A DNA stretch of 64,000 nt, taken from the NCBI GenBank assembly GCA_002269645.1, contig NIVC01000162.1, forward strand, positions 124,001-188,000, written 5' to 3'. The position numbers and the translations under genes are program-made. A model generated the notes under the pieces. That model ran no database searches, had not been told where the DNA came from, and saw only the letters and a program-made list of their open reading frames with translations. Within the stretch, counting starts at the first letter, position 1; each line of letters begins with the position of its first letter. Of the stretch, positions 1-64,000 are shown in pieces. The DNA comes from Macrostomum lignano. Taxonomy: Eukaryota.

Positions 1-46
1 CTTTTAGCGATTGAAATTTATGGGTAGTTTGGCGATTTCTCTGGGG

Positions 47-760
47 CAGTTCAGGTGTGAATCTGTGGCCAGTTCAGGTGTGAATCTGTGGCCAGTTCAG
101 GTGTGAATCTGTGGCCAGTTCAGGTGTGAATCTGTGGCCAGTTCAGGTGTGAATCTGTGGCCAGTTCAGGTGTGAATCTGTGGCCAGTTCAGGTGTGAAT
201 CTGTGGCCAGTTCAGGTGTGAATCTGTGGCCAGTTCAGGTGTGATTCTGGAGGCAGTTTAGAGATGATTCTAGGGGCAGTTCAGGGTGATTCTGGTGACA
301 GTTCAGGAGTGATTCTGGAAACAGTTCAGGAGTGATTCTGGAAACAGTTCAGGAGTGATTCTGGAGGCAGTTTAGAGATGATTCTAGGGGCAGTTCAGGA
401 GTGATTATGGAAACAGTTCAGGGGTGATTCTGGAAACAGTTCAGGAGTGATTCTGGAAACAGTTCAGGGGTGATTCTGGGGACAGTTCAGGGGTGATTCT
501 GGAAACAGTTAAGGGGTGATTCTGAGGACAGTTCAGGGGTGATTCTGAGGGCAGTTCAGGGGTGATTCTGGGGACAGTTCAGGGGTGATTCTGGTGACAG
601 TTCAGGGGTGATTCTGAGGGCAGTTCAGGGGTGATTCTGGGGACAGTTCAGGGGTGATTCTGAGGGCAGTTCAGGGGTGATTCTGGTGACAGTTCAGGGG
701 TGATTCTGAGGGCAGTTCAGGGTGATTCTGGTGACAGTTCAGGGGCAATTCTGAGAGCAC
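47..760. repeat. 23-bp minisatellite (CCAGTTCAGGTGTGAATCTGTGG and variants) in LARP1 intron
   Basis: Direct tandem copies visible; the unit drifts to CAGTTCAGGGGTGATTCTG(A/G)GG along the array. Confidence 0.95.
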
Positions 761-761
761 G

Positions 762-1068
762 ATCCTCACCCCAGAAACTCACGATTCTCACCCCAGAATC
801 TCACGATTCTCACCCCAGAAACTCACGATTCTCACTCCAGAATCTCACGATTCTCACCCCAGAAACTCACGATTCTTACCCCTAGAATCTCACGATTCTC
901 ACTCCAGAATCTCACGATTCTCACCCCAGAAACTCACGATTCTTACCCCCCAGAATCTCACGATTCTTACCCCCAGAATCTCACGATTCTTACCCCCAGA
1001 ATCTCACGATTCTTACCCCCAGAATCTCACGATTCTTACCCCAGAATCTCACGATTCTCACCCCAGAA
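762..1068. repeat. 22-23-bp minisatellite (CTCACGATTCTCACCCCAGAAT)
   Basis: Tandem copies; the unit contains the hairpin AGAATC-TCAC-GATTCT. Confidence 0.95.
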
Positions 1069-1355
1069 CAAAAAGTCGCTGATAATTGCTGAAAAGAACA
1101 AAAAATCGCTCAGTTATTTAAAATCGCCCAGCGATTAAAATTCGCTGGGGTGACAACACTGAATCTGAGGGCAGTTCAGGGGCAATTCTGTGAACAGTTC
1201 AGGGGCGGTTCTGAGGGCAGCTCAGGGTCTATATCGGGGAAGTTCGATGGCGATAATCAGGGTAACTCAGGGGTACCACTGAAGTGGTAGTTCAGGTGAT
1301 TCTACTGGTAACCATAGAAAGTACAAGGAATGACTTTAAAAGCTTCATCAGCTAC

Positions 1356-4300
1356 CTAAAGCTGCTACTAGTTGACGAAGTCCTGGACCGGGCGCGGTGC
1401 TCGCGAATGTCGAATAGATAACCGACACTCTGCTCAGCCAGTTGCTGCTGTTGCTGCTGCTGCTGATACCGACCGCCGCCTCCGCCTCCATAGGCGGGGT
1501 AAAACCTGCCGTACGGCGCCGCGCCGCCTTCGCCTCCGCCGCCGTCCTCGACACCGGCTGGCATCCCAGACGATGGCGCCGACTCCTCGGGCACCAGCCG
1601 GAGCCGCCTGCTATCACCGCCGCCACAGCCGTGACGCAGAATGGCCGCCTGATAGTCGGCGATGCCGTCACCAAGCCGCCTGGCCAGCTCGCGGGTCATC
1701 CGGCCGCCGCCGCCGCCTCCTCGCTGGTGCGGCGGACCCCGGCCCCGGCGGGACCCGGAGGCGGGCGCCACCACCAGCAGCCGGTTGATGTCGGCTTCGG
1801 ACACCTCGTCCTCTGTAGTGGAGATCGCCCGCACTCGGCTCCTGACTGGCTGCTGTTGCGCGGGCGCCGCCGGCTGCTGCGAATCGACAGGCTGGTCGGA
1901 GTCGAACTGGAAGTCGAAATCGTCCTGCTGACTGGGCCGCCTGACGGACTGGCCGTCTTCTGTGATATTTTTATCGATTAGTTCGATTTATTCTCCACCA
2001 GTGTGTCTACGCGTGACTACTCTTATAACAGTAGTAGAATTTGCATATGCAAAGATAAAAGCGCGTAAATTTCGCAAAATTTATACTACTAACGTCTGGT
2101 CGCAAACAGTAGTGCAAGAATATATTTTCAGGGGGGTCAATGGGGGTCAGTTGACCCTACCCAACAATTTGAGGCTGATGACCCATTTTTCAATGCCTCA
2201 TTCATTAAATTTTCAATCTGTTCGAAGTCAGCTTAGCCAAATATGAGCCGCAAGAATTTTTACAACGGCAGCTCAAAGCTAGATTAACCAACTTCTAAAT
2301 AAGTTTTACTATTCGATGCCATGGAATGTGCAGTTAGTACTATTGGATTTTTTAACTAGCGACTGCACAATGGAAGCATCGTATTTAACATTAACTCGAC
2401 TATGTATTAAACTGTAGGAGGAAGTCAAGCAAAAAACATTTGAGTCGCTGTTTTTTTTAAGTTAACAGCGGCTTTTTTTAACTCCCAAGCAGCACTGTCC
2501 GATGCCATGGAATGTGCGGTCAGTATTATCACAAGTGTTACTGGCGACCGCACAATGGAAGCATCGACCACACCCCAGGCCCTTTCAGTGGCCTGCCGCT
2601 ACCCTCCATGAGATCCTTCAGAGGCCTGCCGCTACCCTCCATGAGATCCTTCAGAGGCCTGCCGCTACCCTCCATCAGATCCTTCAGAGGCCTGCCGCTA
2701 CCCTCCATCAGATCCTTCAGAGGCCTGCCGCTACCCTCCATCAGATCCTTCAGAGGCCTGCCGCTACCCTCCATCAGATCCTTCAGAGGCCTGCGCTACC
2801 CTCCATCAGATCTTTCAGCGGCCTGCCGCTACCCTCCATCAGATCTTTCAGAGGCCTGCCGCTACCCTCCATCAGATCCTTCAGCGGCCTGCCCCTATCC
2901 TCCAACAGATCCTTCAGCGGCCTGCCCTACCCTCCAACAGATACTTCAGCGGCCTGCCCCTATCTTCTCTTCTTAGAGATTCTTCAGCAGCTTTCTATAC
3001 GCGTAGAACTTTATTCAAACGCAAAAGCAGCAATAATCAGCAGTTTTATAGATAGGGCCTGTGTGCACCCTGGCGCACTTTAAGCGACATTGTCACACTA
3101 CCGGAGGGAGGAATTACTGCCCATTCCGCCGACTCCTCTGAGCAGGCACACAAGCGCGCGGATACGTACGCAGTCAAACGCACAGGCACACACTCACACA
3201 GGAGTGTACAGCGGCCTATACTTTTTTATCGTTAGGCATGTACACTTCACTGTGCCTTGGGGGGTTGGTCCTCAAGGCCGTTAATTGCACAAGCAGAGCC
3301 AAGCCGAGATTCCAATTTATGTGATTGCACTGTGGAATCGAGCCTGGGCCACTGGCACATCTGAGCGCCGTGCCAGACCACTGGGCTACGGCACCCCAGC
3401 AATGAGCAAAAGCAACAAACTCACTAGAAGCAGCCACTGGCTCGGCAGTTGGCACAAACTCCGGCGCGTCAATATTTAGCTGAGCATCGTCATCCTGCTG
3501 AGCCTTGACTTTGGCCGCGTCGATTGGCCAACGCTTCGGATCGTCTCGCCGACGGACCCGATCCCTCTCGGGGCTGAGCTCCAGACTGTCGCTTTTCTCA
3601 ACGGCGACTGCGACATCCTCAGGATTGCCGTTGCATAAAAAATTAACCCGATTGAAGCCGGCCAGAGTCTGCACGCCTACGTAGCCTTCGCTGTCCATGA
3701 TGCTGCGCAGGAACAGGTCGTGATTAAGATTCTCGTCCGAGAAATAGAACTCAATTTGATGCCGGATCTGCTCCAATACGGCGTCGCACACGGCGTCGCT
3801 GTCGAAGTTCTCGGGAAAATAGTGCAGGCCGTTCACTATGACTGAGCGAGTGCCAGTGACCGGGTCTACGGCTTCTGACATTGGCGCCGTGTCTGGCGTT
3901 GGACCGCCGCTGGCGTACATCAGCGCCAGGCCCTCTGCAGTCAGGGATGGGGGCTAGTCTTGGAGTCTGAATAGGGCATCATCTGAGTCTGAATAGGGCA
4001 TCATCTGAGTCTGAATAGGGGATCATCTGAGTCTGAATAGGGGATCATCTGAGTCTGAATAGGGGATCATCTGAGTCTGAATAGGAGATCATCTTAGAAT
4101 ATCAATAGGGGATTATCTTACGAGAATATCAATAGGAATCGTCTTAGAATCTGGGGTCTAATCCTAAAATCCTGGGGTCTAATCCTAGAATCCTGGGGTC
4201 TAATCCTAGAATCCTGGGGTCTAATCCTAGAATCCTGGGGTCTAATCCTAAAATCCTGGGGTCTAATCCTAGAATCCTGGGGTCTAATCCTAGAATCCTG

Positions 4301-5744
4301 GGGTCTAATCCTAGAATCCTGGGGTCTAATCCTAGAATCCTGGGGTCTAATCCTAAAATCCTGGGGTCTAATCCTAGAATCCTGGGGTCTAATCCTAGAA
4401 TCCTGGGGTCTAATCCTAGAATCCTGGGGTCTAATCCTAGAATCCTGGGGTCTAATCTTAGAATCCTGAAGTCTAATCCTAGAATCCTGGAGTCTAATCC
4501 TAGAATACTGGGGTCTAATCCTAGAATACTGGAGTCTAATCTTAGAATCCTGGGGTCTAATCTTAGAATCCTGGGGTCTAATCTTAGAATTCTGGGGTCT
4601 AATCTTAGAATCCTGAAGTCTAATCTTAAAACTACACGCGGGTGATGCCCCAGGCCTCACCTGGCAATCTCGGATCAACAGCAGTAGAAGCCGGATTAAA
4701 ACCGGGCGCAGCGGGAGTCCCGCCGGCTACAGCTGCCGCAGGCGGCACACCAACAGGAAACGGTGGTGGAGGCGGAATTGATGGATTGTCGTAATAAGGC
4801 TGGTGGTAGAACCCACCGCCCGGCCCTCCAGCTGCTGGCAGGGCGGCGCCTGGAGTAGAGAATATGGCAAATAAAAACTTGAAGCGTGAGCAATTTTTTC
4901 AAATTGATTAATCCAGGCATCATTTCTCATATCGTAAGGTATCTTTTCTTATATTAAAATCCAAGATAAAATTCAGTAAGAAGCCATTTTTAATTCATCA
5001 ACATGCCATTTTCCGTTCAGTAAGGTGCCATTTCCTATTCAGCAAGATGCCATTTCCGTTCAGTAAGAAGCCATTTCCTATTCAATAAGGTGCCATTTTC
5101 CGTTCAGTAAGGTGCCATTTCCCATTCAGCAAGATGCCATTTCCGTTCAATAAGGTGCCATTTCCGTTCAGTAAGGTGCCATTTCCCATTCAGCAAGATG
5201 CCATTTCCGTTCAATAAGGTGCCATTTCCGTTCAGTAAGGTGCCATTTCCCATTCAGCAAGATGCCATTTCCGTTCAATAAGGTGCCATTTTCCGTTCAG
5301 TAAGGTGCCATTTCCCATTCAGCAAGATGCCATTTCCGTTCAATAAGGTGCCATTTCCGTTCAGTAAGGTACCATTTCCTATTCAATAAGGTGCCATTTT
5401 CCGTTCAGTAAGGTGTCATTTCCCATTCAGCAAGGTGTCATATGAAAAAAATGAGCCACAGTCCTTGCATCTTATTGCTGTCACTAATTAATAGAATCCC
5501 TAAAATTGCCCAATTAGCACACACAGCACTATTACTCACCCATCTCTGTGGGCCAGTTTGGCTGCATAAGGCCACCTCCCGGCTCCATAATTGGCTGCTG
5601 TGGCATCGGCCGGCCCCCGCCGCGGGGAAATCGTTGAAAAGGCCTGGTTCGACCTGCGCCGCCTCCGCTACGCTTGCTAGAGGTATTATTGGCTGGCTCA
5701 GGACCGCGCTGCACTGGACCATCAATGCCTTGGTGCTGCTCCAT
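1356..5744 (-). CDS. LARP1: La-related protein 1 (LARP1), 4 coding exons in window, 3' exons (DM15 region) expected off the left edge
   Basis: Phase-compatible GT-AG exons 5744-5540, 4849-4661, 3934-3425, 1959-1356. La motif IRHQIEFYFSDENLNHDLFLRSIMDSEGYV..LAGFNRV, then PAM2-like LNIDAPEFVP, then LARP1-type blocks QQDDFDFQFD, EVSEADINRLLVV, MTRELARRLGDG, RFYP and VGYLFDIREHR. The start Met is tentative. Confidence 0.9.
2583..2960. repeat. 33-bp minisatellite (CAGATCCTTCAGAGGCCTGCCGCTACCCTCCAT) in LARP1 intron
   Basis: Tandem copies; explains the repetitive ORFs 2502-3083, 2512-2976 and 2538-2774. Confidence 0.95.
3963..4626. repeat. 22-bp then 21-bp minisatellites (GAGTCTGAATAGGGGATCATCT; GGGGTCTAATCCTAGAATCCT) in LARP1 intron
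   Basis: Tandem copies fill almost all of the intron 4660-3935. Confidence 0.95.
4975..5435. repeat. 21-22-bp minisatellite (AAGGTGCCATTTCCGTTCAGT variants) in LARP1 intron
   Basis: Tandem copies with alternating variants. Confidence 0.9.
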
Positions 5745-6847
5745 GCACTTTTAGGCAATAAGTCTGCAGCCAATTATTTCTCCAGTTATTACAAGTCCAA
5801 TTATTACTTAGATAAAGTAAACTCTTAGATAATCATGCAAATTGCTTTTAATGCATTGGAAATTATAATGTTGAGAAGAATACTCTCAGCTGGGTTTAAA
5901 AGGTGCCGCTGGTGCTATAATAAAAATTTTTGATGCAATTTTATATTTGCAATACCCTATTAGTATAAAATACATTTGAGAAATACTTAACAACAAAACA
6001 ACAATATCTTGCATGAGAAAGGGCATTGACAAGGCAACTTGCCTCCTAGAATATTGATCAATATTCAAAAGATCTAGCCAATTGAATGTCTTCTAAAATT
6101 TAATAACCTAAACTGTAATACTAAAAGTATATATTGATAAATTATAAGGACTTAAAAATTCAAATAGTCTAAATTTCAATGTTGCATAAATAATATAAAA
6201 TAAAAAAAATTCTTTTCTTAGACAGGTTTAAAAAATCATAGCTTGTTCATTAATTATTGTAATTCAGACATACAAGCAATTTTTTAATAACTATTCACTA
6301 TTGCAATATTTAATTTTGTGTTATTGTTTTATATTACTAAATGCATATTATTTTCTTATCTTCATCATCTAGAGCATAAGAGCTTATTTTACAAACTAAT
6401 GAAGATTTTAACTCTAAGCATTGTGCTATATGCAAGAAGGCTCAAGTAGCCTTTTGTAAGTAGATATAAATATGCACTAGCTCTTTTGACTCTTGAATAT
6501 ACAATATGCTGTTTAAGAAAAAACTAATTCTATAACATAACTCTAATGGTAATGCTATTGCAAAAGAAATAAAAATGGATTATTTTTTCTTATTGTTAGT
6601 TTTATCTATCTATTAGACATTTGTTTGTTGCTTATGCTATTGTAAATATATTTTAAACTGCTATATTATATTGTTTGCATATGACAAGTTGTCTTGCTAT
6701 ACCATTGATCTTTAGCAGATATAGAAATAGTTTTATATTATATAAAAGAGTAAAAAAGACAAAAATATACATTTACTACCATATTTCTTATTTTAAAGAT
6801 AATTTACATATGTTTAAACTATAAGATTCAACTCTTTAGTAGAAATA

Positions 6848-7660
6848 CGAGGGGTGTCCCAAAAGTCGGTGCACTTTCTTCACTACAGCCTTTTCTGACT
6901 GATCAGAAATATTAAGTCTATTGCAGTTGAAAATAGAATTATCTGCCCATTAAAATGACTTTCTGTTTATTTCTGTATCTGCTGGCATTCTTGAGATATG
7001 AGCACTTTTCTGCCCCACCCCCTGTGCTACTTTTACAAATTGTCATAGACCAAAGCTTTGTACCTCATGCACAAAACAATGAAACATCCAACGAATCAAC
7101 AAAACATCTGCAACATGAAAGCTGAGGAACAGTTAAAAGTTAATCAACATTGTCTTAGGCTTCTCCACATAGTCACCACTGGGTGCACTGCACACTTCTG
7201 CCATCAGCTGTGCATGTCATTAATGTCGTCAATCAACAAAATCTGAGTGCGGCATCTCATGAAGGAGAATTTGGCGAGTCAATGCTTCCAGGCTCCTATG
7301 ACAAGCAAAGATTTGTCCATGCAGCAGCTTCTTCCTCTTTGGAAAGAAGGCAAAGTCAGCTGTTGACAAATCTGGAGAGTAGAGTGGCAGTGAGAGCAGC
7401 ACAAAATTTGCCTGCTTGATCGTCTCCTCCATTTTCTTGGCCATGTGGGACGTGCATTGTTGACATGCACAGCCGATGACAGAAGTGTGCAGCGCACCCA
7501 GTGGTGACTATGTGGAGAAGCCTCAGGACAATGTTGATTAACTTTTAACTGTTCTTTCCTCAGCTTTCATGTTGCGGATGTTTTGTTGATTCATTGAATG
7601 TTTCGTTGTTTTGTTTTGTCAGAAAAGGCTGTAGTGAAGAAAGTGCACCGACTTTTGGGA
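6848..7660. mobile_element. Degenerate mariner-type element with fold-back structure
   Basis: Starts TA|CGAGGGGTGTCCCAAAAGTCGGTGCAC; the 43-bp TCCCAAAAG..TTTTCTGAC has an exact inverted copy ending at 7660. Minus-strand remnants HVNNARP (HDNARPH-like) and PLYSPDLSTADFAFFP (YSPDL motif). Confidence 0.85.
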
Positions 7661-8027
7661 AAAAACAAAAAAAAGCAAAAACCATGTCTATATTATTATG
7701 ACTACAGTTATGGCAAAATCATATAGCTATAAAAATGCTATAAGTATGAATTCTAAATTCCAAAAATATTAATTTTGAACTTATTAGCCTACTAATAGTA
7801 AGCTATGGCCATACATGCGCAACAGTCGGCCGAGTCGGCCGATCCGGCCGACCAATTTGGCGGCCAACCAAGTAAGTTGCAAAATTGATTAACCGCCAAA
7901 AAACGAAAAAACAAAAGACGAAAAAAGAGAAAGGAAAAGGGAAAAAACGAGAAAAAGGGAGCAAAGAGAAAGAGAAAAACACAAAAAGAGTTGTAAGTGC
8001 TGTAAGTTGCAGCACTGAAGACAAGGT

Positions 8028-8935
8028 AAGTCGCACCGAGGGCGAGCTAAGTCGCACCGAGGGTGAGCTAAGTCGCACTAAGTCGCAGCAGGACCGAGCT
8101 AAGTCGCACCGAGGGCGAGCTAAGTCGCAGCAGGACCGAGCTAAGTCGCACCGAGGGCGAACTAAGTCGCACCGAGCGAGAGCTAAGTCGCACTAAGTCG
8201 CAGCAGGACCGAGCTAAGTCGCACCGAGGGCGAACTAAGTTGCACCGAGCGAGAGCTAAGTCGCACTAAGTCGCAGCAGGACCGAGCTAAGTCGCACCGA
8301 GGGCGAACTAAGTCGCACTGAGCGAGAGCTAAGTCGCACTAAGTCGCAGCAGGACCGAGCTAAGTCGCACCGAGGGCGAGCTAAGTCGCAGCAGGACCGA
8401 GCTAAGTCGCACCGAGGGCGAACTAAGTCGCAGCAGGACCGAGCTAAGTCGCACTAAGGGCGAGCTAAGTCGCACCGAGGGCGAGCTAAGTCGCAGCAGG
8501 ACCGAGCTAAGTCGCACCGAGGGCGAACTAAGTCGCACCGAGCGAGAGCTAAGTCGCACTAAGTCGCAGCAGGACCAAGCTAAGTCGCACCGAGGGCGAG
8601 CTAAGTTGCAGCAGGACCGAGCTAAGTCGCACTAAGGGCGAGCTAAGTCGCACCGAGGGCGAGCTAAGTCGCAGCAGGACCGAGCTAAGTCGCACCGAGG
8701 GCGAACTAAGTCGCACCGAGCGAGAGCTAAGTCGCACTAAGTCGCAGCAGGACCAAGCTAAGTCGCACCGAGGGCGAGCTAAGTTGCAGCAGGACCGCGC
8801 TAAGTCGCACCGAGGGCGAACTAAGTCGCACCGAGCGAGAGCTAAGTCGCACTGAGGGCGAGCTAAGTCGCAGCAGGACCGAGTAAGTCGCAGCAGGGCC
8901 GAGGTAAGTCGCAGCAGGACTGAGTTAAGTCGCAG
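8028..8935. repeat. Subterminal tandem array in the hAT element built on CTAAGTCGCA
   Basis: Mixed units GCTAAGTCGCACCGAGGGCGA and CTAAGTCGCAGCAGGACCGA with an approximately 220-bp higher-order duplication. Confidence 0.95.
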
Positions 8936-9284
8936 AGCGTCTTTAGGATTATTAGGATAGGATTAGTTTAGGATGAATTTAATGTATCACTTACTAGGGT
9001 GTAGGCTACGTGTGCATTAACGCATCAATTTGAAAAATTAAGAATTACGAAGCCAGAAATGGCTAAGGAATAGAAATAGGGATAGAATAACTTATAAGCA
9101 GTAATTTTTCAGCCCTATTGCAATTGCAAATCATACTTTTAATAATATTTAATTAGCAAATTAAAACTGCAAGATTCTAACGGTCTTATATATGAACTTA
9201 GAAGAACTGTAGTCTTAATGATTATGCATGTACCATTGTAATAATTGATTAAAATTGTAGCAGATTAAAACTGATAAAAAACTT

Positions 9285-12200
9285 TCAAAATAGTCCACTT
9301 AGCAAATCAGAATCAGAATCTTTATTTTCCTTGTCTACGTTGGATTCTTTTTGCCGTTGACCTCCAGGAGCATCAGAACGCCAGTGTTTTTTCAGCCAAT
9401 CATTGACATAAATATCTGGCTTAAATTTCATCAGCGGAGGCCCATTTATTCGAATCCGTAGTAGATGCTCCAATGTTTTTGGTGCCAAGCGTGTTCTCCT
9501 GTCATAGGCAATGTGCTTATAGATAGAAAACCCTCTTTCAGCCTCAGCTGATGACTTTGGCAAAGTTAACACAACCATAATTAGATTCTTTATTCTGGGC
9601 AGCCATTCAACAGTTCTTGTCTCTAGAAAGTGACTCCAAAATTTCACCGGACCTTTGCCTTTGTAGGCACAGAAGTCAACACTATGCGAAGTGATCAAAC
9701 TTTTTAGGAGTAGACCGAACTGACCAGAGATTGTCCTTTCTGTAGCGCGTTCTGAAGCATCTGCATCTCTAGAGTCTGAATCAGAAAGATGGTCCTCTGT
9801 TTCAGATTCAGAGCTGTCATCTTCCATTCCAAACCGTCTAGCAAGAGGTATGATTCTCGAACTGTATTTAAAGACAGTATGTAATGTTTCAGCATTAGGC
9901 AATAACACTGGGTTGAGCACATTAAATATTGAGTAGTCATCCTCAGGAAAATAATTACGCAGCTGATCAATTATGCTATCAATGATTCGACTGCGAATCT
10001 CATCCAGTGCTGGATAAGCTCCCATGTCAACAACACTGCCACGTCCACTAGCATCAAATAATCTATTTCTTAGAGATCTGTCTGCAGCAGAACCTGGTTG
10101 CTTCAACTCAAACCTCTCTGTTGGATCGCTGCTTCCAGGGCCGGAAGGACAAGCAAAGTTAGAATAAGATAGGTCTCTTGTGTGACATCCTGAATGGTAT
10201 TCCAGCTGCGGATATCCATCTGCAGTTCCCAAAACTCGACGACACTTGCAGGAAGCCAAAAAGTCCACAATGCGAGGACCATTGTTCATTTTTAAGGTTT
10301 CTAGTGAATGGATAAGGTTAGTGTGGCGTTCTTGCAAGCCAATAAATGTACCCTTGGCTCTTTGAAACTGCAAGGACTCAAATTCCAGTAATTTTAGAAT
10401 GTCCATGAGAAATAGATGTAATGAATAATACCGGACATTTTGCAATGTTTTCAATAATCCAGAGGCAGTTGCTTTACTTTCGTCATCAAAGCCTGAGGAA
10501 GGTGATTTGATATTTTCTAAATTTGTCAGAAGCAAGTAGTACGACTTTCGAATCACATCAAGAGCAGACACTTCCGATGCAACCCACCTGATGCGATATA
10601 TTCTTTTTAATTCATAGAAAACCAAGTTGAGTGCTTTCGAAGTTTGTGCCAAAGATGCCTTACGTTTAACAGCGTGGCTCATATAAAATTTGTGTAGAGA
10701 ATTTATATTCTTATCGAGATGTTGCATAAATGGGAAGATTTCAAAGGCATGATAGATTGAAAGTTCTAACTTATGCGCTGCACAATGGTGCTGAAAAAAT
10801 TGTTTGCTAGCCCAAGGCCTCAGTTGACTTATTAATCCCACTCGACTTCCTGTCATTACGGATGCACCATCAGTTGTCACCCCCATAGCCTTCGTTTGAT
10901 TTCATCTTCTAGCTTGTCATCCGAAAATAAACGGATGAGAAGTTCATAAATGCTTCGTCCAGTCTCTACTTCAGTCAGACATTTAAACCGATAAAAAACA
11001 TCAAAGGTTGGCTGTTTTCAAGAACTCTGAAGTATATCATGATGTAGCTGTTTGAATGAATATCAGACGTTGTATCTAGTACAATAGAAATCGGAAGATT
11101 GTCAGCACTTTTAATGTAATTCACAAATGTCCGATGCATTGTATTACTGATTGATTCCACCATTGCTGCGGCACTTTTGCGATGCTTATGATGGCTCCCC
11201 ATATCCAACCCATTTTTTACTTGTAATCAATCATATTTGGATGAGCACTGAATGGAATATTAGATTTGACTTCGGCATAAACTGTTGTCAAAACTCGGGC
11301 TGTTATTTCATCTCGTTTAGTTTTAGCTAGTCTAGCGGCCTCATTCATCTGTTTGAGTTGCTTTGCAAGAACTGAAGTATGTTTTTCTTTCATCCACTTT
11401 ATGGCATCACTGTGAAGTGTATTTGATGAATGTTCCTGTAGTTTTCTTCGTACGCTATCTTTTGCATGACCTTTGGGAATGTAGCCTTGTTCTGTTGCAA
11501 AAGTTAACTTACGTTGGCTCTCTAGATTTGTCTCCTTTTTCTTATGTGCATTCAAAAATTTTCTGCAGATCCGACATTGTATTCCAGATCTTGATAGATC
11601 TTCGGTGTTTTGAACATATTGAAACCATGTCTTCATTTCTTGTGACACAAATTTTCTTGAAAATGATCTGCAATGGTCAAATTAGAGAATATTTTGGGAT
11701 TTGGACTATTTGTGAGTATTTAAAAGCAATATGCTAATAAGTGCAATACACAATACACTATACATTAATTTACAGTTCGTCAGTTTCCATTTACTTACTG
11801 TGACTGGTGCATCTCCAAAGAATGTAACCACTCCTCTCGAAAACCAGATGTATCCTCCCAGTCCTTTTTAGGGACAACTTCAATATTTTCGCCCATCATA
11901 GAGGAAGACAAGGGCTTTGATGCTGAAGTGGCTAGACATGCGTCTGCAGATGTGCTTATACATGGTATTTTTCTTTGCGATGGCCCTGCTTCTGCAGTAT
12001 TTACTTGTACTATTTCAACATCACTTGAACCCCTTGAGTCGCTCGAATCTAAATCAACAATAGGACTTTGGCAAAGTGATCGTTTCGTTGATTGTCTTTG
12101 AATATTTACTTGCCTAATAATTTCCACTTGTAGTTTGCTTGTTTGCTGGTCATTCTCCAACAACTCTCTTCTTTCCTGTACATTTGCAGCAGAGCAAAAA

Positions 12201-13242
12201 TTAGAAGTTTCTGCAGCAGCAGTTTGAACAGCGTGATCTCGATTAGCTGCTATTTGCTCTGAAAATTCATAGGACCTGGCCAATTCACTACAGTGTGAGC
12301 TTTCAGAACATGGAGCTGGAGCAGGAGCTAGTCGCATTTCGATTCTTTCTGTTGCTGATGAAGCAGATGCTAATGCTGAGTCTGCCAATGTACCTGCTTC
12401 TCTTGAAGGTGTATTTATGATGGCTTCAATATTGTCCTCTAAAATCCAATGAGCACCTGAGCAGTCATTTTCTCTACCTGGAGTCAACTGTCCAAGTTTC
12501 CACCTTGTAAAAAGCAAAGGCTTTCGTAACTCACTGCTGGATTCAGGGCACCGGTTTATTGAATAGTCCTCATGACCAAGTTCATCCCATTCTCTTGCTG
12601 GCTTTAAGATGTAGTTAGGCTTGTCTCTTAGCCTACGATAAATGGACTCAAAAATGTGCACCTGTTATTTTGTGTACTTCGTGCATAGATGATCATGTCA
12701 TGCACATTGTTCCTAATAATTTCAGCTAATGAGTTATCAATGATAATTTTATCTTCATAAACAGGTCTTCTTTGTGTTGCATGCATTTTAGCTAGTCGCA
12801 GTTTTCCAATGCTACTGGCAGTTGTGGAACTTGAACTGTCCGATTCTGATCTAGAAAAGTCTCGTTGATACAAGAGAATAATGGCCATAGCACTTTTACC
12901 ATTCCCATTCTTTAATGCATTTGGTTCTGTTGGAATTGTCTTACTAGCAGACTTGAAAAAATCAATGATGGATGACTGCGATGATCCACTAGGAGCGGAA
13001 CTTGGCAGCCCATGTCTAGTTTTTCCCTGATACCCAATAGATGTATCGGTAAAAAACATATCTGCTGCTTCCTGCTTCTCTTTTGATGCAATAACAAAGA
13101 AACTGCTGTCCGTTTTGAAGCCCGAGGACCGATAGAAGTCAGCAGAAAATGAAACCACAGGTCGTCTAAAATCGCCGCTATATTCTTGAACTCCAATCAG
13201 AAGAAAATCACGGAGTCTCACTGGCACTGATCCTAATAGCAT
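9285..13242 (-). pseudogene. hAT transposase (about 1270 aa if repaired); one intron and four apparent single-base frameshifts
   Basis: Motifs VLDTTSD, TTDGASVM, HCAAHKLEL and AEAERGFS..RRTRL (hAT C-terminal dimerisation region). A phase-2 intron GTAAGT..TTGCAG at 11798-11668 joins ORF 11795-12661 to ORF 11217-11648 in frame. Frame breaks near 12662, 11228, 10995 and 10888. Confidence 0.85.
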
Positions 13243-16071
13243 TGCAGTTGTGGAACAAACTTTCTTCAGCTCAATGAACTCTGAAAATTCTTGAGATCCA
13301 ATATTAGGCTCATCAGTATTTAACTCATTTATAACAATTGAGCACTAACTCTCAGCTAGAATACCATTGATGGCTAGGATGCCACTTAGAATCAGTAGGC
13401 AAAGACAACTAAGGCTGTACATCATTCTGTGAAAGATTAAGTCGAGTATATGATTTTGGTGATAAAATAAAATTGATTTATGAGTATTACTATATAAATA
13501 AAACATTTAAAAGCCCTTACCTTTACCAATTAATGTACAGAAAGTAAGTGTAAATACAACCAATTGCCTTGGTAGTTTAGTTATATGCTTGTATCAGATG
13601 CAGGCAGACAGCATAGGCTGCCAAGGTGCTATAAGTTAAGGTTAACTTTCACTATTTGGCTTTACAGACTGCTTTTATCGCTGCATGCATTGACTTAGCC
13701 TTAGCTTGTGCCATCATACTCATACAGCTATATATACATATGTATCTCTGCCACTCCCCACTTTTGCAACCTTACACTGTACAATCATGCCTAAAACACT
13801 CCGTGTCAAGTGTACTGTTCTAGTGCCACATGGGGTACAAATACGATTAGGAATGACAAGAGTCAAAACCATACATGCACAATAGTTGGCCGATATGGAC
13901 GACTGATTTGGCGGCCAACCAAGGTAAGTTGCAAAAATGCCCACCCAAATAAATACCAAAGTAGTATTAAGTAGCTGACGAAGTCATAGTTACTCCTGCC
14001 GTTTACCCAAAGTTGCGTTAATTTTGCTTTCAGGTTTTTTTCATGTAAGTCGCATTTTTGGCCGAAAACTACGTCGCATTTTTGTTAAAACTAAGTTGCA
14101 CGGCCGACCAAATTTTGGAGGTTGCGCATGTATGGCTATGGCCATAGGCATTTTTTATGTAATTTTTTAGAAGTCATACTAATAGGATTTTTGTAGCTAT
14201 ATGATTTTGACACACTTATAATCATAATAATATAGGCGTGGTTTTTGCTATTTTTAGGATCATAAACCATTGTATGTAAGCTTGTCTAATACTCTAATAG
14301 CCATCTATGCAATTTAGATTAATATCCATATTTGCTTCCATAATTTAAGAAGATTTTATCTTTTGCATTTTAGCAAATATTCTATATCTACTTCTGCACT
14401 GCATCTGCTTCTGCATTTTAGTACATGCCTAAATAGAATAATAAAGAATAAATTGGCATAAACATTGAAAAATATTAAAGTTCTTATATTTCCAAGTAGG
14501 CTTAATTAGTTTCAAATCTTTTAGGCCCTATTGTATCAATATTTATAGATATAATGAGGCCGACTCCTCCGCTGGAGGAGAAAGAAAGAAACTCCCATCA
14601 CCGGAATTCCATTCCCTGAAATCTATCAGCTGAATCACACCATCTAATTCCTCTTTGCAAAACTGAACACCATCAAAATCCTCTCTATAGAACAGAAATC
14701 CTTTCCATGAAACTGGACTCAATTGAAATTTTCTCCATCAAACAGAACTCAACTCTTAGAATTTAGTGGCTAGGGTTAGGGTTAGAGCTGCACAGAGCTG
14801 CGTGCTGAAAGGTGCCAATAACAAATAATAAAACCAATTTATTACGCAATCGATTTCTCAGTCAGCCAGTATCAGTCTCAGTTAAAGTTAACAAAATGAT
14901 TGCACAATCTAAATCAACCCTCCAATGGCTCCAATACACAGTGGCAATACGAAGTTGAATCCTGCCCGCAACTTTATCAATTACATCTTGAGAAACTGAC
15001 TCCTGAGTGCAATCTTCACAAAAAGTTAAAAGTATAAAAATCATTTTTCGAATGCAGTGCTTTTCCTTTTCACATTTAAAGCAAACAACTTACATCCCCA
15101 AACTCAGTATTGAAAGATCTTTCAAGCAATATAAGTCTTTTCTCTCAAAGTTCAAAACTTGAAGAACAGTTTATGTTTGAAATTTCCTAGTTTAAAGCAT
15201 TGAATTTTTGAGTATACATTCAATGCCTGCTACAGTGAGAGGCACACAAGTTTATGCATTGAATTTCACTATCCGCCAATTAGCAAGGGTCTAAGTGTAC
15301 ACACGCAACTACTTAGAATGCCCTATCCCTCTACTAGAGAGAAAATACATTGCTAAGATAGGAAAAAGTTATGGCGCAATCACTTAGAATTGATGCAAAT
15401 TTTCAGTTCAGAGCAAAAAAATTGGCCAAAGAAGGTTAAGAAAACAGTTTTCTGCTTTTTTAATAGACTTGATTTTGAAAATTTCAACATTAAAATAGCC
15501 TATTTGTTGCGTAGGAAAATTCTACATTGATAATGATATATATAAGTCCCGCATTTGAGTTGCTAGCCATTTAAGAGATACATGTTAAACCTAGCTAGTT
15601 GATCGATCAATTGGTCCACTCAGCTTTAGATATAAGATTAATTAAATAGGCCTATAGTAATATAATAATAGCTATTATATGTTACTAACTAATAAAAAAT
15701 AGATAATAGAGATTTAATGTTGTGGCTATGCTATCTTGGTATAGGCCTACCAATGGCCATCTTGGTCTTATATTTTAACTGACAACAAAGTATGGCATAG
15801 ACTTTTATTAGACTTAGACCTAGGTATAAGCCAAAGGTAAGCCTATAAAATTAGGCCTATGTTAGGCCAAATAGGCCTAGCTAGATCCTAAATTAAATTA
15901 AAAAACTAGGTATAGGCCCATTACAAAAACCTATTGCCATTACTGCCTTATGGCTTAGCCTTAGGCCTAGCCTAGTTTAGGTCTATTTTTGCTATTTAGT
16001 ATTAGCCTTCTAGCTTCTTTAATTAAATATTAAAATAATTAATAAAATAATAAGCTAGGCCTAATCAAGCT

Positions 16072-16657
16072 GGGGGCGCTTCATAAGACCTAAATTTTAC
16101 AACGCCTAAAGCACGTGACTTCACATCACCTAAATTTCATAACGCCTAAATTTCACAATGCCTAAAATTTCTGCACGCTCCTTCACATCGCCTAAATTTC
16201 ATAACGCCTAAAACTGAAAATGCATCTTACTTCATACCGCCTAAATTTCATATCGCCTACATTTCACAATGCCTAAAAATCTGCATGCTCTAATTGCTCT
16301 TTCATATCGCCTAAACTTCATATTGCCTAAATTTCACAACACCTAAAACTGAATGTGAAGGAGAGAAGCAAAGATTTTAGGCGTTGTGAAATTTAGGCGA
16401 TATGAAATTTAGGCATTGTGAAGGAGGCTGCATATATTTTAGGCATTGTGAAATTTAGGCGATATGAAATTTAGGCATTGTGAAGGAGGCTGCATATATT
16501 TTAGGCATTGTGAAATTTAGGCGATATGAAATTTAGGCAATGTGAAAGAGCGTGCAAATATTTTAGGCGTTGTGAAATTTAGGCGATATGAAATTTAGGC
16601 GTTGTGAAGTGTGGTGGTTTTAGGCGTTGTGAAATTTAGGTCTTATGAAAGCGTCCC
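16072..16657. mobile_element. Fold-back MITE with GGG termini
   Basis: Long inverted arms (TCATAAGACCTAAATTT(T/C)ACAACGCCTAAA at both ends) made of CCTAAATTTCA repeats; flanked by ATCAAGCT / ATCAAGCC (7/8, TSD-like). Confidence 0.8.
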
Positions 16658-18509
16658 ATCAAGCCTACTAAGCCTAGCAATTAGGTAGCCTATAGTAGAC
16701 TAGGCATAGTCAGTAATAACAATTTGGCTAATAATTTTTTTGGCACAGACTAGATGTCCCTAAGGACTAGGCTAGGCTAGGCTAATAGAGTTTTTATAGG
16801 GTCTAGCTTTATTTCCATTTTGTAAGGCTCTTCTGGCTTCTTAAGGCCTATGGATATTTTAAAGATTTAATTTAAAAAATCAATGTAAATTGCACGCACG
16901 ATTAGAAACACACCCCAAGTTCCATAGGCCCTACCATCGAGAAGCCTGCTTAAAAAATGCGATTGTCTCTTCCTAGTTAAATCACCCTACTTCTTCCAAG
17001 TGAGGTGAAGTCGTGCTCCAGCTCCATCACATGACAGTGCAATTTTTATTTGAATTTTTTAACTCAAACTAACGAAACTGACCTAATAAAAAGTATTGGC
17101 TAAAGTAAGTAAACGGTATTAAGTAGAAATGGCGCAAAAATTATGTTTTGTTTTGAAAAAAGGACACTGGAATCTAATTATTTCAATAAATATTTCGTAA
17201 CGTTCTTCATCAACGTAACGTTAATGTTTGCTCGCGCCTCGCTGCATGATGGCAGCAGGCAGCAGCTAGGCCCTAGTAGTCATATTGAAAATAGAACTTG
17301 GCCCTAGTATTAAATTTAACATAAAGAAGTAGTCCGATTTTCTTTCTTTATAATTTTTAATTTCGAATTTAAAAATTAGCTTTTATTCTATATTCTTTAT
17401 TGCTTTGCAAAGTTATAAATTAGGCCTAACAAAAAACTACTTTTTTCAAATTTTCAAAAAAATTTCTTTTTTTTTTCAAGTTAGGTATCTCAGTCTCACT
17501 AGGCCTAGACCTAAAATATCTGGCTTATTTGACAAAATAAAATAAATTTAACAATTGACACTGTCATTAATGCCATAGGCCCCTATATAATCAAAAAATA
17601 ATTTAGTAGACCTAGGCTTTGTCAATATTTTGCCTGAGCCCTGTCTAAACACTTAATTTATTTTGACAGCAGTACTAAGGCTTAGAAAATTAGGCTGGGG
17701 TTAGGTATAATATGAAAGTATTTAAAAAACTAAGCAATTCAAAAGATTTGTCCATATATTGTATAATATTATTTGTTTTAAACTAAAAAATGCAAAAATT
17801 AGGCTTAGGCCTAGGCCCTAGTCTAAATTATTGTTGAAAAAAACACATTAAAAATAAAAATTTTAATGGGATGATAATATATTCAATAAAAGCAACAGAA
17901 TAAAATGAATAAAAAAGCCTAAAAAGAAAAGAAAATAATAAAAATAGGCCCTATAGCTATACTCTATTTTCATAAACAATATAAGCCTATTAGACTAGAG
18001 CCTAAATGGCATCAATTGAAAAGTTTAAAATTAGGAATTAGAGATAATTATATTTTGAAATAGAGAATACTTAGCATAATAATTTACCATGTTGTATTCA
18101 AGTTTGAGAAGGCTTTAGGTTCAAAAGGAATAGAAGACTAAAGAGTTTGAATTTGAAGAGTTGAAAATATTAGGTTTTATAGGTTTATGGCTTAAAAATA
18201 AAAAGAAGCAATTAAAGATAAGATAACATATAGTATATTTTTAGAAAGGGCAAAGGATGATTAAATAGTTACAAGTATGTTGTGCTTAGATTTAAAGCTT
18301 TATGAGACACAGAAAATTTAGAATTAAGTTTATAGATATATTTATGGATAGGCCTACTGATTTTTATCAATTCAAAAAGATAGGATTGGCATATGTTTTA
18401 GTTCTAGACTTCTAAGTATATTTTATTGGACAAGAAATAAAGATGCAAGCCTATTGATTAAAGGCTGCTATAAGAGAATAGAGCTAGATATTAAATAGGG
18501 GGGGGGGGG

Positions 18510-18871
18510 CTAGGTTTTTTTTCGCCAGAGACAAGGTGCAAAATCGCACCTTGTGCCAAATTTCAAGGTGCGATTTTAAGGCTCAGAGTGCAATTTCTCT
18601 TGAGTCTTGTTTCAGACAACTGGGAATGTATATTTTAATATCTTACATAAGGCTATAGCCATAGGCTATATCGCCTATATGACTTAATAGGATTTAAAGA
18701 GTTATTTTGTTTTATATTTTTAGGTAGTGCATGAAAAATAGCTTAAGCATGGTTAAGCCTTTAAAGAAAAATGGTTATAAGACTGCACCTAAACCGCACC
18801 TACTTTTTTAATTTCAGGGTGCGATTTTAAAATTTAGGGTGCATACGCACACTGTGCACAAAAAAACCCTG
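18510..18871. mobile_element. Probable non-autonomous TIR element (hAT-like) inserted in a G run
   Basis: Ends (C)TAGGTTTTTTTT / AAAAAAACCCTG, repeated GGTGCGATTTT / AAAATCGCACC motifs near both ends, G-runs on both flanks. Confidence 0.5.
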
Positions 18872-20565
18872 GGGGGGGGGGCTAGCATGTTTCTAACAAT
18901 GAGTAACTTTAGGTAAATAATTTTAATTTTATTGCAATTCATGGCTTTATCAAAATTTTTACCAATATAATAGTAAGTCTATAATTATAATTGCATTAAT
19001 AGCAATTTATAGGCCCTATATAATGAATTCATTCAAATAATCAATTAACACTATTGGAAAATAACTAGGCCTAATAAATAGTAAGATAGGCATAATATTG
19101 ATATAGGACTACTTAGTATTATTGGTATTTTAATTGGTTTTTTCAAATTTGAATTGGTTGTTATTTTCATGTGTCAAAACAATTCATTGCTTATTCATGT
19201 TCATTGCTATTTGTCACTTGTTTTATAGTTATACTTAATAAACTTAACTATCAAATGTCTTAAAAACTCTTAAAATACAAAAAAACTAGGCCTAATTTCA
19301 AATTTTAGAAATATATATTTTTTGTTTGCATTCAAACAAAAAATGGTTTCAATTTGACATTGATGGTTTTTCTTTCTATTCTAGTTTTTGATAATTTGAT
19401 TTGTTAGAGGTTTGGTTAGTTGACATTAATCTTAGAATTAACAAGGTATCAATTTGGAATTAGGGATCTAAATCTAAGATGTCATGATATAGAGATAGAA
19501 CAAATATTTGGAATCTTTAAAATGAAATTAAATCAACTGAATATGTGGTTCAAATCAGAATTAGAAAGTTGATAATCCAAATACTAAATAGTTGCTTTGA
19601 TATGGGGCAAAGCTTTGGAATAAGTCAAGAGTTGAATATTGGTGTTGTGGCTCATAAGTAAAGGGAAAGGATAAAGGACAGATAAAAATTAGGGAATTAA
19701 TAGACTAAGAAGTTTGTGTTTGAAAAGATAAGAATATTAAGGATTGTGGACTTGTAGCTAAAAAATGAGAGAATTACAGATTACATAATATACAGCATGT
19801 CTTGAGAAAAGATGGGTGCTTAAGCAGTTGCTAGCACTTTGTGCTCAGATTGAGTACTTAGGCTTTAGGAGGCTTTGAAGTTTGAGGCTTTAGGTTATTT
19901 AAGAAAAGTGGAACATTAAGAATCAAGTTAACATATGCTTGTAAGATGGATCTAGAATACTGATTCCTATAAACTTGGAGGGGTGGGGTTGGAATTTGGT
20001 CTGGGCACATTTCATTGGATAAGAAGATGCATGCCTATTGGTTTAAGGCTGCTAAAAGGAAAATGACTAGATATTAAATACCATGTGCTTCCAACAGTGA
20101 GTATAGCTAGACATTCCACACAGTTTAATCATAAATTTATCTAGAATAAACTCATTTAACCATCAATTAGCACTACTGACAATTGACTAAAAAGTAGTGA
20201 AGTGTTTGTCTAGACCATGAAATATTCAAATACTCTTAAAATTAAAGGTTCTATATTTTCTGTAGTTCATATTTCATTTGAGTTAAGAAATATAATTATT
20301 TGGATGCTCAGGATTTTAAGACTTCTGCAACTTTTGTGGGTCAGAGAGGCTCAGTCATTATAAAATGTAAGCTAGAGATGTTGGATATTTCACTTTACTT
20401 TAAGAAACTGTAATAAGAAAAAAGTACAATATATTCGTCAACAGAAAGCTAAGAACTAGCTGGGACTTGAACTACTAATAGTAGCATTTGACATTTCAAA
20501 TGATTTTGAAATTCATGCAACTTTCAACCGCTACAGCAACAAGCACACACTAAACGGCGAGCACT

Positions 20566-23500
20566 ATGGCTGACAACTTAGCAGTCCAAGATATAGAGAA
20601 ATTGGATGTGAGCAAGCTCACCCCGCTAACTCCCGAGGTGATTAGCCGTCAGGCCACAATCAATATCGGCACCATTGGTCACGTGGCCCACGGCAAGACC
20701 ACAGTGGTGAAGGCCATCTCCGGCGTGCACACAATCCGGCACAAGAACGAACTGGTCCGCAACATCACCATTAAGCTGGGCTACGCTAATGCAAAAATCT
20801 ACCGCTGCGACAATCAGCTGTGCCCCAAGCCCGGCTGCTATCGGAGCAAAGGCTCCGCACATCCGGACGACTTTCCCTGCGACCGGCCCGGCTGTTCCGG
20901 CCGGTTCCGGGTGCAACGCCACGTCTCCTTTGTTGACTGTCCCGGCCACGACATCCTCATGGCTACCATGCTGAACGGAGCCGCCGTTATGGACGCCGCT
21001 TTGCTGCTAATCGCTGGCAACGAGGCCTGTCCGCAGCCGCAGACCTCCGAGCACCTGGCCGCCGTTGAAATTATGCGACTGCGTCATCTGCTGATTTTGC
21101 AAAATAAAATCGATCTGATTAAAGAACAGGAGGCCCAGAATCAGTATGAGGCTATTTTGGACTTCATCAAGGGCACCGTGGCTGACGGCAGCCCCGTGGT
21201 GCCGATCTCCGCCCAGCTTGGCTACAACATCGACGTGGTGTGCGAGTACATCTGCCGCCACGTGCCCGTGCCGCTGCGCGATTTCACTAGCGACCCCAGG
21301 CTTATCGTTATTCGCAGCTTCGATGTTAATAAGCCAGGTTGGTTAGTTTCTTATCTGATTGCTGATTCTTTCACAGCCTCCCAGATCCTCAGTTGATAGG
21401 CCAGCCTCCCAGATCCTCAGTTGCCGGGCCAGCTTCCCAGATCCTCAGGTGCTGGGCCACACTCCCAGATCCTCAGTTGCTGGACCAGCCTCCCAGATCC
21501 TCAGTTGCTGAGCCAGCCTCCCAGATCCTCAGTTGCTGAGCCAGCCTCCCAGATCCTCAGTTGCTGAGCCAGCCTCCCAGATCCTCAGTTGCTGAGCCAG
21601 CCTCCCAGATCCTCAGTTGCTGAGCCAGCCTCCCAGATCCTCAGTTGCTGGGCCAGCCCCCAGATCCTCAGTTGCTGGGCCAGACTCCCAGATCCTCAGT
21701 TGCTGGACCAGCCTCCCAGATCCTCAGTTGCTGAGCCAGCCTCCCAGATCCTCAGTTGCTGGGCCAGCCTCCCAGATCCTCAGTTGCTGAGCCAGCCTCC
21801 CAGATCCTCAGTTGCTGAGCCAGCCTCCCAGATCCTCAGTTGCTGGGCCAGCCCCCAGATCCTCAGTTGCTGGGCCAGACTCCCAAATCCTCAGTTGCTG
21901 GGCCAGACTCCCAAATCCTCAGTTGCTGGGCCAGACTCCCAAATCCTCAGTTGCTGGGCCAGCCTCCCAGATCCTCAGTTGCCGGGCCAGCCTCCCAGAT
22001 CCTCAGTTGCTGGGCCACCCTCCCAGATCCTCAGTTTCTGGCCCAGATCCTCAGTTGCTGAGCCAGCCTCCCAGATCCTCAGTTGCTGGGCCAGCCCCCA
22101 GATCCTCAGTTGCTGGGCCAGACTCCCAAATCCTCAGTTGCTGGGCCAGACTCCCAAATCCTCAGTTGCTGGGCCAGACTCCCAAATCCTCAGTTGCTGG
22201 GCCAGCCTCCCAGATCCTCAGTTGCCGGGCCAGCCTCCCAGATCCTCAGTTGCTGGGCCACCCTCCCAGATCCTCAGTTTCTGGGCCAGCCTCCCAGATC
22301 CTCAGTTGCTGGGCCAGCCTCCCAGACTCACGAGATCCCTCCACATCTTGGGGAATACTTTTACATTAGCTATTAGTTTTTTGTTTTTTATGCTTTAAAA
22401 TAGTTAGAAAAGTTCATCATATCCTACCCGGACTGAGTAGTTAGCCAAGCGCATGCTAATATAAAATCATTTACGTCAATCCAGGCTCGGAAGTTGACGA
22501 TTTAAAAGGCGGTGTAGCCGGCGGCTCCGTCCTTCGCGGCGTCCTTCGCGTTGGCCAGGAGATCGAAGTCCGCCCGGGCATCATCTCTAAGGGCGCCGAG
22601 GGCCGCATGACCTGCCGGCCGATCCTGTCCCGAATCGTGTCGCTGTACACCGAGCGCAACGATTTGCAGTTCGCCGTTCCCGGCGGCCTGATCGGAGTTG
22701 GCACCATGGTTGATCCCACTCTGTGCCGGGCCGATCGCATGATTGGCATGGTTCTAGGCGCTGTTGGCACTTTGCCAAGCATCTACATCGAACTGGAGAT
22801 CAGCTTCTTTCTGTTGCGCCGGCTGCTTGGCGTTCGAACCGAGGGTGACAAGAAAGGCGCCAAGGTTTGTTGGGGTGGCGTGTGGCAGATTATATGCCTT
22901 ATTTATGCTGGGTTGCCAACGACAGTTGTTTAGTCTTATTTAAGGTTGTGTTGCCTGCGAGCAAGATAATTAGCCTGTCGGCACCAAGATTTTTAGATTT
23001 ATTTTTTGTTTGGGTAACCAGTACCTATATTTTTAGGTTTATTTAGTTTGGGCTACCAGCACCTAGATTTTTAGGTTTTTTCTTTTGGGTTACCAGCACC
23101 TAGATTTTTTAGGTTTATTTAGTTTGGGTTACCATCACCCATTTTCAAAGTTTTACTTAGGTTGGCTTACCAGTAATCAGTTTGTTTAGGTTTATTTAGG
23201 TTGTATTGCCAGTGACCAATATTTTTAGGTTTATTTAGGTTGTATTGCCAGTGACCAATATTTTTAGGTTTATTTAGGTTGTATTGCTAGTGACCAATAT
23301 TTTGAGGTTTATTTAGGTTGTATTGCCAATGACCAATATTTTTAGTTTTTTTTAGGTTGTGTTACCAGAACTCAGATTTTTTAGGTTTATTTAGGTTAGG
23401 TTACTAGCACCTAGAGAGTTTAGATTTAGTTAGGTTTTTTGACTTAGGTGTCCATGTCCATCCACTGTGATTTTTAACGCTTATCTGCCCCCCCCTAAAA

Positions 23501-23740
23501 AATGAATCGCAGGTGCAAAAGCTGGCCAAGGCGGAGCTGCTGATGGTGAACATTGGCTCCCTGTCCACCGGTTGCCGGGTGATTGCAGTTAAAAACGATC
23601 TGGCCCGCATCGCGCTCAACCAGCCAGTGTGCACTGAGATTGGCGAGAAGATCGCCCTGTCGCGCCGCGTTGACAAGCACTGGAGGCTGATCGGCTGGGG
23701 TCAGATTAGAAAGGGCTCGCCTATTAAAGTTGTGGAATGA
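20566..23740 (+). CDS. EIF2S3: Eukaryotic translation initiation factor 2 subunit gamma, 3 exons, 459 aa
   Basis: Exons 20566-21337, 22485-22864, 23513-23740 join in frame. Motifs [47 protein letters not shown]|[14 protein letters not shown] and [10 protein letters not shown]. Confidence 0.98.
21377..22330. repeat. 28-bp minisatellite (CCAGCCTCCCAGATCCTCAGTTGCTG(A/G)G) filling eIF2-gamma intron 1
   Basis: Tandem copies with a 243-bp higher-order duplication (ORFs at 21840 and 22083 are near-identical). Confidence 0.95.
23030..23410. repeat. Degenerate 39-bp minisatellite (TTTAGGTTTATTTAGGTTGTATTGCCAGTGACCAATATT) in eIF2-gamma intron 2
   Basis: Tandem copies at 39-bp spacing (e.g. 23191, 23230). 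Confidence 0.85.
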
Positions 23741-23894
23741 ATTACCTGACTGACCCTGTCTGTTGTGTTTCCATTTGTGGGCTGGGAGTCCGGGGGTAGG
23801 CATTCAGCTTAATGGAGTGAGCGCCTTGGCACACCGCTGCTGCTGCTCTGTCTCCCAATTTTTTTGCAGTCATTAACGGTTTTGCCTTTTCGGG

Positions 23895-24505
23895 GTCTAC
23901 CCTCTCCCTCTCTCCCTCTCTCTCCCTCTCCCTCTCTCCCTGTGTATCTCTCTCCTCTCTCTGCGTCTTTCTTTCTCCCTTTCCCTCTCCCTTTCCCTCT
24001 CCCTCTCTTCATCTTTCTCTCCCCGTCTCTCCCTCTCCCTCTCTTTCTCTCTCCGTCTCCCTCTCTCTACCCCCTCTCCCCCCCTCTCTCCCTCTCTCTG
24101 TATCTCTATCTCTCTCTCTCTCTCTCTCTCCGTCTCTCTCTCTCTCTCCGTCTCTCTCTCTCTCTCTCTCTCTCCCTCTCCCTCTCCCTCTCTCTCTCCC
24201 TCTCTTCCTCTCTCTCTCCCTCTCCCTCTCTCTTTCTCCGTCTCCCTCTCTCTCTCTCTCCCTCTTCCTCTCTCTCTCTCTCTCCGTCTCTCTCTCTCTT
24301 TCTCCCCCTCTCCCTCTCTCTTTCTCCGTCTCCCTCTCCCTCTCTCTCTCCCTCTCTCCCTCTCTCCCTCTCTCTTTCTCTCTCCGTCTGCCTCTCTCTC
24401 TCTCTCTCTCTCCCTCCTCTCTCCCTCCTTCTCTCTCTCTTTCTCCGTCTCCCTCTGTATCTCTCTCTCCCTCTCTCTCTCCCTCTCCCTGTCTCTGTCT
24501 CTCTT
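23895..24505. repeat. (CT)n-rich microsatellite
   Basis: Polypyrimidine CT tract; source of the SL- and ER-repeat ORFs. Confidence 0.97.
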
Positions 24506-25135
24506 GTCTTTAACATTCTAGCTATGATTTTCCAACCAGACGTATGTAATCATCTTGAAAGCAATTATTTAAAAGCAAGACTTATTTGAAAGCTGATTCT
24601 CTTTAGGCGCAACGCCGGCTTGCAAATCGTCGATTTGTTGTTGTTATTCTCTTTAACCCAGGCAGTCTGTCTTCTTGGTTCAAATTGATAAATTAAATCC
24701 ACTGTTTCCCTCTCGAGATTCACACTCGGTGTTTGACGAAAACTGGAAAATGATGTTTAAATAAAGAAGCTGTTCTGACGCAGAGCGAGAGAGAGGATGG
24801 GTGAAAGAGGCGGCTCTGTCTCTATCTCCCTTCCTGATGTCCGAGAGCTGTTTGAAAGAATAAACAACAATTTATTTCGTGTTCGTTGCTGCGTTCTTTG
24901 TCGCCAAATTTCTTTTAAGTCAACTTCAAAGATAATCGGACTGCTGGCTTGGCTAGCCAGCCAATTAAGTTCAATTAGATGCTGTTTATGCAGCTGTCGC
25001 AGTCGTTTCGAAATCTGTATTGCAAATTATTTTATTTTTACTTTCTAATTGCTCCCAGACCAATTTACAAGATTGCCAGTAAAAAATTTTTAACGGATTT
25101 TTGCGATAATTCCCTTCTGTTTCTGTGCTATTTAA

Positions 25136-25400
25136 CAGCCTGTCTATCTGACAGCACAGCCTGTCTATCTGACAGCACAGCCTGTCTATCTGACAGCACA
25201 GTCTGTCTAACTGACAGCACAGTCTGTCTATCTGACAGCACAGTCTGTCTAACTGACAGCACAGTCTGTCTAACTGACAGCACAGTCTGTCTAACTGACA
25301 GCACAGTCTGTCTAACTGACAGCACAGTCTGTCTAACTGACAGCACAGTCTGTCTATCTGACAGCACAGCCTGTAACTGACAGAACAGCCTGTAACTTAC
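25136..25400. repeat. 21-bp minisatellite (ACAGCACAGTCTGTCTAACTG)
   Basis: Tandem copies. Confidence 0.95.
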
Positions 25401-25934
25401 AGCACAACCTCCAGGTCGTAAATCCTGTAGACATTTTTAAACTAATTTTGCGTCACACCCCGTGTCGAGAGCGAGGCCCATATTGTTTTGAGTCTTCCTT
25501 CATCAACAGGTTTTTGTTGCCAAATCTAAAAATAGGACGACAAATTGAGTTAAACAAAGAAGGAAAAGAATTGAGAAGAATGGGTGGGTTGGGCTGGGCG
25601 ACATTTTAATCAGTTTTTGTCTCGAGCTATCAATAAAGAGAAGCTGGCGGAGCGGAACAAGTGCCAGGGGAAACCTTTTCAGGCTGATTGAGCCTAAACT
25701 CGGGACCCTGGATTCTCGGTGTGTTTAACACGGCTTTTTGAAAGCTAACTGCAACTGTTTTTTTAGATTGACAGTTCAACCTCTCCTCATCGTTTTTATG
25801 CCCGAGCTGCGTTCTCTACCAAATCCCAATTGTGTCATGGCCAAGAGAGAGGCCAAGTACTGGCCTTCACTTTGTTCTTTTCGGCTATTGAAAATGGCAA
25901 AAATATCTACGTCTACATTGCTGCCTTTGCCACT

Positions 25935-26430
25935 GAATACACAACTGTGTGAATGACAACTGTGTGAATAGCAACTGTGTGAATAGACAACTATGTGAAT
26001 GACAACTGTGTGAAGACAACTGTGTGAATAGCAACTGTGAATACACAACTGTGTGAATAGCAACTCTGAATACACAACTGTGTGAATACACAACTGTGTG
26101 AATAGCAACTCTGAATACACAACTGTGTGAATAGCAACTGTGTGAATAGCAACTGTGAATACACAACTGTGTGAATAGCAACTCTGAATACACAACTGTG
26201 TGAATACACAACTGTGTGAATAGCAACTCTGAATACACAACTGTGTGAATACACAACTGTGTGAATAGCAACTCTGAATACACAACTGTGTGAATACACA
26301 ACTGTGTGAATAGCAACTCTGAATACACAACTGTGTGAATACACAACTGTGTGAATAGCAACTCTGAATACACAACTGTGTGAATACACAACTGTGTGAA
26401 TAGCAACTCTGAATACACAACTGTGTGAAT
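25935..26430. repeat. Composite minisatellite of GAATACACAACTGTGT and GAATAGCAACTCT units
   Basis: Tandem copies; the unit contains the palindrome ACACA-AC-TGTGT. Confidence 0.95.
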
Positions 26431-27012
26431 AGTAAAAGTGGGAATAGCATAAGCAACTATGTAAACAGACAAACTTTGTGCGAAGAAAATTGCATAAAAA
26501 TGGTAAACTTCGTGAATTCACAACTGTGAATCTTCCAATGCACAGCAGCCGTGATTATTCGAAATTGTCGGTGCGCTAAAAATCAGCTTCGATTGTGTTT
26601 TCTGTGTTCGCTTCCAATTAGCTCCCACCTGTGCCGCTGCTACGATGGAGTCTCTCAAAATCGCTTTTCTTTCTTTTTCAATTTAAACAAAATCTTGCTC
26701 ACCTGAACAGGCAATTATTGACAATTAGCGAGAAATTTCCAGCAAATTCTTCAAAGCGGCAAAAACAGAAGAGAACCACGGCCAAATTCGCGGGACCAGG
26801 TGAAAATTTAATAGAATAATTTTTTCCCAATTATAGCAATTCGCGCGTCCCAATTAGGACTTGAAAGTAAACCGATTTGAGGACTTTATTCCCAGAAATT
26901 CTTGCGCACTCGGCTGCGAAGAATCTCATAGCGCACCTGTTGCTACCCTGCTGGTGCATCTCAAAGGAGGAATAAGGATATGGAAAAAAAGCATCGCTCC
27001 TGCTCTTTATTC

Positions 27013-27439
27013 GGGAGCATGAGATTTGCCCGCCGAGATTTTTCCCGCCGAGGTTTGCCCGCAATGTTTATTCCTGCAGCGCATTTGGCCACGGCAGCTA
27101 GATTCTGTCTGCATTGCCCCCCATGCTTAGTACCGCGTAAGTCTTAATAAAGAGATTTGGGGGACATGGCATTTGCATGAATTAATAGCTCACCGATGTA
27201 CTCGTACCCCTGCATGTGTATAGAACACCTACAAGAAAATATGAATTTTATATGCAGCTACTATCAAAACGTTTTGATCGGCTGTAAATCTCTTTATTGA
27301 GACTTACTAAGCATTGGGGAGGCAATGCAGACAGAATCTGCCGCGTGGCTGAATGCACTGCAGGAAAAAAGCATTGCGGGCAAACCTCGGTGGGAAAAAC
27401 TCGGCGGGCAATTCGTCTGCGGGCAATTCTCATGGACCC
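27013..27439. mobile_element. MITE with roughly 120-bp TIRs, GGG termini and 8-bp TSD
   Basis: GGGAGCATGAGATTTGCCCGC.. versus ..GCGGGCAATTCTCATGGACCC; exact TSD CTTTATTC at 27005-27012 and 27440-27447. Confidence 0.9.
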
Positions 27440-27464
27440 CTTTATTCTGCGTTTTCCTGACTAA

Positions 27465-28100
27465 GTTCCTTTCTCTCTCTATCTCTCTCCCTTCTCTCTC
27501 TATCTCTCCCCTCCCTTCTCTCTCTATCTCTCTCCCTTCTCTCTCTATCTCTCCCCTCCCTTCTCTCTCTATCTCTCTCCCTTCTCTCTCTATCTCTCCC
27601 CTCCCTTCTCTCTCTATCTCTCTCCCTTCTCTCTCTATCTCTCCCCTCCCTTCTCTCTCTATCTCTCCCCTCCCTTCTCTCTCTATCTCTCTCCTCCCTT
27701 CTCTCTCTATCTCTCTCCTCCCTTCTCTCTCTATCTCTCCCCTCCCTTCTCTCTCTATCTCTCTCCTCCCTTCTCTCTCTATCTCTCTCCTCCCTTCTCT
27801 CTCATCTCTCCCCTCCCTTCTCACTCTTCCCTTCTCTCTCCTCCCTTCTCTCTCCTCCCTTCTCTCTCCTCCCTTCTCTCTCTTCCCTTCTCTCTCTTCC
27901 CTTCTCTCTCTATCTCTCTCCTCCCTTGTCTCTCCTCCCTTCTCTCTCCTCCCTTCTCTCTCCCTTGTCTCTCCTCCCTTCTCTCTCCTCCCTTGTCTCT
28001 CCTCCCTTCTCTCTCCTCCCTTGTCTCTCCTCCCTTCTCTCACTATTTTCTCCCCATCTCTCCTTTCTCGGTCTCTCCTTTCTTCTCTCTACGTCTCTCC
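27465..28100. repeat. CT-rich low-complexity tandem repeat (about 21-24-bp units)
   Basis: CCCTTCTCTCTCTATCTCTC(CCCT) units. Confidence 0.95.
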
Positions 28101-28674
28101 CTTCTCTCCCTTCTCTTTCATTCTCTTTCCCATATTTCTCGCTTCTTTACTGTTTGCCCTCACATTGTATCCTTTTCCCTCTTCATCTCACCGCTCTCCC
28201 GTCTACCTGGTTCCCGCGGACGCGAGAGCACATGCTGGCACGCACGTGGCCTATTTATCCTCATCGGATTCGCACCGACCAGCTGCAAATTTGCTTCCAC
28301 ACGGTGCCGCTAGGCCTATAAGCTGTACGAGTATTCCGATTCCCTTTCATCACCATCCGACTTTCTAGTATAGAAAAATTCATGTGCCCACGGAGCCGTG
28401 ACGAACTGCGGGGCAACTCACTATTAATCTATAATCCCGCCCCCATCCAATGTACTCTATAATTATAAGAAGGCTAAAAATACTGAAGTATAAGTTAGAA
28501 AGATCACATGCACCATTGAACACTTGCATTAGGCTGTCTCGTGTGAGCGTAGGCGTTGTATATTTGTCATAACAGAATCTTTCTTAAAATTAAATTTAGT
28601 AGACGCTTCTTTAGGATAGACGGCTGGGCAGAAACATTGTCAAGAAGGAATTTCTTCCCAAAATTTAATGGGTT

Positions 28675-29215
28675 GAGAAACGGTCAGTGGGGAATTTCTT
28701 CCCCCCGGGTTTAAATATGGTTGGAGAAACGGTCAGTGGGGAATTTCTTCCCCGGGTTTAAATATGGTTGGAGAAACGGTCAGTGGGGAATTTCTTCCCC
28801 GGGTTTAAATATGGTTGGAGAAACGGTCAGTGGGGAATTTCTTACCCGGTTTTAAATATGGTTGGAGAAACGGTCAGTGGGGAATTTCTTCCCCGGGTTT
28901 AAATATGGCTGGAGAAACGGTCAGTGGGGAATTTCTTCCCCGGGTTTAAATATTGATTGAGAAACGGTCAGTGGGGAATTTCTCTCCCGGGTTTAAATAT
29001 TGATTGAGAAACGGTCAGTGGGGAATTTCTCTCCCGGGTTTAAATATTGATTGAGAAACGGTCAGTGGGGAATTTCTTACCCGGGTTTAAATATGGTTGG
29101 AGAAACGGTCAGTGGGGAATTTCTTCCCCGGGTTTAAATATGGCTGGAGAAACGGTCACTGGGGAATTTCTTCCCCGGGTTTAAATATGGGTTGAGAAAC
29201 GGTCAGTGGGGAATG
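28675..29215. repeat. 47-bp minisatellite (GAGAAACGGTCAGTGGGGAATTTCTTCCCCGGGTTTAAATATGGTTG)
   Basis: Tandem copies at 47-bp spacing (e.g. 28724, 28771); no unique spacers. Confidence 0.95.
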
Positions 29216-29706
29216 AGTCTGGGGATAAATATAGGTGAAGAAATACTCAGTGGAGGGAATTTATTCCCCGATTAAGAACTCTACGTGAGAAACTCGACCA
29301 GTTTGTTTTCCAGTTTCCAGGAAAGACTGTCCCTCTTCATTTTTAAAACGCTCCCTGGCTAAAGCGCGTGCAGTGCCCTTGTTTCAATTCTTCGCTCAAG
29401 GCTTGCCCGGTTGCAGCTGGTTTTTCCTGGAATCGAGCCGCGGATCCTCCTCTAGATCAGCCTCTTGAGATTCCGTCGAACCCTCTGTACTAGCAAATTT
29501 GCCCATGTCATGATGAACTCTTCAGCCCACGCCCAGCCTCTGCTGGTGGAGCGCGTCCCCCACCCGGGCAGGGTCCGACGCAGGCGAGCGGAAGTAATTT
29601 GTATCTGCATGTTCCAATTCGAAAGTAATAGGAAAAATTTATTGTTATTACTCGTAGTCTGTTTGACCGACACACCCTTCTTACTGATCTGAATCAGGGT
29701 TCATGA

Positions 29707-30805
29707 TTCATCCCAAACTGCACCCCAAACTGCACGCCAAATTGCACCCCAAACTGCACCCCAAACTGCACCCCAAACTGCACCCCAAACTGCACCCCAA
29801 ACTGCACCCCAAACTGCACCCCAAACTGCACCTCAAAGAGCACGCCAAACTGCACGCCAAACTGCACCCCGAACTGCACCCCAAACTGCACGCCAAATTG
29901 CACCCCAAACTGCACCCCAAACTGCACCCCAAACTGCACCCCAAACTGCACCCCAAACTGCACCCCAAACTGCACCCCAAACTGCACCTCAAAGAGCACG
30001 CCAAACTGCACGCCAAACTGCACCCCGAACTGCACCCCAAACTGCACGCCAAACTGCACCCCGAACTGCACCCCAAATTGCACTCCAAACTGCACCCCAA
30101 ACTGCACGCCAAACTGCACCCCAAACTGCACCCCAAACTGCACCCCAAACTGCACCCCAAACTGCACGCCAAACTGCACCCCAAACTGCACTCCAAACTG
30201 CACCTCAAACTGCACCCCAAACTGCACTCCAAACTGCACCCCAAACTGCACCCCAAACTGCACCCCAAACTGCACCTCAAAGAGCACCCCAAACTGCACC
30301 CCAAACTGCACCCGAAACTGCACCCCAAACTGCACCCCAAACTGCACCCCAAACTGCACCCCAAACTGCACCTCAAACTGCACCTCAAAGAGCACCCCAA
30401 ACTGCACCCCAAACTGCACCCCAAACTGCACCCCGAACTGCACCCCAAACTGCACTCCAAACTGCACTCCAAACTGCACGCCAAACTGCACTCCAAACTG
30501 CACTCCAAACTGCACCCCAAACTGCACCCCAAACTGCACCCCAAACTGCACGCCAAACTGCACCCCAAACTGCACTCCAAACTGCACCCCAAACTGCACC
30601 CCAAACTGCACCCCAAACTGCACGCCAAACTGCACCCCAAACTGCACCCCAAACTGCACCCCAAACTGCACCCCAAACTGCACGCCAAACTGCACCCCAA
30701 ACTGCACTCCAAACTGCACCCCAAACTGCACCCCAAACTGCACCCCAAACTGCACGCCAAACTGCACCCCAAACTGCACCCCAAACTGCACGCCAAACTG
30801 CACCC
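29707..30805. repeat. 12-bp minisatellite (CCCCAAACTGCA), about 90 copies
   Basis: Tandem copies; the variant CTCAAAGAG recurs at 156-bp spacing (29832, 29988). Confidence 0.97.
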
Positions 30806-31544
30806 AGTTGACTAATGCCATAATTATATGTTGCGATTAAAACTGTTGTGAAATCCCTATTGCAGCCGTCTCTGCATTTTGCCTGAAATTTTCCCAACTC
30901 TAGCGATTAAAACTCCGCTCTAATCGCTGCTTATCGGCACTTGTCTTTTGAGGTAAATTCCGGAAATTGCTGGGGATGCGTCTTCAAAGAGCAGAAAAAG
31001 CGAAGTAAAAAAAGTGTTGAAGAAAAGTTGCTCCCGGCGGCAGCTGCGCTAACGGCAAAGCCTGGCTGCTCAAAAAAGCAGGAAAACCTGTTTGATCAAC
31101 CAGACAAGCCAACCCCAAGACTCCAACTGCTCCGGCCTCTGCCCGCCGATGCACCGTAAGGATGTGGCGGATAAACAAGCCAATTAAATGGGCGGCCGGG
31201 GGCTGCAGCGCACCGAAGTCAGTCAGCTGCTGTAGCTGGCAGACCAAGCCAAGACGCGGTGCAGCCATCACCGCCAGCTATGATAGTCATAAATCATGCC
31301 CATGCAAGAGTGCGAAGCACTTCATCGGATGCATGACTAGCATTGTTGCAGCTATATTTTCAATCGCTGCTGTATGGGGGGCTATGCAGGTAAACCAACA
31401 CTGCTAATTTAAAAAAGACTGATTGAACTGCGTGAAGAGTGGTGTCCCTGATACAAGCACAAAATTAAAGTGGCATCAGTGGCGTCCTGACGCGGACAAT
31501 AAAAAGTGACGCCGAAAAACAAGGAACCACCGACACAGATAAAT

Positions 31545-31860
31545 AAATGGCACTACTATCACCGAAACACAAAATAATGGCACTCCTGACACCAAAACAA
31601 AATAGTGGCACTCCTGACACCAAAACAAAATAGTGGCACTCCTGACACCAAAACAAAATGGTGGCACTCCTGACACCAAAACAAAATGGTGGCACTCCTG
31701 ACACCAAAACAAAATAGTGGCACTCCTGACGCTGATACAAAAGTGGCACTCCTGCCATTGAAAAGTGACACCAACTTTCGACACAGACACTGTGGCGCTC
31801 CTGACGCTGACACAAAAGTGGCACTCCTGACACAGACAAAAAATGACACCCCTGACGCCG
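31545..31860. repeat. 28-bp minisatellite (GTGGCACTCCTGACACCAAAACAAAATA)
   Basis: Tandem copies degenerating at both ends. Confidence 0.9.
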
Positions 31861-32067
31861 ACTAAGGCGCGTCTGCGACGCGCTGTCAGCCATGCACCCA
31901 CCTCGTGATCTGCCATCTGCCGCTCTGTAAAGAGCTGACAAAGAGCCGCTCCGCGCGCCAATCACTGCGGCCGCTTTTGGAGTGGCCAGCAAAACCTGGC
32001 AGATCTGTGCAGCAAATCGCCGAACGCACCTGCCCTCCCCCCCCCTGTCCCACCCCAAAATCCAGTC

Positions 32068-32073
32068 TATAAA
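32068..32073 (+). promoter_or_regulatory. Candidate TATA box of the insulin-like peptide gene
   Basis: TATAAA about 125 bp upstream of the first splice donor (32198). Confidence 0.45.
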
Positions 32074-32195
32074 TTCGGCAACAGACAGCGGCCTAAACGG
32101 CAGCTCTCTCAGCTCGATCCTCCAGCTTCTCCTGCCCGACACTGCCGAATCGCTTCCCTATAATTGATTCAATAGGAAATCACCTGCTAAGCAAA

Positions 32196-32991
32196 ATGTA
32201 AGTCAATGATTTTCGAATCACGTTTTTTCAAAAAAGCACCAAACAGTTTGTCCAATACAATCTAATCGTCACCTGCCCCCCCCCTCACCGCCGCAGGAGT
32301 TCGACACTTGTGACTGTCGTTTGCACAGGAAAAAGCTGCAGTCTCGGTGGCGGTCGGCTGCCACTGCTGCTGCTGCTGCTCGCCCTGTCAGCTGGGGCGG
32401 CCATGGCCGAGGACGCCCGCAGGGTCAGCCGAGCCGTTGGTCCGTTCGACAGCTACGAAGAGGTCAGTCGTGAGAGCAGCTGGCAGCCCCATGCGTTGCA
32501 TACAATTTTATCCGATGCCGCATCGCTAAAAGACCCGCATGACTTTTTTCCAGATTAGCTTGTCGCCAAACTCAAAGATTTACAAGGCGTGCGGTTTGCC
32601 GCTGATGATCCTGATGACTCGCGCCTGCAGGCGTCACGGCGGACTCTACGTGCCGGCTAAGGACCCGGTGCTGGAGGAGTTCGGCAGTCTGTCCAAAAGT
32701 GAGTTGCTCTGCTCAGCCGCCCCCCCCCCCTGAAAAACTCCCTAATGCCGCCGATGCATCGTAATTTGAGAATCGAAAATTTCCATTGCAGCCACGAAAA
32801 TGCCCCCCGTCGGAGCCGGAGGCGTCAGGAACCCCTGCAACAGACCCGACATCGGGCAGCGCGACCCGTTCCTCCAGTGCTGCTGCAACTACTGCTCGGA
32901 GAGGACACTGCGCGGCTTTTGCTCTGACGACGCGCGCCACGCCTCCCAGCAGCTTTTCCTGATGGCCCGGCCGGGCAAGAGGTCCAATTAA
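32196..32991 (+). CDS. Insulin/IGF-superfamily peptide precursor, 4 exons, 170 aa
   Basis: Exons 32196-32197 (AT), 32297-32462, 32554-32698, 32792-32991, all GT-AG and in frame. Hydrophobic signal RLPLLLLLLALSAGAAMA, B-chain CGLPLMILMTRAC (C-X11-C), A-chain CCCNYCSERTLRGFC (CC-X3-C-X8-C). Confidence 0.88.
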
Positions 32992-33835
32992 CAAACTCAA
33001 TAACACCTGGCAACTGTGAATTTTGAGTAATTCATTAATTATCTAGTAAGTCTTCGACAGGCTGTGTCGAACCCCGCCGAGTGCGTCCGGATAATGTTTT
33101 GTCCCTGCTCCGACGCGCCAATCCTGTAGAGTTTCTGTAGAAGTCCGGCCGCACCGCCCCACCATATGTGTTTTCAAGCCGCAAAAATACACGGAACTCG
33201 CCTTCTCTCCCGCTTTTCAACTCAAAGAACCCTTATTGAAACAGCAATAGCAATGCAATTTTTGTAACGAAGTGTCTTATGATATTCTTAGTAATTTTGG
33301 CGCGCGCCCACTGCAGCACGCGATAGCTCAGACAGGAATATTGATACAAGTCGCCTTTAGGAGCTGACGGCTACTTTTTAAATTCAATTTTGAAGCAAAA
33401 TTTCAAATTCGTGCACAAGCCCCAAACGGATCAAGCCCACTGCAGGGGGTTGTGGCGCAAGAGTCAGACGAGTACTTCAAATTTATAATAATTTGCTTTA
33501 GCGAACGGCAATACAATTAATTTCTATTTGTTTTCCACGAGAGATCACGTGACTGACTTCATAAAGCTATCGATTAAAGTTTTTTCTCTGCTATTTACAG
33601 AAAACCAATCATAAAATCGCAAAAAATGGTGCGAGGTCGCGTTGTAATTTAGGACAGTTTTGTTTCAATTTAGACCGCATACATTTATCGCGGATGTCAG
33701 GACGCAAGTTTGTTAATTCGCTGTTGGACACATTTTTAAGCCAGAGTTGAAGCATTTTGGAGAATTTTTCTATTTTTAACTTTGATTTATGACAAAAAAT
33801 CAAGTTCTTTTGCGCTCAGCCACTCTAGCCAAGAC

Positions 33836-35336
33836 CATAGATAATAAAAACACTAGATGGGTCACTCGCCTATTTAATGAATAAGCTACTTTTAATTGGG
33901 CGTCTGTATAGAGTTTTTTTATATATTTGTGCATCAAGTAAAATTTTATTATGATGCAGATTGAAAAGTATGACATTTCAGGTCTTCATTTTTCTATCAC
34001 ACGGACGGGCAATGAAAACTTTGAACAAAAATGTGGGCTTCGTAAAAAATTGTTAATAGTGGCATGCACGTAGCACTTGTGTATTTTTATGCACAGGTCA
34101 TATCAGCTTTTCATATAAACAAAGATGATTTCACAAAAATAAGTATTATACATGTGTAGCAATGGGGAACGACAAAAGCATTTATAAAAACCAAATAAAG
34201 TTTTTTAGTTTAAGCTAGTTAGTTGAACTTAGAAGCAAATGTGCATCAACAAATTGAAGAAGAATGACAGAACGAAATACTGTCTCGAAATACTGATACT
34301 AAATGTTTATTTGTATCAATAAACATTTATTGATACAAATGTTTATTACAAATACAAAGGTTAATTGGGTTTACTCATCTTTCTGCTTGCTGAGCATCGC
34401 ACTGTCCTATCCTTCAGCGATTTGGCCTCACAGCGGCACCAGTGATGCAGCCTGAGACAAGCGAACTTGACGCACGGAGCACGAGGGGAAAGTCACATTT
34501 GCGTGTCGGAAGCGTCTCAATATTGAATGGCTCACGAGATTCTGCAGCAATTTAGTCTTCGGTAGTGAGCCAAAAAAGATTCCAAAAGACTGAAACTTTC
34601 CAGAACTGCTTACGATGGTGCTGTCAATCCAGTGTGAACAACACTGTACTGCTTGTTGGCCAAGTGAACTCCAGATGGGATTTGAGCGGTCAGAGTTTCC
34701 TTGCAATCCAGGCAATCCAGTGCACCACTTTTTGCTACACGTAGCCAGCAACATATTCCATGGCTTCGATTGATGTGTCAGGAGAAGCAAACTGCATTGA
34801 AGCCCCTCATCTGTGCGTGTCGTCGGCACGGTTTCGGCAAAAGATGCGCTTGATCCGGCTGGTAAATTTGGCTCTGTGCAGACGTCTTGCAACTTTTTTC
34901 TCATCAGCTTCATGGTAACTTCACAAACGCCCTCTTCCTGAAAGGACAATCTGATGCGCCGCTTAATTGACGTTTTCTCTCTGAAGTGGCTTCTCCCTGA
35001 TTAGTCTTGGCAACACTTGGAAAACAAAATAGCGTACTTGCAAAGGAGAAAAGTTAGACAAATATACTCCTTGCTTAGCTCTGATTTCTCATAGGAAAGC
35101 CATGGTGAACCCCTACAACTACTTTTTGATTCTCCCTCGTAGTAAGCTGAATTTCGTTGCTAGAAACTTTTGTCTATGGCTCAAACCATAGCGCTGACGT
35201 GGAAAAACAGGGAGAATTATATTTAACACATTATATTTGATAGTCTTGCGCGCTCATATGCCCAGAAGAGAGTAGGCTATTCAGACATCGAGCGAATTTG
35301 CATTAAGTGACCCATCTAGTGTTTTTAGTATCTGTG
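33836..35336 (-). mobile_element. Internally deleted P-element-like DNA transposon
   Basis: About 30-bp TIR CA(T/C)AGATA(A/C)TAAAAACACTAGATGGGTCAC; exact 8-bp TSD GCCAAGAC (33828-33835, 35337-35344). Minus-strand remnants IEAMEYVAGYV (34770-34738) and KFACLRLHHWCR (34468-34433) resemble the P/THAP9 transposase C-terminus. The element is solid; the superfamily call is moderate. Confidence 0.8.
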
Positions 35337-35699
35337 GCCAAGACCATTGTCCATAAGACACAGCCTGGCGTAATGGCAAACTCAAATGGCCATTAGCCAG
35401 CTTTAGCAGGCGTTTGAACCACAGACGATTCGCCACTCGTGATTGCGGTCATTATCTATATAAAAAACATACCGAATAATCTCCCATTGTATCTCGCTAG
35501 TGCGTGTGTTAAGAAATCTTACTGTGTGAGAAACGCATGCAGTTGTCTATGGTTTGAACACATTAAACGAAGCGCGGGCAGCGTGAACAAAACCAAGGAG
35601 TTCTATAATTAGCAACCCTAATTTTAGAACTCCTTGACAAAACGCATCCCAGCGTGTAAGAAACGCAGTGTCTGGACCATAGACAACTGCGTCGATTAC

Positions 35700-36070
35700 A
35701 CGCTGACCAAAATCAATGAAAGTACGATGTCTATGTATTTTTTTCAAGATGCAACCAAGTAACTGATATATAAACAGAGCATGTCCCTAACCACGAAACA
35801 CACAGTTTTAGAGCTGTCCCTGGAAATTGAACACAATATAGGTCGATTGCCATTGGTAGACAGATCCATGGTAACAGTGTGGCAGCCGGTACATGTATTG
35901 ACTGACTGACCATTGTCACTGACTCGATGGTTGAAACAACCGCGCCTTCTTGCCTGGCAGCTGTTGGCATAGTTGCCAACATCCGCTCCAGACACAGGAA
36001 CTGGGATTACCCGCTTTCTCAATTCGGGTGATACCAGATCCTTGCCATCAGAATGCAGCGACATATCATG
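35700..36070 (-). pseudogene. Possible P-type transposase catalytic-region remnant
   Basis: Frameshifted fragments EGAVVSTI / VSDNGQSVN and LHLEKN resemble the P transposase VSDxGxxN and DxxHLxK motifs. Confidence 0.4.
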
Positions 36071-39000
36071 TCATGTCAATTAAAAGTCATATAAAACACG
36101 CACTAGCGAGATAAAATGTGCCACACACTTACAGATTAAATGCAGTTTTCACAACGATGAAAATTTCCAAGCTTTTGAAATTTTGATATGAATAACAATA
36201 ATTGTAGGAGGATTGTGAGCACCCTGTTGCTATGCCTTCGGCAACATTGTCCCACAACTGCAGCGCTGACGGCAGCACTCATACACACGCTCACACAGGG
36301 TGTACAACGGATCTGATTTTCTATCGCGTACAAGCAGAATGTGTATGCGCACCACCGAATCGAAGCACTAATCTTTGTCCTTCAGCAGCTCTTCGCCCGC
36401 TTAATTTCTGCAGTACTGCTCCATGCAGACTGCTCTATAGTACGTGATACGAGCGCTATATACTCTCTCTAGCTGACACAGCAATTTATCCCGATCCTCG
36501 GTTTGCATCCCTCAGCTCATATTCCGCGCGCGTTTCTCTGTGCTCTTGACGGCTCCGCCTACGCCAAAGCCGGCCGACTTGATTTAATTAATTCGAGAAC
36601 CCGTCTCAGATACAGGTATAGGCGCAACACCGGTGTAATTGCCGGAAATATTTTTGGCGCTTAAAACCGAATAGAATTGGATATTTTCGTTTAAAAAACT
36701 CACGGAAATGGTACAGGTTGGCGGTGGCGTCATTTAGTCTTTATCAAGATTGTCTTGCTATGTACATGTACGAGATCTTTAGACTCGCTTGATTTTCCAC
36801 CCTGCGCAATGAGGAAATTTTAATATTAATCTTAGGCCCATAAAGTCCTGTCGTTCACTGCGTTCGCAAATTAAATTATTAAATTTTTTGAAGGCTATCT
36901 TTGAAAAAAATCTATTTTATTGACGTCGTAAAGAAGGCTGTTTTCGCCAAGGATATCCCGAGAATTGATCCCTCCTTCAAGAAAAATATATTACAAGCTA
37001 ATGACTAATTATGCAAAATTTAAAAAATATGAATTGGCATACGGAAACAAAAAAATCTATTGATATAGCTTATAATGTATTTCGATATTGTCTGTAAATC
37101 AATGAGATCAATACAATGTAAAGGACGACTTGAGAAGAAAACAATTAATTAAAAAGCAATTAGGACCATTATACAGAGATTTTGAACCAAATAATGGCAG
37201 CTAGACGACAAAAAATAATAACTGTCAAAAACTATTGGGAGAACAAAGTTGATCGAATCAATTTCTTAAACTCTTTTGACTTTTGGCGCCAAAATTGACA
37301 ATTTACATGCCGCCGGTGAACGAAAATCAAAACTGCATGGCCCGGACAGGTTGACTCAGTAAAAGATACTTAAAAATACATTACTGTATATTGCCCTAAA
37401 CAAGAACCAGAAAAAAACAAAGAAGAAGAAATCCTTAGCTAGCCCACAAAAAATAAGAGAGAAGGGGAGATGGGAACTCGGGTGCGATTCCAAGATCACA
37501 ATCATAACAGAAAAGAAGCGATGTACTTGGTAGTACATGCAATAAGGTTCAACTCTATTGAGACGATTAACTCTTAACCCCCCCCCTGTTCTCCGGTTCC
37601 GTCGCCAAGCTGCCAGTAAGCGTACAAGGACGACGTAAGACCTGCAGTCTGCAGTGAGATCTGCAGTTAATAGGTTAAATTTTGTCAAACGAGAGTTTTT
37701 GTTGCAATTAGCACAGCATTGCTGCGAAACTGATATAGATAATGGTAGTAGTGAATTCTAAAAACTTTTTTGCTCCCTAATTTTTTCTAATTCAACCCGT
37801 CGTTATTGTTTGTTCTACAAAACTGATACATTGATACCATAATTGAAGGCCTATCGCCATCGTTCACTCTGTGTGAGATTTCAACATCGTAAGTAACAAA
37901 GTTCAACGGATTTTTTCTAAGAAAACACATTATATTTAACTGCTTTCTAGACGAAGCGTATAATTAACCTTTCTTGTTACTTTTTATGTTTTCAAACATT
38001 CAGTCTGTGCATTTTATAGTGTCACCACTTTAAGGCTTAAGTGATTAGTAATTATGATGACGAAAAATTAGCCTTATTTCATTATATGTTCATTATGTTC
38101 AATGTGTTCAATATATAAAGAGTGGAGACGGAGTAAAATGACTTATATTGTATATAGTAGGCTATTGCTATTGTACCAAATACCAACCAACCCAATATTG
38201 CAATAAAAACAAATTAAAAATTTTACATTTCATGCTTCATGCTGTTGTAAATTGTGCAGGCCTACTGATATCTATATAAATAATGTATGTATATTATATT
38301 TGTTATATTCCATCTATATTATAATGGCACTGCCGGATCGCGGATCCATAGGCCTAGGCCTAGCCATTAGAAAATGGGTTCTAGTGCTGGAACTCTAGCC
38401 ATTGCCTAAAAAAAGTGCTCACAATGTTAAAATGAATGCCTATGCCTAGATATTCTATAGACTATAGTCTAGATCATAATAGGTGCATGCTTAAACAAAA
38501 ATTAAACAATTACAATTGCATGCCAAAAAATTGAGTGCATTGTGCATGCCCATTCTCACAACTATGCCAGTGTTGCAACAATAAATGACCTTTTCTTATG
38601 TTGTTACAATAAGTAACCTTTTTTGAATTGCATAATGGACCCTTTTTGACATATAATTTTAGGTTGATTTTTCTACTTTTTTAGCAATATTCTTTATTAT
38701 AGCAGAAAATTAGGCCTAATACATGCAAAGATTAGTTTAAATGCTTTATTGCAATTGCAAGCTTAAAAACCTGGAAAGCTTGAAATTTATGCTTAAAATG
38801 AACTTTTTCATCTTTTTTTCTACTTTACAATAACTATTTTGCATTATTCTATAAAGTGCACATTAGGTATGCATGCACATTATTTTCTTAGGAGTGATAT
38901 ATGCCAACTGTGTACTTTTGGCATAAAAGGCCAATGCATGCCCAAATTTTCTTGTGTGTATTATATGATCCAGAGTATAGCCTACAATACAATCATATAT

Positions 39001-39259
39001 GTCTAATAATGATGGACCAAATGTAGATTTTTGCAAGTTTCCAAAACTGAATCTAAATATACAAAAAATTCTAAATCCAAATATCCAAATGTGTTTCTGA
39101 ATATAGACAAAAGTAGAAAGTATATAGTGGGAGTAACTACAATACCTTTCAGTGACAAAAATGCCTCATCATCTAATTTGTAATCATATTAGTGCTATAC
39201 AATAATTTACTGACAAGATTAAATCTAATCTTGGGCTTATACTATATCTATCTAGTATC

Positions 39260-39652
39260 TAGAGGTCAGATAGGATTGAAATCTTCGGGCAGGATCGGGA
39301 TCGGGAATAATTTTTTTCTCGGGATCGGGATCGGGATTTGGGAATCGGGATCAGGTCTTTTAGTGTATTGTCCATGTAAAGTTAAACAAAATTGAGAAAA
39401 GATTGTCAAGATCAAGAAGTAAAACACAACGAAATTGATATGAAGTTTTGTAACCAACAAAGTAAATAATGTAACGAGTACAAGTTAAAGCAAAATACCT
39501 TCAAGTAATCACTAATTCTATAAATTATTAATCGAAAGACCTGTTCCCAAATCTCAAGTTTTTTAGGGTCGGGATTCTGGTCCCGCGGGAATTCAATTTT
39601 CCTCGGGATCCCGAGATTTTGGGATCGGGATCGGGATCCCGTCTGACCTCTA
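39260..39652. mobile_element. hAT-type MITE (TAGAGGTCAGA TIR)
   Basis: 11-bp TIR TAGAGGTCAGA / TCTGACCTCTA; exact 8-bp TSD CTAGTATC (39252-39259, 39653-39660); internal GGGATC repeats. Confidence 0.9.
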
Positions 39653-39874
39653 CTAGTATCTGAATTGAATTAAACTTAGAATTGAACTCAATTCTTATAT
39701 ATATATAATCTAACTAATTCTAATTACTAATACTAACTAACATTACATTTGTGCAATTTGATAACTTTACCTTGTATAACACATATAAAGTTTGTTGCAT
39801 TTGCATTTTGAAAAAAGAGATGATTACACTTAAACAATGGTTACTGCGATTAAATGTTTTTGTAACTTTAGGTT

Positions 39875-40172
39875 CATACATGCGCAACAGTCGGCCGAGT
39901 CGGCCGATCCGGCCGACCGATTTGGCGGCCAACCAAGGAAGTCGCAAAAATGCCCACCCGAAAAAATAATCAAGTAGTAGTACTAAGTAGCTGACGAGGC
40001 ATTTTGGCTTAATAAGACAGTCATAGTTACTCCTGCCGTTTACCCAAAGTTGCGTTAATTTTGCTTTAGGGTTTTTTTACATGTAAGTCGCATTTTTGGC
40101 CAAAAACTACGTCGCATTTTTGTTAAAACTAAGTCGCATGGCCGACCGAATTTCAGAGGTTGCGCATGTATG
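39875..40172. mobile_element. 298-bp MITE of the 7810-14134 hAT family
   Basis: Same 14-bp TIR CATACATGCGCAAC; exact 8-bp TSD TTTAGGTT (39867-39874, 40173-40180); aligns along its whole length with 13870-14134. Confidence 0.95.
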
Positions 40173-41028
40173 TTTAGGTTGAATGCCTCAAAGGTCCTGA
40201 AGTTAAATTACTTTACTTATTCATACCTTTTTTAAACATTACTGCAAAAACAGACAATTGTATAAAAACAAACAATATTACATTAAATTTTGCATTCTTG
40301 TTTTTTAATTTACTTTCTTTTTTCAAAAGTTGTATTTCTTTTATGTTTGTATAATTTTGTTTTGGCTTTTTGATTTTTTCATATTTGGAAGCACATTCGG
40401 AAATTCAGAAAATAAAATTTCCAAATCCAAAGCATTCAGATTTCTAAAAAAGTGAGACATTTTTTGGATTCGGATTCCAAATCTGAATATTCAGATCCAT
40501 CACTAATGCCCAACCTTAAAATTTCACCTATCCGGTGCAACTTAGTTTTGTCTAGATTAGTGACTTAGTTTCTCCTAATCACAACTTAGTTCCTCTCAAT
40601 TGCAACTTAGTTCCCCCAATTACAACTTAATTTTCACTTTGTATAAGACTTTTTTATTGCCTTTTTCTATTTTCTTCTCTTTCCTCTTTCCCTCTCTTTT
40701 CCCTTCCTTCTTTTTCTTTTTTCTTCTCCTTCCTTTCTTCCCCCAATTTTTCATTTTTTGCATTTTTAAATTTGCAAATTACATTGGCCAGTAGCCATTT
40801 CACTCGTCTAGTTTAGATGGGTCAGATGAGTGTTGGGCATGTATGAAAACAGTGCCAAAATGAGTGTATCTATAAAGCCTTTTTGAAACATACCTTATTA
40901 AAATGTTTTTTTTTCTATTTTGGTTTCTTTGTTTTTTTATTATTTATGTAAGTTTTTCCCTTTTCTTTATTTTTTTCTATGTTTAATCTGTCTATAATTT
41001 TTATTGCTTTTGTCTTATGTTCTATTAT

Positions 41029-41668
41029 TAGTGTTCTGCTGTAAGGAAGGTCCATGTACCATAGCTGTAGCTGTAAGCAAAACTAAAGCCGTTTCCAATT
41101 CTCTGTATTCCGTAGCCATAGAGACCCCAATATTACCATATTCCCATAATTGTCGTAGCCTTAGTTTTAACAAAAAAGTCTAGAAAACAAAATATTTTGA
41201 ATCAAGAAGATAACCTAGTGCTTAAACAACTGCAAATAAAGTTAGAAAATAAAAGAAACACTTGATTGCCTTTGTAAGATTATCTTTTGTCTTTTTTTCA
41301 GAGCAACAATACTTAATTGTTACTGAAAGTACTAATGCTGAACTTTTTTCACATTAATAAAAATTATAGTTTGCTAGTGTTTAATTGTACTTTATTAGGT
41401 ATGTTTTAAAAGTTTCTAAGTTGATAATACAGTTTACTAAAAGTATCTTTGTTTTACTCTACCTGTTTCTAATAATTTTTCAATTTTTTAACATTAATAA
41501 CTACAGCTACAGGAATCTACGGAATGTGACAACAACTACCATATTTCCGTAGTCATAGCCATAAGAGCAGCTAGCTTCTGTAGGCGTATCCGTAGCTGCT
41601 GTAGGCACCTATTTTACCATATTTGCCGTAGGATCCCATAGCTGTAGCTATGGCTATGGCGGAACACT
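41029..41668. mobile_element. Probable older MITE (TAGTGTTC TIR)
   Basis: TAGTGTTCTGC / GCGGAACACTA ends, internal GCTGTAGC/CCGTAG repeats, flanks TCTATTAT / CCTATTTT (6/8). Confidence 0.5.
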
Positions 41669-42461
41669 ACCTATTTTAACCTTTGGGACTTGTTTGATTG
41701 GTTTTGTAACATACCTACTTTGGCCTCCTTGTTACTTAGATTGGCTTGGTGATCCAGACTAGATATTATATTTAAAGCCTTTAAGTTACTAGATAATTAA
41801 CAAAGCTAGCTAAAACTAAAGCCACCTTTATTATTTCTGTCTGTTATCTATAGACTATAAGGTTAGATTCTTTTTTAGGGAATTTATGCTACTAGGCAAA
41901 TTATATTATATTATATTTAATATAAAGTGTATAATGTCTCTTCATGTATCTGAGCAATGCATTATGTTGTCTTTAGTGGAAGTAGAATCTGCTTTCAAAG
42001 GCTCTACTCTAATGCTATATTAAGGTAAGCATTTTGCTAATATATATTCATATATATATATATATATAGTTTCAACTTTCAATATGTTAAATTGAAATGA
42101 ATATTCACTTAGAAGAAAGTTGCTTTCTAGTTTTGGTATTAATAGTTTTTTATTGTTTTAATGTAGTAAGTATTTTATTAAATAACTGATCACTAGCACC
42201 TGGCTACACACTGGAGCACTGGCACCTAGATACACACACTGAGCATTGGTACCTAGATACACACACTAGTCACTGGCACCTGGATACACACACGGATCAC
42301 TGGCACCTGGATACACACTTTAAGCATTGGTACCTGAATACACACACTAAGCACTGGCACCTGGATGGATACACACACTGAGTACCGACCCCTCTAGTTC
42401 GTTATTAATATTAATCGCGAGTTTATTAAGAGTTGGCATATTCATCCTGCCCCACCGAAAG

Positions 42462-45400
42462 CCGGCAGGCTGCCTGCATCAGCCAGGCGGCGTCATCAGA
42501 GCGCTGGCAATGGCACCAGCAGCAGCGGCTCCGGCATCAGCAACCATTACTGTTGAATCGCGCGCAGCATCCAATACAGTCGCAGCTGGCATCTGTACTG
42601 CTGATCCGCGGCCTGCACTCGAGCTGCTGTCATCGCACTGGCGATGAGATCAAAAACAAGCCGCCGCCGCCGGCTTCGCCGCCAGCAAAGACGCAGTCGC
42701 AGCCGCCGACGGCTCGGCCGTCACTGCCTGCCCGAATCTGGCACGAGATTCTGCACTATTGGAACGGCTTCCGCCTGCTAGCCTTGGAGACTCGGATCGC
42801 CCTGCGAATCAGCTTGAAGTACATGCGCGGCGCCACCATCTCTAGACGGGAGCGGCGCCACTTGGTTCGCACAGTGGCCGACTTGTTCAGAATGGTGCCC
42901 TTCTTGTTCTTCATTGTAATCCCGTTCATGGAGTTCCTGCTGCCATTCTATCTTAAATTCATGCCATTCATGCTGCCGAGCACGTTCAAGGAGAAGGACA
43001 AGGAGGCTGAGAAGTTGCGCATTAAGCTCAAGGCCAAGCTGGAGACGGCCAAGTTTCTGCAGGAGACTCTTTATGAAGGCTTTCAAGCGAAGACTACGGT
43101 AAAGCGAGCAGGGCTTGCCACTCTTATAGATTGTCCAGAACCCCATCGTCACTCATACTCTTGGTCACAGCCCCTAATCACAGTCACCAGTCACAACCCC
43201 CAGTCAGTCCCACAATCACAGTCCCCAGTCACAGGCCCCTATCACAGTCCCCAGTCACAGGCCCCTATCACAATCCCCAGTCACAGGCCCCTATCACAGT
43301 CCCCAGTCACAGCCCCCAATCACAGTCACCTATCACAGTCCCCAGTCGCAGTCTTCAGTCCCAGTTTACAGTCACAGTCACACCTTCCGTCACAATACTT
43401 AGTTCCAGTAATAGTCCCAGTAATGATTCTCAGTGACCGTCCATCACAGCCCCAGTCACAGTCCTAGTCCTCAGTCACTGTCAGTCACAGTCCTAGTCCT
43501 CAGTCACAACCAGTAAAACCCCAACTGTCGCCCAACCAGGACAAGTCCAATCGCGAAGCCCTGGCCGATTTTCGCCGCTTCATGCAAAAGTGCACAACGG
43601 CGAGTCGCTATGCAACTACAGACGAGCTGCTGCGCTTCTCCGCCCTATTTGCCGACGAGTTGACGCTCGACAATCTCGAACGGCCACAGCTGATGGCCAT
43701 CTGCAAACTGTTGGACATGGCCGCCGTCGGGTCCAAAGCCATGATCCTGCTGCAGCTGGAGCTGCGGCTCCGTCAGCTGCACACTGACGATTTGATGATT
43801 CGCGACGAGGGCGTCGACCGACTGAACGTGACGGAGTTGCAGGCCGCCTGTCGGGCCCGCGGCATGCCGGCTCTGGGCGTGTCCGAGGATCGGCTGAGGG
43901 AGCAGCTGAGCCAGTGGCTTGATCTGCACCTGGTGCACAGCGTGCCGGTCTCCCTGCTGCTGCTGTCCAGGCTGCTGCACTTCCCCGACAGTGTCGATGC
44001 AGAGGAGAGGCTGCGCAAGGTGATTGGCAGCCTGCCAGAGCAGGCGATTCGCTCCGCCGAGGCGTCCAGCTCCGAGGCCGACAGCCGCACCCGATTGGAG
44101 GCGTTGAAGAGCCGTGACCGGGCAATCCGCTCCGAGGAGGCCGAGATTAAGAAGACGCAGAAGCAGAAGAAAAAGCATCAACAGGAAGAGGTGGCGGATG
44201 TGCTCACGACTGCTGACTCTGCCGAGAGGCTGCGCGATCCGGCCGAGGCGGCTGGAGCGACCACTGGCCGGTCAGCGACAGCCGCCGGCGACGCCGCGTC
44301 TGACGGAGCCGACATTGACGTCGGCGCCGCGGATCTACAAGCGCTAGAGTCGGCCATCGACGAGGTGTCGGCAAAAGCGCTGGACGAGGAGGAGATTCGC
44401 GAACTGAAGGAGGAGCTGAGCGAGTACTTCAGCGGCCTGGCCGACGCCCCCATCGTCGGCGACGTCAGAAGGGAGCGAAGCAAGGAAGAGAAACGGGTGG
44501 GTGATGCTTTTGGGCTCTGGAGTGACCCGGAGTGACCTTTTGTGCTCTGCATTGACCCGGAGTGATCTTTTATGCTCTGGATTGACCCGGAGTGACCTTT
44601 TAGGCTTTAGATTGACCCGTGGTGACCTTTTGGGCTCTGTATTAACCAGAGTGACCTTTTAGGCTCTTGATTGACCCAGAGTGACCTTGATTGAGCCAGA
44701 GTGACCTTCTAGGCTCTTTATTGACTTGAAGTGATATTTTGGGCGCTGGATTGACCCAAAGTGCCCTTTTCGGCTCTTAGTTGACCCAGAGTGACCTTTT
44801 ACGCACTCATGCAAACGCTCACTCAGGGTCAGGCGTGTATACACTGTACATTGGGGGTTGGCCCTCATGCATGTGGATTTAGTGTAGCCGCTGCTTTGCT
44901 CAATCCAAAGTTGTGCCTTTAATCTCTGCCGCACCGCACAGGCCGCTAAGCTGCTGTCAGCCAAGGTGGACAGGCTTCTGCATGAGATGGACGGCATGTT
45001 TGACAAGGTCTACTCAGAGAAGGAGGCCCTTGAGCGGCGGCTGCACAAGGCCGAGCGAGACCAGGCGGAGCTCAGCAACGACGCCGCCGAATCCTCGGTC
45101 GACGACGCCACGGACATGGAGCGGCAGCTAGCGAAGCAGATCGCCAAGCACCGCGAGCAGGTGCTGTCAATGAACGACATTTTATTGGCCCTGCGCCGGC
45201 TGCAGAAAATGCCTGACGACGACAAATGGGAGCGAATACTGCAGGTGCTCGACGAGGACAAGGATGGCAAAATCGAGGTGCAACACGTTGTCAAGGTGAG
45301 GCCCGAAGCTCTGACTGGAGGTCGAGTTACTTTAACTAAAAAATTCAGTTCGAGGCACAAGTTTGAAACCAAAGTGCCAGTTTGAAACCAAAGTGCCAGT

Positions 45401-46396
45401 TTGAAACCAAAGTGCCAGTTTGAAACCAAAGTGCCAGTTTGAAACCAAAGTGCCAGTTTGAAACCAAAGTGCCAGTTTGAAACCAAAGTGCCATTTTGAA
45501 ACCAAAGTGCCAGTTTGAAACCAAAGTACCATTTTGAAACCAAAGTGCCAGTTTGAAACCAAAGTGCCAGTATGAAACCAAAGTGCCATTTTAAAACCAA
45601 AGTGCTAGTTTGAAACCAAAGTGCCATTTTGAAACCAAAGTGCCAGTTTGAGACCAAAGTACCAGTTTGAACTCAAAGTGCCAGTTTGAAACCAAAGTGC
45701 CATTTTGAAACCAAAGTGCCAGCTTGAAACCAAAGTACCAGTTTGAACTCAAAGTGCCAGTTTAAAACCAAAGTGCCATTTTGAAACCAAAGTGCCAGTT
45801 TGAAACCAAAGTGCCAGTTTGAAACCAAAGTGCCATTTTGAAACCAAAGTGCCAGCTTGAAACCAAAGTACCAGTTTGAACTCAAAGTGCCAGTTTAAAA
45901 CCAAAGTGCCATTTTGAAACCAAAGTGCCAGTTTGAAACCAAAGTGCCAGTTTGAAACCAAATTGCCAGTTTGAAACCAAAGTGCCAGTTTGAAACCAAA
46001 GTGCCAGTTTGGTCAAGTGCCATTTTAAAACCAAAGTGCCAGTTTGAAACCAAAATGCCAGTTTAAAACCAAAGTGCCAGTTTGAAACCAAAGTGCCAGT
46101 TTGAAACCAAAGTGCCAGTTTGAAACCAAAGTGCCAGTTTGATACCAAAGTGCCAGTTTGAAACCAAAGTGCCATTTTGAAACCAAAGTGCTGGACCCAA
46201 CAGGGTCAAACTGTTTCCCTATGCTCCAGCTTGTACTTTCTCATTCCAACAGGTGATCGAACTGCTGGGCTCTGAGAATCTTCGATTGAGCTCGCGAGAC
46301 CTCACGAAACTGCTGGAAACCCTGGACAAGGAGAAGCTGCTGTCCCTCAAGGGCAAGGACAAGGACAAGGACCCCGGTCGGAAGCTGTTGGATTAG
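42462..46396 (+). CDS. LETM1: LETM1, mitochondrial inner-membrane cation/proton exchanger with EF-hand; 5' exon not located
   Basis: Exons about 42462-43098, 43540-44496, 44942-45295, 46253-46396 in frame (phase 0). Motifs HEILHYWNGFRLL, RRERRHLVRTVADLFRMVPFLFFIVIPFMEFLLP, DELTLDNLERPQL, ELQAACRARGM and EF-hand DEDKDGKIE. Confidence 0.95.
43160..43510. repeat. Degenerate CAGTCAC/CAGTCCC minisatellite in LETM1 intron
   Basis: Explains the QSP/PSH tail of ORF 42433-43467. Confidence 0.85.
44520..44800. repeat. About 31-bp degenerate minisatellite (TTGACCCGGAGTGACCTTTT..) in LETM1 intron
   Basis: Tandem copies begin about 20 nt after the donor at 44497. Confidence 0.85.
45358..46192. repeat. 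19-bp minisatellite (TTTGAAACCAAAGTGCCAG) in LETM1 intron
   Basis: About 44 tandem copies by length. Confidence 0.97.
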
Positions 46397-46887
46397 ATGG
46401 TTCAGTTCTGCTGTAGCAATTTAACCTAATTAATGCCTATTTATAAACCTTCATTTACTTTTCTAAGCCTGGTTTCTTTTTGAATGGCGAATTTATCCGA
46501 TCGGTAGGTCTGCCTGTTCCTGATATCATGATTTTTTAATTAGTATTTTCTATCAACTATCTTGAATTGAAATTGAATGATTTCACTGAAACATCTTGTA
46601 GGAGCACTGCCTCCTATACCTACTACTTACCTGTTGATTAAGGCCGCCTAGTTTAGTCCAGATAATCTCTTCTAATCCCCTACTTCTTTTTACTAATAGT
46701 AGTAAGATATAATTCGACTTATAATTTAATTTAGGCATTGATTTTTAGTCGATTTGCCCACCTCACCATCGTGGTATTTTATGTTGACTTTTTTAAAAGC
46801 TTTCTTTTACGTGCAGTGTAGGGGGGTTGCTGTGTCCAAAATTTAAATTTATTGTTGAGCAGTAGTTTATTGGGATATTCTCTTCTC

Positions 46888-47338
46888 TCGTATTCGGGTC
46901 CTGTCCATAGTTGGTATGTACTATTCGTATTCGGGTCCTGTCCATAGTTGGTATGTACTATTCGTACTCGGGTCCTGTCCATAGTTGGTATGTACTATTC
47001 GTATTCGGGTCCTGTCCATAGTTGGTATGTACTATTCGTATTCGGGTCCTGTCCATAGTTGGTATGTACTATTCGTACTCGGGTCCTGTCCATAGTTGGT
47101 ATGTACTATTCGTATTCGGGTCCTGTCCATAGTTGGTATGTACTATTCGTATTCGGGTCCTGTCCATAGTTGGTATGTACCATTCGTATTCGGGTCCTGT
47201 CCATAGTTGGTATGTACCATTCGTATTCGGGTCCTGTCCATAGTTGGTATGTACCATTCGTATTCGGGTCCTGTCCATAGTTGGTATGTACCATTCGTAT
47301 TCGGGTCCTGTCCATAGTTGGTATGTACCATTCGTATT
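46888..47338. repeat. 37-bp minisatellite (TATTCGTATTCGGGTCCTGTCCATAGTTGGTATGTAC)
   Basis: About 12 near-identical copies. Confidence 0.97.
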
Positions 47339-48287
47339 TGAACATTAAATTAATACTTTAAAGCTTAATTATGCGACCGTTTCTTACCTAGCTTTTGCTA
47401 GCTAATTTTTTTAACAAACATCTCTTTGTAATTGTTAACCTGTTCGTCCTATGCGAAATGGTCTCAGGGTTTAGGTTATAAAAAATCAATTTTAGGTTCA
47501 TCGGACGATTGAACTGCCAAAAAATGAAACTGGCTCTTTCGAATCTAGTATCCTTTTGACTGGCAGGTCTTACAGTATCTCAAGAGGTGAGCATTCGTTT
47601 TGAGTCCCTGTCTCTTGGGCATATCTAGAGAGTTAAAACTTCCTTTCCCAGCTACCTTGTACCTGCAGACTCGATATTGTCTAACCTGTGCTGTATGGCC
47701 AGCATATCTGCGGGTCTCAAGCTGAACTGAGATCTGTCGTTAATGCTTTTTTAGCTCCGTTTGACTTCCTTTCTAAGAGTTGATTAAAATTGTACATGTA
47801 TCGCGTACACACAGAACCTATCGTAGCCGACAATTATTACTGTAAGTAGTACTCTTCAATTTGTGCTCGTAATTGGCCACTATAATTTCTGAATTGTTTT
47901 CCAAATACACAAATGCGAGACTGATTGATGGTTGAATTTGTGTTATCGAATGTCCGAACAAGGGGAGAGGGCGTGCTTTAAAATTTTCAAATAAAAGTAG
48001 AGGCTTGCTAAAGTAAAACAAACGCAGTAAAACAATCGTCTTTTGTTATTATTTAATTTTTGAACTTAGGTTTTTTGTTAGATTATTTCCAAGTAATTTC
48101 GTTAAGAAAACGCTTCGCACCCAGTGCTGATAAAGAAGTGCTTTGTAATAAGGTTTAATTTACGTGTAAGATTTTTGTGTGCAATATATAATGTGCTCCT
48201 GCCAAACCCGTGTTCAGTAGTATGTTTAATGTTTGCTGTCAATTGTCATCTTGTCATCTCTTGTCATCTTGTCAGCAGCAGACAGGC

Positions 48288-50654
48288 CTACAGCTCCACT
48301 TTTGGCTCGGGCATCTGCTGATCCGTCTCCAACTCCGAATGGTTGTATCCGGGCGGTTTCTCCTCCTGTTGCTGCTCCTGCGGCTTAATCACAATTACCT
48401 GGTTCCGCTTGCGGTCGGCTAGCTTCTTGTGCACCAGCAGCGCGCCGTACATTGCCAGTTCCAGGATCTCAACTAGCGTCACGATTGATGCACCGATCCA
48501 TAGGCCTGAGAGAATTGATTGCTAATTGGTGTATATTCAATTTGTGGAATTGGCGCTCAGTGGCTTCTGTCTAGCTGTAATTATAACCTCCAAATAGTAA
48601 CAATATCAATCTTGAAAGGTGCGCAACAAAAAGTTTTCTCCAGTATTCTTAAACTTTAAACTACTTGAAGGTATTTTATAATGAAGGAGAAAGGCGTTTT
48701 GGTGTTTTTTCATTACCTAAAATTCCGCCCAAATCCGAAAAGAAATTTCTCAGCGGATAGGCCCAACTCTCGATGCTCATTTGCACGATCAGGTCCCTTG
48801 GATACAGATCTAGAACTCCGGCGTAATATTTGACGCGACTTTCGTAGTTGCTGACCAGATCTTTGAGTCCCCGCACGTCCAAGCCCCTCGCCTTGGCCTC
48901 GTTCAGCGCTTCCATGGCCAGATTGGACACCGCCTTGCCAGAATATTTCACGCTGTTCGGCCAATGGTAGTAGCGAGGCATCACTTCGTGCGATTTGACC
49001 CGGCACAGCACCGGGCAGCCGTGGGTGTCCACTCCCTCTCTGTTCTGCCTGTCCAGCACTCGCTGATAGCAGTCCAGGCGGGCGATGGTGCCGTTGTACA
49101 TGTCGTAGTTGGTGGCGACATAATCCATCAGAGGGTATTTGTACCAGCTGTCGTTGCGGATAGTGTAGTAGGTGTAGCTCGACGTTGGCCTTCTGTAAAA
49201 GATGTCCCGAAACAAGACGTGCTCGTTGATGTCGTGACAGACGCCTGGCTGCGCCATGTAGTACAGATCGGCCGGCTTGGGCAGGTGAGTGGCCAGGCAG
49301 CCGCAGGTGTCCAAGTACTCTTGCTGCATGATGCGCACGCGGCAGTCTTCGGTGCTGCCACGGAAGGTTTCATTCTCTGGCCCAGTCAGCTGGCTGTAGT
49401 CGGTGATGTAGGTTGCGTTGGGCAGGCTCTCCAGGCATCGATAGCTGCTCCGGTCGACTTTTTCCTGTATGGAAGTGTCAATCACCGCCTCGGTTTTGTA
49501 CTTGAGCGGCGACATCACGTGCGGTCCGTTCATGTTTGGCTTCACGCCTGTTGTAAATTTGGGGTGAGGTGGTTAGATTATCCGGTTGGTTTTGTGTAGA
49601 GAAACCGGCTTGCAAACCAGCATGCCTTACGCACCTCTTGGATGCAGCACCACCTTCATTCCTGGTATATCGTCGATCTCCTCTTCGTCAGTAAAGAATG
49701 ACGAACTGTATGTGTACATGAGCAGATAAAGTCCGTTGCCGGGCCCGGCCCTGACCACCGTATTGTTAAGCGGCGCGAACGTCATGCACTTAAACAGCTC
49801 GTCGTCCTTGTAGATGGTGAAATTCAAATAACTGCAGGGAATCGAGTTGAATCGGCAGAGCAGGACAATCTCGTACGGGTCGGGTAGTTGTTTTGACCTT
49901 AAATTTTTAATAAAACAGCGATCTAAAGACTAAGTAAGTGATTACGCATTAATGGGCACCATGTAAAGGTGTTTCTTTACTATGTAAGTGCAGTTTTAAC
50001 GGTCTTCAACGGTAATCTTAATTCATTTTGACATCCTGTTTCTAAGACGTACAAAAATTATTGTCCAACTGTCACTAGATTTTGGTGAGCCAGCGACCAT
50101 GCATCCACGCATAGCGGCCTGACTCTGGCTCACCTGTATGCGATCTTGTTTAGAGCCAGTTTACCGTGCCGATAGCTGCTGTATGGATTCACCGGCACGC
50201 TAGCGTTCATGTCCGTTTGGTTGAGCAGGTGAAAGAACCGGGACACGTCGTAGATCATGTCCACCAGACCGCGCGCTCGACCAGGCACTGCCACGGGGCT
50301 TGGCACCGGGTCATAGCCGTAGGTGACGCTCAGATAGTTCGTCGAACAGATGGTCACGTCGGGAAATTCGAAGAAGTCCGTGCGAGCCTCCAACTCTGTG
50401 CTAACCGGATAGGAGGTGTACTGCTGCACCAGCATGCTGAGATGCAGAATGAAGCCTACGCACACTCCGACGACCACCAGGGCCCAAAGGACGCGCTGGA
50501 CTCCGGAGCCCTGGCTCAGTCGGAAGATGCCGTGGCTGCTGGCCAGCTGCTGCTGCTGCTTCGTCGGCTGCTGATCCTCGATGCTGTCCTCGTTCCCGAA
50601 AGCCGCTTGCGCTGTGCGAACATCAGGCCTCGAGTTTATCGCCGAGCGTAGCAT
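48288..50654 (-). CDS. DEG/ENaC-family (amiloride-sensitive/acid-sensing-like) sodium channel subunit, 4 exons, about 610 aa
   Basis: Exons 50654-50134, 49897-49635, 49547-48717, 48505-48288 in frame. N-terminal SHG motif, TM1, FPDVTICSTN, CMTF..GPGNGL, GMKVVLHP, Cys-rich thumb, and SDLGGILG|LWIGASIVTLVEILE (TM2, GAS belt). The start Met is tentative. Confidence 0.93.
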
Positions 50655-51606
50655 AGTTACGCAATTCAGAGACTGTTGCGCACTTAGCCTGTGATGGGTT
50701 AACCCGCTGGAATCCAATGGGGCAATCTGGGACCATTTGATCTCGGCCTACCAGCTAAATACTTTCTCAAATGTTTGCCGGTGTTGCCAAGACGACCAGC
50801 TCCAATCTAAACGATAGCTGAATGCAACAACAACTTGTCAATCAAAAAGCTGTTCGCAAAGAAATTTGAAGTTTCGTTTGACACCTGATCTCTATGAATT
50901 ACGATTTTAGAGGTTTTATATCCGACCGAAGAGCCAAACTTTATGAATCAGTTTCAGTGGCTGTTCTTTAGCTCTGCTTTGAACAGAATCTATTCACCAC
51001 AGGTTCTTTGAACTGTCGCTGGCATTCGATCTTTAGTCAAAGTTTGCCACCTCTTTGAAATCAAAGACTGATCTATCTGACTTTGTGCTAGCAGTTCTTT
51101 TATTATACAAAGGACTTCATGGCGCATCTCAAGACAATATGAATCTGATTATTGAATCAGCTTGATGAAAATCAAAAAATAGATTTTTTGAAATTTTACG
51201 AGTGGAGGGTTGTTTTAAAAGTACAGATAATTTTTTTCATAACTCGAATTGAACTTTTTCCCTTGAAATGGGAAAAGTTGCCAATTCTTAACAAAATTGC
51301 TTATAAGTTTTATAAAATATTAAAAAATTCTGCCTGCGCTGTGTGCTCTCTAAAATATGCAGGGTCTCTCCTCCTATTTCGGCCATAGACAACTGCTTGA
51401 CCAATGTATTCTTTGGGACTGGCCATTGACGTGAAGTGTTCCAATTGTCATTTTCTTCCCCGCCTATTTCGGCCATAGACGATTCAATCAGCAGCTAACC
51501 TTCCATTATTAAGACCACAGATTATATATTACCTCAGTCTGCCTGCTAGAGAATGCACTGTGGGGGTTAGGCACGCTAGGGCAGTTATAAAAATGTCTGT
51601 ATGAGC

Positions 51607-52180
51607 CACAGATACTAAAATAACTAGATGGGCCCACAGAATATACAGTATACAGAATGCTCAATCACACATTTTGGGAAATTTCTTGCACAAGAATTAC
51701 ATGTATATTCTATACTAGCTACTCTCGTTGTGAAGAAAAACTATATTCTGTGACATATGCCATTCAATCACATATACTTAGTAAAACAGCTTTCTACTTT
51801 CAGTTCAGTAGCAAAGAAGAATACATAAGCTATTTTATAAAAATAACGGCAGTTGAAATGACTTTGATAAGTTTAGAAGCCCAAGCTTGCAGGCGTAAAC
51901 AGCTTGCTAATTGGTTCAGCAATAATGTACATTAGCCAGTCCACTGAAATGTACATGGCAGCTTTAGGCCGGAATTCCGACAAAGGCAATAAGAATTGGG
52001 GCGGGGCGGGGGGTAGTGTGGAAAGGCGCGGTTGGAGGGTTTAAGCTGGGGGTAAGAGCCAATAAATGAGCCTTGGCTTTAAAAATGCATTAAAATGCTT
52101 CGGTTTAACTTACTACTGAACTGAAAGTAGCTTACACGTAAATGTGCTGAGTGGCCCATCTAGTTATTCTATTATCTAGG
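51607..52180. mobile_element. MITE related to the 33836-35336 P-like family
   Basis: Ends CACAGATACTAAAATAACTAGATGGGCCC / GGCCCATCTAGTTATTCTATTATCTAGG, inner inverted block CTACTTTCAGTTCAGTAG; flanks GTATGAGC / ATTTGAGC (degenerate TSD). Confidence 0.7.
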
Positions 52181-52780
52181 ATTTGAGCCACAGGTTATAT
52201 TACCTAGATGGTGTACTTCAGCCGCCTAGCGACAGCGCAAAAACCCCGGGTTTTGACCATAGACTGCAGCTTCTGCTGCTCTCAAGACATTACCTCTGGG
52301 TTTTCGGGGCCGAAAAACCGTAACAATTTTTAATCTGGACTGTCATGTAAAGATATCACAGCAATACATGCAGGCTGATTGAAGTTGAAACTGAAGCTAT
52401 ACTTGATAAGTTCACCCATTCAGCTAGAGGTTGTGCCAAAATTGTCGTAACTTCAATCAACCCTCGTAGTTTGATAGGCTTGATAGGTTTGATAGGTAGA
52501 AGAAATCTTATAATCGAAATAGAATTTAAATGATGTAGCTGTTATAGTCTGAATCACTTTCTGCAGAACTACAGACTTATTTATTTATTTATGTATTTAT
52601 TTCAAAAAATAGACATGACTCTTACTGTGTAACAGAATCCATATGATTCCGACAGGGTTTTGTTTAAATAATCGCAGGGTGTATATAAATAAAACAAAGC
52701 ACTCGCCGCCACCACCACAAGCATTGGATAATTATTTGCTTTCCCTATTATATGGTTTCGATCCCATGACCATCATGCAG

Positions 52781-54358
52781 TCAGCCCTTGTGCAGGGTGC
52801 ACAGCTTCGGCATCGGGCAGGGCGGACTGCTGCACTCCGACTTGCTGATGCAGTTGCCGCACCGGTGCGTGCGCACGTAGCTTTTGCGCGTCTCCTTGAC
52901 CTTGCCGTCTGGCAGCTTCTGCCGCGTGATCTTCGGCTGCATGCACGAATTGCAGGCGTAGCACTTTCTGGTGCACACGGTGCTTCCGCCGGATGTTGTA
53001 CAGTTGGGCTTCAGCTCGCAGCTGGACTGGTTGTAGCACTTCCACCTGAGGGGTTGTGGAATACGGCGCTTTGTTTAAACTCCGGACTGAATGATTGATT
53101 GTACCGGCATTGGAATTTGCAAATTTCTATGGACTTCACTCACGGCATGAGGACGATCTGCATTCCCTTGCTCGGCAGATTCAACACTTTTTTCTTGCGG
53201 ACAGGTGTCATGATGTTCTTCTTCTTCTGCTCTTGCGGCTGGTCCACGCGGTCAGCTGAAATATCAGCCAGGGCATGAGCCATGGTAAATAGCATTGGAT
53301 TGCTAATCTATCCATGGTAAATAGCACTGGATTGCTAATCTATCCATGGTAAATAGCACTGGATTGCTAATCTATCCATAGTAGATAGCATTGGATTGCT
53401 AATCTATCCATGGTAAATAACATTGGATTGCTAATCTATCCATAGTAAATAGCACTGGATTGCTAATCTATCCATAGTAAATAGCACTGGATTGCTAATC
53501 TATCCATGGTAAATAACATTGGATTGCTAATCTATCCATAGTAAATAGCACTGGATTGCTAATCTATCCATAGTAAATAGCACTGGATTGCTAATCTATC
53601 CATGGTAAATAGCACTGGATTGCTAATCTATCCATGGTAAATAGCACTGGATTGCTAATCTATCCATGGTAGATAGCACTGGATTGCTAATCTATCCATG
53701 GTAAATAGCACTGGATTGCTAATCTATCCATGGTAGATAGCATTGGATTGCTAATCTATCCATGGTAAATAGCATTGGATTGCTAATCTATCCATGGTAA
53801 ATAGCATTGGATTGCGAATCTATCCATGGTAGATAGCATTAGATTGCTAATCTATCCATGGTAGATAGCACTGGATTGCTAATCTATCCATGGTAAATAG
53901 CACTGGATTGCTAATCTATCCATGGTAAATAGCACTGGATTGCTAATCTAGACATGGTAAATAGCATTGGATTGCTAATCTATCCATGGTAAATAGCATT
54001 GGATTGCTAATCTAGCCAACATCGTGGAGGACGGAATGGATTGGATTGCTAATCTATCCAACATCGTGGAGTACGAAATGGATTATTGGATTGCTAATCT
54101 ATCCAACATAATGGAGTACGAAATGGATTATTGGATTGCTAATCTAGCCAACATCGTGGAGTACGAAATGGATTGGATTGCTAATCTAAATATCCAAAGC
54201 TTCCGGAGGCAAGGCGTACAGCAAAGATAAAAATCGAGGCTCTCACCAACTGAAGTTGCTGGCCGCAGATGAACTTGCGCTTTCACCACCTCCATGGGAA
54301 GCGATGAGGCGCCCAGCATCATCGCGGTGACCAGGCAAAACGCCAGCAGGTATCGCAT
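52781..54358 (-). CDS. Secreted basic cysteine-rich peptide precursor of unrecognised family, 3 exons, 162 aa
   Basis: Exons 54358-54247, 53255-53144, 53045-52781 join in frame. Signal peptide MRYLLAFCLVTAMMLGASS, basic clusters KKK and RKKK, and a 12-Cys C-terminal domain. Confidence 0.8.
53285..54190. repeat. 32-bp minisatellite (ATGGTAAATAGCACTGGATTGCTAATCTATCC) followed by 45-48-bp units with the same core
   Basis: Fills intron 1 of the Cys-rich gene. Confidence 0.95.
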
Positions 54359-55129
54359 TTCGATGCTGTCCTAGAGCGACTCAAAATACAGCAATTGAAT
54401 TGCTGCTTTGAGTAATTGAACACGACTCAAGGAACTCTAGCAAGACAACGGAAAACCGTGATTCAGTTGCGAGTTAGCAAAACTGTCATTAACTCACTCA
54501 GTCCCGCTGAGAAATCTTTCCGGTGTAAAAAAACCCGAGGCTGAGACCGAGCTTTAATGCAGCATAGAGGCTGCATGGTCTGGTTTGCTCATCTGCCACC
54601 CTGAGTACATAAGCTATTGTGGCATATTGGGCACAGTGCGCAGTATGAGCACAGTGTGCCATTGTTTGAGTCCACTGTACAATTCCTAACTCGATGTTGG
54701 CCCAGCTGGATGTTGACACTCGCGCCCGAAGCACGTTTTAGTCTGCGCATACAATTAATGCGAAGCAAACGCCTTAGACTAGCCTAAATAGCTCTTTAAT
54801 TTGAACTATTCCTCGCGCACATAATCTGCAACATCTGCAACCGTCTACTAATATAGTAGACAAAATAGCGAATGTCTATGGTTTTGAATTTAAAGAACAT
54901 TTTGGCGGCCAGTTTGATCGTATTAACAGTAGAACTACCAAGGGGGTTTTCCCCCTGATAACTTTTTTGCTGCGCCGGAACGGAGCAACGCAGGCACACG
55001 AAATTCAATAAGATGGGCCAACCTTTTGTTGCGCACCTTCTCAAACAAAAATCATGTCACCCGCCCTCCAGACCGTCGAGATATTCGATGATTCTTTCGA
55101 AAGGTCGGATTTTTCCATAAGCGCTAGTG

Positions 55130-55400
55130 TATTCAGTACACCTCTGTGCGCCAATCAGCCCTGCGCCTCAGTGCAGCCTTGGCAAGTCTCCAAATTTCAT
55201 CAGCACGTCGACCACATGTGTCTGCATCAGATGTGACTTCGCTGATCACTGGTCTTCACCCAGACGGAGCTTCTGGACCTTCAACAGGTGGAACCAGGTG
55301 TCATCTGTTGAAGTTTCTAACGGCGTCGGGGTGATGACTGAATGCTTGAGAGACTAGCTGAGGATGTCCAGCAGTTGAGGCTTGCCCACTGTCGAGGCTT
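55130..55400 (-). mobile_element. Possible degraded non-LTR (RTE-like) retrotransposon 3' fragment
   Basis: Fragments TWFHLLKVQKLRLG and EIWRLAKAALRRRADWRTEV loosely resemble RTE ORF C-termini; weak. Confidence 0.25.
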
Positions 55401-56118
55401 GATCAGCAAAACTCGAGAAATTTGCAACAGTGTGTCCATAGTCACCTTGATATCTCAGCAACTCCCCCTTCAGCCATGGCATCTCAGAAAACTCCCCTTT
55501 GAGCCATTGGCATCCCCCTAAGACTGCAAAGAGCAGTCATTTTCTGAGTCTCATCCCTCAGAATAAGTTCCAGATTCTTAATCAAGTGTTCGTATGGCCC
55601 TGTGTGTAGCCAGGCCGCTAAGCTGGATCTGCACTTTTGCACCAAAGGTTCGTCGTCTCGGACTGGAGATTAGCTTGAATTATTTGAAGTAATTCACCTT
55701 TTATGAGGCCAAAAATTTAAAAACAATTCATGACGTTAACACTGATATTAAACTCTTGCAAGAATAGATAAGGTTTACAAATAGCCGTTCATTTCTCTAA
55801 AAAATGATTGACACTGAAATTTCCGTCCCGAGCTTCACAAATTCTATGAACCAATCGAATCATGAAGCTTTTAATTTCAGTGCATCAAATTCAATAAATA
55901 TTGGAACTAAAGAATAAAATCTGTTTGGGATTACTGAGTATTTGTATTTGAGTACACAATTGTATTAATATTTATTTGTTTAATAATTTAATCCGAACAA
56001 AGAATACAGTGTCCAATTAATAGTTGAGCTGGAGTTCGTAACAGCTATAAGGCTATCAGATTTGAATCCGCTTTAGGCATTGTTTTGCACTTTAATTGTA
56101 TAGTGGAGTCGCAATCAA

Positions 56119-56537
56119 TCATTCTCTCTCGACGCTCTGACCCTTCATGGCGAAGCTCTTGACCTCCTGGCCCTCCTGGATGAGGGCACACAGGCCGCAG
56201 AAAAACCAGACGCAGAAGTCGCCAATAAAGCTGCCATCGATGCCCTGACGCTCCCTGATCTTGCCGCGCACGATGGGGCCGAGGATGAAGCCGAGGCCGC
56301 AGGCCATGCCCAAGGCGCACAGCATGCAGCTGTCGCCAACGGCCTCTGCATTCTTGCCGAACGTGTAGCACGGCACAAAATAGGTGATGATGCACAGGCC
56401 TGCAGGAGAGTGCACGCATTCAAACAAATTTGTTCGCCAATAGCTAATGAATGAAAGGTGAATCGTTAGTTGGCGAGCTGCCCGGACTTACCGCAATCGT
56501 CGAAGCAGCCGCAGAGTCCGTGCTGAAATTCGCCCAT
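56119..56537 (-). CDS. PLAC8/cornifelin-family cysteine-rich protein, 2 exons, 108 aa
   Basis: Exons 56537-56492 and 56399-56119: MGEFQHGLCGCFDDC|GLCIITYFVPCYTFGKNAE..RGKIRERQGIDGSFIGDFCVWFFCGLCALIQEGQEV. Confidence 0.93.
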
Positions 56538-57224
56538 GTTGCTGCAGCAGAGTTGTTAGTTGCGAACTAATTAGCGAGTGCGCGCCTGTATAGAGCTTGG
56601 TCCAATTTGCCCGAGCCGCAGTCTAAGCGTGGCTTGCTGTTGTAGGCCCCATATATATTTCCGCTTCGAATATATGCGCGCCTGAGCCACACTGCCTGTA
56701 CAGCGATAAGTTTTATCGCTGTGCAGCTCGAGGCATGGAGCCGGTCCTCGCTGTTAGAGCAATGGCAATGGGCTCCGATAACACCGCTTGGTGCCGGCGG
56801 TGCCGCCCCAACCCTTCCTCCCTAGCGAGTGTTGGCTTGTTGCACTGCGCCGTTGCTATGGTAACCCCAGCAAGTAAATGTCTCTCCCGCCCTGCTGTCT
56901 CTCCATTTTGTTTTATTTTTATATATCTGCGCAACTGTTTCACATGAATATTTTGTTGCTATTGGTGATGGAAACCACTTGGAGAGAGGGAGAGGTCAGA
57001 TTTTCATTGATAATGAAATTGTGTATTGGAGCTTTGGCTAGTTATGCGCCTATCTGTCTCTGATATCTGACTTAAACCTGTTTCGTTACAGCGAATCACC
57101 ATATATGGTGAAATTCTGTATTCAAGCGCACACAGTCTGCTTTCTCTGCAATGGAGATACTCCAATGAGATTTAGCCTGCCTCGACTGCCCGCAATGCGT
57201 GCCTTCTTAATTGTTTTCAAGCTG

Positions 57225-57990
57225 GAATGGATTGCTAATCTATAGCCTGGCTTATCGTGATGATGGAATAGAATGGATTGCTAATCTATAGCCTGGCTTA
57301 TCATGATGATGGAATAGAATGGATTGCTAATCTATAGCCTGGCTTATCATGATGATGGAATAGAATGGATTGCTAATGTATAGCCTGGCTTATCATGATG
57401 ATGGAATAGAATGGATTGCTAATCTATAGCCTGGCTTATCATGATGATGGAATAGAATGGATTGCTAATCTATAGCCTGGCTTATCATGATGGTGGAATA
57501 GAATGGATTGCTAATCTATAGCCTGGCTTATCATGATGATGGAATAGAATGGATTGCTAATCTATAGCCTGGCTTATCATGATGATGGAATAGAATGGAT
57601 TGCTAATCTATAGCCTGGCTTATCATGATGATGGAATAGAATGGATTGCTAATCTATAGCCTGGCTTATCATGATGATGGAATAGAATGGATTGCTAATC
57701 TATAGCCTGGCTTATCATGATGATGGAATAGAATGGATTGCTAATCTATAGCCTGGCTTATCATGATGATGGAATAGAATGGATTGCTAATCTATAGCCT
57801 GGCCTATCATGATGATGGAATAGAATGGATTGCTAATCTATAGCCTGGCTTATCATGATGATGGAATAGAATGGATTGCTAATCTATAGCCTGGCTTATC
57901 ATGATGGTGGAATAGAATGGATTGCTAATCTATAGCCTGGCTTATCATGATTTATGAAATAGAATGGATTGCTAAGCTATAGCCTGGCTT
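57225..57990. repeat. 46-bp minisatellite (GAATGGATTGCTAATCTATAGCCTGGCTTATCATGATGATGGAATA)
   Basis: About 16 near-identical copies. Confidence 0.97.
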
Positions 57991-58379
57991 ATCCCGGTGG
58001 CTACTGCAGCCTAGAGTTGGGAACTAGCCAATTGACTCAAGGTCAATGGGAGTCTGCAAGGAGATAAGGGTAAATCCCTTATTGGTTGGCTGAGAGCGAC
58101 TCCCTTATCAAATCCCTCCTTCCAGTAACAGGATTTGAGATTTACCACTCTGCTGATTCTTTTAGATATACTGAACTGGACGCACAGTTTTTTTAGTGTT
58201 ACTAAAAGTAGTCTGTTTTGTTAGATTCTAATTGAATTTTCTTTTCTTTTTTTGCGCAATATCAGCGCAAAAGAGAGGGAGCTGTGTTTGTTTGCACTGG
58301 ACACGGCGGGTGAAAGGTGAAGCAGAGCCATTACGAGCGTAGCGATCGAAAAATCAATCAATAAATAATCAGTCAGTCG

Positions 58380-58730
58380 ATTCGTTAATAAATCAAACAG
58401 TCAATCAATTCTTTATCAATCAATAGATCAATCAATTATCAATCAATGAATCACTCAACTTTTTCTATCTATCAATCAGTTACGCTCGAAATCAACCAAC
58501 CAACCAACCAATCAATCAATCAACTAATGAATCAATCAATTAACCAATCAATCAATCAATCAACCAATCAATCAATTAACCAACCAATCAATCAACCAAC
58601 CAACTAATCAACCGATAAATCAATCAATCTACCAATGAATCAATGAATGAATCAATCAATCAGTCAATCAGGCAATGAATCAGTCATACAATAAATAAAT
58701 AAATCAATCAATGAATCAGTCAGTTAATCC
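58380..58730. repeat. Degenerate (AATC)n microsatellite
   Basis: AATC/AACC/AATG tetramers. Confidence 0.9.
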
Positions 58731-59194
58731 GAGCATGAATTCCACTAGTCTGATTTCATCCCGTGCATTTACATTGTTGCGTCAGCTCAAGCATCCCCTA
58801 TAAACGAGCTAAGCAGCCTCAGCTGAGCCCTTAGCTTCGAAGAACACTATTTTTAGCTTTGAATTGAGCTGCAACTTGTAAATAATAGCAAATGTGTCTA
58901 TTATTCCGAGGTTGAATAACTGGTTTATCTACCTGGATATTTTTACAAGTATAGCTAGGAATGACAGCGAAGGTTTTTTATGCAGTAGAATTGCAAATAT
59001 TTCAATATTTAATATTAACTCTATGAGAGTTATTGCTTAGTTTGCTAAGACAGCAAAGCAGTTCTCTGAAGTATAAGAATAATTGGCTTTTTGAAGTCAT
59101 ATATGCAAGTACATTATAAGCAACAGGGCAAGCTCGGTCAATACCTGCTCACAAGGACGCAAGGGTAAGTAAGTAGGACCAGTTTGGGTCTTAG

Positions 59195-59630
59195 CTGACT
59201 CCGCCAGATCATGATAGGCCTAGCTAGGTCATGACCCGGCGGAGTCATCTATGACCCAGCTATGACCCAGGACTAGATAGGTGATAGATGACTCCGCCAG
59301 GTCATGATAGGACTAGCTGGGTCATAGATGACTCCGTCAGGTCATGATAGGACTAGCTGGGTCATAGATGACTCCGTCAGGTCATGATAGGACTAGCTGG
59401 GTCATAGATGACTCCGTCAGGCCATGATAGGTCTAGCTGGGTCATAGATGACTCAGTCAGGCCATGATAGGTCTAGCTGGGTCATATATGACTCAGTCAG
59501 GCCATGATAGGTCTAGCTGGGTCATAGATGACTCAGTCAGGCCATGATAGGTCTAGCTGGGTCATAGATGACTCAGTCAGGCCATGATAGGTCTAGCTGG
59601 GTCATAGATGACTCCGTCATGTCATGATAG
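59195..59630. repeat. 40-bp minisatellite (GTCATGATAGGACTAGCTGGGTCATAGATGACTCCGTCAG)
   Basis: Tandem copies; internal hairpin GTCAT-AG-ATGAC. Confidence 0.95.
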
Positions 59631-59641
59631 GCTTGGCAACA

Positions 59642-61934
59642 CTATAGTAATTGGCTGGACTCCAGCTGCTCATAGGTGATTAATCTCGGGAATTCCTTGT
59701 ACGCATCGAACGTTGGCATTCGCTGCTTGTGGTAGCCGAGGTGCGTGAACTGGTGAATGGCCACCGTCCTGTTTGTTATGAAGAGTTCGTCGCTTTTCTC
59801 AAAGCCCATCTGCTGCAGTTGAAGGCACACTCGCTGGCTTGGTGAGAGCCCTCCGGAGTGCCTTTGGAGACGTGGCGCCACTGCGGAGTGAGAGTGCGTT
59901 GGACTGTGCTTGCGAATGGCTAGATTAGCAATCCATTCTATTCCTTTATCTAATGTAGGCTAGATTAGCAATCCATTCTATTCCTTTATTCATGTAGGCT
60001 AGATTAGCAATCCATTCTATTCCTTTAATAATGTAGGCTAGATTAGCAATCCATTCTATTCCTTTACCCAATGTAAGCTAGATTAGCAATCCATTCTATT
60101 CCTTTATCCATGTAGGCTAGATTAGCAATCCATTCTATTCCTTTTTTCATGTAGGCTAGATTAGCAATCCATTCTATTCCTTTATCCTATGTAGGCTAGA
60201 TTAGCAATCCATTCTATTCCTTTATCTAATGTAGGCTAGATTAGCAATCCATTCTATTCCTTTACCCTATGTAGGCAAGATTAGCAATCCATTTTAATCC
60301 TTTATCTATGTAGGCTAGATTAGCAATCCATTCTATTCCTTAATCCGTGTTGGCTAGATTAGCAATCCATTCTATTCCTTAATCCGTGTTGGCTAGATTA
60401 GCAATCCATTCTAATCCTTAATCCGTGTTGGCTAGATTAGCAATCCACTTTATTCCTTTATCCATGTAGGCTAGATTAGCAATCCATTCTATTCCTTTAT
60501 CCAATGTAGGCTAGATTAGCAATCCACTCTATTCCTTTATCCAATGTAGGCTAGATTAGCAATCCATTCTATTCCTTTATCCAATGTAGGCTAGATTAGC
60601 AATCCATTCTAATCCTTTATCCATGTAGGCTAGATTAGCAATCCATTCTATTCCTTTATCTAATGTAGGCTAGATTAGCAATCCATTCTAATCCTTTATC
60701 CATGTAGGCTAGATTAGCAATCCATTCTATTCCTTTATCCTATGTAGGCTAGATTAGCAATCCATTCTATTCCTTTATCCTATGTAGGCTAGATTAGCAA
60801 TCCATTCTAATCCTTTATCAATGTAGGCTAGATTAGCAATCCATTCTAATCCTTTATCCTATGTAGGCTAGATTAGCAATCCATTCTATTCCTTTATCCA
60901 TGTAGGCTAGATTAGCAATCCATTCTATTCCTTTATCCTATGTAGGCTAGATTAGCAATCCATTCTATTCCTTTATCCTATGTAGGCTAGATTAGCAATC
61001 CATTCTATTCCTTTATCCATGTAGGCTAGATTAGCAATCCATTCTATTCCTTTATCCTATGTAGGCTAGATTAGCAATCCATTCTAATCCTTTATCCATG
61101 TAGGCTAGATTAGCAATACATTCTATTCCTTTATCTAATGTAGGCTAGATTAGCAATCCATTCTAATCCTTTATCCATGTAGGCTAGATTAGCAATCCAT
61201 TCTAATCCTTTATCAATGTAGGCTAGATTAGCAATCCATTTTAATCCTTTATTCATGTAGGCTAGATTAGCAATCCATTTTAATCCTTTATTCATGTAGG
61301 CTAGATTAGCAATCCATTCTAATCCTTTATCAATGTAGGCTAGATTAGCAATCCATTTTAATCCTTTATTTATGTAGGCTAGATTAGCAATCCATTCTCC
61401 AATTCTAAAGCACCGCATATCACTCAGCAAGCAATTTATTTTAACAACAAGAGAAGCCCCTCACTACTCTTGCAGCGGCCGTAGATGCCGCTCCGCGGGT
61501 TAATCTTTGGCGAGAAGTAGGTCTCGTTGAGCATGACAACCGTCGGGTTAGCTGCATCCCTCTTCCACAGGTCGAACTGTTTCGTGAGCATTTCCGGGCC
61601 CGTAGTGGAGAAAATGGCTGAAACAAGAGTCGGGTGATCGGGCTTTGAAGAGAAGTTCTGTCCAATAATTCCTGGAAAAAAAAACAATTTTGCGACTCAC
61701 AAACAGGAAAAAGGAAATTCCTTTTAGCCGTGCTCGGTCGGAACACGAACCGGATAACTTGGCGAAAGAACGGGTGCCCTGGCGTGCAGCCCATGGCCGA
61801 GTTCATGGCTGAGTACTGCCTGCCGTGTAGAAACTGAGTCTGGTGCCGCCGCTCGCTGTCCAAGAAGCAGCTGTGCGGTGCCAGGCTGGGCAGCAGCGGC
61901 GCATGGCAGGTCATGTCTAAGTCCATGTACAGCC
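59642..61934 (-). CDS. DXD glycosyltransferase of GT32 type (SUR1/OCH1/alpha-1,4-transferase-like), 3' part; upstream exons not in view
   Basis: GLYMDLDMTC (DXD), NSAMGCTPGHPFF, FSTTGPEML, ETYFSP and AIHQFTHLGY in order. Acceptors at 61934 and 59880, donor at 61465; the junction near 61750-61660 is unresolved. Confidence 0.8.
59918..61400. repeat. 39-40-bp minisatellite (GCTAGATTAGCAATCCATTCTATTCCTTTATCCATGTAG) filling the last intron of the glycosyltransferase
   Basis: About 37 copies by length; the reverse complement shares 24 bp with the 57225-57990 unit. Confidence 0.97.
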
Positions 61935-62087
61935 CTGTGCAAGCAGCGGGCGGATGCTGGGAGTTGGCATTCAATATCGGATGAGCGACGCCCAACGCTC
62001 TCGAATTCATGCAAATTTCAGAGGAAGATGCAGGTCTTTGCCCAGCCGAAATTCATGTCACACGCTTTGGTCGAGAGGTTTACCAGT

Positions 62088-62985
62088 TAGACTGGCAGTT
62101 TTACCCAATAAACTGGCAGTTTTACCCAATAGACTGGCAGCTTTACCCAACAGACTGGCAGTTTTACCCAACAGACTGGCAGTTTTACCCAACAGACTGG
62201 CAGTTTTACCCAACAGACTGGCAGTTTTACCCAACAGACTGGCAGTTTTACCCAACAGACTGGCAGTTTTACCCAATAGACTGGCAGTTTTACCCAATAG
62301 ACTGGCAGTTTTACCCAATAGACTGGCAGTTTTACCCAACAGACTGGCAGTTTTACCTAATAGACTGGCAGTTTTACCCAATAGATTGGCAGTTTTACCA
62401 AATGGACTGGCAGTTTTACCCAATAGACTGGCAGTTTTACCCAATAGACTGGCAGTTTTACCCAATAACTGGCAGTTTTACCCTATAGACTGGCAGTTTT
62501 ACCCAATGGACTGGCAGTTTTACCTAATAGACTGGCAGTTTTACCCAATAGACTGGCAGTTTTACCCAATGGACTGGCAGTTTTACCCAATGGACTGGCA
62601 GTTTTACCTAATAGACTGGCAGTTTTACCCAATAGACTGGCAGTTTTACCCAACAGACTGGCAGTTTTACCCAACAGACTGGCAGTTTTACCCAACAGAC
62701 TGGCAGTTTTACCCAATAGACTGGCAGTTTTACCCAATAGACTGGCAGTTTTACCCAACAGACTGGCAGTTTTACCCAACAGACTGGCAGTTTTACCCAA
62801 TAGACTGGCAGTTTTACCCAATAGACTGGCAGTTTTACCCAATAGACTGGCAGTTTTACCCAACAGACTGGCAGTTTTACCCAACAGACTGGCAGTTTTA
62901 CCCAACAGACTGGCAGTTTTACCCAACAGACTGGCAGTTTTACCTAATAGACTGGCAGTTTTACCTAATAGACTGGCAGTTTTAC
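62088..62985. repeat. 21-bp minisatellite (AGACTGGCAGTTTTACCCAA(T/C))
   Basis: About 43 copies by length; source of the DWQFYP and GKTASLL ORFs. Confidence 0.97.
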
Positions 62986-63189
62986 TCTGACGAACTGATG
63001 AACTTTTGAGTGGTTGGCTAAACCTGCCACTTCTGACTTACTCTATCGATTTTCGCTGGCACTGACCCTGAGCCTAACCTGTACTCGCCTGCTCAATTTT
63101 GTACACTCCACCCATCCCATTCATTGTTGCTTGAGGCGCTCTCACACTCTCACAAGCCATAAATTTTTCACAGCATCCACCACCCTCTC

Positions 63190-63513
63190 CGGTGTTGAGA
63201 ATGCAACAGCACTTCATCTGTGAATGCCCCGCCTTTCCTGAGGACAAGGCTCACCTACCTCCGCCCAAACCCGGACCTCTCCAACGTTTTCAGGCCACCT
63301 CGTCCGCTACCTGAGGGCTACCGGGCGAGCGACCACCCACCTCCTTGACTCTCCGGAAGGGGGCCCGCGCTGTGGACACCGGCACCACTGGATCACCCTT
63401 CGCGGCACCGCAACCACAAGCTCTGTGGTCGCCAGGGGTTAGCGGAATTGGTGACAACGCCTTCCCGCTGTATCCGGATGCCCGAAGCCCCCTGCAGCTG
63501 AGTCAAGTAAGTC
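63190..63513 (+). mobile_element. 5'-truncated non-LTR retrotransposon 3' end
   Basis: Frameshifted [29 protein letters not shown] (CCHC-region C-terminus typical of LINE ORF2), followed by a UTR ending AGTCAAGTAAGTCA. Confidence 0.7.
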
Positions 63514-63524
63514 ACCAGCTCACA

Positions 63525-63960
63525 GCACCCACCACCCCACAGAACCCCTCACCCCACAGCACCCACCACCCCACAGCACCCACCACCCCACAGAACCCCT
63601 CACCCCACAGCACCCACCACCCACAGCGCCCACCACCCCACAGCACCCACCACCCCACAGCACCCACCACCCCACAGCGCCCACCACCAACAGCATCCAC
63701 CACCCAACAGCGCCCACCACCCCACAGCACCCACCACCCCACAGCACCCACCACCCCACAGCGCCCACCACCAACAGCATCCACCACCCAACAGCACCCA
63801 CCACCCCACAGCACCCACCACCCCACAGCACCCATCACCCCACAGCACCCACCGCCATACATAGGAGCCACAACGCCACAGAACCCCAACCACCCCAAAG
63901 CACCCACCACTCATAGCACCGACACAACCGTCACATAACACACAGCACCCACCACTTACC
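63525..63960. repeat. CA-rich low-complexity minisatellite (CACAGCACCCACCACCC)
   Basis: Tandem 15-18-bp units. Confidence 0.9.
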
Positions 63961-64000
63961 GCCATATTTGTACAATATAAGATAGCGAATGGCGTCGGAT

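What the first reader, a model, noticed from the sequence alone, without database searches (positions are those of the whole stretch)
53285..61400. Four different minisatellite units share one core that looks like a tRNA-Ser(GCU) anticodon arm
Seen: the 32-bp array (53285-54010), the 45-48-bp units (54010-54190), the 46-bp array (57225-57990) and the 39-40-bp array (59918-61400, opposite strand) have different linkers, but all carry TGGATTGCTAATCTA. The last two share 24 identical bp (GGAATAGAATGGATTGCTAATCTA). That is roughly 80 copies in 8 kb. In the 46-bp unit the core folds as ATGGA-TTGCTAA-TCTAT: a 5-bp stem with one G.U pair and a 7-nt loop U-U-GCU-A-A. Known: the eukaryotic tRNA-Ser(GCU) anticodon arm is (A/T)TGGA-CTGCTAA-TCCA(T/A), differing at only two positions. 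Inference: a conserved, possibly mobile core (tRNA/SINE-derived seed, protein-binding site or structured intronic RNA) is repeatedly re-amplified with new linkers. No D- or T-arm is present, so these are not tRNA genes.
Basis: partly seen in the sequence, partly recalled or inferred. Interest (0 to 1): 0.72.

Follow-up and report, generated by a model that had tools for sequence, protein, structure and literature searches.

The report
Flatworm minisatellite family sharing one core
The repeats are real and form one family of non-coding tandem repeats in the flatworm Macrostomum lignano with an unusually uniform 15-base core, but nothing beyond a short chance-level resemblance links them to a tRNA, so this is a mildly curious instance of an ordinary kind of repeat.

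Summary
Observation confirmed. TGGATTGCTAATCTA occurs 76 times exactly (0 expected) in arrays of 32, 42/45, 46 and 39/40 bp. The window is Macrostomum lignano contig NIVC01000162.1; published tandem plus simple repeats make up 15% of that genome, and arrays cover 24% of this window.

All three array sites are present at the same positions in the two other homeologous genome copies. Copy numbers there range from 12 to 71 units, changed by block duplication and deletion, which is ordinary minisatellite turnover.

The linkers are not unrelated. The A, B and C linkers each align significantly with the D linker, so this is one family descended from a D-like unit of about 39 bp.

The core is a real low-variation block. 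Of 299 units, 282 have it exact, and no core variant has spread within an array, whereas linker variants have (p about 5e-6).

A related array (core with 1-2 mismatches, 20/35-bp units) lies on an unlinked contig, so the family is dispersed. It is the only such array among 89 sampled.

The tRNA idea is not supported. There are no ARAGORN or Rfam tRNA hits, the similarity stops at 15 of 17 bases, and the 5-bp stem exists in only two of the four unit types.

Verdict: an ordinary minisatellite family that shares a core. Why the core stays uniform is unresolved.

The parts
53280..54010 (+). Array A: 22-23 units of 32 bp (TGGATTGCTAATCTA + TCCATGGTAAATAGCAC/T). It lies in intron 1 of a 162-aa secreted-protein gene and is antisense to that gene.
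   Evidence: Gene model (L002 12180-13757, which is window 52781-54358, - strand).
54000..54188 (+). B units: two of 42 bp and two of 45 bp (core + G/TCCAACATCGTGGAGTACGAAATGGAT[TAT]), followed by a terminal core. They are contiguous with array A. In homeolog L003 this unit type has expanded to about 55 units, interspersed with A units.
57225..57993 (+). Array C: 16.7 units of 46 bp (core + TAGCCTGGCTTATCATGATGATGGAATAGAA). It is intergenic, about 690 bp upstream of the PLAC8 coding start and downstream of the glycosyltransferase gene.
59918..61398 (-). Array D: 37.6 units of 39/40 bp (core + GCCTACAT[T]GGATAAAGGAATAGAA), with 79- and 198-bp higher-order periodicity. By my reading of the splice sites it fills about 93% of the last intron of a Gly_transf_sug gene, and the core is sense to that gene. 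Its unit is the one whose linker aligns with all the others.
52781..54358 (-). Host gene of A/B (162 aa, signal-peptide-like start MRYLLAFCLVTAMM, no Pfam hit). The product length is the same in all three homeologs, although the gene spans 1578 bp in L001 and L002 but 3620 bp in L003.
56119..56537 (-). PLAC8-family gene lying between arrays A/B and C. It was used to identify the organism and to fetch the homeologous loci.
59642..64000 (-). Gly_transf_sug glycosyltransferase gene (370 aa), which runs off the end of the window. Two unrelated minisatellites (21 bp at 62088-62985, 17 bp at 63513-63910) also lie inside the gene's span, so array D is not unusual in its position.

Best explanation
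These arrays are non-coding minisatellites of the flatworm Macrostomum lignano. They form one family of tandem repeats descended from a D-like unit of about 39-40 bp.

History at this locus: arrays were seeded at three sites within 8 kb, one of them inverted, without carrying flanking DNA. This happened before the three homeologous subgenomes diverged.

Turnover: each array has since changed by in-register unequal exchange or replication slippage of blocks of one to several units (concerted evolution). This fixed different indel-rich linkers in each array and changed copy number between 12 and 71 units, without affecting the host genes.

Dispersal: a relative of the family with 20/35-bp units sits on an unlinked contig, so the family is dispersed.

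The core: the 15-bp core, which contains the imperfect palindrome GATT-GCT-AATC, is the part of the unit in which new variants arise but do not spread. I take this as position-dependent turnover within selfish or neutral repeat DNA. It does not show that the organism needs the sequence.

tRNA: the 15/17 likeness to the tRNA-Ser(GCU) anticodon arm is coincidence.

Shown: the arrays, their presence in all three homeologs, the block turnover, linker homology, the low-variation core, the unlinked relative, and the absence of tRNA or transposon signatures.

Inferred: the mode of seeding, the cause of core uniformity, and the absence of a host function.
For: Organism and setting:
- The window is identical to NIVC01000162.1 of M. 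lignano.
- Simple and tandem repeats make up 15% of that genome (PMC5730564). Arrays cover 24% of this window and 15.5% of 292 kb of other loci.

Age and turnover:
- All three array sites occur at the same places in L001, L002 and L003. These correspond to the published S/L1/L2 subgenomes (PMC10733133).
- Host protein lengths are unchanged in all three copies.
- Unit-variant maps show that L001 and L002 share a long collinear run in D with block insertions and deletions. L003 is fully turned over, and a 5-unit block is duplicated in its A/B array.

One family:
- The D linker aligns with the A, B and C linkers at p=0.0035, 0.0005 and <0.0005.
- There are no shared flanks or terminal inverted repeats among the arrays.
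- No source of the linkers was found elsewhere in the window or the other loci.

Core uniformity:
- 282 of 299 units carry the exact core, and no core variant occurs in more than 2 units of any one array.
- The CMH test gives p=5e-6.
- An unrelated 21-bp array in the window also shows a quiet block, 15 of 21 positions, p=0.03.

Dispersal:
- The L016 array scores 15.5 against the extended core, versus a null maximum of 12.
- It lies outside the hAT transposon copy at that locus.

tRNA link lacking.
Against: A purely neutral turnover model does not predict where in the unit a variant can spread, yet spread variants avoid the core. The table of singleton versus spread variants, core versus linker, is 10/5 against 8/44, Fisher p=2.6e-4. 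The core is also identical across four unit types whose aligned linkers differ by 9-32%. Some constraint or bias therefore exists that this explanation names but does not identify.

The genome sample is small: 292 kb plus the window, about 0.04% of the assembly. Family size and any association with a mobile element are therefore poorly bounded.

The species' own tRNA-Ser(GCU) and its SINE library could not be examined.
Confidence: 0.6

Rival explanations
1. The core is a sequence-specific site, either for a DNA-binding protein or a structure-prone palindrome. It promotes the exchange or slippage events that build the arrays, or it is kept by selection as a cluster of binding sites. Units with an intact core are therefore preferentially amplified or retained. 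This would be the flatworm counterpart of the 'core' of human hypervariable minisatellites.
For: - Core variants arise (17 of 299 units) but are never amplified within an array, whereas 44 of 104 linker sites carry spread variants.
- The core is identical in four unit types and in all three subgenomes.
- An unlinked array keeps the core with 1-2 transitions.
- The core centres on the palindrome GATT-GCT-AATC (read directly from the sequence; fold).
Against: - 88 of 89 other arrays sampled in this genome expand without this core.
- Copy number varies 12-71 among homeologs with no visible consequence for the host genes.
- A comparable quiet block occurs in an unrelated array.
- In L016 the second core copy in each unit is degenerate (TAGGTTGATAATCTA), so the constraint is not absolute.
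- No binding factor is known, and no literature mentions the motif.
Confidence: 0.2
2. The arrays are expanded subterminal or internal repeats of a non-autonomous DNA transposon, and the core is that element's repeated recognition motif. Dispersal would then be by transposition.
For: - The same window holds a direct precedent. A hAT element at about 7.8-14.1 kb carries a minisatellite (8027-8934) built on CTAAGTCGCA.
- That motif recurs in the element's roughly 290-bp terminal segment (13884-14134, with a solo copy at 39875-40173) and in arrays of other unit lengths in other copies of the element.
- The core family is present on an unlinked contig.
Against: - No shared flanking sequence, terminal inverted repeats or target duplications surround arrays A/B, C, D or L016.
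- There are no single dispersed core copies within 2 mismatches in about 350 kb outside the arrays, apart from one isolated hit in L015 (TGGATTGCTATTTTA); about 0.5 are expected by chance.
- Arrays C and D are inverted, but a coding exon lies between them.
Confidence: 0.1
3. The core derives from a tRNA-Ser(GCU) anticodon arm, through a tRNA pseudogene or a tRNA-derived SINE that seeded the arrays.
For: - The C unit matches the human tRNA-Ser-GCT arm at 15 of 17 positions.
- The L016 variant ATGGGTTGCTAATCCAT also matches at 15 of 17, with different mismatches.
- The B linker contains CGTGGAGTACGAA, against the T-arm sequence CGTGG-GTTCGAA, in collinear order. This gives p=0.01 uncorrected over 12 tests.
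Against: - ARAGORN finds nothing in the window or in 16 loci.
- Rfam finds no tRNA hit at E<=10 in the window region or in the 71-unit L003 array.
- The D linker, the one that aligns with all the others, shows no tRNA similarity on either side (p=0.44 and 0.73).
- The 5-bp stem is absent from the A and D units, and arm-shaped 17-mers occur in two unrelated arrays.
- The chance expectation is about 0.009 per window, so many such matches are expected genome-wide.
- The B-linker match does not survive correction for 12 tests.
Confidence: 0.05

Closest known systems
Core-sharing hypervariable minisatellites of vertebrates (the Jeffreys 33.6/33.15 type; from my own knowledge of Jeffreys et al. 1985)
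   Same: Several arrays have different unit lengths and linkers but share a short core. Copy number varies between copies of the genome. Internal variant repeats are rearranged in blocks, and variability is concentrated towards one end of the array (D arrays of L001 versus L002).
   Different: The core here is AT-rich and palindromic (TGGATTGCTAATCTA), not the G-rich chi-like core. Only four sites are known so far, three of them within 8 kb. No link to recombination hotspots or to a binding protein has been tested.
Transposon-borne minisatellites: subterminal repeat arrays of hAT elements (seen in this very window), and foldback or Tetris-type elements and repeat-bearing MITEs of insects and bivalves (the latter from my own knowledge)
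   Same: A short conserved motif is multiplied with varying spacers and unit lengths at dispersed sites. Arrays C and D are in inverted orientation.
   Different: No terminal repeats, target duplications or shared flanks were found around the arrays. A coding exon lies between the two inverted arrays.
Short euchromatic satellite arrays that spread to new sites without flanks, such as the Drosophila 1.688 family (from my own knowledge)
   Same: Related arrays lie at nearby and distant sites with no flanking homology. Copy number turns over rapidly.
   Different: The units here are 20-46 bp rather than about 360 bp. The route of dispersal (excised circles, template switching) is untested here.
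tRNA-derived SINEs and tRNA pseudogenes
   Same: A 17-base stretch matches a tRNA-Ser(GCU) anticodon arm at 15 of 17 positions.
   Different: No cloverleaf, no A or B box, no tRNA-model hit, and no extension of similarity beyond the arm.

Membership tests
Minisatellite (tandem repeat with 10-100 bp units) | Head-to-tail arrays of 10-100 bp units spanning hundreds of bp to several kb | tested here: met
   Units of 32, 42/45, 46 and 39/40 bp in arrays of 0.2-1.5 kb. The A/B array reaches up to 2.9 kb in L003.
Minisatellite (tandem repeat with 10-100 bp units) | Copy-number and internal-variant differences between homologous copies, arising by block gain and loss | tested here: met
   D has 47/37/41 units, C has 12/16/23 and A+B has 26/26/71 in L001/L002/L003. 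Collinear variant maps show block insertions and deletions.
Core-sharing minisatellite family (Jeffreys type) | Arrays at different loci share a core while the rest of the unit differs | tested here: met
   Three sites in the window plus the unlinked L016 array. However, the linkers within the window are still recognisably homologous.
Core-sharing minisatellite family (Jeffreys type) | The core is less variable than the remainder of the unit | tested here: met
   Non-singleton variable sites: 5 of 60 in the core against 44 of 104 in the linkers, CMH p=5e-6. No core variant is amplified.
Core-sharing minisatellite family (Jeffreys type) | The core acts as a recombination or protein-binding signal | not testable with these tools
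   This needs binding assays, recombination maps or population data.
tRNA gene or tRNA-derived SINE | A cloverleaf or tRNA covariance-model match | tested here: not met
   ARAGORN finds 0 genes. Rfam finds no tRNA hit at E<=10.
tRNA gene or tRNA-derived SINE | Internal promoter A and B boxes, or similarity extending beyond one arm | tested here: not met
   Local alignment to tRNA-Ser-GCT stops at the arm for C, D and B45. Only the B42 linker shows a T-arm-like stretch, at p=0.01 uncorrected over 12 tests. The D linker gives p=0.44 and 0.73.
tRNA gene or tRNA-derived SINE | An anticodon-arm geometry (5-bp stem, 7-nt loop) kept in all copies | tested here: not met
   The geometry is present only in the B and C units, not in A or D. 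The same geometry occurs in two unrelated arrays, and shuffles give a mean of 0.95 per set. The minimum-energy fold is a 7-bp stem with a 3-nt loop.
tRNA gene or tRNA-derived SINE | A match to the species' own tRNA-Ser(GCU) or SINE consensus | not testable with these tools
   No tRNA was found in any fetched M. lignano locus, and no repeat library was available.
Transposon-borne repeat array (hAT subterminal, foldback or MITE type) | Arrays bounded by terminal inverted repeats and target duplications, or by flanks shared between copies | tested here: not met
   Flank-against-flank BLAST gave nothing better than 17 bp at E=0.02. The L016 flank has no match to the window, and the L016 array lies about 8.7 kb outside the hAT copy there.

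The most novel reading that the evidence does not exclude
The 15-18 bp palindromic core ATGG(A/G)TTGCTAATC(T/C)A could be a recognition site for a flatworm DNA-binding or recombination-associated factor. That factor would drive the birth and maintenance of a genome-wide minisatellite family, possibly hundreds to thousands of arrays that fill introns. This would be an invertebrate analogue of the vertebrate minisatellite core and hotspot-motif relationship.
Probability: 0.12. Interest if true: 0.55.

Novelty: new member of a known kind. Interest (0 to 1): 0.27.

Why it matters
M. lignano is a regeneration and transgenesis model whose genome is hard to assemble because of its tandem repeats. A dispersed repeat family with a constrained core would give a concrete handle on how those repeats arise, spread and inflate introns. 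Two of these arrays make up more than 90% of their host introns. The family would also provide a sequence to test for a binding factor.

As it stands, the finding mainly documents ordinary minisatellite dynamics across the three subgenomes and removes a tempting but unsupported link to tRNA.

Tried and rejected
- Translated-array search. The only open frame of the 39-bp unit (WIANLAY...) was used as a protein query to find other arrays in any assembly. 506 candidates shared words, but none scored E<=10.
- Exact scans for two cores 15-40 bp apart. There were 0 hits in JGI metagenome contigs, GTDB prokaryote genomes and IMG/VR.
- A relaxed second metagenome scan. It gave one non-tandem chance hit, L018.
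- Fixed-period slicing of other arrays to compare variation profiles. It failed wherever indels shift the register and was replaced by anchor-based splitting with MAFFT alignment.
- Literature searches. The motif itself gave one irrelevant wheat paper, and 'Macrostomum' with 'minisatellite' gave nothing relevant.
- The idea that 39-46 bp units are dimers of a 20-bp L016-like monomer. Only a CATGGAT 7-mer recurs in the linkers, at p=0.02-0.06 uncorrected, so I did not adopt it.
- Similarity of linkers to the tRNA D-arm and T-arm sides. One of 12 tests reached p=0.01, which is not significant after correction.
- A foldback-element reading of the inverted C and D arrays. I rejected it because the last coding exon of the glycosyltransferase gene lies between them and no shared flanks exist.
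- Stem covariation. The A-to-G and T-to-C differences between the window core and the L016 core both keep pairing through G-T wobbles. However, most transitions would do so, and the rare within-array core variants break pairs as often as they keep them.

Full report
**1. What is in the sequence**

Tandem Repeats Finder reports arrays at four places:
- 53280-54018 (32 bp x 23),
- 53991-54188 (about 45 bp x 4.6),
- 57225-57993 (46 bp x 16.7),
- 59918-61398 (39 bp x 37.6).

The 15-mer TGGATTGCTAATCTA occurs 76 times exactly against 0 in shuffles. All copies lie in these arrays, on the + strand in the first three and on the - strand in the last. Allowing 2 mismatches gives 82 copies.

The short second block consists of 42- and 45-bp units, not 45-48 bp. 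The 46- and 39-bp units share the 24-mer GGAATAGAATGGATTGCTAATCTA. The observation therefore stands, with one small correction.

**2. Organism and setting**

A PLAC8 exon at 56119-56427 matches a Macrostomum lignano protein at 100% identity. The protein is encoded on three contigs of assembly GCA_002269645.1. The window is identical to one of them, NIVC01000162.1, fetched as L002.

All genes near the arrays are on the - strand:
- an ASC/ENaC channel gene (48288-50711),
- a 162-aa secreted-type protein gene (52781-54358), with array A/B in its first intron,
- the PLAC8 gene (56119-56537), with array C about 690 bp upstream of its coding start,
- a Gly_transf_sug glycosyltransferase gene (59642 to beyond the window end), with array D in its last intron.

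Reading the splice sites (my inference), A/B and D each make up more than 90% of their host intron.

Published work states that simple and tandem repeats are 15% of this genome (PMC5730564). By my TRF count, arrays cover 24% of the window (31 arrays) and 15.5% of 292 kb of other loci (89 arrays). Two unrelated minisatellites also lie inside the span of the same glycosyltransferase gene.

**3. Three copies of the locus**

L001 and L003 are the two other copies of this locus, with flanks 93-99% identical to the window. This fits the three homeologous subgenomes S, L1 and L2 described for the sequenced line (PMC10733133).

All three array sites are present at the same places in all three copies, so the arrays predate the divergence of the copies. 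Unit numbers differ: D has 47/37/41, C has 12/16/23 and A+B has 26/26/71 units in L001/L002/L003. The encoded proteins keep the same lengths.

Coding each distinct unit as a letter shows how the arrays change:
- The D arrays of L001 and L002 share a long collinear run interrupted by block insertions and deletions, and they differ mostly towards one end.
- L003 has been completely reshuffled.
- In L003 the A and B unit types are interspersed, and a 5-unit block occurs twice.

This is the classical picture of in-register unequal exchange or replication slippage.

**4. The linkers are not unrelated**

Global alignment of linkers against shuffled controls shows that the D linker is significantly similar to the others:
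- to the A linker (p=0.0035),
- to the B linker (p=0.0005; a D variant shares GCCAACA with B),
- to the C linker (p<0.0005; shared GCC...CAT..GAT.A.GGAATAGAA).

The four unit types are therefore diverged versions of one D-like unit, differing mainly by indels and slippage-type changes. They are not a core re-amplified with new sequence.

The sequences flanking the three arrays share nothing, and there are no terminal inverted repeats. The linker sequences also have no source elsewhere in the window or in the other loci.

**5. The core really is a low-variation block**

I pooled 299 units from the nine arrays (three sites in three copies). Of these, 282 carry the exact core, and the 17 variant cores are scattered. 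No variant occurs in more than two units of any one array.

Sites where a minority base is seen more than once number 5 of 60 in the core against 44 of 104 in the linkers (Fisher p=2.5e-6; stratified CMH p=5e-6). Singleton-only sites are at least as frequent in the core (10 of 60) as in the linkers (8 of 104). Mutations therefore reach the core but do not spread (Fisher p=2.6e-4).

There are caveats:
- The effect is significant in the D and B units, but not in A or C taken alone.
- Some singletons could be assembly errors.
- An unrelated 21-bp array in the window shows a similar quiet block of 15 of 21 positions, p=0.03.
- The core was defined after the fact.

Even so, aligned linkers differ by 9-32% between unit types. 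By my arithmetic from those figures, an unchanged 15-bp run in all four types is unlikely under uniform rates, at roughly 1e-4 before correcting for the choice of position and about 0.005 after.

**6. Is the core confined to this locus?**

Only a small sample could be drawn: 14 other M. lignano loci, 292 kb in total, fetched through PLAC8 paralogues and copies of a hAT transposase.

Thirteen loci and the remaining 55 kb of the window have no array-borne core copy within 2 mismatches. One isolated 2-mismatch hit in L015 is at chance level; about 0.5 are expected.

One locus does carry a relative. L016, on the unlinked 95-kb contig NIVC01003487.1, has an array at 13-622 on the - strand that is cut by the end of the locus. 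Its units are 20 bp (GCTCATGGGTTGCTAATCTA) and 35 bp (GCTCATGGGTTGCTAATCCATAGGTTGATAATCTA). Against the extended core it scores 15.5, compared with a maximum of 12 in 1240 shuffled units. The chance of a match within 1 mismatch among 89 arrays is about 2e-4. The array lies about 8.7 kb outside the hAT copy at that locus.

The family is therefore dispersed. Extrapolating one hit in 292 kb gives a very rough 2600 arrays in the 764-Mb assembly, with a 95% interval of 66-14,600.

**7. The tRNA idea**

The human tRNA-Ser-GCT-1-1 sequence printed in PMC10359600 confirms the arm as ATGGACTGCTAATCCAT. The C unit matches it at 15 of 17 positions. Everything else argues against a tRNA origin:
- ARAGORN finds no tRNA in the window or in 16 related loci.
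- Rfam at E<=10 gives no tRNA hit in 52500-62000 or in the 71-unit array of L003.
- Local alignment to the whole tRNA stops at the arm.
- Of 12 tests of linkers against the sequence on either side of the arm, one reaches p=0.01. This is the B linker CGTGGAGTACGAA against the T-arm CGTGG-GTTCGAA, and it does not survive correction. The D linker shows nothing.
- The 5-bp stem with 7-nt loop is satisfied only by the B and C units. The same shape occurs in two unrelated arrays of the window, and shuffled units give about one per set.
- RNAfold prefers a 7-bp stem with a 3-nt loop at -2.2 kcal/mol, and whole units fold no better than shuffles.
- A match within 2 mismatches to any of about 50 arms is expected about 0.009 times per window. 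Scaled to the number of such windows in the genome (my extrapolation), that is roughly a hundred arrays by chance.
- The core is sense to the host gene in D, antisense in A/B and intergenic in C, which argues against a strand-specific RNA role.

**8. What it most likely is**

This is a dispersed minisatellite family that shares a core and evolves by ordinary concerted evolution. Arrays were seeded at three nearby sites, one of them inverted, before the subgenomes diverged.

The cause of the core's uniformity is not established. I lean towards position-dependent turnover within selfish or neutral repeat DNA. I give about 0.2 to the core being a true protein-binding or exchange-promoting site, about 0.1 to transposon-borne repeats, and about 0.05 to a tRNA or SINE origin.

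A precedent for the transposon route sits in the same window. A hAT element carries a minisatellite built on CTAAGTCGCA, a motif also found in its terminal segment and in arrays of other unit lengths in other copies. No such element could be found around the arrays studied here.

**9. Novelty and interest**

The searched literature does not describe this family or the motif. It is a new member of a well-known kind. Interest is modest. The one non-trivial result is the statistically solid failure of core variants to spread, together with the unlinked relative. A genome-wide census would settle what that means.

Noticed in passing
window 7810-14134, with a solo end at 39875-40173: A hAT-family transposon with a 533-aa ORF at 9285-10886 and further ORFs up to 13242. 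Its 90%-identity protein cluster holds 18 M. lignano member sequences. The element carries its own minisatellite (8027-8934, 21-bp units) built on the motif CTAAGTCGCA. The same motif recurs in the element's roughly 290-bp terminal segment and, with other unit lengths (22 bp, 83 bp), in other copies. This is a transposon-borne minisatellite that shares a core, in the same genome.
   Followed up: partly
L016 13-622 (contig NIVC01003487.1), - strand: An unlinked array of 20- and 35-bp units, each made almost entirely of one or two core-like copies (TGGGTTGCTAATCCA / TAGGTTGATAATCTA / TGGGTTGCTAATCTA). A degenerate copy (TAGATAGCTTATCTA) lies in its flank. The array is cut off by the end of the fetched locus.
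   Followed up: partly
window 53259-54245 and about 59873-61470: Two host introns consist more than 90% of minisatellite. The A/B intron is about 1 kb in two homeologs and about 3 kb in the third, with the protein unchanged. Two other unrelated arrays (62088-62985, 63513-63910) lie inside the span of the same glycosyltransferase gene. Minisatellite expansion appears to be a main determinant of intron length here.
   Followed up: partly
window 59185-59631: A 40-bp array (AGGTCTAGCTGGGTCATAGATGACTCCGTCAGGCCATGAT) lies immediately downstream of the glycosyltransferase stop codon. It begins with a head-to-head inverted junction at about 59185-59310. That palindrome gives weak microRNA-model hits (mir-789, E=0.0012, 34.5 bits against a gathering score of 100), most likely a hairpin artefact.
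   Followed up: no
window 58352-58722: An (AATC)n microsatellite of about 92 copies lies between arrays C and D. Its motif and complement (AATC/GATT) are the two arms of the palindrome at the centre of the core (GATT-GCT-AATC). Whether this is coincidence or a clue to the origin of the core is unknown.
   Followed up: no
window 16129-16277 and 16354-16609; also 40-753 / 1164-1227 and 43164-43379 / 43452-43514: Other neighbouring arrays in the window also share 12-14 bp cores while differing in unit length, and one pair is inverted. Local duplication, inversion and divergence of arrays therefore seem to be general in this genome.
   Followed up: partly
window 54010-54188; L003 about 13254-16174: The B-type linker contains CGTGGAGTACGAA, which resembles the tRNA T-arm/B-box stretch CGTGG-GTTCGAA and lies in collinear order after the anticodon-arm-like core. 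The p-value is 0.01 before correction for 12 tests, so it is not significant after correction. It is the one lead that a check against the species' own tRNA and SINE library should revisit.
   Followed up: partly
window 20566-21396, 42433-45385, 3216-3920: Housekeeping genes are interleaved with the arrays: a large eIF2-gamma-like exon, LETM1, and a La-related-protein-like exon (names for eIF2-gamma and La-related protein are from my reading of the translations; LETM1 has Pfam support). This is a gene-dense region, not heterochromatin.
   Followed up: no
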